Source of the DNA: a virus
IMG/VR virus record: IMGVR_UViG_3300023174_000094
Coordinates: 42,649-106,648 of that record
DNA length: 64,000 nucleotides
Strand: one strand, 5' to 3'
Below, piece after piece: positions 1-64,000 of this stretch (the stretch's first letter is position 1; every line of letters starts with the position of its first letter). The translations under genes were made by a program, and so were the position numbers. The notes under the pieces are model-generated. The model saw nothing but the letters and a program-made list of their open reading frames with translations, was not told where the DNA came from and searched no databases.

Positions 1-1
1 T

Positions 2-3000
2 AAGCAGGTAACTGATCTTAGTGCTTCTTTACGCAATCTTGCGGCTAATGTTTCTGGTATTACTGTGCCAATGTCTAAGCTTGATTCGCACACAAGAGCT
101 CTGAATAAGGCTCTTGGTATGGGCACTAGGGGTGCTAAAGAACACGCTACATCCTTTAAGGGTTTAATACAAAACCAAAAGACCTTAAGCATTGAAACTA
201 AAAACCTGACCAAAGATATAAAGGCAATGAACGCCATTATCAAGGCTGGTCATACAACTGATATCATAAACCCTGCTACCGTAGCAAACCTTAAGACACT
301 ACAGACGACATTGAAAAATATGCGTTTGAGAGCTTTTAGCTCTGATATGCAAAGTATCGGGTTGAATTTAAAGAAGCTTGGCAAAGACGCTCAGTTCGTT
401 GGTAGAAGCTTGATGATTAACCTCACAGCGCCATTTACCTTAATGGCTCGCTATGGGCTTAAGGCTCTAACAGATATTGATAAAGAAGCGGTTCGTTTAA
501 CAAAAGTTATGGATGGCGTTGCTATGTCTATTGAACAAGCAATGGCTAAAACTGGTCAAGACGCATCTTCTCCACTAGTTCAGAAATTAGTTAAAAACTA
601 TCAAGAGTTGAATGATGCTTTAACTGCTACAAGTGCTAAGTATGGCATTGCTAAGTCGCTAACTATTGGGCTTGCAGCCGACTTTGCTGAACTGGGTATC
701 GGCGCTAAAGAAAGCGTTGCTGCCATTACAGAGTTAACAGCGGCTACTGAAAAACTTGGTGGTATGGATATATCACAATCTCAAGACCTGATTCAGGCAA
801 TGTACTTCCAGTCAATCAGGGCTTTTGACCAAGCTGGTAGGTCATTTGTTAGCGCTGCAGCAAAAGAAAAAGCAGCTATTGAATCAAGCACTGCTCAATT
901 GCAAATGTTTAACGCAATTGAAAACACTACAGCGCTAACAATGCGTGACCTGGGTGATGCATTCCCAGAAGTTGCGTCAATGGCAACAACATTTGGTTTG
1001 TCAATGACAGAGGCTGCTGCGATGTTAGCGCCAATGAAAGCTGCTGGTCTTGAGGTTGGCGCTTCAGCTAACGCTATTAAAGTCTCTTTGCAGAGAATAG
1101 TTGCTCCGACAAAAGCTAATGCTGAAATGCTCGCTTCTCTTTCTGAGTCTTACAAGAATACTACTCAGGGATCGCAGGCGTTTAATAATGCGACAAGATC
1201 TGGTCTTACTGGTTTGCTGGGAATTGTTGAATCATTCACTGCTGTAAAAGATTCTTCTGCTGGAATGGAAGGTGCAATGCAGATGATGGCAAAAATCTTT
1301 GGTGTCCGTCAAGGACCAAGAATGATGATTGCTATCCAGCAGCTTGCTCAATTCAATGATGAACTAAGAAAAGCAGATCCTCTAGGTCAAAGCGTAGCCA
1401 AGACTCTCGTTAATCTTGCTAACGGAGCAAGTAATAGTTCCAAGCTTGCTATTAAAAATTTTACTGATATTGGAGTTATTGCGAGAGTAGCAACAGCACA
1501 AGTTGGTCAACAAGTTGAAAACTTTGGTGTTGTTACTGTAAAAGATATTAAAGATGCTAACGCTGCTAGAAAAGCGGTTGCTGATGAGATTTTAAGAGCG
1601 AACAGAGAAGGTCGTGACATCATGTCTGAGATCAATACTGAGGCTGGTCGTTCAATGATTGTTGAACTTGCTGGTTCTGCGAGCGCATCTGTTTTGGCGC
1701 AAAGAGAATTGGATGCTTCATTAAAGTCTCTTGATGTTACTATTTCAAAAATTAAAAATAATTTTAAAATATTTGCCGCTGACTTGCTCAATAGCACAAG
1801 ACCTGCAATTGAAAAGATTGCAGAGGTGACAGGTAAGTTGATTGATAAATGGAATAGCTTGTCAGCCACAACAAAGAAAACTGTAGGCGTTCTTGTTATG
1901 TCAATCATGGGAGCGCTCGCAGCGATTGGTCCATTGATTCTTGCTTTTGGTACATTGAGTTCTGTAACTGGCATTGCTATGCGAGGAATATTTAAGTTTA
2001 TACCAAGTCTAAAAAATGCTGAAGGTGGTTTCATTGGACTAGCAGACGCTATTGGTAAGTCTGGAAATAAACTTGATGCACTATATAACTCTTTTACTGA
2101 AGGGAAGGGGCTCCTTGTACGAAGCACTTCTGGAATAGCCGCTGCTGCTGGCTTGCCGATGGGACCAGGTGCTACTGCAGCCGCAGCAGCCGCAGGGACT
2201 ACTCCGCCATCACGCCCATTTAAATTTGCAAGAGTCAAGGGTGTTATTACTCAAGTCGGTGGTGTTGGTATTCCTGCTCCTGGTGGTGTTGGACCAGCTA
2301 TGCCAGGAAGCACAAGAGGTCTCACAGCCGCTAGAAGAGCTTATGCATTAGAAGAGATGGCTTTAACAGATAGGGCTGGAATTACCACAACGAGAACAGG
2401 AAGATTTCAGCAATCACCAACTCTCGGCATCAGAGACAGATTTAGACAATTACGCACTGGAGCAGCGCCTGGAAGATCATTTATTCCTACATCAGTTGTT
2501 AATGATGCAATGGAAAGAAGGCTATCTGCATTTGACAGAGCTGGCATTACACGAGGAGCGGGTAGTGGTCAGTTGTTCAATGCAAGAGGTCGTGCATTAA
2601 GTGAAGATCGTGCTCTTAGAATAGCAAGAGGTGGTGTTGGTGGTCGTATTTCCAGTGTTCTCCAAAGAGGTAAAGAGGCACGAGATGCTATGGCTGGAGC
2701 AACGCCTGGTAGTGTTGGTAGAGGAGTGTTGGCTGGTCAAAGAAGATTGATGACTCAACCTTTTACATCAGCAAAAGGATTGGCAACTGCTGGGATTGGA
2801 AAAGTAAAAGATCTTGATGTATACAAAAATGCATTGACAAGAGTTGCTGAGGCACAAAAGCAATTGCGCATTGACCAGGCAGCTTTTGGTAAAGGTGCAG
2901 TCTCAACCTTCAGTCAGGCAAAAACTTCATTGATGGCTTTTATGAATACTCAGAAGCTAGCAACGGTTGTAGCTAAATTATTTAGGGTAGCGATGGTAAG

Positions 3001-5593
3001 TAGTGGAATCGGTATTGTTCTTCTTGCAATTGGTGTAGCAATTTATGCTGTGATGAAAAACTTTGATAAGTTTAAGGCAGTTGCTAGTAGCGGAATAGAA
3101 AAGGTAAAAGTAGCTTTTAAGATTCTAAAAGGCGCAGCTATGGAGATAATTAGACCATTCGTTGACCTGTTTGCAATATTTGGTAAAGGTGGAGAAAGTG
3201 GAGCTGGCGCTGCTGAAGGAATTGGTGCTGCATTTAATAAAATAGCTAGTGTTATTGAGTTCCTTGCAAAGATGGTTCATCGCTTCGTAACTCAATTTAT
3301 ACAACCATATCTCTATATGATTATCAATATCGTAATGGCTGTTGTTGAAGCATTCAAGGGTAATTGGAGCAAGGCGTTTGATTATGTAAAAGCTGCATTT
3401 GGATTCTTTATTGAGCTTCTTGTTAATGGCATTGCTCTTGGAATAAAAATAATTCTAAAATCAGTCGGATTGTTGGCAAAGGGAATGATCAGTCTATTTG
3501 GTATGGCAATTAAGGTATGGATTGAAATTGCATTTGCTGGCGTTACATTAATTATGAAAGCCATATCTTTTATTCCAGGAATTGGAAGCAAAATAAATAA
3601 TGCATACAGAGGTGTAATTAATGGAATAAAGGGAACGGTTGACGCTGTAACTGGAGCTGTTAATGGTGGTATTGATGCAACAATAAATGGAATGTCAGGG
3701 CTGGTTGACGCTGGTGCTAAAGCCGTTAAGGGCTCACTAAAGGGCTTGAAGGGCTCTGGTGTTAAGCAGTCAACTGGAAAGATGTTTGATGGATCAAAGA
3801 AAGTTGCTAAGACCAAGGGTGATGAAGTTGGTAAAGTCTATAATGAAGCAATCACCAACACTGTTGGAGATGGCTTACCTGAATCGGTAAAGAACGCTAC
3901 TGGAAAAGCGTTTAATGATTCAGTAAAAGATCTTGCCCAGAAACTTCAAGATTATGTTAAGGGTGAAATGTCTAATGCCCTTAGCAAACTGCAAAAAGAT
4001 CTTGAAGCTTCATTGAAGAAGCAAAAAGATGCCGCTCTTGCAGTTTATGATTCACAAATTGATACTCTTGACAAGCTAGCTAAAGCAGAAGAGTCTCTTA
4101 CAAAGACAAAAGAGTATGAAGCGACTAGAAGACAGGCTATTGAAGAAAGAGCACTCCAGTCTCAGAATTATATTAGAAATCGTGCTCTTGCGATTTATGA
4201 GGGAAGAATTGATGATGCAAGAATGCTTGATCTTCAGGATCGCAAAGATGCAGCAGATAGTGCAAAGTCAATTGGTGAAATTGATTCCTCAAGAAAGAAA
4301 GAGCTTGCTGCAGAAAACCTTGATGCATTAAAGAGTGCAATCACAACTGCAAGAGAAGAGGCAGATAAATTCTTTGACACCACTGCTGAAAAATTTGGCA
4401 ACGCTGCTTCTGAAATTCTTAAGTTCCCTCCAGTAACAAAGCAAGATTATATTGACCAGATGACATCACTTACCGAGTTGGCTAAAAAAACAGCTAACGA
4501 TAGTGGAACTGAATTTTCAAAAATGTTTGATGACTTTGCATCAACAATAAGTAGCAAGATGCCAAATGATGTTGTTGGTGCATTTACAACAAATCTTGAT
4601 GATTTGGTCAAAGTTGCTGTTGATAAATATGGTCTTGGAAAAGGAACTGCTGACAGCAGTACTGTGATTGGTTCAACGATTGGAATGCTCATGGATATGG
4701 GCGGAGCTATGGGTGATAATAAGCAATTCGTTGTTGACACTTTTGGAGAAATAACAACTGGTATTAAAGATAACGCATCTGATGGTTTTAAAGAAATCAC
4801 AACGCTTATCTACAGTGGATTCGTAGCAGACTTTAATAAAGCAGTAACTGATGCTGATCCAACGACTGTTTATCAGAAGGCGATCAAAGATGGCAATAAG
4901 GCAATCTTGGATGACTTTAGAAATACTGTTGGCGGTGTTGGTTCTGAAGTTGAGAATATGAAGGACTTGCTTGATCCTTTAGTTAAGAAGTGGGCATTGC
5001 TTGAAGCTCAAGCAAAAGCCGCTGGTGATGCTCAAGCAGCAGCTGCTTCTGGTGGAGGCGGTGAAACACCTGGCTCAGCAACATTTACTGGGGGTACATA
5101 CGGTGGAATAAATATGGGCTCAAGAAGTTCTGCCTATTGGAATTCTGTTAATACCGCACTAGGGATAATTCCATCAAGAAGTTCAGTCCTTTCCCCAACA
5201 ATAGGTCCAAAATGGATGGGTGGAGGTATTCCTAAGTTTGCTACTGGTGGTTATTTGAACAAAGCAATGTCACAATCAATACCAGCGCTACTTCATGGTG
5301 GTGAATATATTATGAGCGCAAAAGCTGTGCAGAGTATTGGAGCCGCAACTCTGCAGAACCTTAACAATATGAGATTTAATGCGCCAAGGAATTCAGCACC
5401 AAATGGTGGACAAAATGTAACTATGTCAACACAGAATACAAATATTTATGTTGATAACTTTATTGGTGAAGAAGAATGGTTTAACTCAATGATGAAGGAG
5501 TACAATGTTAATGTATTGCCAAAGAATCAAAAAGCGGCTGGTGTACAACCTAGAGTTGTAAGGTCGTATAACGGAATCAACCAGGGTCTGTAA
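2..5593 (+). CDS. Tail tape measure protein (5'-truncated by window edge)
   Basis: Over 1840 aa, Ala/Gly/Lys-rich helical protein with a TMP-type N-terminal region, hydrophobic segments and a C-terminal FATGG...LHGGEYI motif. The frame is open from base 2 and precedes the tail genes. Confidence 0.9.
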   Translation, partial: KQVTDLSASLRNLAANVSGITVPMSKLDSHTRALNKALGMGTRGAKEHATSFKGLIQNQKTLSIETKNLTKDIKAMNAIIKAGHTTDIINPATVANLKTLQTTLKNMRLRAFSSDMQSIGLNLKKLGKDAQFVGRSLMINLTAPFTLMARYGLKALTDIDKEAVRLTKVMDGVAMSIEQAMAKTGQDASSPLVQKLVKNYQELNDALTATSAKYGIAKSLTIGLAADFAELGIGAKESVAAITELTAATEKLGGMDISQSQDLIQAMYFQSIRAFDQAGRSFVSAAAKEKAAIESSTAQLQMFNAIENTTALTMRDLGDAFPEVASMATTFGLSMTEAAAMLAPMKAAGLEVGASANAIKVSLQRIVAPTKANAEMLASLSESYKNTTQGSQAFNNATRSGLTGLLGIVESFTAVKDSSAGMEGAMQMMAKIFGVRQGPRMMIAIQQLAQFNDELRKADPLGQSVAKTLVNLANGASNSSKLAIKNFTDIGVIARVATAQVGQQVENFGVVTVKDIKDANAARKAVADEILRANREGRDIMSEINTEAGRSMIVELAGSASASVLAQRELDASLKSLDVTISKIKNNFKIFAADLLNSTRPAIEKIAEVTGKLIDKWNSLSATTKKTVGVLVMSIMGALAAIGPLILAFGTLSSVTGIAMRGIFKFIPSLKNAEGGFIGLADAIGKSGNKLDALYNSFTEGKGLLVRSTSGIAAAAGLPMGPGATAAAAAAGTTPPSRPFKFARVKGVITQVGGVGIPAPGGVGPAMPGSTRGLTAARRAYALEEMALTDRAGITTTRTGRFQQSPTLGIRDRFRQLRTGAAPGRSFIPTSVVNDAMERRLSAFDRAGITRGAGSGQLFNARGRALSEDRALRIARGGVGGRISSVLQRGKEARDAMAGATPGSVGRGVLAGQRRLMTQPFTSAKGLATAGIGKVKDLDVYKNALTRVAEAQKQLRIDQAAFGKGAVSTFSQAKTSLMAFMNTQKLATVVAKLFRVAMVSSGIGIVLLAIGVAIYAVMKNFDKFKAVASSGIEKVKVAFKILKGAAMEIIRPFVDLFAIFGKGGESGAGAAEGIGAAFNKIASVIEFLAKMVHRFVTQFIQPYLYMIINIVMAVVEAFKGNWSKAFDYVKAAFGFFIELLVNGIALGIKIILKSVGLLAKGMISLFGMAIKVWIEIAFAGVTLIMKAISFIPGIGSKINNAYRGVINGIKGTVDAVTGAVNGGIDATINGMSGLVDAGAKAVKGSLKGLKGSGVKQSTGKMFDGSKKVAKTKGDEVGKVYNEAITNTVGDGLPESVKNATGKAFNDSVKDLAQKLQDYVKGEMSNALSKLQKDLEASLKKQKDAALAVYDSQIDTLDKLAKAEESLTKTKEYEATRRQAIEERALQSQNYIRNRALAIYEGRIDDARMLDLQDRKDAADSAKSIGEIDSSRKKELAAENLDALKSAITTAREEADKFFDTTAEKFGNAASEILKFPPVTKQDYIDQMTSLTELAKKTANDSGTEFSKMFDDFASTISSKMPNDVVGAFTTNLDDLVKVAVDKYGLGKGTADSSTVIGSTIGMLMDMGGAMGDNKQFVVDTFGEITTGIKDNASDGFKEITTLIYSGFVADFNKAVTDADPTTVYQKAIKDGNKAILDDFRNTVGGVGSEVENMKDLLDPLVKKWALLEAQAKAAGDAQAAAASGGGGETPGSATFTGGTYGGINMGSRSSAYWNSVNTALGIIPSRSSVLSPTIGPKWMGGGIPKFATGGYLNKAMSQSIPALLHGGEYIMSAKAVQSIGAATLQNLNNMRFNAPRNSAPNGGQNVTMSTQNTNIYVDNFIGEEEWFNSMMKEYNVNVLPKNQKAAGVQPRVVRSYNGINQGL

Positions 5594-6012
5594 TGCCTGC
5601 TATCCAAAATCAATTACCAACTTTAGTCAATGTAATAAAACTCAATGGCACTGAAATAACCGAGCATGGCAGAACACTATCAACATCGGTTGATAGCAAT
5701 TCATCTGATGTAATGATGAATAATGGAAACAAAAAAAGATATATTAAGTCAGCAAAGAATACATATAGCCTTAGCTATTATTATCTCCCAAGCAATACTG
5801 ATAAAACCATTGATGGTCGGGTTGGCAGAGATTATTTAATCTCTCTAATGTCGTACAGGGGTAAAATAACTCTATCAATTGACATTGATCCAAATGAACC
5901 ACCATTCACAACATATGTCTACGCAGACTCATACTCAGAAGAGCTGGTAAGAAGAGATATTAAAACAGACTGTTCATATTACAATGTGCAAGTCTCGTTC
6001 AGAGAGGCTTAA
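5593..6012 (+). CDS. Putative tail-tip (distal tail-like) protein
   Basis: Directly follows the TMP with TAATG overlap; similar to the C-terminal part of the next ORF. Confidence 0.55.
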   Translation: MPAIQNQLPTLVNVIKLNGTEITEHGRTLSTSVDSNSSDVMMNNGNKKRYIKSAKNTYSLSYYYLPSNTDKTIDGRVGRDYLISLMSYRGKITLSIDIDPNEPPFTTYVYADSYSEELVRRDIKTDCSYYNVQVSFREA

Positions 6013-7074
6013 ATGTCTGATAATAGCCTATATTCATTCTCAGACCCATTTAGCCGTGGTATAGATTTTTACCAAGCTGATGAAGCTGATGTCTTTATTG
6101 AGATTCAAGTCAGTTCGGGTCTAACTGTTTCGCTCATCAATATTATTAATATTGCCTCAGACATATCTGCGTCAGCTTCGCTAGACACATCTTTTACAAA
6201 GATAGCCTATGCAGCGGCGGATCTGTCTGTAGATGGCGCAACCGTAATTGTTGCAACAGAAAGGCAAGATGGTTCAGTAAGCATTTCTGGCGATATATCT
6301 GTTAGTACAAATATTACAAAAATTGCATATTCTGATTCTTCAATTTCTGCAAATTCAGACATCTCTGTTAACAGCATAGGGTTGCGTATATCTCAGATTT
6401 CCATTGAAGCCAATTCTAATGTGGTATCTTCAATTCTTAAATTTGCTCATTTAAACACAGCGCTTTCATCAAATACAGATGTTTCAGCGTCTGGAACATC
6501 AATTAAGTTTGCATCAGCAAACCTTTCTGGGTCTGTAAATCTAAGCACTATCGGAAGAATTTCTCTTGCAACAATCAAAATTGTTCTCTTACAAAATACA
6601 AATGTTAGTGCTAAGTTTGTTAAGTTTAGCTCGGTAACTGGTGTTGATTCAAGCTCAATAAGAACATTATTGATACTTGATGGAAAGCCATTGACAAACC
6701 AAAACAGAACTTTGAATGTATCCTCAATGCCTGTGTTTATTGAAAATAGAAATTGGGCTGGTGATAGTTCAAGATATTATAAAAATCAATCATCTGCGGA
6801 TAAAAAGTCATTCAGTATAAACTGGAGATTTATTCCTAACTTTAGAGAATTCACTGTTGATGAAAGACACTCAAGGGACTACCTTAGAAAAATATCATTA
6901 GACCCAGATGTTCACCAATTAAAAGTTATTAATCAAGATTCTGATGGGGCTACTCCATATACAGAAACTGTTTATAATGTCTTTATTAAAGACTTTTCTG
7001 AAAATTTAATTAGAAGAGATATGGTTGATAATGTATACTATTTTGATTGCTCTATTTCGTTAGAGGAGGTGTAG
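6013..7074 (+). CDS. Minor tail/virion protein
   Basis: Ser/Ile-rich beta repeats plus a C-terminal domain paralogous to 5593..6012 (RTL..S, R..RDYL, SE.L.RRD). Confidence 0.6.
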   Translation: MSDNSLYSFSDPFSRGIDFYQADEADVFIEIQVSSGLTVSLINIINIASDISASASLDTSFTKIAYAAADLSVDGATVIVATERQDGSVSISGDISVSTNITKIAYSDSSISANSDISVNSIGLRISQISIEANSNVVSSILKFAHLNTALSSNTDVSASGTSIKFASANLSGSVNLSTIGRISLATIKIVLLQNTNVSAKFVKFSSVTGVDSSSIRTLLILDGKPLTNQNRTLNVSSMPVFIENRNWAGDSSRYYKNQSSADKKSFSINWRFIPNFREFTVDERHSRDYLRKISLDPDVHQLKVINQDSDGATPYTETVYNVFIKDFSENLIRRDMVDNVYYFDCSISLEEV

Positions 7075-10000
7075 TGTTAACAACTGATATTTACGGAAAG
7101 ACTTTATCTAGCTCTTTTGAGACAGCATCCACCTCAGTAGCCCAAAGAGTAAAGCCAAAAATTGTTATTCAATGGTTAGACAGTAGACATATTGATAATT
7201 TGGTTGTCACTACAAATGATAGCCATGCAAATTCGGCATATCCTAGTATCGGTTTTTATTTTGATAAAACTCAAGCTTTTAATGGCGTGGAGAGGCAATC
7301 TTTTACATGGGCTGTGGCTGGTGCAAAAGACGAGAACGGCAAAGTTATTACAGCAGATGGAACCTACCATGCAATGCCTTCCTTGACGGGCAGTGATTTA
7401 AGCAATACCCAACTGGGCAGCTCTCTTGAATTTGGGTGGTGGTCAAATAGCATTAGTAATTCAAACACTCATTCTACATACAGTGGATATGGCTTCTCAA
7501 CAAATCCGTATATCCAGGCTGTTTTTGATGAGAGGAAAGTTAATCGTATCCGCATTGTGACATCTGAGTTTTTTGGCGGTATTTCAAACTATCTAGTTGA
7601 GGCTTACAACGCTGCTTCAGCATTAATTCTTTCGGAAGAGGGGCAGATAAAAGACGGTTCATATTATCAAGATCACATTATATCAACACAAACATCACAA
7701 AATGTTGCAAGAATAAGAGTAACTGTTCGCACAACAAAGAACCCTCAAGATAGGGCAAGAATTCAAGAAGTAATTCCCATCTATGAAACAGATATTACAG
7801 ACTATGTAATTGATTATGAATTCTCCAGAACAAGAGATGTTCATCAAAGCAGCTTGCCAATTGGTGGATCTGAAACCGCTAAAGCATCTATCAATCTAGA
7901 TAATACAGAAAAGAATTTTAGCATTTTTAATAATGCTTCATTGTTTGGTAAGTATATGAAAAAAGATTTAAAAGTAAATATTGCTACAGGTTGGAGAATT
8001 AAGAAAAATTTAGAAGATTTAAATGCAGAGTACTACTCATCCACCATTGCTTCAAACATCACATCTTCATCAACGACTATCTCTGTGGTAGACGCTACTG
8101 GATTTCCATCTGGCGGTGCTGGTAATCATTTTACCCTGATAATTGGTAAGGGAACTCAGAATGAAGAAATAATTCTCTGTTCTCAGTCAAGTGATGATAG
8201 AACAGTTGTTGTTGAGGAGAGGGGTTACGCTGGGTCTATTGCAAGAAGTCATGCGTCTGGTACATCCATAACATTTGATTTATTTGAATATGTGTCTGCT
8301 GGAACATACTATGTTGATGAGTGGTCCTCTTCTTCATCTTCAATGTCCGTATCAGTATCGCTTAATGACTGGTCAAAATATTTAACTGAAAGAACAATTA
8401 ATACAGGCTTCTTTATGCAAAATGCATATGTTGGAGATGCTGTAAAAAATCTATTGATGAGAGCAAACTTTCCAAGTGCCGATGTTAAGAAGCTAGGTAA
8501 ATATAGTTCTGGTTCTAGGGATCGTGGAGCAATTGCCAATTATTCTTTTAACGAAGAAGCAATTGACCGAAGCGGCAATGCTATTATTCCTGGAAGTGGT
8601 TTGAGAGCAAGGTTCTGGGGAATGCCTTCTGGTGGTGAGCCTAATGTAAAAGATATATTGGCAGATGCGCTAGACAAGCAATTGTCACCACTTGACTTAG
8701 CCCTTGGGTTAAAATCATTTGTAAGTCCGAGCTATGTTGCTCTGTCAAAAGATATCTCAGCCAATGTGACATCGGCAATTGAAATTACCAATTTCTCTTT
8801 TACTGGAACAAATGGCATAACATATAGTCAATACTTTAACGGCGTATTTGACGGGTACTACATCCCCAGAACATCTGGTGAGCAGAGACTTGTTGTTTAT
8901 ATTAGATATGGTGGTGTAAGAGTTTATCTGGATGATACTCTGATACTTAATCAATGGAGAATGAACACAACAACTGGCGGGGCGCTGACCAGGTTCCAAT
9001 CAGACCTTCTTAACTTAACAGCTGGTTCTCCAAGAAAAATAAGAATTGAATTCTTTCATGCATTTGATGATAATAACGGATCAAGCTTTTCAATCAAACT
9101 CTACAAAGCTGTTGGTATATCTGCTGATGCGCTGATCAGCGCTGGTGAGTTTTGCACAGTTGTGGCAACTGACTCTATTGGGTCAAGGAATGCCGCATTT
9201 ACCTCAGATCCAAATAGAAATGTTAACAGGAATAATGGTATCTATATAGCCTCACCATCTCTATCTCAAGCAACTGGGTTAACATCGGAGCCAGATAATA
9301 AGTCTGTGCTTCTTGCATCTAATTCTTATATTAGAATACCTTATCACTCTTCGCTGGATGTGACTAATTCAAACTCATACCTCTATACTGGCGACTGGTC
9401 TTTTGAGTTGTTCACTAAGTTTAATAACGGATCGTTTGCCTCGGATGGGGAGTATATAAGTAACTGGTCCAATTCAAATCCAAATACTGGTTTTGAATTT
9501 TTTAATAATAGCTCATCTCATGGTTTTAAAATAAAAACACTGTCCAATGCAACAGTTGTTACAGAAACAGTATCTTCAAACACTGCTCTGTCTAATTCTT
9601 CTTTCCATCATATTACTGTCACATATTCAGACAATACTCTTAAATACTATGTTAACGGTCAAATTGCAGATAGCGAGATTGTAGAAGGAACACCTATTGC
9701 ATGGACAAGTAGAGATATTACAATTGGTGGTCGTGGTGCTTCTTATACTTCTGGGACTGGGGAATCAGCCCCGTCTGCATTTAGAGCGTTTACTATTGAT
9801 GAATTCGCACTATATAATGTCGCTCTATCTGATCAAGATGTTGCGGAGAGATATAGTGAATCAAGTATACAGCCTTTGACAATGTTTCCATTTCTTTATG
9901 GTAATGATGAAACAATCAGGTCAATTCTTGACGGTATAACATTTGCTGATCTTGGTCGTGTATACATAGATGAACAAAACAAAGCAAGATACGAGCATTT

Positions 10001-10997
10001 CTATCGTTTTTTTGAATCATCAATTCCACAACATGCCAATGTGCAATACACCATTAGCGACTCCTCTAGTATTATTGATGCTGACTACACTGTTGCGCTA
10101 CAGTGTAATAAAGTGGTTATACCGATTGCAGGGCTTGCATCAGCCGCTGCTGGAACACAATCTCTATGGAGAGCACCAGACCCTACAACCTTAAGCTCTG
10201 TTGCGCTTACTGCAAATATAAACTCAAGTGTTAATACTATTTATGTATCAACAACTGAGGATCCACCATTTCCAACTTCTGGTTATCTAAAAATTGAGAA
10301 TGAAATTGTAAAATATAATTCAAAGACGAGAAATTCTTTTAACAATGTTGAGAGAGGTCAGTTTCAGACTACCGCCGCTTCTCATGCAAGTGGTGTTAAG
10401 GCAAGAGAGGCTAAGTATTACAACCTTAAGTATGACAAAGCACCAGCTTTTAATATTAGATCACCTTTCATAACTGGAATTCTATTTGAAGATCCAGATG
10501 AAATTGAGATTGTTAAGTTTTTGCCTGGTCCTTATGGAGCTGAGTTAATAATTTCAACATCAAATAGTGTCGGGAGTGGAACAATTGTATTTGCTGAGGG
10601 AACCAACCCTCTTACAGACAAAGTTGCATTTACATCAATTGCTGGTGTTCCAGTCATTATCACTGAGCAGAATACTCAGGTTACTCAGCAATCAGCATTG
10701 AACACTGATTCAATCAAAAAGTATGGACTAAAGGATGTTATTATTGAAAGCCCATTTATTAGCGATGCAGTGCATGCTCAGAAGCTAGCTGATTTTATAA
10801 TCTCTAAAACACAAGACTCTGTTCCAATTCTTAATATTAATGCTACAGCTATTCCAAAGATTCAACTTGGTGATAGAATAAGAATATCAACAATGAGCTC
10901 TTTTGATATAATTAATGCTGACTACTGGGTGATATCTCAATCACTAAATGTTGGAGACACTCTGCAGCATCAGTTAACTCTTAGGAAGGTGGTTTAA
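7074..10997 (+). CDS. Large tail/baseplate protein with PA14-like and LamG (concanavalin A-like) domains
   Basis: GTG start after AGAGGAGG. PA14-like motif (GVRVYLDDTLILNQW...IRIEFF) and LamG-like motif (HHITVTY...YYVNG...IDEFALYN.AL). Confidence 0.75.
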   Translation: MLTTDIYGKTLSSSFETASTSVAQRVKPKIVIQWLDSRHIDNLVVTTNDSHANSAYPSIGFYFDKTQAFNGVERQSFTWAVAGAKDENGKVITADGTYHAMPSLTGSDLSNTQLGSSLEFGWWSNSISNSNTHSTYSGYGFSTNPYIQAVFDERKVNRIRIVTSEFFGGISNYLVEAYNAASALILSEEGQIKDGSYYQDHIISTQTSQNVARIRVTVRTTKNPQDRARIQEVIPIYETDITDYVIDYEFSRTRDVHQSSLPIGGSETAKASINLDNTEKNFSIFNNASLFGKYMKKDLKVNIATGWRIKKNLEDLNAEYYSSTIASNITSSSTTISVVDATGFPSGGAGNHFTLIIGKGTQNEEIILCSQSSDDRTVVVEERGYAGSIARSHASGTSITFDLFEYVSAGTYYVDEWSSSSSSMSVSVSLNDWSKYLTERTINTGFFMQNAYVGDAVKNLLMRANFPSADVKKLGKYSSGSRDRGAIANYSFNEEAIDRSGNAIIPGSGLRARFWGMPSGGEPNVKDILADALDKQLSPLDLALGLKSFVSPSYVALSKDISANVTSAIEITNFSFTGTNGITYSQYFNGVFDGYYIPRTSGEQRLVVYIRYGGVRVYLDDTLILNQWRMNTTTGGALTRFQSDLLNLTAGSPRKIRIEFFHAFDDNNGSSFSIKLYKAVGISADALISAGEFCTVVATDSIGSRNAAFTSDPNRNVNRNNGIYIASPSLSQATGLTSEPDNKSVLLASNSYIRIPYHSSLDVTNSNSYLYTGDWSFELFTKFNNGSFASDGEYISNWSNSNPNTGFEFFNNSSSHGFKIKTLSNATVVTETVSSNTALSNSSFHHITVTYSDNTLKYYVNGQIADSEIVEGTPIAWTSRDITIGGRGASYTSGTGESAPSAFRAFTIDEFALYNVALSDQDVAERYSESSIQPLTMFPFLYGNDETIRSILDGITFADLGRVYIDEQNKARYEHFYRFFESSIPQHANVQYTISDSSSIIDADYTVALQCNKVVIPIAGLASAAAGTQSLWRAPDPTTLSSVALTANINSSVNTIYVSTTEDPPFPTSGYLKIENEIVKYNSKTRNSFNNVERGQFQTTAASHASGVKAREAKYYNLKYDKAPAFNIRSPFITGILFEDPDEIEIVKFLPGPYGAELIISTSNSVGSGTIVFAEGTNPLTDKVAFTSIAGVPVIITEQNTQVTQQSALNTDSIKKYGLKDVIIESPFISDAVHAQKLADFIISKTQDSVPILNINATAIPKIQLGDRIRISTMSSFDIINADYWVISQSLNVGDTLQHQLTLRKVV

Positions 10998-12280
10998 TGG
11001 CAACAAGCAATTCTATATCTGAAAATGCAATTTCTTTCTATGCCTCTGGTGGTCACTCTCATGATGGCTCTACCTCTTCCTTAATCAAGACAGACTCATA
11101 TTCCATTTATGACTTTAATCCAAGTTTCGTTGGAGATAATCCAGAGAGAAGGCGGGCTCAGGTTAATAACTATAATTCCTTTAGGCAATTAGTTGTTAAT
11201 ACAATTAATTCTACTGTTCTTGAGCCAGCAGGTATTGTACTGCAAGATAATATTATTAACAGCAGAAATATAATTTCTGGCTCAATCACGGCAGTAGAAA
11301 TTGCATCAAACACAATCACTGCAGATAATATTGCGGCAAATACGATTACTTCAAATAACATTGCAGCAAATACAATTACCGCAAATAATATTGCTACAGG
11401 AGCGATCACCGCAGATGAATTATCAGCAAGTCTTGTTCTTGTTAATAATGTAATTAGAAGCAATAATTTTAACGGAACTATTGCCGCAAATAATGTAATT
11501 ACATCTCAAGGAACATCTGGATGGGCTATAACAAGTTCTGGAGATGCTGTATTCTCTAATACAGCCATTAGAGGAACAATAACCGCTGGTGCTTTATATA
11601 TTAATGCAAATAATTATTGGAATGCAAATGGTACAGTAGTCATGGGTAATGCAGCTGCTAGCAGTGGTTTTTATTTTAACCCATCTACGGGATTAGCGGT
11701 GACAGGGCAGATAACGGCTACTAGTGGAGCAATAGCTTCTTTTGATATTGTTGGCGCTAATTTATACACTGGAAATTCTTTTCTTGGATACATAAATTTA
11801 GGTCCAACAACTACGGCTCATGGCGGTGTTCCTGCAGGTGAGATTGTGGTTGCAACTAGAGACCCTGCTGATAACCATGTAGTCTCTTCATCACTAAAAG
11901 GGCAAGAGCTTAGAATTGAAGATGCTGACAATGCAGCCTACACAACAGTGGTTAATAAATATGGTTTTTACACTAATGGTGTTGTGTCATCTGATTCCGT
12001 TGAAACGGATGCTGTTATATATCCATACGGCGCAAATCAAATAGCTTTTAGATGGTCAGGAAGTGCGCTATATGCGGTGATTGATGGAGCTACGGAATAC
12101 CTGTTGAGCACTGGAGGATCAGCCCCAGCAGTTACGGCAGTTAGCCCTTCAGTTACTCCTGAAGTTAGTCCTTCTGTTTCACCAGGCGGTGGTTGCCCAA
12201 CTTGCCCTACGCATACAGAGCCATGCTGCCCACCAGCAGTCTGTGGTTATGATGAAAAGCTTGGAAATTATTGCTTGTAA
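10997..12280 (+). CDS. Tail fibre / receptor-binding protein
   Basis: HSHDG motif, ITADNIAANT-type repeats, GWAITSSGDAVF motif, Pro/Ser linker and Cys-rich C-terminus. Confidence 0.7.
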   Translation: MATSNSISENAISFYASGGHSHDGSTSSLIKTDSYSIYDFNPSFVGDNPERRRAQVNNYNSFRQLVVNTINSTVLEPAGIVLQDNIINSRNIISGSITAVEIASNTITADNIAANTITSNNIAANTITANNIATGAITADELSASLVLVNNVIRSNNFNGTIAANNVITSQGTSGWAITSSGDAVFSNTAIRGTITAGALYINANNYWNANGTVVMGNAAASSGFYFNPSTGLAVTGQITATSGAIASFDIVGANLYTGNSFLGYINLGPTTTAHGGVPAGEIVVATRDPADNHVVSSSLKGQELRIEDADNAAYTTVVNKYGFYTNGVVSSDSVETDAVIYPYGANQIAFRWSGSALYAVIDGATEYLLSTGGSAPAVTAVSPSVTPEVSPSVSPGGGCPTCPTHTEPCCPPAVCGYDEKLGNYCL

Positions 12281-12344
12281 TTTTTTGATAAAAATAGTTA
12301 TTTGCTATGATATACTGAAATAATATTGAGAACGGAGATTTGAA

Positions 12345-12869
12345 ATGAGTAGTGCAGAGCAAAATAGCGTTTGGGAGCCAAAGGTTCCAACAGAGCCAGA
12401 TAATAATTTCAATGACTGGTTAAATTGGGAGAATAGATTTGGTGAGTATGGAGAGCCAGGATATGAAAGGCTAACACTCCCAGCAAAAGTTCCAAAAGTC
12501 TTTGGTAGTGATTCACCTGTTGATCTTATTTTTACGCTTCTCCGAGATGATGATGGTTTGCTTATTGGTGTTCATGCATCATATTTTGATACTGATGGAA
12601 TCCGACATCCATTTTTAATGACAGTGCATCCTGACCACAGAAGAAAGGGAATCGCAACACAGATTGCTCTCTATCTAGAGGAAGAATTTGTTGCAAATGA
12701 AGCTCATAAGTATGGAATGTCACCTGCTGAATTTGCTGCAATGCCAAGATCTGAAATGGCAGCGCTAGTCGTGCCAGATATTTATAAAGATGTGACAGTG
12801 AATAATGCTGGCGCTGGTTTTCTTAACAAGATTGTTGACCAGTTTTACAATGTTGAAAGAGAATTTTAA
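12345..12869 (+). CDS. GNAT-family acetyltransferase-like protein
   Basis: Acetyl-CoA motif A: VHPDHRRKGIA. Confidence 0.65.
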   Translation: MSSAEQNSVWEPKVPTEPDNNFNDWLNWENRFGEYGEPGYERLTLPAKVPKVFGSDSPVDLIFTLLRDDDGLLIGVHASYFDTDGIRHPFLMTVHPDHRRKGIATQIALYLEEEFVANEAHKYGMSPAEFAAMPRSEMAALVVPDIYKDVTVNNAGAGFLNKIVDQFYNVEREF

Positions 12870-12871
12870 TT

Positions 12872-13099
12872 ATGACACCGTATCAAGAATGGAAGAAAAG
12901 TCTAGGTGAAACTCGCCCTTGGGATGTTCTTAATCCAAATACGGAGAAAGCATCTGAAGAAGAAGCAGAGAGGCGAATGTCTATATGCGAGCAGTGCCCA
13001 AGCCTGCTTAAAATTACTAATCAATGTAAAGAATGTGGTTGTGTTATGAAGTTAAAAACTAAGTTAATGAAAGCGACATGTCCACTTGATAAGTGGTAA
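12872..13099 (+). CDS. Small Cys-rich protein (CxxC...CxxCGC...CP..KW)
   Basis: Cys pattern common in freshwater phage tail-adjacent genes. Confidence 0.65.
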   Translation: MTPYQEWKKSLGETRPWDVLNPNTEKASEEEAERRMSICEQCPSLLKITNQCKECGCVMKLKTKLMKATCPLDKW

Positions 13100-13100
13100 T

Positions 13101-13700
13101 ATGCCAAAAAAATTAGCACCTGGTATTTATGTTTATAATTCTGATCAGATTTCTGGCTATCTTGATGCTATAAAAAACAGTATAACTTTATTTTTTAATG
13201 ACGGAAAACTTGTATCCCTAGATTCAGAAAATGGGCAGTATAACAGTGTTGTTGATACAGATATAAGAAAAGTAGGTGTTTTTTCTTTTTCACAATCCTA
13301 TTCATGTCATGAAGATGACCCTGTTAATATTTTTAAAAGACAAATTGAAAAAATAGGAGATGAAGTTATTAACTCCTATAGGGGAATTCATAATATGGGT
13401 GATTTATTAAAAAATCACGAGTGGCAGATCATAAAGTACGATATTGGTAGTTTTTTTAAAAATCACATTGACGATTGCGCCGCCTACAGCAGAACTGTTT
13501 CTATTCTTATGTATTTTAATGACGATTATGATGGCGGGGAAATTGAATTTCCAGAGTTTGATATTTTCTATAAGCCTCAATTGGGCGATGTTCTGGTATT
13601 CCCTTCAAGCTTTATATATAACCATAGCGTGAAGGAAGTAACCAGTGGAGTGCGATATGCAGCCGTTAACTGGTTTTCTTATGCAAAACTCAATAAATGA
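13101..13700 (+). CDS. 2OG-Fe(II) oxygenase (prolyl-4-hydroxylase-like)
   Basis: HxD (HID), YFNDDYDGGE, FPS...H.V..V..G.RY motifs. Confidence 0.85.
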   Translation: MPKKLAPGIYVYNSDQISGYLDAIKNSITLFFNDGKLVSLDSENGQYNSVVDTDIRKVGVFSFSQSYSCHEDDPVNIFKRQIEKIGDEVINSYRGIHNMGDLLKNHEWQIIKYDIGSFFKNHIDDCAAYSRTVSILMYFNDDYDGGEIEFPEFDIFYKPQLGDVLVFPSSFIYNHSVKEVTSGVRYAAVNWFSYAKLNK

Positions 13701-13714
13701 TGTATAATAGATAA

Positions 13715-14386
13715 ATGGCTTACGAAAACTACTCATTTGTATCTTGGACAGATGGAACCCCAATAACTGGAGACCGACTTGCTCAAATGTCCACAAATAT
13801 AGATCAGGTTAAAGACGCTACTGATGACAAACCGTTTGGTCTTTTAAAGTTTAAAACTGTTACATCAAGTCCTGGATCTTGGTCAGATTTTACTGATCAT
13901 GAAATTATCAAGCTCGCCGATGAATCTGGGACTGGTGGTGCTGATAACAGAGTGACTGTGGGATCTAGTCGTTTTTATAGAGTAACAATTAATTTTACTG
14001 GTTTTGTTGTTGATGCAAGAGGTGCTGAGGATTCAACATATAATTTAAAAATATGCACAGGGACTTTTGGAGGGGCAAACACAACCCTTCAGCAATACAG
14101 GTTCACTGCTCATCCATTTACATACATTGATGTATCAACCCTTGGTAACTCTGCAACAATTGCAAATCATTCATTAAAGAACAATGCTTATGATACGAGA
14201 TTTGGTGCAGGTACTCATTCAATCATCCTCCAGAGCAATTCTGCTGGATTTACAAATCAATCTTACTTTGTCAGCGTAAAGAGAGATCAAGGGGCAAGTG
14301 CATCTAACGCCCCAGCTTACTCCATTCCAGCATCCGTTGGTGGTGAATTGCAAATGTACATTGAAGATGTCGGTGGAACAGCCTAA
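13715..14386 (+). CDS. Putative virion protein
   Basis: N-terminal W.DG.PIT..RL..M motif typical of baseplate/fibre attachment; leaderless TATAAT 6 nt upstream. Confidence 0.5.
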   Translation: MAYENYSFVSWTDGTPITGDRLAQMSTNIDQVKDATDDKPFGLLKFKTVTSSPGSWSDFTDHEIIKLADESGTGGADNRVTVGSSRFYRVTINFTGFVVDARGAEDSTYNLKICTGTFGGANTTLQQYRFTAHPFTYIDVSTLGNSATIANHSLKNNAYDTRFGAGTHSIILQSNSAGFTNQSYFVSVKRDQGASASNAPAYSIPASVGGELQMYIEDVGGTA

Positions 14387-14822
14387 TCCTATTAGAGGTG
14401 GTTTGGCATCTAGGCGAGATGATATAGACTGGTCTGCAAAATTTGCTAATGGCGAGGAAAGCCCTAATTTTAGCGGTGGTAAATATATAGATGATAAGGG
14501 ATATGTTCGTGTATTAAATCCAGATCATCCTAAAAATATTCGTGGATATGTTTATGAACATAGGCTTGTGATTGAGCAGTATTTAAATAGATACCTTCAA
14601 CCTTGGGAAACTGTTCATCACATTAATGAAATTAAAATAGATAATAGGCTTTCTAATTTATTTTTATGCACACCTCAAGAGCATAGCGCTCTTCATAAAG
14701 AGGGTGTTAGGATGAAGGATGAGCAGAAGCAAAAGATGAGAAAAACTGCTCAAGAAACAAAACCTCATACAAAAAAGAAAAATGCCTCTAATAAGATTGC
14801 AATCAAAAAAAGACTCCCATAG
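14373..14822 (+). CDS. HNH homing endonuclease (HNH_3 type)
   Basis: YEHRLV.E...VHHINEIKIDNRLSNL; start uncertain. Confidence 0.85.
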   Translation: MEQPNPIRGGLASRRDDIDWSAKFANGEESPNFSGGKYIDDKGYVRVLNPDHPKNIRGYVYEHRLVIEQYLNRYLQPWETVHHINEIKIDNRLSNLFLCTPQEHSALHKEGVRMKDEQKQKMRKTAQETKPHTKKKNASNKIAIKKRLP

Positions 14823-14875
14823 ACAATTTCATTGACTATACTGTGGTATGCTAGACGGAAACCAAAGGAGTCCTA

Positions 14876-16042
14876 ATGAAAGTTTGTGCAACAGAAGGTT
14901 GTAATATAGAGTTTGAACCAAAAACGGCTAATGCTAAATATGGTGATAAATCATGTAGAAAGACCATAGATATTAATGGTCTATGTAGATATAGAAAAGA
15001 AAACGGTCTATTTGAGATAGGAGAAAATCCATTGACTGGAACAGTGCCAGAAACAGAAAGCGAATTGCGTCTTTCTTATAATAAGTTATTGCAGGAATAT
15101 AATAAGGCAAAAGAAAAGAATGTTGATCTAGCAGACGCTGTATATCGTGCGGTGCGAGAAGATATTGAGTCGGTTAAGTATGTACCAGTACCAAAGCCAA
15201 AGTTTGGGAAAGCTACTAAAGGTGAGGAAGTCGCTGTTGCTGTTATTGCAGACTGGCAGTTGGCAAAAATCACTCCAGACTACAACTCGCAGGTTTGTGA
15301 GGAAAGAATCTATAAGTATGCAGAAAAGATTATTCAACTTACTGAGATTCAAAGACAAGATCACCCAGTAAAAGAATTGCATATTTGGGCTCTTGGAGAC
15401 ATTATTGAGGGAGAGCTTATTTTCCCAGGTCAATCATTCTTGGTTGATGGTGGTCTGTACAGACAGATTACTGTTGACGGTCCAAGAATTATGAAGAACT
15501 TTATCAACATGATGCTTGAAAATTTTGAGAAGATTGTTTTTGTCGGTGTTATTGGAAATCATGGTTCAATTGGTGGTAGGGCTAGAAAAGATCATGACCC
15601 TGAGACCAATGGTGACAGAATGCTTTATCGCATTACTCAGCTCATGTTTGAGAATGAAAAAAGAATTGAATTCAGAATCCCTGATGGTCGTGGTGAAAGA
15701 CACTGGTATGCGGTTGATAAGATTGGCAATTACAAGAGTCTATTGTGTCATGGTGATCAGTTCGGTAGTCTTTCAACATTCTACGGCTTTCAGAAGAAGG
15801 CTTATGGTTGGAAGATCGGGGCTATAGAAGATGATTTTGATGATGTCTATCTAGGACACTTCCATACTCCTACAAAGATGACATTCAATACTGTTCAGAT
15901 GAGAATCTCAGGAAGCCCTGAATCAACAAACACTTATGCTGTAGAGAGACTAGCTGCTGTAGGCAGACCATCACAGCCCCTTATGTTTGTGCATCCTGAA
16001 AAGGGTATTGTTACTGCTGAATACAATTGCTGGCTGGATTAA
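14876..16042 (+). CDS. Calcineurin-like metallophosphoesterase with N-terminal Zn-ribbon and coiled coil
   Basis: ADWQ, LGDIIEG, GNHG, HGD and GHFH motifs. Confidence 0.8.
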   Translation: MKVCATEGCNIEFEPKTANAKYGDKSCRKTIDINGLCRYRKENGLFEIGENPLTGTVPETESELRLSYNKLLQEYNKAKEKNVDLADAVYRAVREDIESVKYVPVPKPKFGKATKGEEVAVAVIADWQLAKITPDYNSQVCEERIYKYAEKIIQLTEIQRQDHPVKELHIWALGDIIEGELIFPGQSFLVDGGLYRQITVDGPRIMKNFINMMLENFEKIVFVGVIGNHGSIGGRARKDHDPETNGDRMLYRITQLMFENEKRIEFRIPDGRGERHWYAVDKIGNYKSLLCHGDQFGSLSTFYGFQKKAYGWKIGAIEDDFDDVYLGHFHTPTKMTFNTVQMRISGSPESTNTYAVERLAAVGRPSQPLMFVHPEKGIVTAEYNCWLD

Positions 16043-16043
16043 T

Positions 16044-16262
16044 ATGGTTAAAGCAACTGGTCTATATTGTCAACCTTGTGGTTCAAGGCTGTTTGTTGGT
16101 CAACAATATTATGCATTTCAAAAAAATTATATTGATGTAACCTGTACCAAGTGTGCTCATTCAATTGATGTAGAGGTAAGAAAGCTTAACAAAATTCTAG
16201 ATTATCTTGGCTTTAAAACGATCAAGGAGCGACATGATCTCAGCGAAACCAACAACAAATAA
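16044..16262 (+). CDS. Small zinc-ribbon protein
   Basis: CxxC...CxxC; coupled to neighbours. Confidence 0.6.
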   Translation: MVKATGLYCQPCGSRLFVGQQYYAFQKNYIDVTCTKCAHSIDVEVRKLNKILDYLGFKTIKERHDLSETNNK

Positions 16263-16668
16263 ATTTTATAAATATGCAGGTAATATTGTCAAGATCAAGA
16301 AAATCTCAAGAAACAAGAATAAGATTTATTTAGAAAACCTTATTGATAAGGAAACAATCGTTATTCCGTATGAGCAATCTGAAATTCTGATTACAAGGCT
16401 ATACACTGTCGGTGAGGTAGCAAAAATTGTTGAGAGAAGACCAGATACTTTGAGGAAGTATGAAAGAAGAAATCTTATTCCTTCTGCAGAAAAATTTGGT
16501 GAAAAGTACATAGGTTATTCAAATTGGCGCTATTATGATCAAAGTGCAGTTTATGAAATGGTTGAGTTCTTTAACCAAAGAGTTCAAGGTCGCCCTGTTA
16601 CTAAAAAAGGTAATACGGTAGAAAATAAAATACACACATTAGAGCAAAAAGTAAAACTTCATAAGTGA
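16234..16668 (+). CDS. MerR-like HTH DNA-binding protein
   Basis: YTVGEVAKIV...TLRKYERRNLIP...WRYY; AAGGAG RBS. Confidence 0.8.
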   Translation: MISAKPTTNKFYKYAGNIVKIKKISRNKNKIYLENLIDKETIVIPYEQSEILITRLYTVGEVAKIVERRPDTLRKYERRNLIPSAEKFGEKYIGYSNWRYYDQSAVYEMVEFFNQRVQGRPVTKKGNTVENKIHTLEQKVKLHK

Positions 16669-16675
16669 GGATGAT

Positions 16676-16885
16676 ATGAGTGAAAATATTAAAGGTACAG
16701 AAATTTGGGCATCGCTTGGAATTACCAAGAATCTTGGCAATTATGAGTCGCTAAGGCTTGATGCTGGTGCAAGGACTCAGGCTAAAGATCCTGATGATCC
16801 TGAAGCCTGGGCAAAGGTTTGGGAATCAATTGATGCTCAAATTGAAGCCAAGCTTCAAGAGCTAGATAATGAAAGCCCAAAGTGA
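16676..16885 (+). CDS. Hypothetical phage protein
   Basis: TKNLGNYESLRLD motif; GAGG RBS. Confidence 0.65.
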   Translation: MSENIKGTEIWASLGITKNLGNYESLRLDAGARTQAKDPDDPEAWAKVWESIDAQIEAKLQELDNESPK

Positions 16886-17168
16886 TTGGCTAAACGAAGC
16901 TGTCTGTGCAAATGATGAACGACCAACAGCTTGGCTATCGTATGACATTAGCGATATACAATACGCCAAGCTTGGTTGTTCTAAATGCACTGTGAGAAAG
17001 CAATGCATTCTTAATGCATTTCGTAATGACCCATATGTAGGTGTAAACGCAGGGATATCCGAGTATGACTTTTTAATGCTTACTTGGAAGGAGGCTACAA
17101 AAGTAAATGGAAGTAACTGGAGCAGAGCTGATAAAGTTCTTCAAGGAATCGTGCGACAAGTCAAATAA
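16869..17168 (+). CDS. whiB: WhiB-family transcription factor (divergent)
   Basis: W...A.C, AK..C..C.V...C, GVNAG in place of GVWGG. Confidence 0.65.
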   Translation: MKAQSDWLNEAVCANDERPTAWLSYDISDIQYAKLGCSKCTVRKQCILNAFRNDPYVGVNAGISEYDFLMLTWKEATKVNGSNWSRADKVLQGIVRQVK

Positions 17169-17412
17169 ATTATTTATTCCAGACTCTCCTCGCCAAGAGC
17201 AAGTAGCTGACGCTCTTGCTGGATTCTATAAGAAAGATGATTTATTCGGTGCAGTATCGGTTTATGTAAAAGCAAAGACTGGACCATTTTTAATATTTGA
17301 TTTCGCTGTGGAATCTAAATCATTTGTTGATAAGGTAAAGTTTGATAAAAAAGCCGAGAACAGTTTTAAAAATATTGTAGAAGAAACAAGGAAGAGAATG
17401 GTCTCTGAATGA
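17107..17412 (+). CDS. Hypothetical protein
   Basis: GGAGG RBS; stop overlaps the helicase start. Confidence 0.6.
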   Translation: MEVTGAELIKFFKESCDKSNKLFIPDSPRQEQVADALAGFYKKDDLFGAVSVYVKAKTGPFLIFDFAVESKSFVDKVKFDKKAENSFKNIVEETRKRMVSE

Positions 17413-18626
17413 ATTATGAAACAAGGTTGTTGAATGCAATTGTTGATAGCAATGGTTATGTTGAAGCTGTCAATCAAGGTGTGGAAAATGTATTTGTAGA
17501 AAACAAAGACATTTGGAATTTTATTGTTGGGCATTATGACGAACATAAGAAAGTTCCGTCAAAAGAGACTGTTAAGCATCACTACCCCGACTTTGATTTT
17601 GTTCTGACTCCAGAGCCAATTAAGTATTACATTGATGAAGCAAAGCGTGAATCGCTCTCTTATCAAACGAGAACGATTGTTGCCAGAGCGCATGCAATTC
17701 TAGGCGAGCTTGGTCCTAAAGATTCTCTTTCATATCTTATGGAAGAAACATCTCGTCTTTATAAATTCTCAAGCAGTCTGAAAGATACAGACCTCGCTGG
17801 TGAATGGAGAGATCGTGCATCAAATCTTAAAGAACGATCCACTAGAGATAACAATGAACTTCAAGGTCTACCTAGCGGAATCAATGTTATTGACAAGACA
17901 TTTGGCGGTTGGCAACCTGGCGACTTTATTGTTCTTCTTGGATGGACAGGAGTCGGTAAATCATTTATTGCAAGATTGTTTGCAGTAAATGCTTGGAAGG
18001 CTGGATACAGACCTCTAATCATTTCTCTTGAGATGAATAAGATGCAAGAGGGGCAGAGACTTGATACTTTGCTTAACAATGGTGAGGGTAACTTTACCAA
18101 CACCGATCTTGTAAGAGCAAACCCTCTTGTTGTTGATAAGTATGAGAAGTGGGCGGAAGCTACATTTGAAGGCAAGCATGCAATCCATCTCGTAACATCA
18201 GAGGGTCTTGAGACAGCAGATCAAAACATGGTTCAGGCAAAGATTGACCAATACCATCCTGACTTGGTAATTCTTGATTATCACGGTTTGTTTGATGATG
18301 CCAGCGGTGCAAAGACCGAGACTGAGAAAGCAAAGAACCTATCTAAAGCTTTTAAGCGCATGGCGGTTAAGAATAATGTGCCGATCATAGATGTTGCTGC
18401 AGTAACAATGTCTGAGGGGCACTCAGAGAGACCACCAGAGCTAGAAGAAGTAGCGTGGAGTAAGCAGTTGGCTTATGACGCTGACTTAGTTCTTGCAATC
18501 CATAGAGAACCATCCTCGGATGTTTTCCAGGTTGTTTCAAGAAAGGTTAGACGAGCCCATCACTTTGGTTTCTATCTTAGATGGAATCTAGAAACTGGTA
18601 AGTGGGCAGAGGAGTGGGATATCTAA
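17409..18626 (+). CDS. dnaB: DnaB-like replicative helicase
   Basis: Walker A GWTGVGKS, SLEM, ILDY and YDAD motifs. Confidence 0.92.
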   Translation: MNYETRLLNAIVDSNGYVEAVNQGVENVFVENKDIWNFIVGHYDEHKKVPSKETVKHHYPDFDFVLTPEPIKYYIDEAKRESLSYQTRTIVARAHAILGELGPKDSLSYLMEETSRLYKFSSSLKDTDLAGEWRDRASNLKERSTRDNNELQGLPSGINVIDKTFGGWQPGDFIVLLGWTGVGKSFIARLFAVNAWKAGYRPLIISLEMNKMQEGQRLDTLLNNGEGNFTNTDLVRANPLVVDKYEKWAEATFEGKHAIHLVTSEGLETADQNMVQAKIDQYHPDLVILDYHGLFDDASGAKTETEKAKNLSKAFKRMAVKNNVPIIDVAAVTMSEGHSERPPELEEVAWSKQLAYDADLVLAIHREPSSDVFQVVSRKVRRAHHFGFYLRWNLETGKWAEEWDI

Positions 18627-18808
18627 TGGATAGTCCTGCATTAACTGGAACTGCAAAAGATATAGAAACTATTGCGAAGCTTAGACCCTGGATGGAAGAT
18701 GAGGCAAGGTTAAAGTATGGCTACACAGGGAAGACCAAGTTATTCACGGACTACGACAAGCAGTCTGACACATTCTCGTTTTCAATTGTTTTCCAAGATG
18801 AATTTTGA
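18626..18808 (+). CDS. Hypothetical protein
   Basis: Fills the helicase-primase gap with translational coupling. Confidence 0.55.
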   Translation: MDSPALTGTAKDIETIAKLRPWMEDEARLKYGYTGKTKLFTDYDKQSDTFSFSIVFQDEF

Positions 18809-19697
18809 AAATGAAGTAAAGGATTTATTCAATAAGTTTGGTATCCATACTCATGGTGAGTCTGGCAATGAGTTAACCATTTATTGCCCATTCCATAAGA
18901 ATAAAAACACGCCTTCTTTTTATATCAACAAGAAAACTGGGTTATGGCAATGCTTTAATCCATCGTGCGGTAAGAAAGGTAACTTCAGACAGCTCTTTCG
19001 TCAAGTTACTGGTAAGCCCTACGGTAGAGATACTGCACTTGACCCAGTAGCATTAAAGAATCAATTAGAGCAAGCTTTAAAGCCAGTCATAACTCCAGAA
19101 GAGATTACTATTGATGGTTTAATGATTGATTACGATTCTGATTTGGCTAAGGAAAAGCTTATGCCATTTCTTGAGCGTGGTTTGTCTATGGATACATTAA
19201 GGCATTTTGAAGTTGGTTTCTCTGAGGCTAAGAATAGAATTGTTATTCCAGTAAGAAATGCTCAATACAAAGTGATTGGTCTTATTGGAAGAGCAATAAG
19301 TTCAGAGCAGGAACCTCGTTATCTTTATAACTCGGGTTTTAAACGAGCTACAATATTATTCAATATTCAGAATGCAAAAAACTACAGTGAAGTTATTATT
19401 GTAGAGGGAAGTGTTGATGCGATGAAGGTGCATGAGGCAGGATTCCCTAATGTCGTAGCAACTCTTGGAGCGCAAGTTTCACCACAACAAGTAACAATGT
19501 TGAAGAAATATTTTGACAGAATTGTTATATTTTCTGACAATGATGACGCTGGTAAAGCAATGAGGGATGCTATACTGGATACCTGCTGTGGTAAAGAGAT
19601 TTGGATTGCCGATATTGCCGATGGATTGAAAGATCCAGGGGAGATGGATGCAAACCAAATTAATAACAGTATAATTAACAAACACATAACAATATAG
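18798..19697 (+). CDS. dnaG: DNA primase (CHC2 zinc finger + Toprim)
   Basis: CPFH...CF..C zinc finger; VEG.VD, D.D.AG and KDPGE Toprim motifs. Confidence 0.9.
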   Translation: MNFENEVKDLFNKFGIHTHGESGNELTIYCPFHKNKNTPSFYINKKTGLWQCFNPSCGKKGNFRQLFRQVTGKPYGRDTALDPVALKNQLEQALKPVITPEEITIDGLMIDYDSDLAKEKLMPFLERGLSMDTLRHFEVGFSEAKNRIVIPVRNAQYKVIGLIGRAISSEQEPRYLYNSGFKRATILFNIQNAKNYSEVIIVEGSVDAMKVHEAGFPNVVATLGAQVSPQQVTMLKKYFDRIVIFSDNDDAGKAMRDAILDTCCGKEIWIADIADGLKDPGEMDANQINNSIINKHITI

Positions 19698-19705
19698 GAG
19701 ACAAT

Positions 19706-20353
19706 ATGTCATTTCAATCACTTAAAACCCTAAAAGACCTTGAGAGTGCAGTAGCACCAACTCAAGGCGCTAAATCAGGAGTAAAGAAATACTTTACTCT
19801 TCAGTCAGGCGATTCGTTCAGGATTCGCTTTCGTCAAGAGCTCACAGAGGATGCTTCAAACTTCACAGAAGAAGTCGGAACTGGTATTACAGTTCCAGTT
19901 GTAACTTCACCAATCAACTGGAAGTGGAGAGTTGCATCTACCGCTTCATTTGAGAAGTACAACTATCGTTGCTGGGCTAGTGAACAGTCAGTAAAGGATA
20001 AGGCATGGAGAGCCAAGCCTCACTTGCTTATCAATATCGCAGTTGAAATTGAGCCAGGAGTATGGGAACCTCGTATCCTTGACACCACTTTTAATCAACG
20101 CCATGTTGGTCTTACACTGATTGAATACGCTAAGGAATTCGGTACCATTATGGACCGAGAGTATAAGTATTCCCGAACTGGTTCATCAGCATCGGATACA
20201 AACTACAGCCTTATTCCGCTGAGCGTATCAGAAGTGCCAAAGGGCGTTGCAGACATGCCAATGCATGAATTGGAAAATGTCTACATGACACTTCCATATG
20301 AGAAGCAACAAATCTTCTTGACAACTGGTGAGTTGGGCAAGGATACTTGGTAA
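19706..20353 (+). CDS. Single-stranded DNA-binding protein (gp32-like)
   Basis: Position after the primase, RTG....DTNYSL motif, strong RBS and terminator. Confidence 0.6.
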   Translation: MSFQSLKTLKDLESAVAPTQGAKSGVKKYFTLQSGDSFRIRFRQELTEDASNFTEEVGTGITVPVVTSPINWKWRVASTASFEKYNYRCWASEQSVKDKAWRAKPHLLINIAVEIEPGVWEPRILDTTFNQRHVGLTLIEYAKEFGTIMDREYKYSRTGSSASDTNYSLIPLSVSEVPKGVADMPMHELENVYMTLPYEKQQIFLTTGELGKDTW

Positions 20354-20365
20354 AAATTGTAAATT

Positions 20366-20390
20366 GGGGAGGGGGAAACCCCTCCCCTTT
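20366..20390 (+). terminator. Intrinsic terminator
   Basis: GGGGAGGGG-GAAA-CCCCTCCCC-TTT. Confidence 0.75.
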
Positions 20391-20404
20391 GACAAAGGAT
20401 TTTT

Positions 20405-20932
20405 GTGAAGCGTAAAACTATCGCTCTTGACCTTGATGGCGTAATTGCCGACATTGATACTGCAATTACAGATTATTTGTGGTACACATTTGGTGTAGAC
20501 AATGAAGACTATAGTAGCTGGTTAATTAGCGATACAAAAGATGAAAACGCTCTAAAGTTATTTTCAGATAAACTATTCTGGAAAAATATGAAACCATTTG
20601 AAGACGCATGGTATCAAGTTAATAAATGGTTTTCCGATGATGTTGATATTCACATTGTAACTGCAAGGCGGTCAGAAGCTTCAGTAAGCATGACAGAGCC
20701 CTGGCTTGATGGATGGGGTATTAATACATTAATACCTACATTTGCCAAAATAAACGAGAAGCATGAAGTTATATCTAAGATAGATCCCATCTTTGCTGTT
20801 GAAGATAACCCTTACGAAGTTATCTCGCTAAGAGATCATGGGATTAACTGTTACCTCAGAAAAGCATGGTACAATAAGCCATTCTGGAATGAAGTACCTT
20901 GTATTGAAACACTCTACGATTTGGAGATTTAA
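20405..20932 (+). CDS. HAD-family 5'(3')-deoxyribonucleotidase-like protein
   Basis: DLDGVIAD, VTAR and VEDN motifs. Confidence 0.8.
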   Translation: MKRKTIALDLDGVIADIDTAITDYLWYTFGVDNEDYSSWLISDTKDENALKLFSDKLFWKNMKPFEDAWYQVNKWFSDDVDIHIVTARRSEASVSMTEPWLDGWGINTLIPTFAKINEKHEVISKIDPIFAVEDNPYEVISLRDHGINCYLRKAWYNKPFWNEVPCIETLYDLEI

Positions 20933-23900
20933 GTGACAGATTTTGTTCACCTGCACTGCCATAGCGAGCACTCGCTACTGGATGGAATGTCAACGCCCGA
21001 AGAGATTGCACAGATTTCAAGCTCAAATGGTCAGTTTGCTGCTGCCATTACTGATCATGGGACAATGGGTGGTGTTCTAAGATTCCAGGATGCATGTAGA
21101 AAAAATAATGTAAGACCATTGTTTGGTGTTGAATCGTATTTTGTACCATCAGTTAAAAGTGATAGTGATGATAAGAGCGAAAGATTTCACTTGATTCTTC
21201 TTGCCAAGAACAATCAAGGACTCAATAAGTTATTCAAAATGTCTCAAATTGGATGGCAGGATAACTTCTATTACAAGCCAAGAATTGACTTTGAACTTCT
21301 TGAGGACTTGGTTGATGATGATGTAATTGCATTGTCGGGCTGCAGAGGAAGCGCTATATCAAAAGCCATAGAGGCTGGTGATTACTCCAGGGCGGAGCAG
21401 TTGTCGGAGCGATTCATCAAGATATTTAAAGATGATTTTTATTATGAACTGCAGGCGTGGAATCCAAAGGAGATTAACGATGGATTACTTGATCTTGCCT
21501 CTACATTCGGAAAGAAAGCTTTAGCAACTGCTGATTGCCATTTCCCTACGCATGAAGATAAGGGGTGCGAAGAAGTTCTTCTTCTTATTTCCCAGTATCC
21601 AAGCCTTGGTGCCAGCGCTACAAATGCGGCTAAAGATAGTCTTGCAACAATCAATACAGTTGGATCTGATGTGTTGAGCAAGGTTAATCACATGTATCCA
21701 AATAGATTTTTAAGATTTGATGATATTAATCCATACATCGCAAACGCTACTACTGTTCAATCCTGGTTTAAAGAAGTTGGTTATGACAGAACAGATTTGT
21801 TTGAGAATACATTGGAAGTCGCTCATAAATGCAGTGCAGAAATCGCAAAGAAGCGCAACTTGCTTCCGAAATATATTAAATCACTTGACTCAGATGATTA
21901 CTTGCGAGAAGTGTCTGAATTTAGATTAAAAGAGCTTGGGCTCAGCAATGAATACAAAGAAAGACTTAATGAAGAACTAGAGATTATTAAAGGATTGGGT
22001 TTCTCTGACTACTTCTTGATGGTATGGGACTTAATCTCATGGGCTGACGCTAATAACATTGGGCGTGGTACTGGTAGAGGTTCTGTTGGCGGTAGCTTAC
22101 TTGCGTACCTGCTAAAGATATCAAAAGTAGATCCGATCAAATACAATCTATTATTCGCTCGCTTTATTAATCCTGAGCGAAATGACTATCCCGACATTGA
22201 CTTAGACTTTGAAGATAAGCGCAGAGGTGAGATTAAAGAATATCTTAGACAGCGATGGGGCAAAGACAATGTTGCTGCTATTACAACATTTGGGACATTC
22301 AAGGCTAAATCTGCTGTAAAAGATGTTGCTAGAGTTCTTCAGGTTCCTTACGATGAAACAAACAATGTTACTCAGTTCTTTGAGACAATTGAGGAATTGA
22401 TTGAATCACCAAAGGGCAAAGCATTCTGTAATAAATATCCTGATGTGCCAAAGCTTGCAAAGAGATTAGAGGGTCGTGTTCGCAATACAGGCGTACACGC
22501 TGCTGGAATGGTTGTTTCATCTATTCCATTAAATGAAGTATGCCCAATTGAAACTAGAAAAGAAACAGACGGTGGTGAGCGTGTAACGGTTACTGCTTTT
22601 GACATGACCGATGCAGAAGCTGTTGGTCTTATTAAAGTTGACATTTTAGGTCTAAAGACCGTATCTGTGATTAAAGATTGCCTAGCGAAGATTAAAGAGC
22701 GCACAGGCAAGGATGTAGAGGCTGAGTCTCTAATGCTTGACGATGAATTGGTCTTTAAGAACTTTAATGACGGTAATACCGTAGGTGTATTCCAGACTGA
22801 TGCGGCTGCCTACAGAAACCTTATTGAGAGAATGGGAATTGACAATTTTAACGACCTTGTTGTGTCTAATGCTCTGGTAAGACCAGGCGCTCTTCTTTCT
22901 CAGGGTCAAAAATATATTGACTGCAAAAAGGGAGTCACTCAGCCATATTTTCCTGATGAATCAGTAAGAGAGATCTTGGAAGAAACATATGGGACAGTGA
23001 TTTTTCAAGAACAATTGATGCAAATGTCAGTAAAGCTTTCGGGATTTACATGGTCGGATGCAGATAAGTTAAGAAAGATCATCGGAAAGAAAAGAGATGT
23101 TAAGGAATTTAAAGAGTTTAAAGATAAGTTTGTCAATAATGCAATCATTCCAAAAGCAGAGGCAAGGCAGATCTGGTCTGAGTTTGAAATGTCTGCTCTA
23201 TATATGTTCAATAAATCACATGCTGTAGCGTATTCAATGCTTTCATATCAAACAATGTGGTTGAAAGTTAACTATCCACTTGAATTTATTTGGTCTCTTC
23301 TATATAACGAAGATTCGGCTGAAAAGATTACTGCATACCTGATGGAAGCTCAAAGAATTGGTATTCCAATTCTTCCACCTGATGTCAACTACTCAGAAGA
23401 ATACTTTACTACTGATAGCAGTACTGGTCTTGATGCGATTAGATTCGGTCTTGCGAATATCGCTGGATGTGGTAAGGCTGCTATTAAAGAGATTGAAGCA
23501 AAAAGACCATTTACCTGCCTTGATGAGTTTAATAATAAATGCTCCAAGTCTGCTGTTAAAGCACCATTGAGAGAAAATCTTGAAAAGGTCGGAGCTTATG
23601 CATCACTAGGTCATGTCTCTCAGTTTCAACATGAAAGATATTACTTACCAATCCTGGGATTTTCAATTAAGGCTGGTGAAGAAAAGAATGAAATGGATGA
23701 GTTCGTTGGCAACCTTGCTGATTTCCATGAAATCAACTCACCCCTGACATTGATTAAAGCAATTGTTAGATCAACAAAGAAAACACCCCAATATCTAAGA
23801 ATTGAATTTGAAGATTACTCTGGCTCATCAACTGTGTTTGCAAGTAGAGATACAGAGCTGGCTAATAGGGATTATGTCTATGCACTAATTGGAGATAGAA

Positions 23901-24331
23901 CGCTTCATTCATTCTGTGATGCGTACAATTTTGTTGATACTGATTTGCATAAGTTTATTATGCTAAGACAAAAGGGTGACAATCACGAATATAGCTGGCT
24001 GTATGATACTGGGCTGGGTCATATCGGTGAGGAAAAGACTCTTATGTATATTATGCACTCTAGAGTGTTTACTACGGCTAAAGATAAGACAATGGCAAAC
24101 CTGTATTGTTGGGATGGACAGCAGATATTTAAAGTTGTTATATTCCCTAGACCGTATGCGAAATTGAAATCTGTTATTAAACAGGGACAATGGTATGCAG
24201 CTAGGCTTTCTAAAATTGAAGAAAAAGATGTATTAGGTAGATTGGATTCATACAAGGTGGATTCTGACTCTGCTATAATCTCAATTGAAAATTATATTGA
24301 GCGTAAAAATTTAGTAAAGGCAACTGCATAG
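20933..24331 (+). CDS. dnaE: DNA polymerase III alpha subunit (family C)
   Basis: PHP motif HLHCHSEHSLLDG, GRGSVGGSL, PDIDLDF and FNKSHAVAY. Confidence 0.95.
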   Translation: MTDFVHLHCHSEHSLLDGMSTPEEIAQISSSNGQFAAAITDHGTMGGVLRFQDACRKNNVRPLFGVESYFVPSVKSDSDDKSERFHLILLAKNNQGLNKLFKMSQIGWQDNFYYKPRIDFELLEDLVDDDVIALSGCRGSAISKAIEAGDYSRAEQLSERFIKIFKDDFYYELQAWNPKEINDGLLDLASTFGKKALATADCHFPTHEDKGCEEVLLLISQYPSLGASATNAAKDSLATINTVGSDVLSKVNHMYPNRFLRFDDINPYIANATTVQSWFKEVGYDRTDLFENTLEVAHKCSAEIAKKRNLLPKYIKSLDSDDYLREVSEFRLKELGLSNEYKERLNEELEIIKGLGFSDYFLMVWDLISWADANNIGRGTGRGSVGGSLLAYLLKISKVDPIKYNLLFARFINPERNDYPDIDLDFEDKRRGEIKEYLRQRWGKDNVAAITTFGTFKAKSAVKDVARVLQVPYDETNNVTQFFETIEELIESPKGKAFCNKYPDVPKLAKRLEGRVRNTGVHAAGMVVSSIPLNEVCPIETRKETDGGERVTVTAFDMTDAEAVGLIKVDILGLKTVSVIKDCLAKIKERTGKDVEAESLMLDDELVFKNFNDGNTVGVFQTDAAAYRNLIERMGIDNFNDLVVSNALVRPGALLSQGQKYIDCKKGVTQPYFPDESVREILEETYGTVIFQEQLMQMSVKLSGFTWSDADKLRKIIGKKRDVKEFKEFKDKFVNNAIIPKAEARQIWSEFEMSALYMFNKSHAVAYSMLSYQTMWLKVNYPLEFIWSLLYNEDSAEKITAYLMEAQRIGIPILPPDVNYSEEYFTTDSSTGLDAIRFGLANIAGCGKAAIKEIEAKRPFTCLDEFNNKCSKSAVKAPLRENLEKVGAYASLGHVSQFQHERYYLPILGFSIKAGEEKNEMDEFVGNLADFHEINSPLTLIKAIVRSTKKTPQYLRIEFEDYSGSSTVFASRDTELANRDYVYALIGDRTLHSFCDAYNFVDTDLHKFIMLRQKGDNHEYSWLYDTGLGHIGEEKTLMYIMHSRVFTTAKDKTMANLYCWDGQQIFKVVIFPRPYAKLKSVIKQGQWYAARLSKIEEKDVLGRLDSYKVDSDSAIISIENYIERKNLVKATA

Positions 24332-24335
24332 TTTA

Positions 24336-25058
24336 ATGAATCTAACTATCTATATCCCAACATACAGGAGAGATTCATTAGATGCTTGTTTAAACAGCAT
24401 TGTCTCTCAATTTAATACAAATCTAGAGATAATTGTCTCAGATAATGACCAAGATTTCTATGCAAGTAGTATAGTTTCTAAATATAGAAATTATGTTACT
24501 GAGTATTCAGCGAGAAAACAGAACATAGGTTGCGATGGTAACTGTCTATATGGAATAACTGCTGGAACATCAGAGTATGTTTGGGTTGTTGGAGATGATG
24601 ACATTATCCTTCCAGGGGCGATAGATGCAGTTATGCCAATGCTGAATGGTGTAGATAGAATTATGCAGTTTGCGCCATATTCTGGCGAAGTAATACCTGG
24701 TTTTTCTGGTACAATGGCTGAATTGATAAATAAGTTAAATGATAAATCGTTTTTAATTGCAACAACGCTTGCAAGTATGAATATATGGAAAAGAGAAGTG
24801 ATGGATTACAGAATTGGGGTTAAGAATCTAGATTCAAGAAATGTTCTAGCTTGGTCTGGTATTAACTGTAAGACGGTATCTATTCCCAACATCCCGACAG
24901 TGCTTGTTAATGATACTAATTCATATGAATTTAAAGATTTTGATACAGTAATGTTTGAATATTCAGATGCTTTAGCTGATGCTAACGGAGTAAATAGATT
25001 TACATTTTATAATGCAAATAAATGGAACTTTGTTAGTTCCTCATTGGAGAAAAAATGA
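24336..25058 (+). CDS. Glycosyltransferase family 2
   Basis: IYIPTY.R, IIVSDN, N.G...N and GDDD motifs. Confidence 0.8.
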   Translation: MNLTIYIPTYRRDSLDACLNSIVSQFNTNLEIIVSDNDQDFYASSIVSKYRNYVTEYSARKQNIGCDGNCLYGITAGTSEYVWVVGDDDIILPGAIDAVMPMLNGVDRIMQFAPYSGEVIPGFSGTMAELINKLNDKSFLIATTLASMNIWKREVMDYRIGVKNLDSRNVLAWSGINCKTVSIPNIPTVLVNDTNSYEFKDFDTVMFEYSDALADANGVNRFTFYNANKWNFVSSSLEKK

Positions 25059-25489
25059 TTGTATATACTGGCGGTACATTTGACCTCTTTCACTCAGGTC
25101 ATGTGAGGTTGCTAAAGAAGTGTAGGGATTTGGCTGGTATTGATGGAGAAGTTGTTGTCTCTGTAAACCCAAGTGAATTTGTCTCTGTCTATAAAGAACC
25201 ACCAATTTGTGATTTGCTTGAAAGAATGGAAGTGGTCGCTTCATGCAAATGGGTTGATAAAGTTATCATCAATACAGGTGGAGCTGATTCAAAACCTGCT
25301 ATTCTAGAGGCAAAACCTGATCTAATCGTTGTTGGTTCCGACTGGGAAAATAAAGACTATCACAAACAAATGGGCTTTACCCAGGAGTGGTTGGATGAAC
25401 ATAACATCAAAGTTGTGTTCGTACCGTATACAGAAGAAATCTCAACAACAATTATTAAAGCAAGAATTTTAGATAGAATGTTCCAATAA
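25055..25489 (+). CDS. Cytidylyltransferase (TagD/RfaE-like)
   Basis: GTFDLFHSGH, GSDW and ISTT motifs. Confidence 0.88.
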   Translation: MIVYTGGTFDLFHSGHVRLLKKCRDLAGIDGEVVVSVNPSEFVSVYKEPPICDLLERMEVVASCKWVDKVIINTGGADSKPAILEAKPDLIVVGSDWENKDYHKQMGFTQEWLDEHNIKVVFVPYTEEISTTIIKARILDRMFQ

Positions 25490-25498
25490 AGGAGAAAT

Positions 25499-26413
25499 AT
25501 GTTAATTGTAGATAAAAGAAAAGGCGACACAATGCCTATTCACGATGTTATTCCAACCCCCAGTATCGGTTTAAATCGGGCTTTGGGTGGCGGTTTAAAT
25601 ACTGGTGCGACTCACTTGTTTTGGGGTACGCCATCGGTGGGCAAAACGACTATGTGTTTTCGGATTATTGCCGAAGCCCAAAAGCTTGGGTATCGCCCTG
25701 TCATTATTGACTCGGAGTCATCTTATAATGATGAGTATGCTGCCAAATGCGGGATTGATATTGAAGATGTCGTAATCATTCAATCCACGATTGTGGAAGA
25801 TATCATGAAGAATCTGATTGGATATCTGACGGATGATAAAGAAAAACATATTTTCTTGTTTGACTCATTGTCTAATATCATCAAGGAAGAGTTCTACGAT
25901 AAGCCTGAGGGTGGGAAAGCAATGGGCTTGCAATCACGCTCGCAAGGCTACCTGCTACAAAAGCTGGTGAACTATCTCCATAAGGAGCGCAACATCATGT
26001 TGTTTGTTGCTCACCAAACAGTTGACTTGAGCGGAATGTTTGCGGTGACAAAAGCCAAGATGGGCAACACGGTTCACCATAACATGCACAACATCGTCAA
26101 ACTCTTTCTCTCAATGTCAAAGAGCGAAATGGAGCGTGAGGAGAACAATATGATCACCTCGCAACGAGCAACCTGGACTGTTGAAAAAACAAAACAGATT
26201 CCCACAATCGGGGCAACGGGTTATTATTATGTTCTCCCACAAGAGGGGCGAATTGATCAATATCGTGAAATTATTGATATTGCAATTGAGATGGATATTA
26301 TTCAGCGCAAGGGTGCCTGGTATTCCTATGAAGAAAGTAAATGGAATGGCATGGGAGCAATTGAGTTGTCTGACAAGCAGACGAAGGAAATACTCAAGCG
26401 CATAAATGCATGA
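25499..26413 (+). CDS. recA: RecA/UvsX-like recombinase
   Basis: LNRALGGG, GTPSVGKTT, IDSE, FDSL and KGAWYSY motifs. Confidence 0.9.
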   Translation: MLIVDKRKGDTMPIHDVIPTPSIGLNRALGGGLNTGATHLFWGTPSVGKTTMCFRIIAEAQKLGYRPVIIDSESSYNDEYAAKCGIDIEDVVIIQSTIVEDIMKNLIGYLTDDKEKHIFLFDSLSNIIKEEFYDKPEGGKAMGLQSRSQGYLLQKLVNYLHKERNIMLFVAHQTVDLSGMFAVTKAKMGNTVHHNMHNIVKLFLSMSKSEMEREENNMITSQRATWTVEKTKQIPTIGATGYYYVLPQEGRIDQYREIIDIAIEMDIIQRKGAWYSYEESKWNGMGAIELSDKQTKEILKRINA

Positions 26414-27666
26414 TCTTTTCAATTCATACTGATCAGCATATCAAAGATGCGGTAAATATCTTTGGCTATGCCTATGGTTATACCAATATTGTAAAGCACT
26501 TTAATCAATTTACTTATGGCGATAAACAGCTAGAAGTTCTTGAAAACAACCCTGCTGCGCAGATTCAAATGTTTTATATGGAACCTGAATGGCATCATCC
26601 TGTTACTGGTCAGGATTTCCGTCAGCCAGGATTTAAAAAGCATTATGACCATCAATATAAGATTAATGGCACATATCTAGAGGCTACAAGAGCTTGGGAT
26701 TGGTGGATTCCCACCATGAAAACATTTGATGAGATCTGGGTAGGTAATCAGTTCTCTGTTGAAGCAATTGCTAATTCTGGTGTTAAGACTCCAACATATG
26801 TATTTGAGTTAGGCATTGATAAGATGTGGACACCTAAGATGCGTGGAAAAGGTAACAAGATCCGCTTCCTACATGTGGACTCAGATAGCCCTAGAAAGCG
26901 TGTAGATCTCGTTGAGAAGGCTTTTTTAATGCTCTTTGAGGGAAGAGATGATGTTGAGCTAACTTTAAAATACCACAGCAAGGGTGAAGCTAGTGGATAT
27001 AGCGTACTTGAGCTTTTCAAGGACAAAGAGCATCCGAATATTAATAGGATATATAGAACGGTTAAGCAAGAAGATATGGTCAAGCTATACCACGATCATG
27101 ACATTTTGGTTTACCCATCCGAAGGCGAAGGGTTCGGTCTAATCCCACTCCAGGCGCTGGCAACAGGTATGCCTACAATCTCAACGGGAAGATGGTGTTC
27201 TTATGAAAGATTCTTGGGTGACAATGTTATTGAATCAACCCTCGGTAAAACGCAACATACTGGATATCACACAGGCAATGTCATTCTTCCAGAACTTGAT
27301 TCGCTTCTTGATCTGATGAGAAATGCAGTTGACAATATTGACTCACAATGTGAGTTTTATTATAAGCAGGCACCGCAAGTTATAAAAGATTATGACTGGC
27401 AGAACCAGTGCAACAAGATGCTTAATTCTTTAATAAAGCGTGTTGGTCCTGATATGTTTGAGCCTATCGGAAAGATATTCAAAAATAAATATATTTATTT
27501 CCAGAATGGAGCAGGGTACAGCACAGAGTCTGGTGTAAAATTTACTAGACAAAAACCGATTCAAAAAGTTACTGAAGCGGAATATAGTTCTTTAATTATA
27601 AATTCCAACTTTAGAAAACCAACAGAAGAAGAAATAATTAAACATTTAGGAGGCTATAATGAGTGA
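26410..27666 (+). CDS. Glycosyltransferase family 4 (GT-B)
   Basis: RK..D motif and YPSEGEGFGLIPLQALATGMP. Confidence 0.85.
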   Translation: MIFSIHTDQHIKDAVNIFGYAYGYTNIVKHFNQFTYGDKQLEVLENNPAAQIQMFYMEPEWHHPVTGQDFRQPGFKKHYDHQYKINGTYLEATRAWDWWIPTMKTFDEIWVGNQFSVEAIANSGVKTPTYVFELGIDKMWTPKMRGKGNKIRFLHVDSDSPRKRVDLVEKAFLMLFEGRDDVELTLKYHSKGEASGYSVLELFKDKEHPNINRIYRTVKQEDMVKLYHDHDILVYPSEGEGFGLIPLQALATGMPTISTGRWCSYERFLGDNVIESTLGKTQHTGYHTGNVILPELDSLLDLMRNAVDNIDSQCEFYYKQAPQVIKDYDWQNQCNKMLNSLIKRVGPDMFEPIGKIFKNKYIYFQNGAGYSTESGVKFTRQKPIQKVTEAEYSSLIINSNFRKPTEEEIIKHLGGYNE

Positions 27667-28000
27667 CATGGATTTTAATAACTATCAATTTAGAGCAGCG
27701 AAGACTGCTATCTATCCTAAAGAAGACCTTCAAGGTCTTCTGTACACTACCCTTGGTCTCGTATCAGAGGCTGGAGAAGTTGCTGGTAAGGTTAAAAAGA
27801 TTATCCGTGATGACGAGAGTGTGATTAGTCCAGAGCGTCATGAGCAATTGATTGATGAACTTGGTGATGTTCTTTGGTATTGTGCAATGATCGCTGATGA
27901 ATTAAACATCACACTAGGATACGCAGCTGAGCGCAACATCTCTAAGCTTGAAGATCGCCAGAATAGAAATGTAATTGGTGGATCTGGCGATAATCGCTAG
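27659..28000 (+). CDS. MazG-like nucleotide pyrophosphohydrolase
   Basis: LGLVSEAGEV...DELGDVLWY. Confidence 0.88.
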   Translation: MSDMDFNNYQFRAAKTAIYPKEDLQGLLYTTLGLVSEAGEVAGKVKKIIRDDESVISPERHEQLIDELGDVLWYCAMIADELNITLGYAAERNISKLEDRQNRNVIGGSGDNR

Positions 28001-28017
28001 CATCTGAGGTATTGATC

Positions 28018-28116
28018 ATGGTTGTGATAGGTGCCAGAGCATATAAGTGTCCGTGTAAAAAAGTAATTCCTCAGGAGCCAGAATGTGGTGACAGAGGTGT
28101 GGAAGAGGATGATTAG
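28018..28116 (+). CDS. Small hypothetical protein (32 aa, CPC motif)
   Basis: GAGG RBS; fills the gap exactly. Confidence 0.4.
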   Translation: MVVIGARAYKCPCKKVIPQEPECGDRGVEEDD

Positions 28117-28418
28117 TGAAAAGAACAGAAAAAGAAGAAATTAAGCGTGATGGTGCAAAAGCAGTCAAGAATTCTGGTCGTGGAATTAGGAAGGGAGATG
28201 CTTCTCTTCATAAATTCTTGGTTGATTACAAGCACAATGCTAAAACTTTTACGCTTACATTAAAAGCTTGGACTAAGATGAGAAAAGATGCTTTTAATGC
28301 TAACTATAAATATCCATGCATTTCTGTTGTGTTCGGAGAGAATTCCGAGACAAAAGTAGCTATAATTGACTGGGAAGTGTTCCAAGATTTAGTGAAAGGA
28401 AGTGATTATGAAGATTAA
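28116..28418 (+). CDS. PD-(D/E)XK Holliday-junction resolvase-like nuclease
   Basis: E...NSG.G..KGD...VDYK pattern. Confidence 0.65.
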   Translation: MKRTEKEEIKRDGAKAVKNSGRGIRKGDASLHKFLVDYKHNAKTFTLTLKAWTKMRKDAFNANYKYPCISVVFGENSETKVAIIDWEVFQDLVKGSDYED

Positions 28419-28584
28419 ATTATTTTGTGACAGATTGTCTGGTCATAAATGTATTGGTCTAACACTTGGTCATGATGAGCTTTATATTGGGGTCAATCTT
28501 GTTTTTTGGATGATTGGTATTGCAAAAGTTTATCCACCATATCAAGCGACTATTTTTACAGAAGATTTGAGGAAAGATGCCTGA
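28408..28584 (+). CDS. Hypothetical protein
   Basis: Coupled ORF in the operon. Confidence 0.5.
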   Translation: MKIKLFCDRLSGHKCIGLTLGHDELYIGVNLVFWMIGIAKVYPPYQATIFTEDLRKDA

Positions 28585-28894
28585 CATTATTGTTGATACA
28601 GCGGTTCTTGCTGAGCAAATGGGTGAAAAAGCTGATGAGTTTATTGAATGCATCAAGATAGTTCAAGATATCATTGAGAATCCACAGGATTACATCGGTA
28701 TGCAAGCTATTAAATATGCCAATATCCTCTCAGGTTACAGAACGCTTATGATAGTTAAATCACAAGCCTTTAAAAGAAGATCTACTATTATGAGCGAACA
28801 AGATAAGTTTGTTAATGATATTTGGAAGACAATGTACGAAGCACTAACAGAAAATATCAATGCCCTTAAATTAGCGGCAAGAGGAGTAAATTAA
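28577..28894 (+). CDS. Hypothetical protein
   Basis: Coupled ORF with GAGG RBS. Confidence 0.65.
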   Translation: MPDIIVDTAVLAEQMGEKADEFIECIKIVQDIIENPQDYIGMQAIKYANILSGYRTLMIVKSQAFKRRSTIMSEQDKFVNDIWKTMYEALTENINALKLAARGVN

Positions 28895-29638
28895 ATGAAG
28901 GCATTAAAGCAATTAAGGGCTCCTAAAGCAGTAGCGCCAGTGAGTGAAGAAGTTGTTATGAAAGACCTGGTTGAGGCTATTAACGAGCATCTCGCCCTGA
29001 GAAATACCCCATCTTTTAAAAAAGTTAATGGGTTTCATCCTAGTTATACCAATCAGTGTGCAAGATACTGGTATTACATGTTTGAAGGAATTAGTGTAAC
29101 TCCATCATTTAATCCTCAGACTTATCGTATTTTTGATAATGGACATGCTGTTCATGAAAGACTTTATAGCTATCTGAGAGACATGGGTATCCTTGTAGCA
29201 GAAGAAATTCGTGTAACTCATGAAGATCCGCCAATTGAAGGTACTGCAGATGGTATAATTAATTGGTATGGTGAAAAACTAATTGAGCTAAAATCAATTA
29301 GTCAAGAAGGCTTTCACTATAGACAATTACATAACAAACCAAAAGACGAACATTACCGACAAGCCCAAATTTACATGGAATGCTTGAACCTGGATTCAGG
29401 TTTTGTCATTTACGAAAACAAAAATAATCAGGAGATCCTTCCAATCTTTATTGAAAGAGATCAACCGTTTATTGATAAATTATTTAAAAAGTATAGGAAG
29501 TTTCATGGTGCTTATTTGAGCAAAGAAATTCCTGTACAGCCATACAAGAGAAGCTCGGCTAACTGCTCTTCTTGTGATTTGGCAAAGCACTGCTGGGCAG
29601 AAGGAGAGCAAAATGAAAGTGAGGACACCCCGTTCTGA
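28895..29638 (+). CDS. Cas4-like (PD-(D/E)XK, Fe-S) exonuclease
   Basis: C.R, G..VH, GTADG, ELKS, Q.QIY and CxxC....C motifs; solo phage Cas4 with no CRISPR array. Confidence 0.85.
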   Translation: MKALKQLRAPKAVAPVSEEVVMKDLVEAINEHLALRNTPSFKKVNGFHPSYTNQCARYWYYMFEGISVTPSFNPQTYRIFDNGHAVHERLYSYLRDMGILVAEEIRVTHEDPPIEGTADGIINWYGEKLIELKSISQEGFHYRQLHNKPKDEHYRQAQIYMECLNLDSGFVIYENKNNQEILPIFIERDQPFIDKLFKKYRKFHGAYLSKEIPVQPYKRSSANCSSCDLAKHCWAEGEQNESEDTPF

Positions 29639-29654
29639 TTTTGCAAATGAGTAA

Positions 29655-29966
29655 ATGGTTAATGAAGAAACAAAGATTTGTGCCTATGAAGAGTGCAATA
29701 AAAAATTTAAAGCAAAAGTGTATAATGCTATTTATTGCTCTGCAGAATGCCGCAAAGTTGTAACTAATAGAAATTTATTAGCTAGCTATTACGAAAAGAA
29801 AAATAATAAAAATAAAAAAAGAATTTGTAAAACTAAAAATTGCACAACAGTGCTTTCAAGATATAATAAAGAAAATATTTGTGAGCAGTGTAAAAAAGAA
29901 AGATTTGTCCAAAGACTTGTGTCCTGGGGCTGGTCGGAGAAAGAAGTTAGAAGGGGCGTTGAATGA
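29655..29966 (+). CDS. Two-zinc-finger hypothetical protein
   Basis: C....C...YCS..C and C....C...LSRYN...C..C. Confidence 0.65.
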   Translation: MVNEETKICAYEECNKKFKAKVYNAIYCSAECRKVVTNRNLLASYYEKKNNKNKKRICKTKNCTTVLSRYNKENICEQCKKERFVQRLVSWGWSEKEVRRGVE

Positions 29967-30562
29967 CGCTTCGTTCTTTAGTTTCCTCTATCAAAGAGGA
30001 TAGGGTTTTAGCAATTGATCCCGCCTCTCACTCTCTAGCCTGGGTTATTTATGATGTAAGTCTTGATAAGATTAATCTGGTTGCCTCTGGCAAGATTGAT
30101 TATAAAAAAGATAAGGACATATCGCTTAAGTTTAAAGCTATAGATAGTGGTCTTACTTATCTAGTACAGGAGTTTAAACCTAAGCATGCGATTATTGAAC
30201 AGTCAATTTATGTACAGAATTTTGAAACGAGCAGGATTATCTCGTATATTATTGGCTACAGTTGGGGAGTTCTCAGCGCTGGAGGATGCCAGGTTTCGGA
30301 TGTAAATCCTTTAATGTGGAAATCTGGAATTGGATACAAGAATCTGGGCAAGAAGGATGCGGAAGCTCTCATTAACAACGGAGAGAAGGGTTCTCTCCAG
30401 ATTAAACAAAAGAATGAGAGAAAGAAGCGTGTGCGAGATATTGTAAGAAATTATTTTGCTACAGACGACATTAATATAGATGATGATGATATTATAGACG
30501 CTGCAGGTATTGGATTATGGTATTCTTTAAAAAAGATACGAGAGGTCAATAATGGCAAATGA
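29963..30562 (+). CDS. ruvC: RuvC-like Holliday-junction resolvase
   Basis: LAIDP, IIEQ, P..WK and DD..DA..IG motifs. Confidence 0.8.
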   Translation: MTLRSLVSSIKEDRVLAIDPASHSLAWVIYDVSLDKINLVASGKIDYKKDKDISLKFKAIDSGLTYLVQEFKPKHAIIEQSIYVQNFETSRIISYIIGYSWGVLSAGGCQVSDVNPLMWKSGIGYKNLGKKDAEALINNGEKGSLQIKQKNERKKRVRDIVRNYFATDDINIDDDDIIDAAGIGLWYSLKKIREVNNGK

Positions 30563-30854
30563 GCCTTATAAAGATAAAGCTTTTTTGTATGAAATGTATG
30601 TTCAAAGAAGATTGAACTTAACTGATATTTGCAAGCATTTAAAAGATACTTATAACATTGAGGTTACTCCTCAGGCTATTTATAACTGGGTGAAGAAATA
30701 TGACTTACTCAAGTTTAGAGGAAAAGGAAGAAATCTTAGTGGTAATACTCAGCAGCAAAAGCGTGAGAAGTCACCAATGCAAATAGAGTCCGAGAGAAGG
30801 AAACGAGAGATGAGAAAACGAGCTCAGCATAACAAGAAAATGAGGGGAAGATGA
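30552..30854 (+). CDS. HTH DNA-binding protein
   Basis: YKDK.FLYE.Y...TDI...VTPQAIYNW. Confidence 0.6.
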   Translation: MANEPYKDKAFLYEMYVQRRLNLTDICKHLKDTYNIEVTPQAIYNWVKKYDLLKFRGKGRNLSGNTQQQKREKSPMQIESERRKREMRKRAQHNKKMRGR

Positions 30855-31612
30855 GAAGGTCGGTTACTACCAAAGATATTAATTCTTTTTCAAAACTCAA
30901 CATGATTTATAATCAGGTCAGAGTTATTGAAGCCAAGATGAATCAAACAGACTACAAGTGCCTGGGCTCAGGTAAGTGCTGTCATATTGGTCTGTCCATA
31001 CATATGGCAGAGTGTGCCAATATCGCTTTCAACTTAAGACAACAATATTATCTATACCTTGAAGATAAGGGTTACGAGTTCGCTGATAACTGGATTGATG
31101 GCGTTACCGAAGACCTTAAGGCTGCAATGTATGACGACAGTTGGCAAATCGGTGGTGAATCAAAGAGGCTGTGCGCATTTTATAAAGGTGGTTGCTCTAT
31201 CTATGGATACAGACCAATGGTGTGCCGCACATTCGGTACAATAACAACAGTTGATGATTATTGCCCAAGAATTAGAAATGCCCAAGGCTCAATTGACTAT
31301 TTTAGTGGTGAAGGCGTAAAGAAAATAATCAAGATGTTCCAGGATTTTCTTAAGGAGTATACAAGAGATAAAGACAATGGTTATGATATGACCGTCTATA
31401 TGCCATTAGGTGTATTAAGTTTCTTACTTGAGCCAGAAGAGCTCTACGATCTTCAGGATAAAACTGATCCGAAGTTCTGGAAGGCTGTTGATGGATGGGT
31501 TAACTACCGAGTTGAGTATATAAAAATGCATGGATACGATCATGATGTTCTTGAAAAAGAAGCAGAAATTATCGGTGTCCCATTAAGGTTTCCTAAACTA
31601 GAAACAAAGTAA
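30851..31612 (+). CDS. YkgJ/CxxCxxCC-family Zn- or Fe-S-binding protein
   Basis: C..SG.CC, CAF....CSIY.YRP.VCR.F. Confidence 0.75.
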   Translation: MRRSVTTKDINSFSKLNMIYNQVRVIEAKMNQTDYKCLGSGKCCHIGLSIHMAECANIAFNLRQQYYLYLEDKGYEFADNWIDGVTEDLKAAMYDDSWQIGGESKRLCAFYKGGCSIYGYRPMVCRTFGTITTVDDYCPRIRNAQGSIDYFSGEGVKKIIKMFQDFLKEYTRDKDNGYDMTVYMPLGVLSFLLEPEELYDLQDKTDPKFWKAVDGWVNYRVEYIKMHGYDHDVLEKEAEIIGVPLRFPKLETK

Positions 31613-32676
31613 TGATAGTTTGGTCGGATAATCAGCATTCAAGAGTAAGTGTTGGTTATGGTTATGTACCAGATCGTTTATATCCTTGCCTTAAAAAATC
31701 TGGTCTGCCGATTGAAAGAAGAACTCCAGAAACACCAGAGGAGTTTACTGATTTATTTAATACAATTAGTTTAGGATACTTTTCTGAAATATACGGTAGT
31801 GATAAGATTTTAATCAATCATTCAATGCCAGAAGCATTTGTTAAATCATCTCTTTATTCAATCGGGTTTACATACTGGGAAACAAACAGACTGCCAGAGA
31901 GCTGGGTTCGGGATTGTAACAAAATGGATGAAGTATGGACTTGCTCTAAGTTTATGCAGGATGTTTTTGTTAAATCAGGAGTTAATGTTCCTGTTCATGG
32001 ATTTAAGCTAGGCATTGATCCAGATCTTTATTTCCCGTCAAGAAGATATGCTCATAATCAATTTACATTTCTGTCCATTGGCTCCCCATCTACCCGTAAG
32101 AACTCTCAGGTGAGCGTAGACGCTTTTTTAAAGCTGTTTAATGGGAATGATGAGTATCGTCTTATTTATAAATCAAATGGTGCTCCAGACGCTCGTAATT
32201 ATGCCAATGGTGTAATGCTGGGGGAGCTTGATCATCCCCAGATAGAGATAATTGATGAAGAGCTATCTCATAGCGATCTAGCAAAACTTTATGACGAGGC
32301 AGACTGTTTATTGTATCCAACAAGTGGAGAGGGATGGGGAATTATTCCATTTCAGGCGATTGCTAAAGGCATCCCTACTATCTGCACTAACGCAACAGCC
32401 TGTGAAGAGTATGCTTATATGTCTGTTCCGCTAGATTATGAATGGTCTCAGGATAAAATGTCTGGCATATATGAGAACGCTGGATTCTGGGCAAAGCCAA
32501 ATTTTGATGATTTATGTGATAAAATGTTATATGTAGTTAACAACTACGATAAGGTTTCAAAAAAGACTTTTTCTAGTGCTGAGTATATAAATAAAAATAT
32601 GACTTGGGAAGATGTCTCAAAGGATTACACAAATAGATTATGTCAGATATTGAAAGATACCAAGGCGAAACATTAA
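31612..32676 (+). CDS. Glycosyltransferase family 4 (GT-B)
   Basis: WET..LP, RKN and PTSGEGWG..P.QAIA.GIP motifs. Confidence 0.85.
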   Translation: MIVWSDNQHSRVSVGYGYVPDRLYPCLKKSGLPIERRTPETPEEFTDLFNTISLGYFSEIYGSDKILINHSMPEAFVKSSLYSIGFTYWETNRLPESWVRDCNKMDEVWTCSKFMQDVFVKSGVNVPVHGFKLGIDPDLYFPSRRYAHNQFTFLSIGSPSTRKNSQVSVDAFLKLFNGNDEYRLIYKSNGAPDARNYANGVMLGELDHPQIEIIDEELSHSDLAKLYDEADCLLYPTSGEGWGIIPFQAIAKGIPTICTNATACEEYAYMSVPLDYEWSQDKMSGIYENAGFWAKPNFDDLCDKMLYVVNNYDKVSKKTFSSAEYINKNMTWEDVSKDYTNRLCQILKDTKAKH

Positions 32677-33191
32677 TTGATGAAATAAAGAAGGTGGAAG
32701 AAGTCGGTCTTCTTTATGTAAAAGGCTACTCTTATTCTGAGATAGCTCAATTACTCTCGCAACCAATTGAAAAAACAAAAAATTACATAAAAGAATATAA
32801 GAAAATACTCAACCGACAGGCTGAGGATGACCCATATTTTCTTGAGAAATTGCAGTTCAATACAATCAAGGCTTTGCAGGAGTTTGATCAACTAAGTAAA
32901 GAAGCCTGGGAAACTGTAAATATTGCTACAGATCATGGCATGGTTCCTGCAAGAATTCAGGCTATTAAATTAGCTGGCGAGCTTGCTACTAAGAAAGCTC
33001 AATTGCATAAGCTTTTGAGTGGTACACAAGCGGATAATGTGTACATAGAAAGAATGCAGAAAGCAGAGAATGTTAATCAGATGCTTTCTAAGGTACTCAG
33101 GGATGTTATTGCTAAGCACCCAGAAATTGCTAATGAAGTTCGTAAAGAACTTGAAATAGCATTTGCAATTATGAATCCAGATGAGAGCTAA
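32640..33191 (+). CDS. HTH protein, candidate terminase small subunit
   Basis: GYSYSEIAQLL HTH plus helical body; immediately upstream of TerL. Confidence 0.5.
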   Translation: MSDIERYQGETLIDEIKKVEEVGLLYVKGYSYSEIAQLLSQPIEKTKNYIKEYKKILNRQAEDDPYFLEKLQFNTIKALQEFDQLSKEAWETVNIATDHGMVPARIQAIKLAGELATKKAQLHKLLSGTQADNVYIERMQKAENVNQMLSKVLRDVIAKHPEIANEVRKELEIAFAIMNPDES

Positions 33192-33309
33192 AAAATGTTT
33201 ATTTTTAACGCTACCATAAAGGTACAAAAACCTCTTTTTTTTACACCGTCACATAAAGGTACAGAAAGCCAGATGAAGAAACAGCTCACGCATACAGGTG
33301 GTGATTCAC

Positions 33310-35040
33310 ATGAGTGATTTCGTTGGAATGAATCTTGACTTAAAAGATTTTGATCGTCTTTTGCGTCAAGATGATCTTATAGAAACACCTGTTGATATTC
33401 AAACATTTGTACAAGATAAAGAATACCTGGGTTTACCTCCACTTTCGGATATTCAATTGGAAATTGTAAGACATTCTACACAGATTTTCAAAGAGCGTAC
33501 ATTAATTGCAATGTATGGTGAAGAAGAAGGAAAGAGATGGTATAAAGAATATACTGATAATGAAGTTATTTGTATGCTTGGTAAAGGTTCTGGTAAAGAC
33601 CATTGCGCAAGAATATCAATGGCTTATACAGTATATCTAATTCATTGCCTTAGAGATCCGTTAATTTATTACGGTAAGGCTCATGGTGTTTATATTGACT
33701 TGCTAAACCTAGCTGTTAATGCTCAGCAAGCACAAAGAGTATTTTTTGAACCATTTAAAAACTTATTATTGAGATCTCCTTACTTTAACCGAGTTGGATT
33801 TGAACCAAGAGTATCAGAAATATTTTTCTTTTCACGCCCTGTTAGATGTTTTTCTGGTCACTCTGAATCTGAAGGTTGGGAAGGTTATGAAGTAATGACA
33901 ATCATTTTGGATGAAATTGCAGCTTTTAAAACTGATGCGGAATTGCGTGGAGAAACAAGATCAAAAGGTTCTGCGTCTGCGATTTATAACATGTCTAAGC
34001 TTTCTATTATGTCTCGCTTTCCAGAAATAGGTAAAGTAATTCTTTTGTCATTCCCTCGTTATAAAGGTGACTTTATTCAACAAAGATTTATTAACTCTAG
34101 AGAAAAGAAAGAGCCAAAAACTTGGTCAATTAAAGCTGCAACATGGGAAGTAAACCCTACGATTAAGCGTGAACAATTGGAATCGGAATATATTAGAAAT
34201 CCAGTTGAAGCAAGAAGTCGTTTTGAATGTGAACCTCCAAACATGGAAGATGCTTACTTTAGAGATCCAGATTTAGTTAGAAAAGCATTTATGTATAACG
34301 AAGATCCAATGGATGAAGATGGTAATTTTAAAAATTGGTTTAATGGCACTGATGCTCAAGTTAGATTTATTCATATAGACTTGGCTTTGAAGCGAGATAG
34401 AGCTGCACTTAGCATGGTTCATTCTCCAGGATTTAAAGAGATTAAAACATTGGGCGGGATTGAAAAATTGCCTGTGGTTAATGTTGACTTAGTTTATTCA
34501 TGGGAAGCAAGTATTAACCAAGAAATTAATTTCTCTTCTATTAGGCAAATGATTGTTGATTTGTGTAGAAAATTTGATGTTGCTAAGGTTACATTTGACC
34601 GTTGGCAATCTATTGAAATGATTCAGAGCCTAAGAGCTCAAGGTATTAATGCTGATTTCCATTCCGTAAAGAAAACGGATTATGACACTTTAATGACTGC
34701 TATTTATGATACAAGATTGCGTGGATATTGGAATGAGTTGTTGGTTGAAGAAGAACTCTTGAAATTAAGATTATTTGGAAATAATAAAATTGACCACCCT
34801 AATAGTGGTTCAAAAGACTTAGCTGATGCTGTTACTGGTGCGACATTCGTTTGTATTGAGAATATGGTTATTGATGGCGAAGTGGAAATTGAAATATTAA
34901 CACCAGATAAATATTATGAAGAGAATGAGGATATTCCTGAATTTGGCACTGTAAGAGTGTATAATAGCGAGGTTGGGCAATTTAGTCCTGGATATAGTAA
35001 AGAAACGATAGAGGCAGAAAAATGGCTGGAAACATTATAG
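33310..35040 (+). CDS. terL: Terminase large subunit
   Basis: GKGSGKD Walker A, ILDE Walker B, nuclease motifs HIDLA, FDRWQS and IDHP..GSKDLADA. Confidence 0.92.
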   Translation: MSDFVGMNLDLKDFDRLLRQDDLIETPVDIQTFVQDKEYLGLPPLSDIQLEIVRHSTQIFKERTLIAMYGEEEGKRWYKEYTDNEVICMLGKGSGKDHCARISMAYTVYLIHCLRDPLIYYGKAHGVYIDLLNLAVNAQQAQRVFFEPFKNLLLRSPYFNRVGFEPRVSEIFFFSRPVRCFSGHSESEGWEGYEVMTIILDEIAAFKTDAELRGETRSKGSASAIYNMSKLSIMSRFPEIGKVILLSFPRYKGDFIQQRFINSREKKEPKTWSIKAATWEVNPTIKREQLESEYIRNPVEARSRFECEPPNMEDAYFRDPDLVRKAFMYNEDPMDEDGNFKNWFNGTDAQVRFIHIDLALKRDRAALSMVHSPGFKEIKTLGGIEKLPVVNVDLVYSWEASINQEINFSSIRQMIVDLCRKFDVAKVTFDRWQSIEMIQSLRAQGINADFHSVKKTDYDTLMTAIYDTRLRGYWNELLVEEELLKLRLFGNNKIDHPNSGSKDLADAVTGATFVCIENMVIDGEVEIEILTPDKYYEENEDIPEFGTVRVYNSEVGQFSPGYSKETIEAEKWLETL

Positions 35041-35201
35041 ATAATATTCAAATTACCCATGAGGAAGTTACTCAGCATTTGTTAAGACAAATGTCTATTA
35101 TTCAGTTTGACCTGGCTGTTGCTAGGGCTGAGAATGATAAGCTGAAGCAAGTGCTTAATGATAGCGTAATAAATAATATCTCCAAATATACTGAGGATTA
35201 A
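35022..35201 (+). CDS. Small coiled-coil hypothetical protein (59 aa)
   Basis: Read manually as MAGNIIDNIQ...; GAGG RBS; below the ORF-track length cut-off. Confidence 0.5.
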   Translation: MAGNIIDNIQITHEEVTQHLLRQMSIIQFDLAVARAENDKLKQVLNDSVINNISKYTED

Positions 35202-35336
35202 AAAAATTATTGAAAAGAAATAACTTTTTTCGCCTAGAGCGAGTTTTTTGTTTCTATGTCTGATAGATTCTCTTTTGTAATAAACAGTGGTTAATTGACC
35301 ACTGACCATAAACCTTAAAACACATAGGAGAGTAAT

Positions 35337-35702
35337 ATGTTCCAAGTAAATAAAGTAGATAGCCTTCCTGAAATTTCTAGAGCAGGTCGTAAATCTGAAG
35401 AATTGAATGCAATTATTGATGCGCTTAAAATGTCAGCTAATACTAATGCAGTGTTTAATATTGTAGGTATTAAAGCTGGTAATGCTTATAATTCAATGCA
35501 ACAAAGAGTTCGTGCCCAGGCTAAGAAGTTGGGTTACAAGATTGTAATTCGTTTTGATTCAGTTAATGAAACTCTTTATTTTAAGGCTTCACAGAGCGGT
35601 TCAGATAAAGGTACAGCAACCACTGAATCCACAAGCAAGACAAATGTTACAGCAAAAGAAGTAGCTGGGATTAAGACAACAAGTAAGATTAAGACAAAAT
35701 AA
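35337..35702 (+). CDS. Basic RGRKS-family protein (putative DNA binding)
   Basis: SRAGRKS motif and KKLGYKIVIRF, similar to 57072; own leader hairpin, AGGAG RBS and terminator. Confidence 0.7.
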   Translation: MFQVNKVDSLPEISRAGRKSEELNAIIDALKMSANTNAVFNIVGIKAGNAYNSMQQRVRAQAKKLGYKIVIRFDSVNETLYFKASQSGSDKGTATTESTSKTNVTAKEVAGIKTTSKIKTK

Positions 35703-35724
35703 TTTTACCAAAAATTAATTCCAT

Positions 35725-35760
35725 AAAGCCCCTCGCAAACCATGCGAGGGGCTTTTATTT
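35725..35760 (+). terminator. Intrinsic terminator
   Basis: AAAGCCCCTCGCA-AACCA-TGCGAGGGGCTTT-TATTT. Confidence 0.8.
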
Positions 35761-35777
35761 ATGTTAATATAATAGTT

Positions 35778-36638
35778 ATGCTTACAACTGAACCACAACA
35801 AATTGAAATATCGGGTGAAGATATAGAATCATGGGTGCCTATGTTTGGTATTCCATGTTATGACAGACAATTGACTGAACCTTTCTTTATGTCATTTGTT
35901 CAGATGGCAATGTATTTTAAAGAAATTGGATTGAAGTTCGCAGCGAGTACGATTACTGATTCTCTTATTAATAGAGCTAGAAATAACCTGGTAGCCAAGT
36001 TTATGGCTAACCCAAACTTTACTCATTTGATATTCCTTGATGTTGATCTTGGGTTTCAAAAAGAAGATATTTTAAAACTACTTTGGCATGATAAAGATGT
36101 TGTTACTGGTTCATATCCGATTAAGGATATCAACTGGGATAAAGTTGTTGCCAATGTAAATAATAATGTTGAGGCAAAAGATTTGGCAAAGAAATCAACA
36201 AGATTTGTAGTAAATCCTGTTCGTGTTGGTGCTAATACAATTGCTACAGATAATGGTGCTATTTCAGTTCATGATGCGGGTACTGGTTTTATGTGCATTA
36301 AAAGATCGGTATTTGAAAAGATGATTGAAGCATATCCTGATCTAAAATTTATTGATGACACAGGTAGCATGAAGGGTGATGAGAGAGATTATACTTATGC
36401 TTTCTTTAATTCTTTTGTAGATGAAGATAAAAGGTTTGTGTCTGAGGATTATGGATTCTGTAGATATTGGCAGAAGCTTGATGGTAAAATTTGGGTTGAT
36501 CCATCTATTGAAATTACCCATTTAGGTAGATATTTGTATGAAGGTAATATGATTGAGCACCTTGTGAGTATATCCAAGGATAACGCAAAAGATACAACTG
36601 AAAAGTTGAAACCGACTGGAAAAAGGAAAAAGAAGTAA
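35778..36638 (+). CDS. GT-A fold glycosyltransferase
   Basis: SLINRARN, FLDVD, GTGFMCIKR.VFE and SEDYGFC motifs; TATAAT just upstream (leaderless). Confidence 0.8.
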   Translation: MLTTEPQQIEISGEDIESWVPMFGIPCYDRQLTEPFFMSFVQMAMYFKEIGLKFAASTITDSLINRARNNLVAKFMANPNFTHLIFLDVDLGFQKEDILKLLWHDKDVVTGSYPIKDINWDKVVANVNNNVEAKDLAKKSTRFVVNPVRVGANTIATDNGAISVHDAGTGFMCIKRSVFEKMIEAYPDLKFIDDTGSMKGDERDYTYAFFNSFVDEDKRFVSEDYGFCRYWQKLDGKIWVDPSIEITHLGRYLYEGNMIEHLVSISKDNAKDTTEKLKPTGKRKKK

Positions 36639-36699
36639 AGCCAATAGTAGGCTAAATAAAATATACTAAAATTCCATAAAATATTGGCTAAAATAAATG

Positions 36700-36960
36700 T
36701 GGTGTAACATTAGCTTATAATTTAGATAAAGAATTATATTGGGCTTCCCTAAAGTTACATGGCTGTAATATTACACGCCCTGAACCAATTTTTGATCCAT
36801 TCTTTGACCCATTATTTTTTTTAAAAAATACCGAAGAAATGTAATTCCGAAGGTTTTTTTCGCAACAATTCCCCGATACAATTATTGCTCAATGGGTGAC
36901 ACATATCAGAAACTAATTGCTAATACATTAGCCAAAGTATTATCTTTGGCTAATCTTTGG
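36700..36960. promoter_or_regulatory. Regulatory region with TGTAA/TTACA boxes and an 11-bp hairpin
   Basis: TCCCTAAAGTTACAT at 36746, TGTAATATTACA at 36764, ATTAGCCAAAG/CTTTGGCTAAT near 36927-36954. Confidence 0.55.
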
Positions 36961-37003
36961 CGTATGTGTGCGCATTTTATTCAGATAAATAATTGTATTC
37001 GGA

Positions 37004-37432
37004 ATGGGGTTAGCATTTATGTCTAGTAATGTATTTGGTTCATTAGTTGGGTATAGTGTAAAAGATAAAAATCAGATATATGGTAAGGTTACTGAAGTTG
37101 TTGAGTATGACGAAAATAATCAACATTTTATTCTTGCTGTATTAGATACAGGTAAAGCAATGCATATTTCTACTGTTGCTAAATTGTTTGCACTTCAGGA
37201 TATGTATTTACTCAAGCGTGATGGTGATTATATTGTTTATGCCTACACTAAAGATGCTCATGTGTCTAAGGCTAAATTTGGTCCTCAGCGTAAGCGTATT
37301 GTTTCACCTTGTGTTACGGGTAATATAAACAATACGGCAACTATTGGTGATGAGACAATAAATATCACTTCACATATTAGTTCAGGTAATCCAGTCTATT
37401 ATAATAAGCAAACAATGGGAGAAAACAAGTGA
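37004..37432 (+). CDS. Hypothetical protein
   Basis: First ORF of the dense early-type block. Confidence 0.6.
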   Translation: MGLAFMSSNVFGSLVGYSVKDKNQIYGKVTEVVEYDENNQHFILAVLDTGKAMHISTVAKLFALQDMYLLKRDGDYIVYAYTKDAHVSKAKFGPQRKRIVSPCVTGNINNTATIGDETINITSHISSGNPVYYNKQTMGENK

Positions 37433-37644
37433 ATATGGAATCACTTTACTATTACATTAGCAATCGGCTAAATCGTTTGTATATGCAAAAGAATAGAGGT
37501 TTGATTACTCATTTAGAATTCTATGCAGAACAGCAAATGATTTTACTTGCATTTAGTAATGGGATCAAAGATAACCTTACTGAAAAGATTAAGCAAGATA
37601 TTCAAGAAAAGCATCTGTTAAAAATAGAAAGCGAGTTACAATAA
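37429..37644 (+). CDS. Hypothetical protein
   Basis: Coupled, GGAG RBS. Confidence 0.55.
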   Translation: MNMESLYYYISNRLNRLYMQKNRGLITHLEFYAEQQMILLAFSNGIKDNLTEKIKQDIQEKHLLKIESELQ

Positions 37645-37961
37645 TGCAATTTGAAATTATTGACGAATCAGATATTCTTACTGTTCGTAGTGAGAAAAAA
37701 GTAAAAGCTAATTTTGACGGTGGTACTTGGTCAAAAGAAAAGACTTATAGAACTTATTGGACAAATGAAGATCAAGAGTTTCTCCAGTCTTTGATTAGAA
37801 TAAAAGTTATTCGTATGAATAACAAAAACAAAACTGCTATTCTTGACGAAATTGTTGAGTTTAGATTATTGAAAAAAATATACGCTGAAGCCTTAGTGAA
37901 AGAATTTATCTTTCACGAGGCTAATTTTATTATATACGCTGATCAAAAGATTGGAGAATGA
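37644..37961 (+). CDS. Hypothetical protein with an N-terminus like the RGRKS family
   Basis: MQFEIIDESD vs KFEIIEEND and KYQIIDESA. Confidence 0.6.
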   Translation: MQFEIIDESDILTVRSEKKVKANFDGGTWSKEKTYRTYWTNEDQEFLQSLIRIKVIRMNNKNKTAILDEIVEFRLLKKIYAEALVKEFIFHEANFIIYADQKIGE

Positions 37962-38150
37962 GTGGAGTATAAAAATCAACTATTGAATGAGCTTGAGAAA
38001 TTATCAAGCCTTTTAGATATTCCTTTTGCTCGTAGAAAGGATTATCGTTGGATTATGCGTAATGTTGCGATAAACAATACGGATGATAAAAAAATAAAAA
38101 AAGTAATTAGCATTTGTCAACTACTAATGAAAGATGAAACTAATGGCTAA
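37962..38150 (+). CDS. Hypothetical protein
   Basis: GGAG RBS; LDIP..RRKDYRWI.RN. Confidence 0.55.
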   Translation: MEYKNQLLNELEKLSSLLDIPFARRKDYRWIMRNVAINNTDDKKIKKVISICQLLMKDETNG

Positions 38151-38376
38151 CTGTATATATTGCTTGTCGGAATATATTAACGAACGATATGAAGCAGGTT
38201 ATGAATACTGTTTAGATGAGAAATGCCAAAAGATTGGTCTTGATGTTTCAGAACGGGAATTTAGAAAGATTTATACTCCTGCTCTACTTCACAAATGTAA
38301 TTACTTTTGGGTTAAGAAAACAGAACTAAAATCATTGAATGTTAGAGCAGACTTACTAGAACAGAAAGAGGATTAA
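38143..38376 (+). CDS. DksA-like zinc-finger hypothetical protein
   Basis: CxxC...ER.EAGY.YC...C...HK.NY. Confidence 0.55.
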   Translation: MANCIYCLSEYINERYEAGYEYCLDEKCQKIGLDVSEREFRKIYTPALLHKCNYFWVKKTELKSLNVRADLLEQKED

Positions 38377-38378
38377 AA

Positions 38379-38570
38379 ATGAATTGGTTTGAAGAAAACG
38401 ATAGCAAAAATAATCACCCTGCAATGAAGAAATCAAATAAGCTTACTCGTGAAAATCATGAAAAAGTTTCAATTTACGACTGGGCTTTGGATTTAGATAT
38501 GAATCCAGATTGGCAAGTATGGCAGAATGAAATAAATGAATACTTTGGAAATCAGGGATGGAATAGGTAA
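38379..38570 (+). CDS. Hypothetical protein
   Basis: GAGG RBS, coupled. Confidence 0.55.
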   Translation: MNWFEENDSKNNHPAMKKSNKLTRENHEKVSIYDWALDLDMNPDWQVWQNEINEYFGNQGWNR

Positions 38571-38947
38571 TGGATACAATAATCTTAACAAAAAATGATT
38601 GGGTTGAGTGTGACGGTTGTGGTGAAAAAATCGCTCCCGTATTCTGGAATAGAACATTTAATAAAGAAACAAAAACATATTCAAATGATGAAACTATGGA
38701 ATTTACTTTTGAAGGTAGAGAGCCTGAACTTATTGTAGAGCAAATAAGTCAAGGTTTAACTTTTGAATTATGTGGTGGTTATGGTGAGTTTTTTGATTGC
38801 ATGTCAGAAGATGATGTAATTAAAATAAATGCTTGTCATGACTGTGCAGCAAAAATGTTTTCTTTGTTTTATAGAAAAACAAACAATTTGACTGGACTTC
38901 ACCCTTCAGATAAGGATGATGATATGTGTTGTGGATGGGGTTGGTAA
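38570..38947 (+). CDS. Cys-containing hypothetical protein
   Basis: CDGC, GGYGEFFD and CHDC. Confidence 0.6.
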   Translation: MDTIILTKNDWVECDGCGEKIAPVFWNRTFNKETKTYSNDETMEFTFEGREPELIVEQISQGLTFELCGGYGEFFDCMSEDDVIKINACHDCAAKMFSLFYRKTNNLTGLHPSDKDDDMCCGWGW

Positions 38948-39288
38948 TGGATTTTCAATGTCAAGAATGTTTTGAATTCTTTGAAGATGGGGTTATGCCT
39001 TGTCCTATTTGTGGAAGTGATGTTGTAGTTCCAGTTGATTTTATTACTTCTCAAACCGATTGGGAAGACGGTTATTAAATGGATCACATCTTACTTTTAG
39101 CAATGCTTTTATTAATATTCACAATTTTAATTAAGGATAAGTTATGAAAGAGAAAAAAGTAAAGAAACTGCAATGGGTAAAAGTAAAGTCCGAACCGCAA
39201 TATTATTGGACTAAAGAAAACGGTTGGAATAATAAAAAAGATATGCCAGAAGAATATTGGAAAATCATAGAAATTGGAGAGGAATAAA

Positions 39289-39624
39289 ATGTTAGATTAT
39301 CTTAATTTAGGATGTACACCTTCAGATGAAGATTGTGCTCAAGTTGGTAGTCCTGATTATGAAAATCGGGCTAATAAAGAATTGGATGCATATAAAGCTC
39401 AGCTTGAGCGTATGTTTCCAGGTTTAGAAACTCATAAGCATATGCAATTCAAAAAAGTATGGTTTCCACATGACTTTGGTTCATATGGAGAAATTGTAAT
39501 TACTTATGATGCTGATAACGAATTGGAATCTGCAACAGCAATTGAAATTGAATGGAATACCCCAACTAATTGGGATCAAGAAGCAATTAAAGAATTAAAC
39601 TTAACAAACAATGGAGGAAAGTAA
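39289..39624 (+). CDS. Hypothetical phage protein
   Basis: TP.DE.CAQVG...FPHDFGSY.E motif; GAGGA RBS. Confidence 0.65.
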   Translation: MLDYLNLGCTPSDEDCAQVGSPDYENRANKELDAYKAQLERMFPGLETHKHMQFKKVWFPHDFGSYGEIVITYDADNELESATAIEIEWNTPTNWDQEAIKELNLTNNGGK

Positions 39625-39625
39625 A

Positions 39626-40093
39626 ATGAAAACTATAGACGATAACACACTAGAAATTATTACTGAAAATATTCAAAATTCGCTTGATCCTAACTTTGAT
39701 ATGGGTCAAGCAATTGCATATGGTGTTTTAGTAAATAATGATTTGACTGTGCAAATGGAACAGATTGCGTCAAATGGAGATGTTTACGATATGCTTTACG
39801 ATAACCCAGTGCTTTCATCTCAAGTTAAGAATTATGATTTTCTTACATTTGCAACTTGTGGTTGGGCTGCACCTATTAGTGAAGATAATGATGAGTATAG
39901 CGATTTAGCTCCGTCTAAGCATCCAAAGAAGCGTAGAGTTCGCCTTTTGGTTTCAGCTAATACTGCACTTCAATTTGGTAGTTCTATTACATTTAATGAT
40001 GATTTAGAAAATCCAATTTTTGATTATGGTGGTGCTAGAGGTTCACTTGCAGAAGCAATTGAAGATTTGATCAAACAAGGGATTGAGGATTAA
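39626..40093 (+). CDS. Hypothetical protein
   Basis: GWAAP...PSKHPKKRRVRL; GGAGG RBS. Confidence 0.65.
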   Translation: MKTIDDNTLEIITENIQNSLDPNFDMGQAIAYGVLVNNDLTVQMEQIASNGDVYDMLYDNPVLSSQVKNYDFLTFATCGWAAPISEDNDEYSDLAPSKHPKKRRVRLLVSANTALQFGSSITFNDDLENPIFDYGGARGSLAEAIEDLIKQGIED

Positions 40094-40785
40094 TGGGAGA
40101 TTATGTTTTAAATATTGAAAAGTATGCAAAAATGGCAACTGAAAAACCTCAAGACTTTGGTTATTGGGGCAGTTCAGATATGTTTGATACTTGGGGTTTC
40201 ACTAATATTGATCAAAATAGAGACTCTGATGTATTAGAAAAAGCAAACTTTAAATATATTACTGAAGATTTGATGGGGTCATTCCCTGAAGATTATAGAA
40301 TTGAAACTTATAATCATTGGGCTGTAGGTTCAGTTGATAGATTAGTTTGTCGTATCTATGAAGAAGATAGAAAGACTGTTGCATTGCCATTTCTTTTGGC
40401 AATGGAATGGTTAGACAAACTGGATGACTATCCAGTTGCTGATGAAGATACATATCAAGATATGGTTGATAGTGACAATGTAGATAGCCTAGATTTTTGG
40501 AATTATCTAAATCCTGGGTTTATTGATACAAATAAATCTGAATATTGGGCTTCGGATATTCTTTATGAACTAGAAGTAAATATGAATATTGAAGTTCGTT
40601 TTGATCACGGTACTCCAAAAGATGAAGATGTCATTCGGGCTATTTATAATCTTAAATATTGGAATCCAGAAAAGTTTATGGAATGGTATCGGTTCTGTGA
40701 TGATAATGAATTAGAACGACCTCCATTTACTGCTAATGAAATATCTAAATATGATAGTACTCAACCAGCATTGGAGTTTGAATGA
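40093..40785 (+). CDS. Hypothetical acidic protein
   Basis: RDSD.LE.ANF, HWAVG and LDDYPVADE. Confidence 0.65.
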   Translation: MGDYVLNIEKYAKMATEKPQDFGYWGSSDMFDTWGFTNIDQNRDSDVLEKANFKYITEDLMGSFPEDYRIETYNHWAVGSVDRLVCRIYEEDRKTVALPFLLAMEWLDKLDDYPVADEDTYQDMVDSDNVDSLDFWNYLNPGFIDTNKSEYWASDILYELEVNMNIEVRFDHGTPKDEDVIRAIYNLKYWNPEKFMEWYRFCDDNELERPPFTANEISKYDSTQPALEFE

Positions 40786-41033
40786 TAGTAACAGTAACAA
40801 ATCTTAATTCATCAATGCTTGAAAAATTAACTTATGAACGGGATAACGATTCAATGTATGGTGAATTATCAGCTATGTTTAAAACTGGCACTACATATTA
40901 CTATGAACAAATATATGTAGATGACTTTAATAAATTAATAAATACTCCAGGTTCAACTCCTGGAAAGCAGTTCAAAGCAATTATTGAACAAAAATATACA
41001 CATTATGACAGAGCACACAAAGGAGAATACTAA
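40782..41033 (+). CDS. KTSC-domain protein
   Basis: SS.L....Y...L...FK.G..Y.Y....F..L....S.GK.F. Confidence 0.65.
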   Translation: MIVTVTNLNSSMLEKLTYERDNDSMYGELSAMFKTGTTYYYEQIYVDDFNKLINTPGSTPGKQFKAIIEQKYTHYDRAHKGEY

Positions 41034-41638
41034 TGCCAAACCATTGCAATAATACATTGGGTATTACTGGACCAAAAAAAGATATTGAAGAGTTCATTGA
41101 ACTAGTAACGAATAAAGGTCCAGATAAAGATAAAAATAAATATGAATTATTCAATAACTTACTACCAATGCCAAAAGAATTGGAAGGAACTGCATCACCA
41201 TCAAAAGAAGGGAATGTAGATTTAATTGATAAATATGGACATGATAATTGGTATGACTGGTGCAATGCTAATTGGGGAACTAAATGGGGCGATTATAGTA
41301 TTTCATCAGATGGCATTACTCATCTAAAATTATACGAGTATTCAGTTCTTGAAAATGGTGAAACTGATTATGAGAATCCAGTTGAAAAATTGAATGGTGA
41401 ATCAAGCATTCATTTTACTTATGATACTGCTTGGGCTCCAGGTTGCAATGAGTTAGCAAATGCAATTGTAAATAGATTCCCTAATCTAAAAGGATTTATT
41501 GCATATGAAGAACCAGGAATGGGATTTGCTGGACAATTAATATTTAAAAATGGAGAAATTGTTAGCGATGAACAATGGGAATACCATTATACACCAGATG
41601 ATGTATCAGATATTGACTTTGATTTTTATGGAGAATAG
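41033..41638 (+). CDS. DUF1281/YubB ferredoxin-like fold protein
   Basis: MPNHCNN, WYDWC.ANWGTKW, DTAWAP and YEEPGM.FAG. Confidence 0.8.
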   Translation: MPNHCNNTLGITGPKKDIEEFIELVTNKGPDKDKNKYELFNNLLPMPKELEGTASPSKEGNVDLIDKYGHDNWYDWCNANWGTKWGDYSISSDGITHLKLYEYSVLENGETDYENPVEKLNGESSIHFTYDTAWAPGCNELANAIVNRFPNLKGFIAYEEPGMGFAGQLIFKNGEIVSDEQWEYHYTPDDVSDIDFDFYGE

Positions 41639-41640
41639 AG

Positions 41641-42129
41641 ATGGGACTAGACAATATACCTAAAGAATATCCATGTATTGATGTTGCAATTAAGGATCAA
41701 GATGGTCGTATTGATTGCATTGAAACACAAGTTTGTGGTAAATGTACATGGAAGAATGAATATGAATCTAATCCAATGGTTAAAGATTCAGTTCCAACAA
41801 CAGGAATTATGGGAACTGATTGTTGGTATAGAGGAAAATATGGGAATGGACTAATATCTATGCTTGACGGTGTAGATGATATGTGGCATGAATCTTCGCT
41901 TGGCATTTCATTTTATGGAAAAGGTTTTGCTAATGGTGAGGAAGGTATTAGCTCAGATGAATGTATTTCTATGGCTAATATAATGAAAAATAACACAGAA
42001 AAGTTTGCATTTAATGCTAAGCAATTACATCCAGATAATTATGAAGAGTTAATTAAGGATTGGATGTACGCAACTTGGTGGTTAGAGTTCGCAGGTGAGT
42101 TTTGTGATGGTTCAGCAATTTGGTATTAA
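41641..42129 (+). CDS. Hypothetical protein
   Basis: MGLD start and CWYRGK motif. Confidence 0.65.
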   Translation: MGLDNIPKEYPCIDVAIKDQDGRIDCIETQVCGKCTWKNEYESNPMVKDSVPTTGIMGTDCWYRGKYGNGLISMLDGVDDMWHESSLGISFYGKGFANGEEGISSDECISMANIMKNNTEKFAFNAKQLHPDNYEELIKDWMYATWWLEFAGEFCDGSAIWY

Positions 42130-42148
42130 TTAACAAAATAGGAGAATA

Positions 42149-42535
42149 ATGTTTAACGCAGATGATTTTGATAAGCTAGAAGATTCAATGGATACAATGC
42201 CTGATGGATTGCTAGATGCTAGTGATTATTATGAGGATATGGAGAAGGTAACTGACATCTTATCTGAAATTGATTATGACGATATGGTGTCTAGAATGCA
42301 TGGAATGATGAAATTAATGAATATTATTTACGGTGAAGATGGTGGTTTATCATCTGATCGGGTAAATGGTGTTGTTATTGCTTTGTCTTTTCATGCTGTA
42401 AATATTCTTAATTCATTGGAAGATGAAAGCCGAAAAGAGTATTTTGATTTCACTAAGAATGATGTTCTGAAACAAATTAAAGATGAAGTATCATCACTTC
42501 CATATTGGGATTTGGATGAAACAGATGGAGAATAG
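42149..42535 (+). CDS. Hypothetical acidic protein
   Basis: AGGAG RBS. Confidence 0.65.
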   Translation: MFNADDFDKLEDSMDTMPDGLLDASDYYEDMEKVTDILSEIDYDDMVSRMHGMMKLMNIIYGEDGGLSSDRVNGVVIALSFHAVNILNSLEDESRKEYFDFTKNDVLKQIKDEVSSLPYWDLDETDGE

Positions 42536-42809
42536 TTGGACAGAAAATGCGCTTTGCAAAGGAGTGCATCATATTCAATTCTTTTCTGAAGAGATTAGAG
42601 AAATTAAAAATGCAAAAATAATGTGTAGTCAATGTCAAGTAGCATCTAATTGCCTTGTGCAAGCAATAAAGAATCAAGAAATTTATGGTGTTTGGGGTGG
42701 TCTTTCACAAAGAGAACGCCGAAAATATCATCGTCTTTATAAAGAAGCTATTAACCTAGACATTGCAAAGGAGATTGTGATTAAACATGGTAACAAACTC
42801 ATTAGTTGA
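42525..42809 (+). CDS. whiB: WhiB-family transcription factor
   Basis: W...ALC, FF, AK.MC..C.V...C and YGVWGGLS.RER. Confidence 0.9.
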   Translation: MENSWTENALCKGVHHIQFFSEEIREIKNAKIMCSQCQVASNCLVQAIKNQEIYGVWGGLSQRERRKYHRLYKEAINLDIAKEIVIKHGNKLIS

Positions 42810-42966
42810 AAAATCATTTAGGTTGCGTGTTGTTAAAGATATTTATGTAAATCTTAGAGATATTGAAGAGGCAGAACAAATTGCGGATTTGATTGCATCT
42901 AGAGAATCACAAATAACAACATTTGGGAAAATGACTTCTGTTTATACAGAGGTATCGTCAGTTTAA
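42787..42966 (+). CDS. Hypothetical protein (59 aa)
   Basis: Read manually; AGGAG upstream. Confidence 0.45.
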   Translation: MVTNSLVEKSFRLRVVKDIYVNLRDIEEAEQIADLIASRESQITTFGKMTSVYTEVSSV

Positions 42967-43031
42967 TAGATTTGGGGTTAGGTTAGGCTGATCACTAACC
43001 TAACCCCATTAAGGAAAGATTGGAGAAATCT

Positions 43032-43409
43032 ATGAGTAATTATCCACCTGGGGTTACTGGCAATGAATATGAAATTGCTGGCGGTAACGAATTTGAAGAG
43101 CATTTTGATTGTAGTGCAACTACAGAGTATGTATTGCTTACACAAAGAGAAATCTATTATCTCAGTGATTATGCCTTGTCATTGTTTAATGAATTCAAAA
43201 GGGCTGGAAATATTAGTGAGTGGTGGATTGAGAATAAGCTAAAACCTTTGATGCGTGATTTGAATAGTTTCTACCATTCAGATAACACGGTTGAGAAAGA
43301 TTGTGATTTCTCTGGAGAAATATTAAAAGAAGAATTTAGAGGAACAGTTTACTTTGAATGTCCTAAATGTGAAAAGGGTTATGAAGAAGATGCGTATCAC
43401 GGTGAATAA
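43032..43409 (+). CDS. Hypothetical protein with C-terminal CxxC
   Basis: MSNYPPGVTG.E.EIAG start motif. Confidence 0.65.
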   Translation: MSNYPPGVTGNEYEIAGGNEFEEHFDCSATTEYVLLTQREIYYLSDYALSLFNEFKRAGNISEWWIENKLKPLMRDLNSFYHSDNTVEKDCDFSGEILKEEFRGTVYFECPKCEKGYEEDAYHGE

Positions 43410-43503
43410 TGCATACTCAAATTTGCAATATATTGGTTAAAAAATTGTTGGTGTTTCATTATATAAACGATTATCCGATGCTTTATATCGGGGAGGTAAA
43501 AGT

Positions 43504-44007
43504 ATGAGTATAACTGAAGAAATTAGTTTTAAAGGGATTAGGAATGCGAATTTTAATTGTGATTTTATTCCTGATGCGTTTATAACACAAGAAGGAAATT
43601 GTGGTGTAAATGTAAAAAACCATACAATGCGTTTTCATCCAAGCATTGAAGATGAATTAGGCGGACATATTTATAATTGGCTTCATTCTAGCTTTTGGAA
43701 TAAAGTTCAAGAAATTGGTTACGCTTGTGGTTACGATCATGTTCAGGCTTCAGGTAGAAGTGAAGGTTGGGCTTGCCCTGGTAATTTTTATACAGATGAT
43801 CAGTATGGTAAGCGATTCTATTATATTAAACCTCCAGCATTGAATGGTCAAACAGATATGCCTTTGAAAGACATTATCTTGATTGAAAGATTTAATTCAT
43901 TTTCATTCTATGTGAAGCAATTGCATAAGATGATCTTGATTGAAATGCAAAAAATAACAACACAAAAACAATTACAAGAACTAGTTAAGGAGATTGAAAG
44001 CCTATGA
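43504..44007 (+). CDS. Hypothetical protein
   Basis: GGAGG RBS; NVK and GRSEGW motifs. Confidence 0.65.
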   Translation: MSITEEISFKGIRNANFNCDFIPDAFITQEGNCGVNVKNHTMRFHPSIEDELGGHIYNWLHSSFWNKVQEIGYACGYDHVQASGRSEGWACPGNFYTDDQYGKRFYYIKPPALNGQTDMPLKDIILIERFNSFSFYVKQLHKMILIEMQKITTQKQLQELVKEIESL

Positions 44008-44396
44008 GTAAACAGTTGAGTTGCAAAGAGCGTATTGAAGAAGAATATCGTAGAGCTGATGATTACATTGAGCTTATGTTCAAGGTATTGGATAACTATG
44101 AGTTTGATGAAGACGATGAAGATGATAAGAAGCAATTGCAAGAAATTGAAGATGATGGCATTGATGAAGGAACAATTCATGAATACGCTGCAGGTACAAG
44201 TATGGAAAAACTTCTAACAATTGTATTGAGTGGTGGTGGTCCATCTTCACATATAGAAGCAATTATAGATGAAGATGGATATGTGAAATCAGCAACATAT
44301 CACTTTCTAGATTGGTTTGATGGTGCAACAAGAAAAATCTCTGAAGATTCAGCAATGTTTAGGTATGTTCAATGGGAAGCAGAAAGGTACATGTAA
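44004..44396 (+). CDS. Hypothetical acidic protein
   Basis: LS.GGPS and Y.FLDWFDGA motifs. Confidence 0.65.
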   Translation: MSKQLSCKERIEEEYRRADDYIELMFKVLDNYEFDEDDEDDKKQLQEIEDDGIDEGTIHEYAAGTSMEKLLTIVLSGGGPSSHIEAIIDEDGYVKSATYHFLDWFDGATRKISEDSAMFRYVQWEAERYM

Positions 44397-45055
44397 TGAC
44401 AATGGAATTTCTTGAAAAAACAGATGCAGCTGGAAATCAAATATACACAACTAAAACAGGAGAGAAAATAAATATGGAACCAGTAGAAACAAAGAATAAA
44501 GATGTCGTTGCAACAATGACATTCCCCGCAGAACAGTTAATTGAAATGTTTAAAGACTACACAATGACTGAGGACCAGGTTGAGGAATTGATTGGTAATT
44601 ACGATTATGATAGCGTAATTGAATCAGCAATTGACAATGTTGACTGGAACGATAAGGTTACAGATGTCCTTAGCGATATCATGGTAGAAGATTATTTGGA
44701 CATGGATACTATCAAAGACAATGTAACTGAAAGCCTTGATTATAGCGATATTGCTCGTGAAGTCAAAGATTATTTAGATGAACCTGATGCTATAGCATTA
44801 GCTGAAGAATTGCTTACATCTTTTAATTATGATAGTCCTTGCCATACTGGTAGTCTATATATCAAATCAGTAGAATCAATTATTGAAGGCTATATGAAGA
44901 AGCAAACAAATGCTATTCCTGAAGTAACAACTACTGAGGATAATCAAATTGTTCTTCGTTCGTTTACCATGAAAGAAATTATTGAAGTTCTAGATGGTCT
45001 TCAATATACTGAATACAATAAGAATCGTGTCCTTGCAAGATTAGCAGAAAAATAG
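44396..45055 (+). CDS. Highly acidic repeat-containing protein
   Basis: Asp/Glu-rich DYD/DWN/DYS repeats. Confidence 0.6.
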   Translation: MTMEFLEKTDAAGNQIYTTKTGEKINMEPVETKNKDVVATMTFPAEQLIEMFKDYTMTEDQVEELIGNYDYDSVIESAIDNVDWNDKVTDVLSDIMVEDYLDMDTIKDNVTESLDYSDIAREVKDYLDEPDAIALAEELLTSFNYDSPCHTGSLYIKSVESIIEGYMKKQTNAIPEVTTTEDNQIVLRSFTMKEIIEVLDGLQYTEYNKNRVLARLAEK

Positions 45056-45066
45056 AAAGGTTGAAA

Positions 45067-46701
45067 ATGTCAAAGTATATTAAAATTTCTAATCAATCGG
45101 AGAATGTTAGTCGGATAGCCCTGGAAAAACTAGGGCTATCTACTAAACGAAATGATCCAGATACGATTGGGCAATTTGGTTCAGGTATTAAATATGCTCC
45201 AATTGCAGCTTTGCGTATGGGATTGGATTGGATTTTTACTGGTCAAGATGATAAGGGTCAGTATATCCTTAAGTATAAGGTAGAGCAAGAAGATGGAGTT
45301 GACTGTATCGTTTACGATTACGGTGACTATAAGAAATCATCTTCGTTTACGGTTGATGCTGGTGTATTGAGTTGGGAAGATGAATTCCAAATTTATAGAG
45401 AAGCAATTGCGAATGCTATGGATGAAGCTAAAACTTCAGGAACGACATGGAGTCGTGAAATAGTTGATGCAAAAGATGTTGTTTCTAACTTGAATGAGTT
45501 TTCTGTTTATATTACTGCGTCACCAAGTATGATGGAAATTTATAACGATCACGATAAGTATTTTCTTGAGAATCGTAAAGCGTTATATACTAACGAACCG
45601 AATTATAATAAAATCAGCTTTTACAAGCCGTTTGATAAAAATACTCATGTTTATCATAAGCAAGTAATGGTTTATGAAAATGAAGAGTATACATCAATGT
45701 TTGATTATGAAGTTCAAAATATCAAACTAAATGAAATGCGTACAGTGTCAGATGAATGGACAATGAATTACAGAATTGCCCAGGCTATCTGTGAGTGTAA
45801 TGATATATCAATTGTAAAGATGATTATTCAGTTATCAAACTCTACTAAGAATTATGTTGAATTTGAATTTACTGGTTCAATGCATGATGTTGATAATGCT
45901 TGGCATGAGGCTTGGACAGAACTTTATGGTGAGAAATGCATTATGCTTACACCTGATCAATCTATAAATCAAGCGTATGTATCTTTCATTAAAGAAAAAG
46001 GTCTTGACTTTAAGATGATTAGCTCTAGCTTTTTCTTTTGGGTTTTGAAGAAGGCTGGAGTTCAAACAATTGACAGTATTGCTGGAGAAGCTATTAATTA
46101 TGATATTGATCATGATATTAGTAATTATCCAAAACTGATCAAGGCAATTGAAATTGCAGCAAGATTTGAACCAGGCTTATTGCAATTGGAAAAGCCAATT
46201 GCTTGCTTTATTCCTAAGCAAAAAGATCACTATCTCGGTGTTGTAATTAATCCAGATACAGATGACAAGCAAATTTTAATTGATAGAAATCATGCGCTTA
46301 ACGGTGAGCTAAATGAAATAGTTGCTACTGTTGTTCATGAATATGATCACTATGAAACTGGCTATTCAGATGGAGATGTGATTGGTAGAAAGTTTAGAGA
46401 TTTAGCTGATCGTAGGATTGGCAAATTGATGACTGAATTCTATAAGCCTTTGCTCGTAGAATTGGTTGATGAGAAGGTTATTCTTGATGTTAAGAATATC
46501 GCTGAGATTGGCGGTATTAATTACTCAATAGTAAGCGTCAATGAAATCAATTCTAAATTTATGACAATTGGTAATTGCGTATTCAAGGTTGTTATTGATG
46601 GAAATAATTATCAGGAGAATGGATGTGCTGAGGTGTCAGCATCTGGTAAAGTATTCACCATTGCATTGCCTGGAATTATAAGTATTGATAGATTGGATTA
46701 A
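45067..46701 (+). CDS. GHKL-type ATPase-like protein with C-terminal HExxH motif
   Basis: LG.STKR....IGQFGSG.K, REAIANA.DE and HEYDH. Confidence 0.65.
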   Translation: MSKYIKISNQSENVSRIALEKLGLSTKRNDPDTIGQFGSGIKYAPIAALRMGLDWIFTGQDDKGQYILKYKVEQEDGVDCIVYDYGDYKKSSSFTVDAGVLSWEDEFQIYREAIANAMDEAKTSGTTWSREIVDAKDVVSNLNEFSVYITASPSMMEIYNDHDKYFLENRKALYTNEPNYNKISFYKPFDKNTHVYHKQVMVYENEEYTSMFDYEVQNIKLNEMRTVSDEWTMNYRIAQAICECNDISIVKMIIQLSNSTKNYVEFEFTGSMHDVDNAWHEAWTELYGEKCIMLTPDQSINQAYVSFIKEKGLDFKMISSSFFFWVLKKAGVQTIDSIAGEAINYDIDHDISNYPKLIKAIEIAARFEPGLLQLEKPIACFIPKQKDHYLGVVINPDTDDKQILIDRNHALNGELNEIVATVVHEYDHYETGYSDGDVIGRKFRDLADRRIGKLMTEFYKPLLVELVDEKVILDVKNIAEIGGINYSIVSVNEINSKFMTIGNCVFKVVIDGNNYQENGCAEVSASGKVFTIALPGIISIDRLD

Positions 46702-46842
46702 TCATGTTGTATAGATTTTTTGGGTGGTGTGCAATTGGATTTGCATGCCTTCTCGTATTCATGATTGTATTGCCAGTTGCGGTAATCATATTGCCAATGT
46801 TTTTATTGCTAATAATAGCCGTTATTATAGCCTGAGGAGATT

Positions 46843-47181
46843 ATGCCTAAATTTGGAGAATACTATATTGTTGAATTTAGAATACCAATTAAAGTTGATT
46901 CTGTGAATTCTGTTCAAGAAGCAGTTAGTAGAGCAGGACAAATATGTGAAAATCAATTTGGGTTTAAACCTAACAATTGGTATGCAAGAATATTTCAATA
47001 TGTAACTGGAGTAAGGGAAGTTGGTCATGTAAAAGAATTCTTTTACAACCCTAATTCATCTACATATCGTGAAATAACAAAGAATATATCTTATTTCAAT
47101 GAGCTTGTCCATAAAGGTTTGTCTCCAGATAGTGAAAAAAATAATAATGCAATTATGCAAGCGCTTATAGAGGAAAACTAG
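46843..47181 (+). CDS. Hypothetical protein
   Basis: GAGGAG RBS. Confidence 0.6.
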   Translation: MPKFGEYYIVEFRIPIKVDSVNSVQEAVSRAGQICENQFGFKPNNWYARIFQYVTGVREVGHVKEFFYNPNSSTYREITKNISYFNELVHKGLSPDSEKNNNAIMQALIEEN

Positions 47182-47182
47182 T

Positions 47183-47617
47183 ATGGGAAATAGGAAAGTA
47201 ATATGTGCTGGATGTAGTCAATTATATCCAGCGGAAACAACAGATTTTTATCGTAATAAAAGATGTTGTGGATTAGACAGTTGCCGTGAGGTAATTGATA
47301 ATAAAATCAAGCATTATAACTATCAAAAACAGCGTAGGAAATATGAGAATGGAACACATCGGAGAGGTGTTGAACCTTTTATTCGTAAATTGATTCTTGA
47401 TAGAGATCGGAATTCATGTCTGCTCTGTTTTAACAATACAGGTCGGTTAGAAGTTCATCATATTGTTCCAGTTTCAAAGCAGGGAACAGATGAAGCAACT
47501 AATTTGATTTCATTATGTCATAAGTGCCATACAACTGTTCACCAAGAAGGAGATGAAAAATATGTGGAAGAGTTCAAAGATTACACAACGCTTTGGGAAA
47601 AAGTCAGCGCAAGCTGA
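47183..47617 (+). CDS. HNH endonuclease
   Basis: RD..C..C...EVHHI.P...G.....NL..LC..CH. Confidence 0.85.
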   Translation: MGNRKVICAGCSQLYPAETTDFYRNKRCCGLDSCREVIDNKIKHYNYQKQRRKYENGTHRRGVEPFIRKLILDRDRNSCLLCFNNTGRLEVHHIVPVSKQGTDEATNLISLCHKCHTTVHQEGDEKYVEEFKDYTTLWEKVSAS

Positions 47618-47834
47618 ATATGAAGGATATGGATTAGAATACATCCAGCATTGGGTGAATGATTTGTCGTTTCAATTGGATAGATTCAGTAATGATTCAG
47701 ACTTCGTTATGGATTTACTTGAGTCTGCGGGAAAACATTTCACAATTTCGTTGTCTGAAGAAGAGAAAAGAGATGCTTTTCTGTATATACTTGGGGCATT
47801 AGCCAGAGAGAAGGCAACTAGTAATGATTTGTGA
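47553..47834 (+). CDS. Hypothetical protein
   Basis: ORF in the operon; start uncertain. Confidence 0.5.
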   Translation: MKNMWKSSKITQRFGKKSAQAEYEGYGLEYIQHWVNDLSFQLDRFSNDSDFVMDLLESAGKHFTISLSEEEKRDAFLYILGALAREKATSNDL

Positions 47835-47857
47835 TATAATATATCTAAGGATTTATC

Positions 47858-48220
47858 ATGAGCAATAACCACGCAAAAGATGACGAGTTGTTTACGGATT
47901 ACGCATTACAATTATTCTCTGCGTTTTTAGATGAAGATCAAAGTACAGTTGCTGAATTGATGAGTTCATACGAATTGGATAAGCAAGAACAATTATCGTT
48001 TTTGCCAGGAATACTATATGGTTGCATGATACACATGGGTTTATTTATGTCTACGATTGCAGATCAAAATGATATTTCTGTAAAAGAGGCTTTTAAGATG
48101 TATGCATTAAGTTATAATTCCGAAACAAGAATACACTTGCAAAATGTTGCTGGATTGCATCCAGCTTTTGCAGAACAAGTGTTACAGGAACAGGTTAGGA
48201 AACTAGATAAGAATTCCTAA
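47858..48220 (+). CDS. Hypothetical protein
   Basis: TGATATAAT promoter and AAGGA RBS upstream. Confidence 0.6.
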   Translation: MSNNHAKDDELFTDYALQLFSAFLDEDQSTVAELMSSYELDKQEQLSFLPGILYGCMIHMGLFMSTIADQNDISVKEAFKMYALSYNSETRIHLQNVAGLHPAFAEQVLQEQVRKLDKNS

Positions 48221-48394
48221 TCAACAATAGATAACTCGTCTATTTAGATAGATTTCTATATAAGCCTATACAAGGAGGTATTTTATAAAAAAATAAACTG
48301 TAAAGCAATGGTTTAATTTTGTAGGTTGCCGTTGTTTTGCATCTAAAGCTAAGCTAATGCGAATAAATCGCAAAACCTAAACTATGGAGGCAAA

Positions 48395-48931
48395 ATGAAG
48401 ACAAAAAGTTCTTTAATAAGTGTAATTATAAGTATATATATAGGAATTGTAGGCACAATAGCTTATGCTTCTAGTAATGATATGAATATTGTTAATGCAA
48501 ATTCGTATTCAGTTGCTATTGATATAGCTGAGATTAATACTCAGCCAATGGCTATTGATAAACCTGAGTGGTTAGATCATAGAGTTCCTGACGATAAGAG
48601 TAAGCGTTGTCCTCAGTTCAATTCTAAATTTAAACAATATGGATTGCCTGTACAAGTATTTTCATATATCGCTTGGAGAGAAAGTGGTTGTAATCCAAAA
48701 GCAATAAATGCAAAATTTGATTCAAATGGAAAGGTCATTTGGACATTAAATAAGAATGGATCAATTGATAGAGGTTTGTTACAAATCAATAGTGCATGGC
48801 AAACAGTAACTAAAAATGTTTGCGGTACGGATTTGAATGGTCTATTGGAATTAGATTGCAACTTAAGTGTTGCAAAATATATCATGGACAATTCAAAAGG
48901 TAAGCTATTGAATTGGAAAATATCTAACTAG
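48395..48931 (+). CDS. Secreted or membrane-anchored lytic transglycosylase (SLT-like)
   Basis: N-terminal hydrophobic signal; RES.CNP.A.N and DRGLLQIN motifs. Confidence 0.8.
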   Translation: MKTKSSLISVIISIYIGIVGTIAYASSNDMNIVNANSYSVAIDIAEINTQPMAIDKPEWLDHRVPDDKSKRCPQFNSKFKQYGLPVQVFSYIAWRESGCNPKAINAKFDSNGKVIWTLNKNGSIDRGLLQINSAWQTVTKNVCGTDLNGLLELDCNLSVAKYIMDNSKGKLLNWKISN

Positions 48932-48997
48932 CACCGCATACTCAATTTAGCTAATAGATTGAATAAAATAACGCTGGTGCTTTATTGAATAAAAGAT

Positions 48998-49091
48998 TTG
49001 GTATTAGAAACAGAATAGTAACTCTAGTGGGAACGGGGTTACTATTCTGGTATAACCTTTGTATAGGGTTGTATTCTAATACCAATTTTTT
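48998..49091 (+). ncRNA. Predicted three-way-junction structured RNA
   Basis: 12-bp closing stem, 12-14-bp and 8-bp inner stems, then a T-tract. Confidence 0.5.
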
Positions 49092-49245
49092 AATATCAGG
49101 AAATACTGTTCTTTTTGGTCATTGTAATAGTATGTATAATCCTCATATCTGATTATACTCTGGTATTAAAAGCAGGTTTGGTTAAAGCCTGGAAAAAACT
49201 ATTTGTCTGACATATGCAAAAGCCGAGTTTAACCAATATGTTTAT

Positions 49246-49318
49246 GTATCCGTAGCTCAATGGATAGAGCAAAACACTTCTAATGTTTAGGTTATAGGTT
49301 CAAATCCTATCGGATACG
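49246..49318 (+). tRNA. tRNA-Arg(UCU)
   Basis: GTATCCG/CGGATAC acceptor, D-arm, AAACA-CTTCTAA-TGTTT anticodon arm, ATAGG-TTCAAAT-CCTAT T-arm; no encoded CCA. Confidence 0.92.
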
Positions 49319-49320
49319 CT

Positions 49321-49455
49321 AAGAGTTAGGCTAAGCCCACCCTTTCGGGTTTAAGAGAAATATGCATTTGTTTATAGCTATGTTCTATAGAAAATGTTAA
49401 ATGTGAAGCATGTTGTTCATTAAGCTTTGCAAATGTTTCTTGCCTAACTCTTTTT
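49321..49455 (+). ncRNA. Predicted multi-stem structured RNA
   Basis: AAGAGTTAGGC/GCCTAACTCTT closing stem with internal hairpins and a T-tract. Confidence 0.45.
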
Positions 49456-49492
49456 GTCATATATAAGCACAAATATAAGGAGCATCATAAAG

Positions 49493-49879
49493 ATGAAATC
49501 AATATTAATAAAAGAAAATAGTGAAATAGAAATGCTTTATAATAATAAGAAAATGACACTTGAAGAACTGCAAAAACAAGTGGGTGGTTATATTGAATGG
49601 GTTACGATTGATGCTAAGAATAGCACTGGCTATTATGTTAACGAAGAGGGGAAATTTAATAAGGGAATGAATGAACTTGCTAGTAAATGGTGGTATTGGA
49701 ATATTCTTAAAGAAAGAGATACCCTGAAAGGCTTTAATGACTTTATTTCAGGTGATGTTATTTATATGAGAACAGATGATGAAGGAGAGCAATGTTCACT
49801 AACTGATGATGAAATTCTTGATTTTGAAGCATTTGTAACAGCATATAGAATCCTTACACAGAAAGATGAGAATAAATAA
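49493..49879 (+). CDS. DUF3846-like protein
   Basis: LEELQK.VGGYIE, VNEEGK, N.LAS and I.GD. Confidence 0.75.
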   Translation: MKSILIKENSEIEMLYNNKKMTLEELQKQVGGYIEWVTIDAKNSTGYYVNEEGKFNKGMNELASKWWYWNILKERDTLKGFNDFISGDVIYMRTDDEGEQCSLTDDEILDFEAFVTAYRILTQKDENK

Positions 49880-50116
49880 ATGACAGACATTAGTAATTAT
49901 GCAGCGTTATTTTATAGAAATGAAAAGATTGTTGGGGTTAGCACTTTTGACTCAACAAAAGATGAAGCAAGAAATTTAGTTAAGCTATTAGCAAATACTC
50001 ATGGTGATTTTCTGCCAAACGGTGGTGATTATGATGGGGTTAGTTTTATAAAAACAGATAGCATTGATTCAATATTGAACGGTGCAGTAAGCCAAATTGA
50101 AAGAAGAGGAAAATAA
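49880..50116 (+). CDS. Hypothetical protein
   Basis: Adjacent ORF in the block. Confidence 0.55.
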   Translation: MTDISNYAALFYRNEKIVGVSTFDSTKDEARNLVKLLANTHGDFLPNGGDYDGVSFIKTDSIDSILNGAVSQIERRGK

Positions 50117-50117
50117 A

Positions 50118-50564
50118 ATGCCATTGAATTACGATATATCAGATATTGCAATGTACAAAGATAACTATGATGAAGCGTACACAGAATACAAACAGTTTGG
50201 AGATACTTATAAGGATGTAAAACCATTCCTTAAAGGTTTGATTTTTAGTGGTGGTATGGTTGCGCTTGGATCAATTACTTATAAAAATGTAAGTGAATGG
50301 TATGCAAGATTGAAAATGTGCGAAGAAATGTATAACACATATCTTACAAGAGAACTCACAGAAGATGGAATGGATTATGTAGACAAGCCATTAGAGGCAA
50401 AAGAATTGATTAAATATATTGGTTTGAAAACAAATCATTCAACGGTTACAAGAGGTCAATGGGTTAAGAATGTAAAGCGTTATCAAAATGTAACACTTTC
50501 ACATTCACAAATTCAATATCGTTTGAAGAAGCTGGAAGAACAGTTTGAGAAAGAGGTAGCGTAA
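50118..50564 (+). CDS. Hypothetical protein
   Basis: M.LNYD start, IT.KN..E.Y.R and IGL.TN. Confidence 0.65.
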   Translation: MPLNYDISDIAMYKDNYDEAYTEYKQFGDTYKDVKPFLKGLIFSGGMVALGSITYKNVSEWYARLKMCEEMYNTYLTRELTEDGMDYVDKPLEAKELIKYIGLKTNHSTVTRGQWVKNVKRYQNVTLSHSQIQYRLKKLEEQFEKEVA

Positions 50565-50884
50565 TGACTATCAATCCAGGTCAAATAAATATGTATCCAA
50601 GAGTTTCAAATTGGTATGAAACTAATTTTATTGAATACCGAGAAAATTCGGTATTTGATAAATGGCATATTGAAGTTGCTTATTTTGAAGCAGATGCTGA
50701 ATATACATATGCTTCAGATAAGAAAATGATTATGGGTGGTGCATATCAAAGAGTTGAAATTACTGACAGACTAACTGGTAATTTTTGGGAAGATGCATTT
50801 CTTGGTGAAACAGCTGAAGCTGACGCTAATAGATGGGCTAATGATATCGTTACAAAAATTAAATATGGAAAGGTTAAGCTATGA
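50564..50884 (+). CDS. Hypothetical protein
   Basis: F.GETA..DA.RWA.D motif. Confidence 0.6.
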   Translation: MTINPGQINMYPRVSNWYETNFIEYRENSVFDKWHIEVAYFEADAEYTYASDKKMIMGGAYQRVEITDRLTGNFWEDAFLGETAEADANRWANDIVTKIKYGKVKL

Positions 50885-51267
50885 TACATACAAGTTTAAA
50901 AACTGATTATGATGTATTTAATTATGTTAAAGAACATCTTCTAAAACAAAATGAAAAATCAGTAGATCCTTGGTCATTACAATGCCAATATCTTTCACAA
51001 AAAGAAGACGGTAAAGTATTGATGTGTGCTATTGGTTGTCTGATAGATGACGAATGGTACTCGGAAAAGATTGAAAATCTTTCTGCAAGTAATGAAGATG
51101 TTAAAAGAGCTGTTGCGGGTTCAATTCCAAATTGGGAAGTAAATTCAAATATGTTGGGTGAATTACAACATATTCATGATGAATATGATCCTGATCAATG
51201 GAGTTTGAAATTAGAATACTTTGAAAGTTATTTCAACGAAAACAATGAATATATACAGGCAGGTTAA
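50881..51267 (+). CDS. Hypothetical protein (paralog of 54043)
   Basis: HLLKQ..KS, C.Y, CAIG.LI and LQ.IHD. Confidence 0.65.
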   Translation: MIHTSLKTDYDVFNYVKEHLLKQNEKSVDPWSLQCQYLSQKEDGKVLMCAIGCLIDDEWYSEKIENLSASNEDVKRAVAGSIPNWEVNSNMLGELQHIHDEYDPDQWSLKLEYFESYFNENNEYIQAG

Positions 51268-51269
51268 TT

Positions 51270-51572
51270 ATGTCGTTAATATATAATTACATTCTAGGTT
51301 ACGATACTAGTGACAATACTTGGTTTCATAATGTTGAAGCTGAATCTGATTTTATGGAAGGTAAAACAGTATTCAATTTTAAATATCAAGAGTATATAAC
51401 TGAATATCAAGGTGACGGTATCTTTTTAGAAGATTCTGACAGATTGATTGAATCATTCAATGAAGCTATTGAAACCTTGAATCAAAAAGAAGTAGAAGCA
51501 GTTGCAAAAAAACTTATTGCATTTCATGAAGCTGTTGAAAGGATAACTAATGAGCGCAATAACAATGTATGA
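51270..51572 (+). CDS. Hypothetical protein
   Basis: ORF in the block. Confidence 0.55.
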   Translation: MSLIYNYILGYDTSDNTWFHNVEAESDFMEGKTVFNFKYQEYITEYQGDGIFLEDSDRLIESFNEAIETLNQKEVEAVAKKLIAFHEAVERITNERNNNV

Positions 51573-51954
51573 GACTAGATTTGATATATCTGAGGATCAA
51601 AAGAATCCAGAATTCTTTTGTGAAGGCTTGGGGTCTAATTTAGTAATTACTGTTAGTAATGCAGATCTTAAAGATAAATTTATTAATATCTATTGTGATG
51701 GTGAAATGCGCATTAATCATAACGGAGAACAGATTGCAGATTATATTGAGCTGATCAACAGTGATATTAAAACCGATGATGATTTAAATGAATTATACGA
51801 TCAAAATAAGGTTCAAATGAATCCCTGGTTTGATCTTTATGATCAAGATGGGGAACATTTAGATATTGTTCTTTATGATATTTATGATGCTATGGAAACA
51901 GCTAAAGATATGCTTATTAAAATGCAAAGGGAAGATTATGACAGGAAACATTAG
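51565..51954 (+). CDS. Hypothetical acidic protein
   Basis: C.GEMRI and NPWF motifs. Confidence 0.6.
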   Translation: MYETRFDISEDQKNPEFFCEGLGSNLVITVSNADLKDKFINIYCDGEMRINHNGEQIADYIELINSDIKTDDDLNELYDQNKVQMNPWFDLYDQDGEHLDIVLYDIYDAMETAKDMLIKMQREDYDRKH

Positions 51955-52189
51955 ACACGGAGATATCCATAGAAAAGAACATCACTTTATCGTAAAAGCT
52001 TGGCTTGATAAAGATGACAAGATTAACTTTGATTTGGATCTAGAAAATGTTGAAGTATTTTATCCAACCCCAGTTTTCAATATGGGTACTGGAAAATGGG
52101 TGAAATTGGATAGCGGTAAGATCATGGAAGATGATACAAGAATGTTAAAACTACTACAAGAGAAATTGGAGATAACTAATGGCAACTAA
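51938..52189 (+). CDS. Hypothetical protein
   Basis: ORF in the block. Confidence 0.55.
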   Translation: MTGNIRHGDIHRKEHHFIVKAWLDKDDKINFDLDLENVEVFYPTPVFNMGTGKWVKLDSGKIMEDDTRMLKLLQEKLEITNGN

Positions 52190-52505
52190 AAAGGCTGCAG
52201 TAAAAGTAGACAAAAGAACAGAGCAAGAACAATTAATTCAAGGTGCAATTAACGGAAATTATAGTTTATTGATTCCTTGCAAAGATACAAAATTTATTTA
52301 TGTAAGAAATCCAGTTACAGGCAAGATTTCTCATTTTGAAACTAATAAGCCTGAGTTTGTTTCTTATATTAAGGAATTGGCTGAGCTTGGGTTGAATGAT
52401 AAGTTAGAAAAAGACTTCTATGATTTGGGTGCGCTTAATGATGAGAGATGGCTCCAGGTTTTAGATTTTCTAAGAGTAGAGAATGCATTGGAATTTATAG
52501 CATGA
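52179..52505 (+). CDS. Hypothetical protein
   Basis: GGAG RBS. Confidence 0.6.
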   Translation: MATKKAAVKVDKRTEQEQLIQGAINGNYSLLIPCKDTKFIYVRNPVTGKISHFETNKPEFVSYIKELAELGLNDKLEKDFYDLGALNDERWLQVLDFLRVENALEFIA

Positions 52506-52744
52506 CAACAGTAAAAGAAGCAATAAAAATGCTAAATGATCATTTAGACCAAGATGAAGAAATTTGTATTGCATGGTGGGCTAAAGAATTGTTTGAAGGT
52601 GCATTTGATACAAAAATAAAAAAAGATGTATGGTCAATAGTAGTCAATGAATTTGATGATATGACTATATATCCTCAAGAGATAATATATGACCAAATAG
52701 TGCAAACATTAGATGATAATAAGGGTTGGATTGAAAATGAGTAA
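52502..52744 (+). CDS. Hypothetical protein
   Basis: ATGA overlap with the previous ORF. Confidence 0.55.
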   Translation: MTTVKEAIKMLNDHLDQDEEICIAWWAKELFEGAFDTKIKKDVWSIVVNEFDDMTIYPQEIIYDQIVQTLDDNKGWIENE

Positions 52745-52883
52745 AATAGACGGAGATCAGTTGCGGTCAAAGATAGAAAAGCTTTTGCCTAATTGTTCTT
52801 TTGATGAAGATAATGAAGGTCAAGTTATTATTTATACAAACCTAAAAGAAACAGCAAATGGAAATTACAAGGAGATGAAATGA
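52737..52883 (+). CDS. Hypothetical protein (48 aa)
   Basis: Read manually; EDNEGQ.IIYT motif; fills the gap. Confidence 0.5.
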   Translation: MSKIDGDQLRSKIEKLLPNCSFDEDNEGQVIIYTNLKETANGNYKEMK

Positions 52884-53503
52884 ATAAGGAAAATCTACAG
52901 AGAGTAATTGATGCCATCAAATTTGATGGACAAAAGAAATTCAATATGGCTGCCTTTATTGGTAAGCTAAATGATGATAGAAATGAAGAATATATATTTG
53001 AAGATGGTGAGTTAGCAAGTAAATATCCTGTAAGTAGAGTTCTTCGTATTGAAGAAGGTACAAATATCTTTAATTGTACATCAATGGGTTGTATTGCAGG
53101 ATTTGCTACAGCAATAGCAAATGAATGGAAAGCGCCTAAGTGGTTGACAATTGATGATCATTCAGCTCAGCTTCAAGGTTTTGAAAGCACATCAAATGAA
53201 TTTTTAGGTTTCACATATCATGAGGGTAGAAATCTTTATTATGGTGATGATGCTTCTATTTGGAAATGGTTGATGTATATGGAACCAGATAAATATTCTG
53301 ATTTGCGAGTAGAAGAGTATGGATCATTAGAAGAGGCTGAAGAATACGGTATGCAATGGGATGATCAAGATCTTATAATTGACTTTACGACTATTGATTA
53401 CCTTACAGCAGTAGATGTATTAACAAGAATTCTAAATGAAGAAATTTGTTTAGCTGATATTGATGGTGAACCGTATTATATTAAGAAAGAAGCGGTAGTG
53501 TGA
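52880..53503 (+). CDS. Hypothetical protein
   Basis: FNM..F and C...GCIAG motifs. Confidence 0.65.
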   Translation: MNKENLQRVIDAIKFDGQKKFNMAAFIGKLNDDRNEEYIFEDGELASKYPVSRVLRIEEGTNIFNCTSMGCIAGFATAIANEWKAPKWLTIDDHSAQLQGFESTSNEFLGFTYHEGRNLYYGDDASIWKWLMYMEPDKYSDLRVEEYGSLEEAEEYGMQWDDQDLIIDFTTIDYLTAVDVLTRILNEEICLADIDGEPYYIKKEAVV

Positions 53504-53733
53504 TGAATGAAAGCAATATTAAATGGAGTGAATTTAATCCATACTGGAGAGGTATGGTTAAAGATGCACTTGGCTGTGATGATGAGTATGCAATAATTCT
53601 TTTGAATTATGAATACACTGTGTCTAATGGCATAGATTCATCTGAAGCTACAAATGCACAATTGAAGAAGTATTGGAAATCTATCCACAAAATGTATCAA
53701 GAAGATCAAAAGGAGAATAGTAATGCCAATTAA
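53500..53733 (+). CDS. Hypothetical protein
   Basis: Coupled ORF. Confidence 0.55.
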   Translation: MMNESNIKWSEFNPYWRGMVKDALGCDDEYAIILLNYEYTVSNGIDSSEATNAQLKKYWKSIHKMYQEDQKENSNAN

Positions 53734-53971
53734 TGAGGACAACTATCCCGAAGGATTAACAATTGTTAAGGCTAGGGAAATGACTGAGTTTGAAATGGAT
53801 AAGGAAGGTTGGGGTTTGAATATGTATAAAGCTCCAATTGCACTTGTGCTTTCAGATCAAAGTGTACTTTACCCTTCCCGTGATGAAGAAGGTAATGGTC
53901 CAGGTTGTATGTTTGGTAAATCATTGGGCGAGGATGGAGATACGGTTACGAATTTCTATTTAATGCCTTAA
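53723..53971 (+). CDS. Hypothetical protein
   Basis: SRDEEGNGPG motif; AGGAG RBS. Confidence 0.65.
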   Translation: MPINEDNYPEGLTIVKAREMTEFEMDKEGWGLNMYKAPIALVLSDQSVLYPSRDEEGNGPGCMFGKSLGEDGDTVTNFYLMP

Positions 53972-54042
53972 CCGATAAGAGTACGATTTAACCTTTAAAA
54001 ACGAAAATAGAGCCAAATAGAGCTAAATGGAGGCATTTTAAA

Positions 54043-54591
54043 ATGGCTATTGAATTGAGTGATTTAGACAATGATATGAAGGTGATGGATTATGTTGTTT
54101 CAAATCTTTTGAAACAGGGTAAGAAATCACAAGAGAGTTTTATGAATTATGATACTAATGAATATGAATATACTGGAGATTGCGTTTATCGTGGTTTTAT
54201 AAGAAACGATGACGGTGAAATTATTGATACCCTAAAGTGTGCCGTTGGTCATATCATTAGTGATGAGGCTTATGATGATCAATTAGAATCACAAACTGTT
54301 GATAATACATTTGTAATTGATGCTGTAAAAGTATCTTGTGAAAATTGGGAGTTTACAGATAACTCTTTAGGTATGTTAAAAGTTCTCCAAAGGATTCACG
54401 ATATGGTTGATCCTGAGAAATGGGAAAGTAATTTCCTATATGTCAGACAACAGATTATAGATGAGTTTGATGGTAGATCAATAATGAGTTCAGAATCAGC
54501 TCAGCCTTATGCTCAGACATTAACAAGGTTTCAAAGTTCACTGAAATTAGATGAATATGTTTTCGGAAACTATCCCAGGGTTGAGTTATAA
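54043..54591 (+). CDS. Hypothetical protein (paralog of 50881)
   Basis: NLLKQ..KS, C.YR, CAVG.II and LQ.IHD. Confidence 0.65.
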   Translation: MAIELSDLDNDMKVMDYVVSNLLKQGKKSQESFMNYDTNEYEYTGDCVYRGFIRNDDGEIIDTLKCAVGHIISDEAYDDQLESQTVDNTFVIDAVKVSCENWEFTDNSLGMLKVLQRIHDMVDPEKWESNFLYVRQQIIDEFDGRSIMSSESAQPYAQTLTRFQSSLKLDEYVFGNYPRVEL

Positions 54592-54651
54592 TTATCATTA
54601 GGATTAATGTCATATATTAGTAATATATCTAACATATATAAAAGGGAAAAG

Positions 54652-54981
54652 ATGGCTTATAGTCCAGAAGCAAGAAAAGTAAAATACGAAAAGAAAAAAG
54701 CTTTGATGAAGGTTGATCCTGAAGTTCGCCTTGCGATTAATCGTAAGAGAAATGAATCAAGAAAAGCCAGGGTCATTAGAAAACTAATGGAAATTGGTTT
54801 TGATACATCAAAGCTTAATACTGGTATTTGTTGTTATGTTAATTGTGCGACTAAACTAAGTAGATATAACCAAGACTATTGTTGCGGTTTGCATCAGACT
54901 AAGGTTATGAAAGATGGGTTTAGTCGCATTATGGAATCTGATAATACATACGGATTGGGTTTTAAAAAGGAGGAATTTTGA
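54652..54981 (+). CDS. Basic protein with C-terminal zinc finger
   Basis: C....C...LSRYN...C..H, shared with 29655. Confidence 0.6.
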   Translation: MAYSPEARKVKYEKKKALMKVDPEVRLAINRKRNESRKARVIRKLMEIGFDTSKLNTGICCYVNCATKLSRYNQDYCCGLHQTKVMKDGFSRIMESDNTYGLGFKKEEF

Positions 54982-55175
54982 CATTTGAAATGGTTAGGAT
55001 TGGGTTAGGAATTATTGGTATCTTTGTTATGTTTATTATTATAGGAAGTTAAGATGAGAACAATATTGGCATTATTAATCGGAGTAATTGTAGGTATTAA
55101 GTTTCATATTTTTGTGCTTGAAAAAGCAATTAAAAGCCATGATAAATATGGAACTCAATGGAAAGAAGAGGCTAA

Positions 55176-55388
55176 ATGGAACAGGGAATAGATAAGGGAA
55201 TGATTATGGATTTGACCCTGGAAGAGATGGAGAAAGGGATTGAAACCATTAAGGGTTTTGTTGAAGATATGGAAAATACCAGGATCGGGGTTATTATAAA
55301 AGATCACCCCGACTTTAGCAAAATCTATAAGATTCTTGATAACCTCAAAATCCTTGTCCAGCAATGGAAGGATGATTATCTTGATTAA
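55176..55388 (+). CDS. Hypothetical protein
   Basis: GAGG RBS. Confidence 0.5.
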   Translation: MEQGIDKGMIMDLTLEEMEKGIETIKGFVEDMENTRIGVIIKDHPDFSKIYKILDNLKILVQQWKDDYLD

Positions 55389-55539
55389 TAAACAGGAAAT
55401 GGATTGGGCTATTCAGATGTTATTTCAATTAGAAAATGGTCATATTGATAGACCATTATGGCATTATGCAGAATGTAGGAAAATAGTGGAAAGAATGAAA
55501 TTAATCATAGAGAAAGACCAGGTGGCAAAAAATGACTAA
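55336..55539 (+). CDS. Hypothetical protein
   Basis: Start is probably downstream of the one given. Confidence 0.4.
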   Translation: MITSKSLSSNGRMIILINKQEMDWAIQMLFQLENGHIDRPLWHYAECRKIVERMKLIIEKDQVAKND

Positions 55540-55805
55540 TGTTAAATATAAAGCTGACGCAGTGCATATGGCTCGCATATTTGTTGCGGGAATTAAGGCT
55601 CTTCAGGATATAGAAACAGGTACGCTTTATTATGATGTTTGTGATGAGTGTGAAATGTTACTAGATGAGAACGAATTAGGCTACGGACATGAGTGCGGGT
55701 GAGACATGCTGAATATTATTGGAATTGGGTTATATATTATATTTGGAACAGTTGCGGTATTGGCTATTTGTGCGTTGGGCATAACGCTATATACCGATGT
55801 AAAGG

Positions 55806-56012
55806 ATGAATGGGATTATAAAAATGGGAAATAAGACATTGGAATTGTATGGGAACTTCCCTTTGAGTGTCCTAAAAGCTGGGGAAAAGGTTCTGGTTTA
55901 TTGTAGGAGATGCAATACAGAATTAGAACTGGATCAGGTCATAGATCATATGATGGTTAATGATGAGAATCCAGATGGGCATAGTCTTCACTTTACGATT
56001 GAGAAGGGATAG
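55806..56012 (+). CDS. Small CxxC hypothetical protein
   Basis: CRRC...H...H. Confidence 0.5.
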   Translation: MNGIIKMGNKTLELYGNFPLSVLKAGEKVLVYCRRCNTELELDQVIDHMMVNDENPDGHSLHFTIEKG

Positions 56013-56016
56013 GGAT

Positions 56017-56232
56017 ATGAGTAAGCAATTGTTTCTATATATGGTTATCTCATACCTTGCCTTTTTTGGCGGGGTATATCTATTATCTACTATGATGGAT
56101 CTTATAGAAGATTACCTAGATCATAGGAGAGTAATAAGGACTCTGAATAGAATTGAGGGAAAGGTTGATCAATTACCTGGAGTAAAGACAAAGGAAGAGA
56201 TTGAAGATGAATGGTGGTTTGCCAACAGATAG
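56017..56232 (+). CDS. Small membrane protein
   Basis: One hydrophobic helix; last gene of the block. Confidence 0.55.
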   Translation: MSKQLFLYMVISYLAFFGGVYLLSTMMDLIEDYLDHRRVIRTLNRIEGKVDQLPGVKTKEEIEDEWWFANR

Positions 56233-56234
56233 GC

Positions 56235-56288
56235 ATACCGTATACCTAAAATATTGTATACCGTATACCTACCGTATACCGTATACCT
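56235..56288. repeat. Tandem/overlapping TACCGTATACC repeats (4 copies)
   Basis: Copies begin at 56236, 56259, 56270 and 56277. Confidence 0.8.
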
Positions 56289-57071
56289 AAAGTCTCGTCT
56301 TAAACGCTCAAATAAAGGTATAAATATAATAAATTATTGGGTGTATTAGGTAAAAACAGTACAAAATAAGGTAAAAACACCTAATTTCCTTAGGATTTTT
56401 ATATAACGCTATAAAATGTATCGTTTTAGCTCCTCCATAAAGGTATTCTCTCTCTAATAGAATAAAGAACTAGTAGAATGAATAATATAATCCCCCAAAA
56501 TATAAGGCGGGTTATTTGTGTGTCTATTCCCTATAGAGAAGGTAAACATATTTATATCTGAATACCCCGAAAATTAAATGAGGGAATTAGAGAGCATATT
56601 TATAAAAAATTTAGTGTCCAGTTAGGTGTGCCTATTAGGGGCGGGATTAAATTAGAAATCTTATGTTGAATAGGGTCTAAATTACAATAGGGTAATTGAC
56701 TCAGCTAATAGGTTGTCTAATACCCGCCCCATAAAGGTATTACATTATCTAAATATTCACATAAAGCGTTTTCTAATTTTTTTTGTGTACTCTATGTAAC
56801 ATTACAATCGTGTAATATTACACCAAGCGTATTTTGTTTTAGGTAAAGTATTATCTAAAGCATTAGCACCTGGCGTGTAATATTACATCCCCGCAGCCGA
56901 TCAAAAATTGAATGAATAATTGGATAAGGAATTAAAACTTTATTTTATTAATTTTTGTGTGAGGTTGGTTTCTATTGAATTAGCCGATAGAATGGGGTTC
57001 TAAATCGGTAATGAAATTACCAAATAAATAAAATATTGGATAAAACATCAAACATAGAATAGGAAAAAATA

Positions 57072-57416
57072 ATGTCAGAATCAAAAAAAATCAAATTTGA
57101 AATCATTGAAGAAAATGATTTGGAATTTGTTCAGCGTGGTCGTAAATCTAATCTTTCAGATGAATTTGTGAATGAGATTAAGAATACGATTATTGCTAAC
57201 AAAATGGTTGAAGGTAAGAAATTCCTTACACTTACGGAATTGGCTATCCCTTCAGATTTGACCAACGATAAGGATAAGAAAAACTATAAGGCTACAACTT
57301 CGGCAATGCTTCGGGGTTTGGCTAAGCGTTTGGGTTATTCTTCAGAAATCCGTTGGCATAAGGAAACTGTTCCAGCAATTCGTTTCGGAATAGATAAGCC
57401 TAAGGCTAAGAAATAA
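57072..57416 (+). CDS. RGRKS-family basic protein (unit A)
   Basis: FEIIEENDLEFVQRGRKS...LRGLAKRLG...IRW; TAGAAT -10 at 56988; AGGA RBS. Confidence 0.85.
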   Translation: MSESKKIKFEIIEENDLEFVQRGRKSNLSDEFVNEIKNTIIANKMVEGKKFLTLTELAIPSDLTNDKDKKNYKATTSAMLRGLAKRLGYSSEIRWHKETVPAIRFGIDKPKAKK

Positions 57417-57441
57417 ACTAAACAAATAACTACCGATTTAG

Positions 57442-57477
57442 ATAAGGGCTAGGGTAAAACCTAGCCCTTATTTTTTT
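57442..57477 (+). terminator. Intrinsic terminator
   Basis: ATAAGGGCTAGG-GTAAAA-CCTAGCCCTTAT-TTTTTT. Confidence 0.85.
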
Positions 57478-57612
57478 ATATAAATGGGGTTAAGAATTGT
57501 ATTCAGATAAAGGTTTCATAAAGGTTAGGATAAAGATATGAATTCATTTTTGCAGCGAGATAAAGGTAGGGAATTGGATTAGAAATTATGTACTAAATTA
57601 GATAAAGGTTAT

Positions 57613-57690
57613 GTGTAATATTACGAGGGTGTAATATTACATGAATTTAATATTACACCCTCGTGTAAGATTACAGGCGTGTAATATTAC
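57613..57690. repeat. Five-box element H0 with 17-bp inverted repeat and 8-nt spacer
   Basis: ACGAGGGTGTAATATTA-CATGAATT-TAATATTACACCCTCGT. Confidence 0.85.
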
Positions 57691-57855
57691 CTGGATGTAA
57701 CAAAAATTATGGGGACTGGCTGGGGTTATTCAGACAGCCTGGAACAATATGCCTATTGTTACAGAGCTGGAATATTATGCCCAACTAGTCCCCTTCTGTT
57801 ACGAGGCTGTAATTTTACAGCCCTGCGACTTTACTCGCATGAGATCCAACGAGAC

Positions 57856-58155
57856 CTACTTCTTAGAAGTAGACAAAATTGCGATCTGCGGTACGCCTGC
57901 TGGCGACCAACGGATAGCAACCTTCACGCCAGCAAGTTTGCCAGCCGAGCGTAGGTTCGCAGAAACGCGAGCCTTCTCAGTCTTGACAACTTCCGCTGGG
58001 GAAGTCATGTCAACTTTTTCAGAAGCGACTGCTAGAGCCTTACCCTTTGTAAGTTTACGCAATGCGTCTACCAACTCAGGATCAGCATTGGACTTGCGCC
58101 CACGCTGTACAAACTCTAACGCAGACTCGTCAATGATCTGATATTTATCAGCCAT
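57856..58155 (-). CDS. RGRKS-family basic protein (unit B)
   Basis: YQIIDESALEFVQRGRKS...KARVSANLRSAGK...IRW; GAGG RBS. Confidence 0.85.
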   Translation of the reverse strand: MADKYQIIDESALEFVQRGRKSNADPELVDALRKLTKGKALAVASEKVDMTSPAEVVKTEKARVSANLRSAGKLAGVKVAIRWSPAGVPQIAILSTSKK

Positions 58156-58506
58156 TATTACCTCTGTGTAAGTTTAGAAGTGACAACTACCTTATGCCTA
58201 AAGTAGCCTCGGTGTAATTTTTGGATCGTACACCCGAACCCTTCCCGCAACTTCTAGGCTGGACACCGAGAGCCAAAATTGCACACCTGTAATTTTACAG
58301 GGAACTCGCCTAATGGGGAACTCGGCTGGGGTCAACCAGCACTAATGACGATATCAAAGATTCTATGTAATAATAGGCTAATTCTAAAATTACATAAAGA
58401 TATTCTCTGACTGATATATCACCAAATCCCTAAAGTTACATAGACATAAACCCTAAAGTTACACGAATACAATTCCATAAAGTTACATGTATCTAATATT
58501 ACATTC

Positions 58507-58615
58507 CATAAAGATACTAAAGTTTTCTTACACTTGTGTAATATTACCGCAGGTGTAACTTTAGCAGAAAGTAAAGTTACACCTGCCTGTAATAATACAG
58601 GCGTGTAAAATTACA
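58507..58615. repeat. Five-box element H1 with 15-bp inverted repeat and 8-nt spacer
   Basis: GCAGGTGTAACTTTA-GCAGAAAG-TAAAGTTACACCTGC at 58549-58586. Confidence 0.85.
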
Positions 58616-58625
58616 CAGCTGTAAC

Positions 58626-58667
58626 AAAAGAGAGCCCCTCCCCAGGGGGTTGGGGAAGGGCTACTCT
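58626..58667 (-). terminator. Intrinsic terminator of unit C
   Basis: GC-rich hairpin with an A-run on the + strand side. Confidence 0.65.
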
Positions 58668-58687
58668 ATTCTTACACGCAGGTAAGT

Positions 58688-58963
58688 TTACTTGGCAACG
58701 ACTACCTGTGGAGTTCCGTCTGTTGCCCACATAATTTTGACATTGACTTTGGCTTGCTTGCCTGCCGAACGGATTGTTGCGGAGACACGAGCCTTGTCTG
58801 TCTTGAATGTGTCGGTCTTTGGGTTTAGTTTCATGTCTGTAATTTTTACTGCTTTACCCTTTGGCAAGGTCTTTAGTGCTTCTACCAATTCAGGTTCTAC
58901 ATTTGACTTGCGACCTCGTGGAGTAAACTCCAGTGCGGTTTCCTCAATGATTTGGAATTTCAT
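58688..58963 (-). CDS. RGRKS-family basic protein (unit C)
   Basis: MKFQIIEETALEFTPRGRKS...KARVSATIRSAGK; AAAGG RBS; TTGCAA-N17-TACCTT promoter. Confidence 0.85.
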   Translation of the reverse strand: MKFQIIEETALEFTPRGRKSNVEPELVEALKTLPKGKAVKITDMKLNPKTDTFKTDKARVSATIRSAGKQAKVNVKIMWATDGTPQVVVAK

Positions 58964-59246
58964 TTTTCTACCTTTGCGTGAGTACCGCCTAAGCGGTTGT
59001 CTAGGCGTTGTTGCTTTGACATATGTAAAGGTAATGGATAGGAATAGGAATTGCAAGGTAATGAGAATGTAACAATGTCGGGAAACCCAATGCCCATATG
59101 AGATATATCACGCTCATTGTTACAATTTGGTTACAAACCTATTTTTCGGTGTAAGTTTAGAAAAAGTCTATTATTACATGACCCCCATAAAGGATACAGC
59201 CTTATATTACATCTGGGTAACTTTCAGGGTTCGCCTTGTATTATTA

Positions 59247-59355
59247 CATAAAGATACTAAACTTTTATTACATGTGTGTAAAATTACAGCGGGCGTAACT
59301 TTAGCTTTATGTAAAGTTACGCCCGCCCGTATTGTTACATGCGTGTAATTTTACA
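59247..59355. repeat. Five-box element H2 with 15-bp inverted repeat and 8-nt spacer
   Basis: GCGGGCGTAACTTTA-GCTTTATG-TAAAGTTACGCCCGC at 59289-59326. Confidence 0.85.
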
Positions 59356-59369
59356 AACCAGGCGCAAAG

Positions 59370-59394
59370 AAAAACCCCCGCTTTTGGCGGGGGC
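59370..59394 (-). terminator. Intrinsic terminator of unit D
   Basis: AAAAA-CCCCCGC-TTTTG-GCGGGGG. Confidence 0.7.
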
Positions 59395-59415
59395 TAATCT
59401 TACTGCTGTGTAATT

Positions 59416-59508
59416 TTAGTCTTGTTCCATGTACCACGCTAACGCTACTGGAATAATTATCCATGACCAAAGAATAAAGACACCATAGATTATTTTTAGT
59501 ATGTTCAT
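59416..59508 (-). CDS. 30-aa hydrophobic peptide
   Basis: Read manually as MNILKIIYGVFILWSWIIIPVALAWYMEQD; AGGAG RBS. Confidence 0.5.
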   Translation of the reverse strand: MNILKIIYGVFILWSWIIIPVALAWYMEQD

Positions 59509-59526
59509 TGTTACACTCCTGTAAGT

Positions 59527-59772
59527 TTAGTTAGCCAATATATCTTCGGGTAGTTCGTCTGTAATGTCTCGCTCGTCTGCGCTCGCATCATCATCGTCTA
59601 TGTTCTGAGCAAAAATTACACTCATGTCAGTGTCGTCATCTTGCGCCTTATCGTTTTTGATAGAGCGTAGTAACTTCCCTAGTTCCTCTATGTTTTCAGC
59701 GTAGTAGAGAAAACTATCGCACCATTCCTGAGTGCCATTCTCAAACTGCCAAGATACCTCGTATGTGTTCAT
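59527..59772 (-). CDS. Small highly acidic protein
   Basis: GGGAG RBS; Asp/Glu-rich. Confidence 0.65.
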   Translation of the reverse strand: MNTYEVSWQFENGTQEWCDSFLYYAENIEELGKLLRSIKNDKAQDDDTDMSVIFAQNIDDDDASADERDITDELPEDILAN

Positions 59773-59789
59773 GTAATTTTACTCCCTTG

Positions 59790-60014
59790 TTATTTTTGGG
59801 TTTCGCCCAAAGTAGATGAATATGAATGATCACTATCCTCAATTTGTGTTGTGGTATTCAGAATACCGCAATACTTACAGGTTGCGTGTATTTGGGTAAT
59901 CGTATATTTGCCGTGTTGTGTCTCGGTTGAATCTGTACCAATGAACATATATTCATGGGCTAGATCATCTCGGTAATTTATTCTATTCCTAATCTTACAG
60001 GTAAGGTATGACAT
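59790..60014 (-). CDS. Small CxxC protein (first gene of unit D)
   Basis: GAAAGG RBS, leader hairpin and TAGGAT -10. Confidence 0.6.
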   Translation of the reverse strand: MSYLTCKIRNRINYRDDLAHEYMFIGTDSTETQHGKYTITQIHATCKYCGILNTTTQIEDSDHSYSSTLGETQK

Positions 60015-60177
60015 TTGTAATTTTAGCCTTTCTAACTTATTGGGCGGGATTACCCAACAAACAAATCCTACCCCATATCCTTATGTAAGTTTAGGTAATT
60101 TTAGGGTTATTTTTTACCTATAAAATGAGCTGTATTATTACATTCCCATAAAGGATGAGTTTTGTAATATTACATTA

Positions 60178-60258
60178 CATAAAGGTATTAAACTAATCTT
60201 ACACTTGTGTAATATTACTGCGGGTGTATGGGGTCGCTACGCTGGGGAAGACACCCGC
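60178..60258. repeat. Left-half element H3
   Basis: CATAAAG...TTACACTTGTGTAATATTAC, then GCGGGTGT...ACACCCGC. Confidence 0.7.
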
Positions 60259-60335
60259 CCGTTTGATGCGAATTTGCAACAACGGTGAAGTCCAATGAAT
60301 GGTACACGATGTTGCGCATTTGCAACAGTGTGTGC

Positions 60336-60368
60336 AAAAAAAAAGCGGGGGCATTTCTGCCCCCGCAA
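60336..60368 (-). terminator. Intrinsic terminator of unit E
   Basis: A9-GCGGGGGCA-TTTC-TGCCCCCGC. Confidence 0.85.
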
Positions 60369-60385
60369 TCTTTTTGTGTTTGTCG

Positions 60386-60814
60386 TTACTTGCGAACGAT
60401 GAACACCTTTTCTGCCTGTACCGAAAATGGTTCACGCTTTGCGATTGCATTGTTGGTTGCCCAAACAACATCAACGCTTGCCGTGATGATGTTGTTATTC
60501 TGCAACGATTGCAAACGCTGGCGGATTGCATTGTCTGCACGATAGTTGGTTGCTTTACGGCAAACCAAGTTTCGTTGAACTGATGGTGCATTATTTGCAA
60601 TGCACCACTGGCGCATGGCTTCGGCATTGTCAATCGTCTTTGGCATTACTGGCAACGACATTGCAACTGTGATTGCTTCAAGCAAAATAGTTGTACCTTT
60701 ATCGGTATAGAACTTTTTTACTTTGGCTTTGGAATTGCGTTGCGACTTTGCAACAAGTTTCTTTTCCAATGCAACAACTTTGGTTGCATCGGCTTTGCTT
60801 TTTTTCTGTGCCAT
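60386..60814 (-). CDS. Basic protein (unit E), paralog of 61657
   Basis: RADNAIRQRLQSL; TTGCGT-N18-TAGTAT promoter; AGGA RBS. Confidence 0.75.
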   Translation of the reverse strand: MAQKKSKADATKVVALEKKLVAKSQRNSKAKVKKFYTDKGTTILLEAITVAMSLPVMPKTIDNAEAMRQWCIANNAPSVQRNLVCRKATNYRADNAIRQRLQSLQNNNIITASVDVVWATNNAIAKREPFSVQAEKVFIVRK

Positions 60815-60997
60815 TTTTTTTCCTAATCTGTAAGTGCCAAGCGGATTACTTGACAACACAAATACTAGCGCAAGCGTGTAACACTACGCAAGCATCAAAA
60901 AACCCCTGTATTTATTGACTTTTTTGCATGTTTTCATAAAGCGAATTGCAATTACATTTATATACTAAAAATGGTACATAGTGTTGCATTTATGCAA

Positions 60998-61072
60998 CGG
61001 GTGTGCGTCTGCTACATTCTTGGGCAGCTCCACACCCGCCCGCCGTGTAATTTTACAGGCGTGTAATTTTAA
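60998..61072. repeat. Right-half element H4
   Basis: CGGGTGTG...CACACCCG, then GTGTAATTTTACAGGCGTGTAATTTTA. Confidence 0.7.
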
Positions 61073-61203
61073 GTTGAAAAATGGGGGGTTTCTAAACTTA
61101 CATAAAGGTAATTTTTGTACGCATTAAAGCTGGATAAAGGGGTATCAGTGTTTTGCTTGGTGCATGGAAAAACCCCCCGATTTCTCAGGGGGCTCATTCC
61201 CGT

Positions 61204-61344
61204 TTATTTCTTATTGTTTAGGTCTAGCCAGGTCTTAGACATTGTTACATCTTTGACCGCCTTCTCATAACCCGCCTCGTATGCGAACCATACGATTACG
61301 CCTGTTGCCATGAGAAACATGGTGAATAGTCCGAACCAATTCAC
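61204..61344 (-). CDS. 46-aa membrane peptide
   Basis: GTGA overlap with the upstream gene; terminator-like hairpin at about 61168-61193. Confidence 0.45.
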   Translation of the reverse strand: MNWFGLFTMFLMATGVIVWFAYEAGYEKAVKDVTMSKTWLDLNNKK

Positions 61345-61541
61345 GCAAGCCCCCAGACATTGAGCCAAGTTTCCATGATAACTTCGGCTTGAGCCTCATT
61401 CATGCATGGCATGGTAAATAGGTGACTATCTGAACTATCTCCCGTAGGGCTTGAGACCCATATTGTCAGGATATGTCCTGTTTTTACTACTGCTACGGGC
61501 ATTCCTTTCATTCGGATATTTGGTCTAATTTCGGTATTCAT
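61341..61541 (-). CDS. Hypothetical protein
   Basis: AAAGGA RBS; SSPTGDSSDSH motif. Confidence 0.6.
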   Translation of the reverse strand: MNTEIRPNIRMKGMPVAVVKTGHILTIWVSSPTGDSSDSHLFTMPCMNEAQAEVIMETWLNVWGLA

Positions 61542-61656
61542 AATGGTTTTTCCTTTTCTGTTGTTTTGTTTGTGTGTAATCATGTACTAAATTATCCCCC
61601 GATATCCCCCTACGCCCACGAGGGGGGGGGTAGGGGGGCTTTCGCCCCCCTCTCGC

Positions 61657-62127
61657 CTACCTTTTGGCGAATACCACGAGGTCGGCTATTTCGGGGTCGG
61701 TAGCCTTGACCTTCATACCGTAGGCGAGACCTCGGCGGGCTTGTACTGCCTTCACCCATGCCATGCCCTTGACAGTGGCGAGACTGTCTAGGCGTACTTG
61801 TATGGCGTTATCAGGTCGGTCATTGACCTCTGCAGGGCTCTTACTTGCCTTACCCTGTAGGTGCTTGTATCGCAATACTGCAGGCACTGTCACTGCCTTG
61901 CCTGCCTCGTATGCTACCGATACCTCTGCCTGCAGAGCCTCTACGCTCTTACCCTGTACCCATGCCTCTGCTACTGCAGTCAGTAGCACCATGTCCACAT
62001 AGGTAGCCTTGTGACCTGCCTTGAGGTCACGGGTACGCTCTGCCTCTACTGCCTTGAGGCTCTTGGCTACTAGAGCCTTTGCCTCGGTGCTCACCTTGTA
62101 GGTGAACCTTGCCTTTGGTGTTGCCAT
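61657..62127 (-). CDS. Basic protein (unit F), paralog of 60386
   Basis: RPDNAIQVRLDSL; TTGCTA-N17-TATCTT promoter; leader hairpin; GAAAGG RBS. Confidence 0.8.
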   Translation of the reverse strand: MATPKARFTYKVSTEAKALVAKSLKAVEAERTRDLKAGHKATYVDMVLLTAVAEAWVQGKSVEALQAEVSVAYEAGKAVTVPAVLRYKHLQGKASKSPAEVNDRPDNAIQVRLDSLATVKGMAWVKAVQARRGLAYGMKVKATDPEIADLVVFAKR

Positions 62128-62448
62128 GTCCTTGCCTTTCGCTTAGGTGTTGAGCCCGTTGCTCAACCTCATGTAATAAAAGATACAGGACATAGATACA
62201 CATAGCAAGCACTGACCTCATCTAAAACCCTTATAAAATAAGGCTTTTATGAATTGTTTAGAAATAGTTTCGGAATTGGGTGAAGAATTGGTTCATTCTG
62301 ACCTTGTAGGGCATTGACCATACCCAACATACCAATTTAGGTACACCGTAAAATACGGCATAACACTGTTTTAATATATACTCAATTTTTCTAAAAAAGG
62401 GCGTGGGCGGGAATTGGGCGGGAGCTGGTTTAAAATGCGGGAGAATAG

Positions 62449-62576
62449 AAAAGAGACCGCTTTGCGGGCGGTCTCTCTTTCCTCTCAGTGAACTATAACG
62501 GTCCTAAGATAGCGAAATTCGTTCTGCTCTGGTGATAGTGCAGATCACGATTGCCGCTTGACACTTTTAGGGTGCC
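62449..62576 (-). ncRNA. Predicted small RNA with a 30-nt segment antisense to 23S rRNA H69-H71
   Basis: TGATATAAT extended -10 at 62583-62591, two small hairpins, rRNA-complementary segment at 62491-62520 and terminator hairpin at 62452-62476. Confidence 0.65.
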
Positions 62577-62588
62577 ATAAGTATTATA

Positions 62589-62765
62589 TCACTTCTTAGA
62601 GTTGCGGTAAAATCCACTGCCTTTGAGCTCTATCATCGGCGGGGAATAGATTTGTTTTAGCGTAGCGTTGCACACCGAACAGTTCGGGCTTGAAATTTCT
62701 TCCAGAATGGATCTAAACTCAGAGTAGGGATGTCCATTGGAACACTTATAATCATACTGTGGCAT
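62589..62765 (-). CDS. FmdB-family zinc-ribbon protein (58 aa)
   Basis: Read manually as MPQYDYKC.NGH...CSVC...KQIYS.P.I..KGSGFY. Confidence 0.8.
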   Translation of the reverse strand: MPQYDYKCSNGHPYSEFRSILEEISSPNCSVCNATLKQIYSPPMIELKGSGFYRNSKK

Positions 62766-62796
62766 AGCTCATAAATTATACATGATATAATATATC

Positions 62797-63195
62797 ATGT
62801 ACGAATATAGAATTAAGAAGGTTTTGAAAGTTGTTGACGGAGATACCATTGATGTGGACATTGATCTGGGGTTTAATATCTCCTACACCCAAAGAGTTAG
62901 ACTGGCGGGAATTGATACCCCTGAATCTCGCACAAAAGACGCACGAGAGAAGGCATTGGGGCTTGAGGTAAAAGACAAGGTAAAGAAAGCCATTGATGCC
63001 GCAAAAACCGTTGTGGTAAAAACCGAGCTTCCTGATAGCTCTGAAAAGTACGGGCGTATTCTTGGTTGGGTATATCTTGATGGCGATACCCGTTCCCTTA
63101 ACGAACAGCTCATTGATGAGGGTTATGCTTGGGGATATATGGGTGAAACCAAAATCAAAGACTTTGACGCACTCCTGGCAAAGCGAAACAAGTAA
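62797..63195 (+). CDS. Thermonuclease (SNase family)
   Basis: VVDGDTI, RLAGIDTPE, KYGRIL and L..EGYA motifs; leaderless TGATATAAT. Confidence 0.92.
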   Translation: MYEYRIKKVLKVVDGDTIDVDIDLGFNISYTQRVRLAGIDTPESRTKDAREKALGLEVKDKVKKAIDAAKTVVVKTELPDSSEKYGRILGWVYLDGDTRSLNEQLIDEGYAWGYMGETKIKDFDALLAKRNK

Positions 63196-63262
63196 AACCC
63201 TTTAAATATATAGGGCATATAAAGCATATAGTATTTTCGGAGCCCACATTTTAGAGCCCGAT

Positions 63263-63397
63263 TTATTCATCAAATGATTTGCGAAAACTAATCCATGCGT
63301 CACGATTAGACATTCTGCGAATTCGGGATTGTCTTGTGAAGTAAGCACTTCCTCTAACGACAATAAACGCGACCCATATCATGAGTAGGTATTTCAT
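63263..63397 (-). CDS. 44-aa hypothetical peptide
   Basis: ATGA overlap with the oxygenase stop. Confidence 0.4.
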   Translation of the reverse strand: MKYLLMIWVAFIVVRGSAYFTRQSRIRRMSNRDAWISFRKSFDE

Positions 63398-63948
63398 TTT
63401 CCCCCTTGAAAATCAATATTAACAACCATCCTAAATGGAGAGCGAACAGGGTTTGAGGCTGCGTGAATATTGCTGCCATCAAAGATGATAGCCCGCCCTG
63501 GTTTTGGATATACGGTGTCCTGGAGCTCGCATGCTTCATTAAAAAAGTAAGTTGGTCCATCTGAGTCGTTTATGTAATATAGAAGAACTTTATGGTCAAC
63601 AGGATCTCCGTTGTCGTACTGTAAATCAATATGAGGAACCTGAGATTCATAGTTCATCTTTGGGGGGTATGGAGAGGTTACATTTACCTTAGCCCGCAAA
63701 AGATTAATATTACCAAATCTATCTACCAGATTACCGACAAGCTTGCCAATTGCAGGTAGATGACTAGAGGCAATATCTGATTCAGATTCATACAGATGAT
63801 GTGACATCTGCATTGGTGCATGAGTCCACATTTCACCCTCGTGATAGATATGGCTACGATAGAACCGATAAGAAACTTGAGGGTCGGTAAAGTATTCATA
63901 CAGATACCCCTGTTCTTCTATGGGCACATAGTTATCAATAATCAACAT
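63394..63948 (-). CDS. 2OG-Fe(II) oxygenase-like protein
   Basis: PHID, LYYIND.DG.T, FDG...HA...P....R.V.N; likely start MLIIDN. Confidence 0.85.
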   Translation of the reverse strand: MLIIDNYVPIEEQGYLYEYFTDPQVSYRFYRSHIYHEGEMWTHAPMQMSHHLYESESDIASSHLPAIGKLVGNLVDRFGNINLLRAKVNVTSPYPPKMNYESQVPHIDLQYDNGDPVDHKVLLYYINDSDGPTYFFNEACELQDTVYPKPGRAIIFDGSNIHAASNPVRSPFRMVVNIDFQGGK

Positions 63949-64000
63949 GGCTGGCGAGGTAGGGCTTGAACCCACGACCCAGGGATTAACAGTCCCTTGC
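63948..64000 (-). tRNA. tRNA-Asn(GUU), partial (5' end outside window)
   Basis: AGGGA-CTGTTAA-TCCCT anticodon arm, GGTTCAAG T-loop and encoded CCA. Confidence 0.88.

What the first reader, a model, noticed from the sequence alone, without database searches (positions are those of the whole stretch)
57613..61072. Array of conserved five-box elements with a lox/FRT-like 13-8-13 core separating self-contained gene units
Seen: three full elements (H0 57613, H1 58536, H2 59276) each contain five GTGTAAnnTTAC-like boxes spaced 16/17, 16, 18 and 16 bp apart. Boxes 2-3 form perfect inverted repeats around an asymmetric 8-nt spacer: GGGTGTAATATTA-catgaatt-TAATATTACACCC, AGGTGTAACTTTA-gcagaaag-TAAAGTTACACCT and GGGCGTAACTTTA-gctttatg-TAAAGTTACGCCC. 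The arms differ between copies but change compensatorily, so the symmetry itself is conserved. Each element lies just beyond the terminator of a promoter-leader hairpin-gene-terminator unit. Two more partial copies (H3, H4) and degenerate ones (about 56811-56887 and 58208-58270) exist. Established: arms around an 8-bp asymmetric spacer is the geometry of tyrosine-recombinase sites such as loxP and FRT, and T4-like phages shuffle early genes through repeated promoter stem-loop elements. Inference: a phage cassette-shuffling (integron-like) array, or cooperative protein-loading sites in the first-injected DNA. No recombinase gene is in this window.
Basis: partly seen in the sequence, partly recalled or inferred. 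Interest (0 to 1): 0.82.

Follow-up and report, generated by a model that had tools for sequence, protein, structure and literature searches.

The report
Hairpin-and-box joints between phage early genes
The repeated boxes and hairpins are real punctuation units between the single-gene early cassettes of a freshwater actinobacterial phage; relatives gain, lose and reorder cassettes at them, most likely by ordinary homologous recombination, as with T4-type PeSL cassettes, and not by a lox/FRT-type enzyme.

Summary
GTAANNTTAC occurs 24 times against 1.15 expected, and 21 of these lie at 56.8-61.1 kb. H0-H2 have perfect 15-17 bp stems with 8-nt loops.

The conserved unit is larger and strictly oriented along the minus-strand early genes. 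A palindrome GCRGGYGT...ACRCCYGC (core 32-34 nt) is followed after exactly 32 nt by TTKAGTRY, with boxes on both sides. All five window copies (H0-H4) have it, as do about 18 other lake-phage contigs.

Across 44 distinct hairpins the inner stem covaries: 159 of 220 Watson-Crick pairs against 70 when partners are shuffled. Loop length varies from 2 to 22 nt, and the arms differ between copies. The genome has no tyrosine or serine recombinase and no Y1 transposase. Cassette breakpoints fall after the hairpin, around TTKAGTRY and the next box, not in the loop. The lox/FRT reading is therefore not supported.

Cassette gain, loss and reordering at these elements is supported, and the phage carries UvsX-like recombination genes.

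Best reading: a PeSL-like terminator-side palindrome plus promoter/operator cassette. The box type is lineage-specific. The role of the 32-nt spacing is unexplained.

This scan has noted what appears to be the same 38-bp palindrome system in another freshwater phage genome (e1-5872243).

The parts
57590..57705 (-). Module H0. Boxes start at 57613, 57629, about 57647, 57663 and 57679. Palindrome core is 57628-57659. TTTAGTAC is read on the minus strand at 57597-57590. This is the last module of the array; no early gene follows it.
58514..58630 (-). Module H1. Palindrome core 58552-58583, boxes 58536-58614, TTTAGTAT on the minus strand at 58521-58514, immediately followed by CTTTATGG.
59254..59354 (-). 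Module H2. Palindrome core 59292-59323, boxes 59276-59354, TTTAGTAT on the minus strand at 59261-59254.
60185..60340 (-). Module H3. Palindrome base GCGGGTGT/ACACCCGC, core 60223-60255, with an irregular interior. Variant motif TTTAATAC on the minus strand at 60192-60185. On its gene-E side the GTAA boxes are replaced by TGTTGC-N6-GCAACA boxes (60264-60327).
   Evidence: (family D17)
60962..61072 (-). Module H4. Palindrome 61000-61036. TTTAGTAT on the minus strand at 60969-60962. A TTGCA-type box lies in the 32-nt spacer (60982-60998). GTAATTTTA boxes lie upstream at 61045-61071.
57709..57793 (-). Long hairpin followed by a T-run, read on the minus strand: terminator of gene A, just before H0.
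   Evidence: read directly
58633..58662 (-). Intrinsic terminator of gene B (12 pairs, followed by a T-rich tail).
59373..59395 (-). Intrinsic terminator of the three-gene unit 60014-59416.
60345..60366 (-). Intrinsic terminator of gene E (9 pairs, followed by a run of eight T).
61168..61193 (-). G+C hairpin plus T-run ending the unit 61583-61204.
   Evidence: read directly
57856..58155 (-). Early gene A (99 aa, RGRKS family).
58688..58963 (-). Early gene B (91 aa, RGRKS paralogue).
59416..60014 (-). Three small early genes (74, 81 and 30 aa) in one unit. GTAAnTTTA motifs lie at the cistron junctions. The 81-aa gene sits in a different unit in relative L024.
60386..60814 (-). Early gene E (142 aa). 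The unit is rich in TTGCA/TGCAA: 23 in 901 nt.
61657..62127 (-). Early gene F (156 aa), the first unit of the array considered here.
59028..59056 (-). Gene-proximal promoter of gene B: TTGCAA, 17 nt, TACCTT.
   Evidence: read directly; the same architecture occurs in L001 and L002
62180..62208 (-). Gene-proximal promoter of gene F: TTGCTA, 17 nt, TATCTT.
   Evidence: read directly
58360..58388 (-). Promoter-like site upstream of gene A: TTTAGA, 17 nt, TAGAAT.
57500..57610 (-). Boundary stretch after H0 with five CTTTAT(C/G) motifs (ATAAAG on the plus strand), facing the convergent plus-strand RGRKS gene 57072-57416.

Best explanation
Each element is a composite transcription-punctuation cassette between single-gene early units of a roughly 106-kb freshwater siphophage with an actinobacterial host.

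Read along the early genes (window minus strand), the order is:
1. stop codon and G+C-rich terminator;
2. boxes;
3. a strict DNA palindrome (GCRGGYGT...ACRCCYGC);
4. exactly 32 nt holding one box;
5. TTKAGTRY, which looks like a -10 hexamer (TAGTAT or TAGTGT) without a -35;
6. a box starting about 7 nt later;
7. more boxes and CTTTATGG motifs;
8. the gene's own TTGNNN-17-TANNNT promoter, often giving a leaderless message.

Inferred functions:
- The palindrome closes off or insulates the upstream unit.
- TTKAGTRY restarts transcription.
- The palindromic boxes, which sit at the -35 and +1 positions of that start, are operators for a lineage-specific dimeric regulator.

Shown by comparison: because the conserved blocks recur at every joint, the phage's own homologous recombination machinery can exchange, delete, duplicate and reorder cassettes there. 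The system works like the PeSL cassettes of T4-type phages but is not related to them in sequence.
For: Geometry:
- Among 73 distinct hairpins from 25 loci, 68 have a core of 32-34 nt.
- KAGTRN lies at offset 32 in 58 of 146 flanks, against at most 2 at any other offset. 70 of 73 hairpins have T/G-A-R-T-R at offset 31-33 on at least one side.
- All 36 matches in the first five sequences (the window and four loci) lie on the early-gene strand.
- The two T at positions 31 and 32, which the search did not require, are present in 63 and 57 of 64 copies. Boxes sit at +4..14 and +45..54.

Palindrome:
- Stem positions 8-12 form 159 of 220 Watson-Crick pairs in 44 distinct hairpins. Shuffled partners give a mean of 70 and a maximum of 97 in 10,000 trials. 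All four pair types occur.
- Orthologous copies in L001 and L003 changed both arms together.

Promoter likeness:
- TAGTAT and TAGTGT also serve as the -10 of gene-proximal TTGNNN-17-TANNNT promoters placed 6-7 nt before ATG/GTG start codons in L001 and L002.

Host:
- The genome has two WhiB genes, and the sequence occurs in lake metagenomes.

Lineage-specific boxes on a constant scaffold:
- L004, L018, L020 and L027 have 0-1 GTAANNTTAC but 41-143 CTAAC/GTTAG each. The other module-bearing loci have 4-43 GTAANNTTAC.
- Window unit E uses TTGCA-type boxes. CTTTATG is shared by all lineages.

Shuffling:
- L001 differs from L003 by a 393-bp insertion flanked by a direct repeat of about 25 nt (TTTAGTATGAAATTGYAATATTACA).
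- A 432-bp cassette is 95.6% identical between L001 and L002, while the flanks that align at all are only about 67-77% identical.
- L019 and L024 carry an extra 1-kb unit at H0, L019 has 470 extra bp at H3, and the 81-aa gene is relocated in L024.
- Contigs of lake run X4 skip or reorder units with joints at several places in the elements.
- Ends of homology blocks cluster 0-70 nt after the hairpin (17 of 30). Only 2 of those 30 ends, and 3 of 66 starts and ends together, fall within the 33-nt hairpin.

Recombination genes in the phage: UvsX-like recombinase, Cas4/RecB-type exonuclease, SbcD/Mre11-like exonuclease and SSB.
Against: - No transcript ends are available. All four runs were held as assembled contigs, which cannot show starts, ends or strand. 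Promoter, terminator and operator roles are therefore inferred from sequence.
- TTKAGTRY has no conserved -35, and its last position is T in only about half of the copies.
- Its distance to the gene-proximal promoter varies (4, 26 and 54 nt in L001).
- A module also follows the last early gene, where no restart is needed.
- Only 23 of 64 modules have a strict hairpin-plus-T-run terminator within 80 nt upstream, and the palindrome itself lacks a T-run.
- The strict 32-nt spacing is not explained by a simple terminator-plus-promoter picture.
- No box-binding protein was identified. The RGRKS proteins have no Pfam, PDB-sequence or fold match.
- Some of the metagenome contig joints could be assembly chimeras at repeats.
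Confidence: 0.55

Rival explanations
1. The palindrome acts at the DNA level as a structural promoter element. It is either a cruciform or the site of a structure- or symmetry-specific protein. Its centre lies about 61 bp upstream of a start driven by TTKAGTRY, and it replaces the missing -35 contact or senses supercoiling. The boxes only modulate it.
For: - The 32-nt spacing and the 32-34 nt core length are strict while the spacer sequence is free.
- Stems are almost purely Watson-Crick. G.T and A.C mismatches are equally rare (17 each), so no strand-specific wobble appears as would be expected for an RNA stem.
- Stems have a G+C clamp at the base and an A+T-rich upper part with an unpaired centre.
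- If TAGTAT spans -12 to -7, the palindrome spans about -77 to -45 (inference).
Against: - 17 of 73 copies have only 7-9 bp of perfect stem with large loops, and H3 and H4 fold weakly (z = -1.6 and -2.8).
- No supercoiling or binding data exist.
- Homology blocks place the palindrome with the upstream gene rather than with the downstream promoter.
- Templated correction of quasi-palindromes could keep arms complementary without selection for a structure (established knowledge, not tested here).
Confidence: 0.2
2. The elements are sites of a site-specific recombination system: lox/FRT-like crossover in the loop, or attC-like folded sites with the crossover at the conserved TTKAGTRY core. A recombinase excises and inserts the cassettes.
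For: - Structure is conserved while arm sequence varies, one site lies at the 3' end of each gene, and a conserved 8-mer sits at a fixed distance. These features resemble attC sites and hairpin-guided cleavage sites.
- The ends of one recently exchanged cassette lie within a few nt of TTKAGTRY and the next box.
- Homology ends cluster there.
Against: - The CheckV-complete genome has no tyrosine recombinase, serine recombinase or Y1 transposase.
- Loop length varies from 2 to 22 nt, and arms share only about 7 nt.
- Stems are perfect, without extrahelical bases.
- Every cassette has its own promoter and terminator.
- Junctions are spread over at least three conserved blocks and the box arrays. 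One side of the L002 cassette joins at a box with no TTKAGTRY present.
- A crossover in the loop between unlike copies would leave non-complementary arms, which are not seen.
Confidence: 0.06
3. The elements are plain tandem operators. Boxes 1-5 are duplex binding sites for one repressor or nucleoid-type protein, and the 'hairpin' is only two inverted operators with no structural role.
For: - The boxes are 12-bp palindromes typical of dimer sites, spaced 16-18 bp apart, and lineage-specific.
- The hairpin arms themselves look like boxes (GTAAnnTTA) in the box-bearing lineages.
Against: - The two free central positions of the arm 'boxes' are complementary between arms in 52-54 of 64 copies, although they differ between copies.
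- Units without GTAA boxes (in L001 and L003, also fetched as L025 and L016) keep long, perfectly covarying stems.
- The CTAAC-box lineage keeps the same palindrome base and the 32-nt rule.
Confidence: 0.12
4. The elements encode RNA. Either the hairpin is a 3' stabiliser or a U-tract-less terminator of the upstream message, or short or antisense RNAs start at the many CCATAAAG(G/A)TA motifs that point against the early genes.
For: - The hairpin travels with the upstream gene in homology blocks.
- Many upstream G+C hairpins lack a T-run.
- A 1995 paper title reports poly-U-less terminators in the early region of actinophage phiC31. It is listed as reference 34 of PMC2602773; the paper itself is not held.
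- In the genome, ATAAAGGT occurs 17 times on the plus strand against 2 for its reverse complement, and two copies sit just upstream of the terminase gene.
Against: - There are no Rfam matches beyond chance.
- There is no G.U enrichment on either strand.
- CTTTATG contexts show no -35.
- The motif is nearly absent from late-gene intergenic regions.
- An RNA role does not explain the fixed 32 nt to TTKAGTRY.
Confidence: 0.07

Closest known systems
PeSL (promoter-early stem-loop) cassettes of T4-type myoviruses (Arbiol et al. 2010, PMC2839356; Comeau et al. 2014, PMC4122927)
   Same: Both are small composite promoter and stem-loop motifs repeated between small early genes of unknown function. Indels, replacements and reordering between relatives break at the motifs, and a phage-encoded recombination system is present (for the papers; here).
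   Different: - This is a siphophage of an actinobacterial host with no sequence relation to T4-type phages.
- The stem-loop sits at one fixed distance (32 nt) from a -35-less motif, whereas PeSLs have five variable placements.
- The stems are strict palindromes with covarying interiors, not polyG/polyC terminators.
- There are extra arrays of lineage-specific palindromic boxes.
- Mini-circles were not tested.
SAS/ESAS repeats of Cluster K mycobacteriophages (Pope et al. 2011, PMC3203893; function still unverified in 2025, PMC12699233)
   Same: Both are in actinophages. An asymmetric short motif is paired with an upstream imperfect inverted repeat with a variable spacer (4-13 bp). Both are confined to the non-structural region, in one orientation, with subcluster-specific repeat consensus and unknown function.
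   Different: - The SAS lies 3-8 bp before start codons and looks translational. TTKAGTRY lies 40-360 nt from the next start.
- ESAS arms are conserved in sequence (17 bp), not freely covarying.
- No cassette shuffling is reported at SAS/ESAS sites.
loxP/FRT-type tyrosine-recombinase sites and integron attC sites
   Same: Inverted arms surround a short asymmetric centre (in the three window copies). As with attC, structure is conserved while sequence varies, and there is one site per gene cassette.
   Different: There is no recombinase, the centre length is variable, the arms are not shared between copies, there are no extrahelical bases, the cassettes carry their own promoters, and breakpoints are not in the centre.
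Stoperators of Cluster A mycobacteriophages and repeated operators of other phages (from memory, not checked in papers here)
   Same: Many copies of a regulator site are spread through intergenic spaces of non-structural genes.
   Different: Stoperators are asymmetric 13-mers without an associated palindrome or fixed-distance motif, and no repressor is identified here.

Membership tests
loxP/FRT-type tyrosine recombinase site | Cognate tyrosine recombinase encoded with the sites | tested here: not met
   PF00589 has no match in the 106.6-kb genome, which CheckV rates 100% complete; all 14 control genomes matched.
loxP/FRT-type tyrosine recombinase site | Same arm sequence in all copies and a fixed 6-8 bp spacer | tested here: not met
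   Only GGYGTRR is shared. There are 39 distinct inner 5-mers in 64 copies, and loops run from 2 to 22 nt.
loxP/FRT-type tyrosine recombinase site | Crossover inside the spacer | tested here: not met
   Only 2 of 30 homology ends, and 3 of 66 starts and ends together, fall within the hairpin. Clusters lie at 0-9, 30-39 and 50-59 nt after it. All arms remain complementary.
Integron attC | Adjacent IntI integrase and promoterless cassettes read from one promoter | tested here: not met
   No integrase is present. Each unit has its own TTGNNN-17-TANNNT promoter and terminator.
Integron attC | Imperfect hairpin with extrahelical bases and RYYYAAC/GTTRRRY cores | tested here: not met
   Stems are perfect with no bulged bases in most copies. 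The base is GCRGGYGT, not the attC cores.
PeSL-like regulatory cassette (functional class) | Composite of an early promoter and a stem-loop in intergenic spaces of small early genes | tested here: met
   Sequence level only: hairpin plus the -10-like TTKAGTRY and gene-proximal promoters. No expression data.
PeSL-like regulatory cassette (functional class) | Indels, replacements and reordering between relatives break at the cassettes | tested here: met
PeSL-like regulatory cassette (functional class) | Mini-circles formed by exchange between neighbouring cassettes | not testable with these tools
   Only assembled contigs could be laid on the sequence; raw virome reads are needed.
PeSL family proper (T4-type phages) | T4-type myovirus and a sigma-70 consensus promoter with an A+T-rich upstream stretch | tested here: not met
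   This is a siphophage with a 1842-aa tape measure protein, a DnaE-like polymerase and WhiB genes. There is no DNA match to 50,697 phage records.
Canonical intrinsic terminator | G+C-rich stem followed by a U-tract | tested here: not met
   The palindrome is followed by YGC plus a box, not a T-run. The separate upstream hairpins do have T-runs in 23 of 64 copies.
SAS/ESAS (Cluster K) | 13-bp motif 3-8 bp upstream of start codons | tested here: not met
   TTKAGTRY lies 40 to more than 300 nt from the next start codon.

The most novel reading that the evidence does not exclude
The palindrome, the 32-bp spacer and TTKAGTRY form one device of a kind not yet described. It could be a sequence-free, structure-defined DNA palindrome that docks actinobacterial RNA polymerase, perhaps with a phage WhiB-type partner, at a -35-less start. 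Or it could be the 3' 'joint' signal of a cassette-exchange mechanism that needs no classical recombinase. On either reading, the spacing and not the sequence would carry the information.
Probability: 0.15. Interest if true: 0.75.

Novelty: new variant of a known kind. Interest (0 to 1): 0.5.

Why it matters
The element defines, from sequence alone, the grammar of the early, probably host-takeover, region of a widespread group of uncultured lake actinophages: where units start and stop, and where genes are exchanged. This gives a handle for annotating their many orphan early genes and for tracing cassette flow between phage lineages. It also provides a clean test case, with 73 natural variants, for why a strictly complementary but sequence-free palindrome must sit exactly 32 bp from a short motif. 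It shows that PeSL-style modular shuffling is not confined to T4-type myoviruses.

Tried and rejected
- Nucleotide search of the region against 50,697 phage records found no match. A protein search with the RGRKS protein against the same collection also found none.
- Rfam gave only sub-threshold chance hits in 54-64 kb; the tRNA fragment at the contig end is real. There is no tRNA-like gene in the 57709-57793 hairpin.
- The sigma-70 consensus scan gave 16 sites against 17.8 expected, so it is uninformative.
- RGRKS proteins as the box binder: no Pfam, PHROG, PDB-sequence or Foldseek match. The AlphaFold2 model has mean pLDDT 74.5. A resemblance of RGRKS to the RGR minor-groove motif of Lsr2/H-NS is only a recollection and was not confirmed.
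- Reading CTTTATG as a -10 with a -35 partner: TTG is not enriched at the right distance (at most 6 of 191).
- RNA evidence: the runs were held only as contigs, so no starts, ends or strand could be read. X20 holds a small share and X18 is probably DNA. Parts of the stretch without cover in those runs are not evidence.
- A first pattern scan used too short a gap and found one unrelated contig.
- The wobble-pair strand test was inconclusive: 17 G.T against 17 A.C.
- The phiC31 terminator paper (PMC306685) is not held. A literature search for the phiC31 conserved inverted repeats found nothing usable.
- No sigma-70 region 2 gene is present in the genome.

Full report
**What the DNA is.**
The window is the last 64 kb of a 106,648-bp virus record. 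Its two ends overlap by 331 bp at 99.4% identity, so the map is circular or terminally redundant and the contig ends are arbitrary.

It is a siphophage. It has a tape measure protein of at least 1842 aa, a DnaE-like polymerase of 1132 aa, a DnaB helicase and a primase. Its large terminase is about 42% identical to those of Streptomyces cluster phages. It carries two WhiB genes, a family found in only one of the 14 control genomes, the actinobacterium Corynebacterium glutamicum. Its sequence occurs in many lake-water metagenomes. The host is therefore most likely a freshwater actinobacterium (inference).

GTAANNTTAC occurs 24 times against 1.15 expected, and 21 copies lie between 56796 and 61056. 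There are none in the other 42 kb of the genome.

H0, H1 and H2 have five boxes each, and boxes 2 and 3 form perfect hairpins with 8-nt loops. These hairpins fold far better than shuffled sequence (z = -9.8, -7.1 and -5.9).

The genes between the elements lie on the minus strand, and each ends in a hairpin plus T-run. All further description reads the minus strand, which I call the early orientation.

**The conserved unit is larger than the five boxes.**
Four related IMG/VR contigs were found with the RGRKS protein. A pattern scan added about 18 more contigs. In all of them the same oriented module appears:
- a palindrome with the base GCRGGYGT...ACRCCYGC;
- exactly 32 nt of spacer;
- the motif TTKAGTRY.

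A search for hairpins by structure alone gave 73 distinct copies, 68 of them with a core of 32-34 nt. KAGTRN lies at offset 32 in 58 of 146 flanks, against at most 2 at any other offset. The two T before it, which the search did not require, are present in 63 and 57 of 64 copies. Boxes sit at +4..14 and +45..54.

All five window elements obey the rule.

**The palindrome is selected as a palindrome.**
In 44 distinct hairpins, stem positions 8-12 form 159 of 220 Watson-Crick pairs. Shuffled partners give a mean of 70 and a maximum of 97 in 10,000 trials. All four pair types are used at each position. Orthologous copies in L001 and L003 differ on both arms yet stay complementary.

G.T and A.C mismatches are equally rare, 17 each. 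So nothing points to an RNA stem on one strand, and a DNA-level role is at least as likely.

17 of 73 copies keep only 7-9 perfect pairs, and H3 and H4 fold weakly.

**The boxes are lineage- or unit-specific.**
The contigs behind L004, L018, L020 and L027 have almost no GTAANNTTAC but 41-143 CTAAC/GTTAG each. Window unit E (60.2-61.1 kb) uses TGTTGC-N6-GCAACA boxes and is itself rich in TTGCA. CTTTATG is common to all lineages. A constant scaffold with changing short palindromes is what operator-regulator pairs look like in heteroimmune phages (inference). No binding protein was found.

**Promoters.**
In L001 and L002 the genes are preceded by TTGNNN-17-TANNNT, with the -10 only 6-7 nt before ATG or GTG. 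This implies leaderless messages, which are common in actinobacteria. The same form is seen in the window before genes B and F.

TAGTAT and TAGTGT occur there as -10 hexamers. TTKAGTRY is therefore most simply a second, -35-less start, with one box over its -35 position and one box at its +1. This is inference.

Several points weigh against it:
- Its distance to the gene-proximal promoter varies (4, 26 and 54 nt).
- It also follows the last gene of the array.
- Its sixth base is T in only about half of the copies.

**Recombination.**
The genome has no tyrosine recombinase, serine recombinase or Y1 transposase. It does encode a UvsX-like recombinase, a Cas4/RecB-type exonuclease, an SbcD-like exonuclease and an SSB.

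Comparisons between relatives show the following:
- L001 carries a 393-bp cassette absent from L003, flanked by a direct repeat of about 25 nt made of TTTAGTATG, a few bases and a box.
- The same cassette is 95.6% identical in L002, while the flanks that align at all are about 67-77% identical. Identity starts at a box and stops just after TTTAGTATG.
- L019 and L024, close relatives of the window, have an extra 1-kb unit at H0. L019 has 470 extra bp at H3. The 81-aa gene 59527-59772 sits in another unit in L024.
- Contigs from lake run X4 skip 745-769 bp between H1 and H2, skip 1717 bp between H2 and H4, skip 364 bp between two GTAATTTTA motifs, and join back in two places. The joints lie at different points of the elements. 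Some could be assembly chimeras.
- Over all pairs of loci, homology blocks end mainly 0-70 nt after the hairpin, with clusters at 0-9, 30-39 and 50-59 nt, which correspond to the three conserved blocks. They start anywhere in the following box array. Only 2 of 30 ends, and 3 of 66 starts and ends together, fall within the hairpin.

This is the pattern of homologous exchange in short shared blocks, as described for PeSLs. It is not the pattern of a crossover in a fixed spacer. A loop crossover between unlike copies would also leave mismatched arms, and none are seen.

**Verdict.**
The elements are PeSL-like punctuation and shuffling cassettes of a new form. The lox/FRT reading fails each of its defining tests.

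What remains unexplained is why a sequence-free palindrome must lie exactly 32 bp from TTKAGTRY.

The nearest actinophage parallel is the SAS/ESAS repeats of Cluster K phages, whose function is also still unknown.

Earlier notes of this scan describe similar arrays in other phages. One freshwater phage has a 38-bp strict palindrome and looks like the same system. Those notes are leads, not evidence.

Noticed in passing
G000 1-331 and 106318-106648 (window 63670-64000): The contig ends repeat 331 bp at 99.4% identity (2 mismatches). A tRNA-Asn (gtt) on the complementary strand spans the boundary of the repeat. IMG/VR calls the record linear, but the map closes into a circle.
   Followed up: partly
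window 16887-17066 and 42537-42725 (+): Two WhiB-family genes (70.2 and 35.9 bits). They point to an actinobacterial host and are candidates for reprogramming sigma-A at -35-less phage promoters.
   Followed up: partly
window 60180-61080: Unit E has its own box type (TGTTGC-N6-GCAACA) and 23 TTGCA/TGCAA in 901 nt, including inside the coding sequence. H4 is a hybrid with TTGCA-type boxes on one side and GTAATTTTA boxes on the other. It looks like a cassette imported from a lineage with different boxes.
   Followed up: partly
L004, L018, L020, L027 (two IMG/VR contigs): A sister lineage keeps the palindrome base, the 32-nt rule and CTTTATGG but replaces the GTAANNTTAC boxes with CTAAC/GTTAG repeats at about one per 85-150 nt. 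GTTAGG lies upstream and CTAAC downstream of the palindrome, extending its symmetry.
   Followed up: partly
L001 6430-6861 and L002 4407-4836: A 432-bp cassette (a 41-aa gene with promoter, terminator and palindrome) is 95.6% identical between two phages whose flanks, where they align at all, are about 67-77% identical. This indicates a recent transfer between lineages.
   Followed up: yes
window 33200-33270: Two copies of (C)CATAAAGGTACA lie just upstream of the large terminase gene. They are the only intergenic copies of this motif outside the 56.4-61.1 kb region, and they have the same orientation on the plus strand.
   Followed up: no
window 62378-62430 (-): Before the first early unit, TTGAGTAT is present without a palindrome. 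It is preceded by two copies of TCCCGCCCA, and a similar ATTCCCGCC repeat precedes GAGTAT in L001 and L003.
   Followed up: no
window 57500-57610 and L001 about 8500-8560, L006, L007: After the last module, a conserved non-coding boundary stretch carries CTTTATC/CTTTATG repeats and TCTAATCC-type repeats. It faces the convergent gene block.
   Followed up: no
window 25499-26413, 28895-29638, 14876-16042, 19706-20353 (+): The phage encodes its own recombination set: a UvsX-like recombinase, a Cas4/RecB-family exonuclease, an SbcD/Mre11-like exonuclease and an SSB.
   Followed up: partly
L001 2792, 3169; L002 935, 3360, 3973: Several early genes start 6-7 nt after a TANNNT hexamer with no Shine-Dalgarno sequence, so the messages are probably leaderless.
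   Followed up: partly
window 57072-57416 (+), 57856-58155 (-), 58688-58963 (-): There are three RGRKS paralogues, one on the opposite strand beyond the array boundary. The family is known only from lake metagenomes. The AlphaFold2 model (mean pLDDT 74.5) has no fold match.
   Followed up: partly

What the first reader, a model, noticed from the sequence alone, without database searches (positions are those of the whole stretch)
62449..62591. Phage small RNA carrying a 30-nt antisense to 23S rRNA helices 69-71
Seen: + strand 62491-62520 reads AACTATAACGGTCCTAAGATAGCGAAATTC. Established (recalled from memory): conserved bacterial 23S rRNA at E. coli 1912-1941 reads AACUAUAACGGUCCUAAGGUAGCGAAAUUC, giving 29/30 identity. 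Seen: the segment sits in a minus-strand unit with a perfect extended -10 (TGATATAAT, 62591-62583), two short 5' hairpins (GGCAC/GUGUC and GUGAU/AUCAC) and a 9-bp hairpin plus UUUU (62476-62449). The transcript would therefore be antisense to rRNA. The only mismatch (62509) puts U opposite G1930, a G-U wobble, which is what selection on RNA-RNA pairing predicts. The rRNA helix-69 5' strand is not retained, arguing against an rRNA mimic. Inference: a ribosome-targeting phage sRNA. It could (a) block subunit joining or ribosome assembly at bridge B2a, (b) shield the helix/loop-70 UUCCU site at 1939-1943, which mycobacterial MazF toxins are known to cut, acting as an anti-abortive-infection guard, or (c) guide modification. 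A DNA-level alternative is a decoy or att site, since this is also the I-CeuI recognition sequence and a group I intron insertion hotspot.
Basis: partly seen in the sequence, partly recalled or inferred. Interest (0 to 1): 0.92.

Follow-up and report, generated by a model that had tools for sequence, protein, structure and literature searches.

The report
Phage small RNA antisense to 23S
This uncultured lake phage carries a gene for a roughly 130-base RNA whose conserved core is the complement of helix 69-70 of bacterial 23S ribosomal RNA, one member of a large, undescribed class of phage RNAs that probably pair with the host's large ribosomal subunit RNA; nobody has tested this yet.

Summary
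It lies in a compact minus-strand unit: extended -10, structured 5' domain, anti-rRNA segment, terminator.

It is neither chance nor an assembly chimera. About 35 independent viral and metagenome contigs keep the unit. The 16-base core (1914-1929) occurs in at least 120 viral contigs, against 19 for a reversed control.

Family-wide evidence fixes the minus strand, which is antisense to rRNA:
- G-U pairs in the terminator hairpin favour the minus strand.
- In half of the 72 unique upstream contexts a -10 box sits exactly 13 nt before the core.
- Helices show compensatory changes.
- Some families carry the second rRNA-complementary piece in permuted order, inside the terminator loop. A DNA site or a sense mimic cannot explain that.

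Best reading: a trans-acting RNA that pairs with 23S helix 69-70, most likely on nascent or free 50S, blocking helix 69 and bridge B2a. The pairing target is well supported. The effect is inferred.

The MazF-shield, modification-guide and DNA-site ideas are not supported. Whether the one mismatch is a G-U wobble depends on the unknown host.

Transcription was not shown. I found no paper or Rfam family. This scan has noted the same class in at least 68 other genomes.

The parts
62583..62611 (-). Promoter: -35-like TTTACC (62611-62606), 17-nt spacer, extended -10 TGATATAAT (62591-62583). Predicted start near 62576.
   Evidence: Consensus scan, 10/12 with TG. TGnTATAMT is kept in types A and B even where a 22-nt insertion separates it from the upstream stop codon. 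The invariant block starts at 62577.
62559..62577 (-). 5' hairpin P1 (UGGCAC ... GUGUCA), containing one G-U pair that would be A-C on the + strand.
   Evidence: Predicted fold, z = -5.1 for the minus strand against -2.4 for the plus strand. Invariant in 8 type A/A' members.
62511..62558 (-). 5' domain. Base helix AGCGG (62558-62554) pairs with UCGCU (62515-62511), which is part of the anti-rRNA segment. Inner helices are UCGU/ACGA and UCUGC/GCAGA.
   Evidence: Fold. L152 has the compensatory change CUGC/GCAG to CUAC/GUAG. Type B has a different 5' domain but the same kind of base helix, AGCG/CGCU, with 10 compensatory pairs in its alignment.
62491..62520 (-). Anti-rRNA segment: complement of 23S 1912-1941. 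62509 is the single difference (U opposite position 1930). The family-wide core, CUUAGGACCGUUAUAG, is 62508-62493 (23S 1914-1929).
   Evidence: The part complementary to the helix 69 loop (62501-62492) is predicted unpaired.
62483..62509 (-). Seed hairpin: UCUUAGGA pairs with the linker UCACUGAGA and presents CCGUUAUAGU in its loop.
   Evidence: Folds. The linker CUGAGA / CUAAGA / CCAAGA is kept in types A and B. Extra hairpins are inserted only between seed and linker.
62445..62477 (-). Intrinsic terminator: 10-bp G+C-rich stem (62477-62468 with 62460-62451), then UUUUCUAU.
   Evidence: Compensatory CCGC/GCGG to CCAC/GUGG and other stem variants. Across families the hairpin is more stable on the minus strand. 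In this window the tail is T-rich on both strands.
62589..62765 (-). Upstream, co-oriented 58-aa zinc-ribbon gene (FmdB-like, PF09723). Its stop codon overlaps the -10 box.
   Evidence: Pfam and PHROG matches. A homolog lies just upstream on the same strand in 43 loci of four RNA types.

Best explanation
62576 to about 62446 (minus strand) is a phage gene for a trans-acting small RNA of about 130 nt.

Proposed architecture:
- It is made from its own extended -10 promoter, and possibly also by read-through from the zinc-ribbon gene upstream. It ends at an intrinsic terminator.
- A hairpin presents the complement of the helix 69 loop as an unpaired loop.

Proposed action (inferred):
- Pairing starts on the helix 69 loop of 23S rRNA.
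- It spreads through the 3' strand of helix 69 (core 1914-1929).
- In this type it then runs on to 1941, displacing the RNA's own base helix.

Most likely target state: nascent 23S rRNA, late 50S precursors or free 50S. There domain IV is still open, and in E. coli the helix 69 loop modifications, one of which (m3-pseudouridine 1915) blocks Watson-Crick pairing, are added late. That is established knowledge for E. coli, not tested here. The bound rRNA cannot form helix 69 and bridge B2a, so new or free 50S subunits are kept out of translation. I read this as a form of host ribosome shut-off or diversion.

Shown: conservation, strand, architecture, and the rRNA as the reference sequence.
Inferred: the pairing in vivo, the target state and the consequence.
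For: 1. 29/30 identity to 23S, in antisense orientation to a promoter-terminator unit.

2. The unit is kept in about 35 viral and metagenome contigs, in three types (A, B, C) whose 5' domains differ while the core is unchanged.

Only one hit is true rRNA. About 78 of 85 unique contexts have a hairpin plus T tail directly 3' of the core on the minus strand.

4. Strand tests.
- That hairpin is more stable on the minus strand in 84 of 113 unique contexts, against 23 for the plus strand. G-U pairs number 313 against 119. Wilcoxon p = 1e-12, with related sequences not being independent.
- A TAnnnT box starts exactly 13 nt before the core in 36 of 72 unique upstream contexts.

5. Identity to rRNA extends to different lengths in different families (1910-1929, 1914-1936, 1911-1941), so the rRNA is the common reference.

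6. In 12 of 82 unique contexts the complement of 1930-1937 sits in the terminator loop, 3' of the core. That is permuted relative to the rRNA (shuffle mean 1.05, max 5).

7. Covariation: 10 of 47 pairs are compensatory in type B, and there is one compensatory change in type A.

8. Differences from rRNA inside the paired stretch are mostly G to A or U to C, which keep a wobble pair in the antisense direction: positions 1930, 1933, 1917, 1939 and 1940.

9. Helix 69 can be reached by antisense oligomers. A PNA against it inhibited E. coli growth (Kulik et al. 2017, as reported in PMC7038079).

10. An antisense RNA pairing with a 23S-5S precursor is documented in H. pylori (PMC6582327).
Against: - No transcript was shown. 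RNA-library contigs over the 30-mer are real rRNA. The one contig of a relative in a metatranscriptome runs past both the promoter and the terminator.
- The host is unknown and there is no cultured relative, so target pairing is untested.
- rRNA is very abundant and helix 69 is base-paired in mature subunits, so stoichiometric action on mature ribosomes is doubtful.
- Phages need ribosomes, so the benefit of blocking them is not obvious.
- Part of the anti-rRNA segment (UCGCU) is predicted to be paired inside the RNA.
- In this window the terminator hairpin is bidirectional and a strong + strand promoter consensus overlaps the unit.
- Two differences do not fit wobble pairing: 1918 in L023 and 1938 in L192.
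Confidence: 0.55

Rival explanations
1. Same RNA and same pairing, but the purpose is destruction. The 25-30-bp duplex with nascent 23S is a substrate for host RNase III or other nucleases. rRNA is cut and degraded, which stops ribosome synthesis and frees nucleotides for phage replication in a nutrient-poor lake host.
For: The long types form a near-perfect duplex of 25-31 bp, which is long enough for RNase III (established knowledge). An asRNA-rRNA precursor duplex is cleaved by RNase III in H. pylori (PMC6582327). The phage encodes a ribonucleotide reductase, which shows investment in nucleotide supply.
Against: Most families pair over only 16-20 nt, which is short for RNase III. The phage has no RNase III of its own. 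There are no cleavage data.
Confidence: 0.15
2. Protective shield or anti-defence. The RNA covers helix 69-70 so that a host toxin or abortive-infection nuclease or modifier that inactivates ribosomes (for example a MazF-type cut at UUCCU 1939-1943) cannot act during infection.
For: Capsid and RNR similarities point loosely to actinobacterial phages.
Against: The family-wide core is 1914-1929/30, and most members never reach 1939. The window's segment stops at 1941 and then reads G, not C. An RNA bound to helix 69 would itself block subunit joining. I know of no toxin that targets 1914-1929.
Confidence: 0.1
3. The RNA's real target is something else, such as an mRNA or a protein bound by the 5' domain or the zinc-ribbon partner. 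Under this reading rRNA acts only as a sponge or sensor that sets the level of free RNA.
For: The 5' domains are conserved within types and differ between types. A zinc-ribbon gene is linked in 43 loci. rRNA abundance would make it an effective sponge.
Against: The only element shared by all families is the anti-rRNA core. Many families consist of nothing but core plus terminator.
Confidence: 0.08
4. DNA-level element: a homing-endonuclease (I-CeuI-like) site or decoy, or an attP core for integration into 23S rDNA.
For: A 30-bp identity with a host gene is typical of att cores.
Against: The genome has no tyrosine or serine recombinase and no LAGLIDADG gene. Only 16 bp are shared family-wide. 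The pieces are permuted in 12 contexts. The promoter and the G-U-containing terminator are conserved at fixed distances.
Confidence: 0.03
5. Plus-strand RNA that mimics part of 23S (helix 69 loop and 3' strand) as a decoy for an rRNA-binding or rRNA-modifying protein.
For: A strong + strand promoter consensus (TTGACA-N18-TATTAT) lies nearby, though it points away from the segment. The hairpin also has a T-rich tail on the + strand.
Against: The 5' strand of helix 69 is absent. That promoter is not conserved in types B and C. The helices contain G-U pairs that become A-C on the + strand. Permuted order would destroy a mimic.
Confidence: 0.03

Closest known systems
Trans-encoded base-pairing small RNAs of bacteria and phages (RybB / OmrA-B type: short conserved seed plus Rho-independent terminator)
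   Same: Own promoter, short invariant seed, intrinsic terminator with U tail, and variable rest. In the short relatives the seed is the very 5' end.
   Different: Known members target mRNAs, usually with imperfect pairing of 7-12 nt. Here the partner is the conserved core of 23S rRNA, with 16-31 nt of near-perfect pairing. No chaperone is known, and the phage has no Hfq.
Loop-presenting antisense RNAs of plasmids (CopA/CopT of R1, RNA I/RNA II of ColE1)
   Same: The complement of a target hairpin loop is displayed in a hairpin loop, which suggests a kissing start followed by helix propagation.
   Different: Those RNAs are cis-encoded opposite their target and control replication. This one is trans-encoded by a virus against a host rRNA.
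Cis-antisense RNA to the 23S-5S rRNA precursor of Helicobacter pylori (PMC6582327)
   Same: A natural antisense RNA pairs with an rRNA precursor and alters its processing.
   Different: That RNA is host-encoded, overlaps the precursor leader rather than the mature functional core, and is cis-encoded.
Synthetic anti-helix-69 peptide nucleic acid (Kulik et al. 2017, as cited in PMC7038079)
   Same: Same target helix, same antisense principle. It inhibits E. coli growth.
   Different: It is a man-made oligomer. The phage RNA would be a natural counterpart.
Archaeal and eukaryotic C/D-box guide RNAs
   Same: Small RNAs with 10-21 nt complementary to rRNA.
   Different: No conserved C/D boxes or k-turn here, and bacteria have no partner enzymes for them. 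The CUGA after the core is not conserved.

Membership tests
Trans-acting base-pairing sRNA | Independent transcription unit: promoter and intrinsic terminator on one strand | tested here: met
   Extended -10 with -35-like hexamer. Hairpin plus U tail. Both are conserved with compensatory changes. The family-wide strand tests favour the minus strand.
Trans-acting base-pairing sRNA | Conserved seed that is accessible for pairing | tested here: inconclusive
   The core is invariant across families. The half facing the helix 69 loop is predicted unpaired, while the rest is in weak or internal helices. This is prediction only.
Trans-acting base-pairing sRNA | The RNA is actually made | tested here: inconclusive
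   Four RNA-library runs were laid. Depth over the 30-mer is true rRNA. One low-depth contig of a relative overruns both ends.
Trans-acting base-pairing sRNA | Pairing with the proposed target changes its fate | not testable with these tools
   Needs binding, cross-linking and expression experiments.
Bacterial LSU rRNA gene or fragment (Rfam RF02541) / assembly chimera with host rRNA | Match to the LSU covariance model beyond a short word; rRNA flanks | tested here: not met
   No LSU hit in the window at the gathering threshold or at E up to 10. Identity stops at 30 nt. The same junctions recur in many independent contigs.
LAGLIDADG homing site (I-CeuI type) or group I intron insertion site | Endonuclease or intron present; full colinear recognition site of about 19-26 bp conserved | tested here: not met
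   No LAGLIDADG_1 or LAGLIDADG_3 in the genome. Only 16 bp are shared family-wide. The pieces are permuted in 12 contexts.
Phage attP core | Integrase in the genome, usually adjacent | tested here: not met
   No Phage_integrase and no Resolvase family match in the 106.6-kb genome, which CheckV rates 100% complete.
C/D-box modification guide RNA | Conserved C (RUGAUGA) and D (CUGA) boxes at fixed distance from the guide | tested here: not met
   The CUGA after the core shifts by 3-4 nt in close relatives (type A) and is absent in type B. There is no conserved C box.
Shield of the MazF UUCCU site (23S 1939-1943) | Complementarity covering the whole cleavage motif, conserved across the family | tested here: not met
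   Pairing ends at 1941 in the window, and the next base differs. Most families end at 1929-1931.

The most novel reading that the evidence does not exclude
Phages of freshwater bacteria use a dedicated class of small RNAs as natural antisense inhibitors of the ribosome. By pairing with helix 69-70 of 23S rRNA they trap late 50S precursors or free 50S and stop subunit joining. This would be an RNA-only host take-over mechanism aimed at the most conserved part of the translation machinery. It appears in several architectures: a 5' seed; colinear 30-nt pairing with a switchable 5' domain, as here; and permuted two-site pairing through the terminator loop.
Probability: 0.4. Interest if true: 0.9.

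Novelty: new variant of a known kind. Interest (0 to 1): 0.8.

Why it matters
No natural small RNA, viral or cellular, is known to me that targets the functional core of a mature-sequence bacterial rRNA. My searches of 8 million papers and of Rfam 15 found none.

If the pairing is real, it would mean the following:
- Phages have a previously unseen way of acting on ribosomes.
- The target is nearly universal, so the RNAs could be tested in any laboratory bacterium.
- They would give a natural proof of principle for antisense antibacterials aimed at helix 69.
- They would provide a tool for stalling 50S assembly at a defined step.
- The class is abundant in lake viromes, so it would also bear on how phages manage host resources in slow-growing, ribosome-poor cells.

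Tried and rejected
1. Expression. I laid four RNA-library runs on 62000-63000. The very deep cover of 62491-62523 is genuine 23S rRNA, as the loose ends are rRNA flanks. One 315-nt, low-depth contig of a type A' relative in a metatranscriptome overruns both promoter and terminator. This is no evidence for or against transcription.

2. Cultured relatives. blastn of the locus, of a short-family locus and of the 61-nt core against 50,697 phage records found nothing, or only host 23S contamination.

3. Host. RNR is nearest to a Maribacter phage and to Thermus and Mycobacterium phages. The capsid protein is 52% identical to those of Streptomyces phages. This gives only a loose hint of an actinobacterial host.

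4. Restriction-site avoidance as the reason for G1930A, which destroys CCTNAGG. Rejected: the genome has 8 such sites against 9.5 expected.

5. Host rRNA with A at 1930.
- None among the GTDB species representatives.
- Rare real 23S genes with A exist in metagenomes. Two of them are human-saliva nanopore assemblies, which is the wrong habitat.
- One, L138, also shares the G after 1941, giving 33/33 with the window, but its organism could not be named.
- Left unresolved.

6. No rRNA-like stretch of 18 nt or more other than the 30-mer exists in this genome.

7. Partner enzymes in the phage (RNase III, Rnl2-type RNA ligase, Hfq). None found.

8. RNAduplex of the RNA against a 130-nt rRNA fragment over-extended into a meaningless global duplex. 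Not used.

9. Rfam at a permissive threshold gave only chance-level hits (STnc70, mir-128) on the hairpin.

Full report
**What is there**

The window is the last 64 kb of a 106,648-bp IMG/VR virus record. The record's first and last 331 bp repeat each other with 2 mismatches, so the genome is circular or terminally redundant. A tRNA-Asn gene spans the junction.

A true 23S fragment (L009) has the same 30 bases with G instead of A at the position of 62509.

The phage holds one copy. No other stretch of 18 nt or more resembles 16S, 23S or 5S rRNA.

The 30-mer lies in a 460-bp gap between two minus-strand genes: an unknown 156-aa ORF (62127-61657) and a 58-aa zinc-ribbon ORF (62765-62589; PF09723, FmdB-like). 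A staphylococcal-nuclease-like gene diverges at 62797.

**The unit**

Read on the minus strand, the order is:
- TTTACC, 17 nt, then TGATATAAT (62611-62583);
- a conserved RNA body starting at 62577/62576;
- the complement of 23S 1912-1941 (62520-62491);
- a linker;
- a 10-bp G+C-rich hairpin followed by UUUUCUAU (62477-62445).

The minus strand folds better than the plus strand relative to shuffles (-47.6 kcal/mol, z = -5.1, against -44.0, z = -2.4).

In the predicted fold:
- the RNA starts with a hairpin (62577-62559);
- a base helix pairs AGCGG (62558-62554) with UCGCU inside the anti-rRNA segment (62515-62511);
- the core forms a weak hairpin with the linker that leaves CCGUUAUAGU, the complement of the helix 69 loop, unpaired.

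In this one window the terminator hairpin has T-rich tails both ways, and a good + strand promoter consensus overlaps the 5' domain. The window alone therefore does not settle the strand.

**Relatives of the window's own type**

Exact-pattern scans found the A-variant core in 18 further viral contigs and about 30 metagenome contigs. They fall into three types.

*Type A (window-like).* The whole body from the start site to the end of the core is invariant in 8 distinct members, with two exceptions: a 1-nt insertion, and one double change in L152 that keeps a helix (CUGC/GCAG to CUAC/GUAG). The flanks diverge, and extra hairpins are inserted only between core and linker.

*Type B.* It has a different 5' domain. 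RNAalifold on 10 members gives 47 pairs, 10 of them with compensatory changes. There are many G-U pairs that would be A-C on the other strand. The base helix again pairs the RNA's 5' end (AGCG, ACUC) with the anti-rRNA extension.

*Type C.* The same extension forms a small palindromic hairpin.

TGnTATAMT is kept at the same distance in types A and B, even where a 22-nt insertion separates it from the zinc-ribbon stop codon. The + strand TTGACA box is not kept in B or C.

The terminator stem shows several compensatory variants.

A zinc-ribbon homolog lies directly upstream on the same strand in 43 loci. These cover types A, A', B and C and a further family with a GNRA hairpin before the core.

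**The wider class**

The same letters reversed occur in 19. Only one of the hits is true rRNA.

Evidence that these are minus-strand RNA genes:
- About 78 of 85 unique contexts have a strong hairpin and T-rich tail right after the core on the minus strand.
- That hairpin is more stable on the minus strand in 84 of 113 unique contexts, against 23 for the plus strand. G-U pairs number 313 against 119.
- In 36 of 72 unique upstream contexts a TAnnnT box starts exactly 13 nt before the core. In those families the core is therefore the 5' end of a roughly 60-nt RNA.

Evidence that the rRNA is the reference sequence:
- Identity to rRNA runs on to different points in different families: 1910-1929, 1914-1936 and 1911-1941.
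- In 12 of 82 unique contexts the terminator's apical loop carries UCGCUA(C/U)C, the complement of 1930-1937, downstream of the core. This order is permuted relative to the rRNA. Shuffles give a mean of 1.05 and a maximum of 5.

Permuted, two-site complementarity makes sense only for RNA-RNA pairing with the rRNA. It does not fit a DNA recognition site or a sense-strand mimic.

No Rfam family matches the window or 14 diverse loci. I found no paper describing such RNAs.

Notes of this scan report the same class in at least 68 other genomes. I reached the points above from my own calls.

**The single mismatch**

All members retrieved with the long pattern carry A at 1930 by construction. The unbiased 16-mer scan shows two things:
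- every member whose rRNA match runs on to 1938 or 1941 has A at 1930;
- L123, a close relative of type C, instead has G at 1930 and A at 1933.

Other interior differences are U to C at 1917, 1939 and 1940. All of these keep a wobble pair in the antisense direction. Two differences do not: 1918 in L023 and 1938 in L192. The latter equals a natural rRNA variant seen in L212. By a rough count this excess is only marginally significant (about p = 0.05).

Whether U faces G or A depends on the host:
- No 23S of 185,579 species representatives has the A-variant word.
- The one element found in a bacterial MAG (L023) has A, while that MAG's own 23S has G.
- Real 23S genes with A do exist in metagenomes.

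I favour the wobble reading, at about 0.7, but leave it open. Avoidance of the CCTNAGG site does not explain the change.

**What it most likely does**

The core shared by every family retrieved with the 16-mer covers the helix 69 loop, its 3' strand and the first bases beyond it. This region forms intersubunit bridge B2a. From established work on 50S assembly, it is among the last parts of 23S to fold. In E. coli its loop modifications, one of which blocks Watson-Crick pairing, are added late.

I therefore propose that the RNA captures nascent 23S, late precursors or free 50S, and prevents formation of helix 69 and hence of 70S ribosomes. The window's type adds a 12-nt extension that is masked by the RNA's own base helix. 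This suggests a toehold-then-displacement mode of binding.

A synthetic PNA against helix 69 inhibits E. coli (PMC7038079), and a natural antisense RNA acts on an rRNA precursor in H. pylori (PMC6582327). The principle is therefore plausible.

The consequence remains inferred. It could be a block of assembly or joining, a trigger for rRNA decay, or, less likely, a shield or a sponge.

The phage encodes no RNase III, Rnl2-type ligase, Hfq, integrase or LAGLIDADG enzyme.

**Limits**

- No transcript was demonstrated.
- The host is unknown; there are only weak hints of an actinobacterial host.
- No cultured relative exists.
- The sequences used for the strand and position statistics are related, so the p-values overstate independence.

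**Verdict**

Its MazF-shield, guide and DNA-site options are not. Its wobble argument is plausible but unproven.

Noticed in passing
window 62352-62445: A conserved non-coding block lies on the far side of the shared hairpin. It has an AT-rich box (TTTTAATATATACTCAATTTTTCTAAAAAA), then GGGCGTGGGCGGGAATTGGGCGGG (62399-62424), which has four or more G-tracts and so G-quadruplex potential. G-runs followed by ATAGAAA recur before the hairpin in types B and C. This could be a second, + strand RNA ending at the same bidirectional hairpin, or a protein-binding site.
   Followed up: partly
window 63670-64000 and genome start: The record's first and last 331 bp are the same sequence (2 mismatches), so the 'linear' record is a complete circular or terminally redundant genome of about 106.3 kb. 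A tRNA-Asn(GTT) gene spans the junction, and a tRNA-Arg(TCT) gene lies at 49246-49319.
   Followed up: yes
whole genome (G000): Many 6-nt palindromes are completely absent: AACGTT 0 against 19 expected, CCATGG 0 against 20, ATCGAT 0 against 15, ACCGGT 0 against 11.5. This indicates strong restriction-site avoidance.
   Followed up: partly
window 62780-62800: A near-perfect 21-bp palindrome (one mismatch), ACATGATATAATATATCATGT, lies between the divergent zinc-ribbon and nuclease genes. It gives TGATATAAT on the + strand, and a TATAAT lies only 9 nt before the zinc-ribbon ATG on the minus strand (possible leaderless mRNA).
   Followed up: no
L030, L048, L105, L125, L061, L065, L108, L078, L029, L086, L110, L119 (around the 16-mer): In these families the complement of 23S 1930-1937 sits in the terminator loop, 3' of the core. 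Stems differ completely between families while the loop is kept. Both C and U occur opposite position 1930.
   Followed up: yes
about 60 loci such as L024, L041, L058 (within 2 kb of the 16-mer): The largest short-seed family lies in a fixed recombination/replication module: a PD-(D/E)XK-like nuclease, a 202-aa protein, an HNH endonuclease directly upstream of the RNA, then RuvC-like and ParB-like genes downstream.
   Followed up: partly
L147, L183, L138, L143, L173, L170: These are real bacterial-type 23S genes with A at position 1930. L147 and L183 are full rRNA operons from human-saliva nanopore assemblies and are 30/30 identical to the window's 30-mer. L138 also has G at 1942, giving 33/33. 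Their organisms were not identified.
   Followed up: partly
L139, L157, L189: Contigs of 18-38 kb match the LSU model only in fragments and have few ORFs around them. The sequence looks cyanobacterial or plastid-like and has A at 1930. They may be degenerate or organellar rRNA.
   Followed up: no
window 62226-62252: A conserved inverted repeat (ACCCTTAT..ATAAGGG) has T-rich tails on both strands, between the RNA unit and the 156-aa ORF. It is probably a bidirectional terminator.
   Followed up: no
window 58000-62200: G+C rises from about 33% to 40-45% here. The minus-strand ORFs in this stretch match no Pfam or PHROG family.
   Followed up: no
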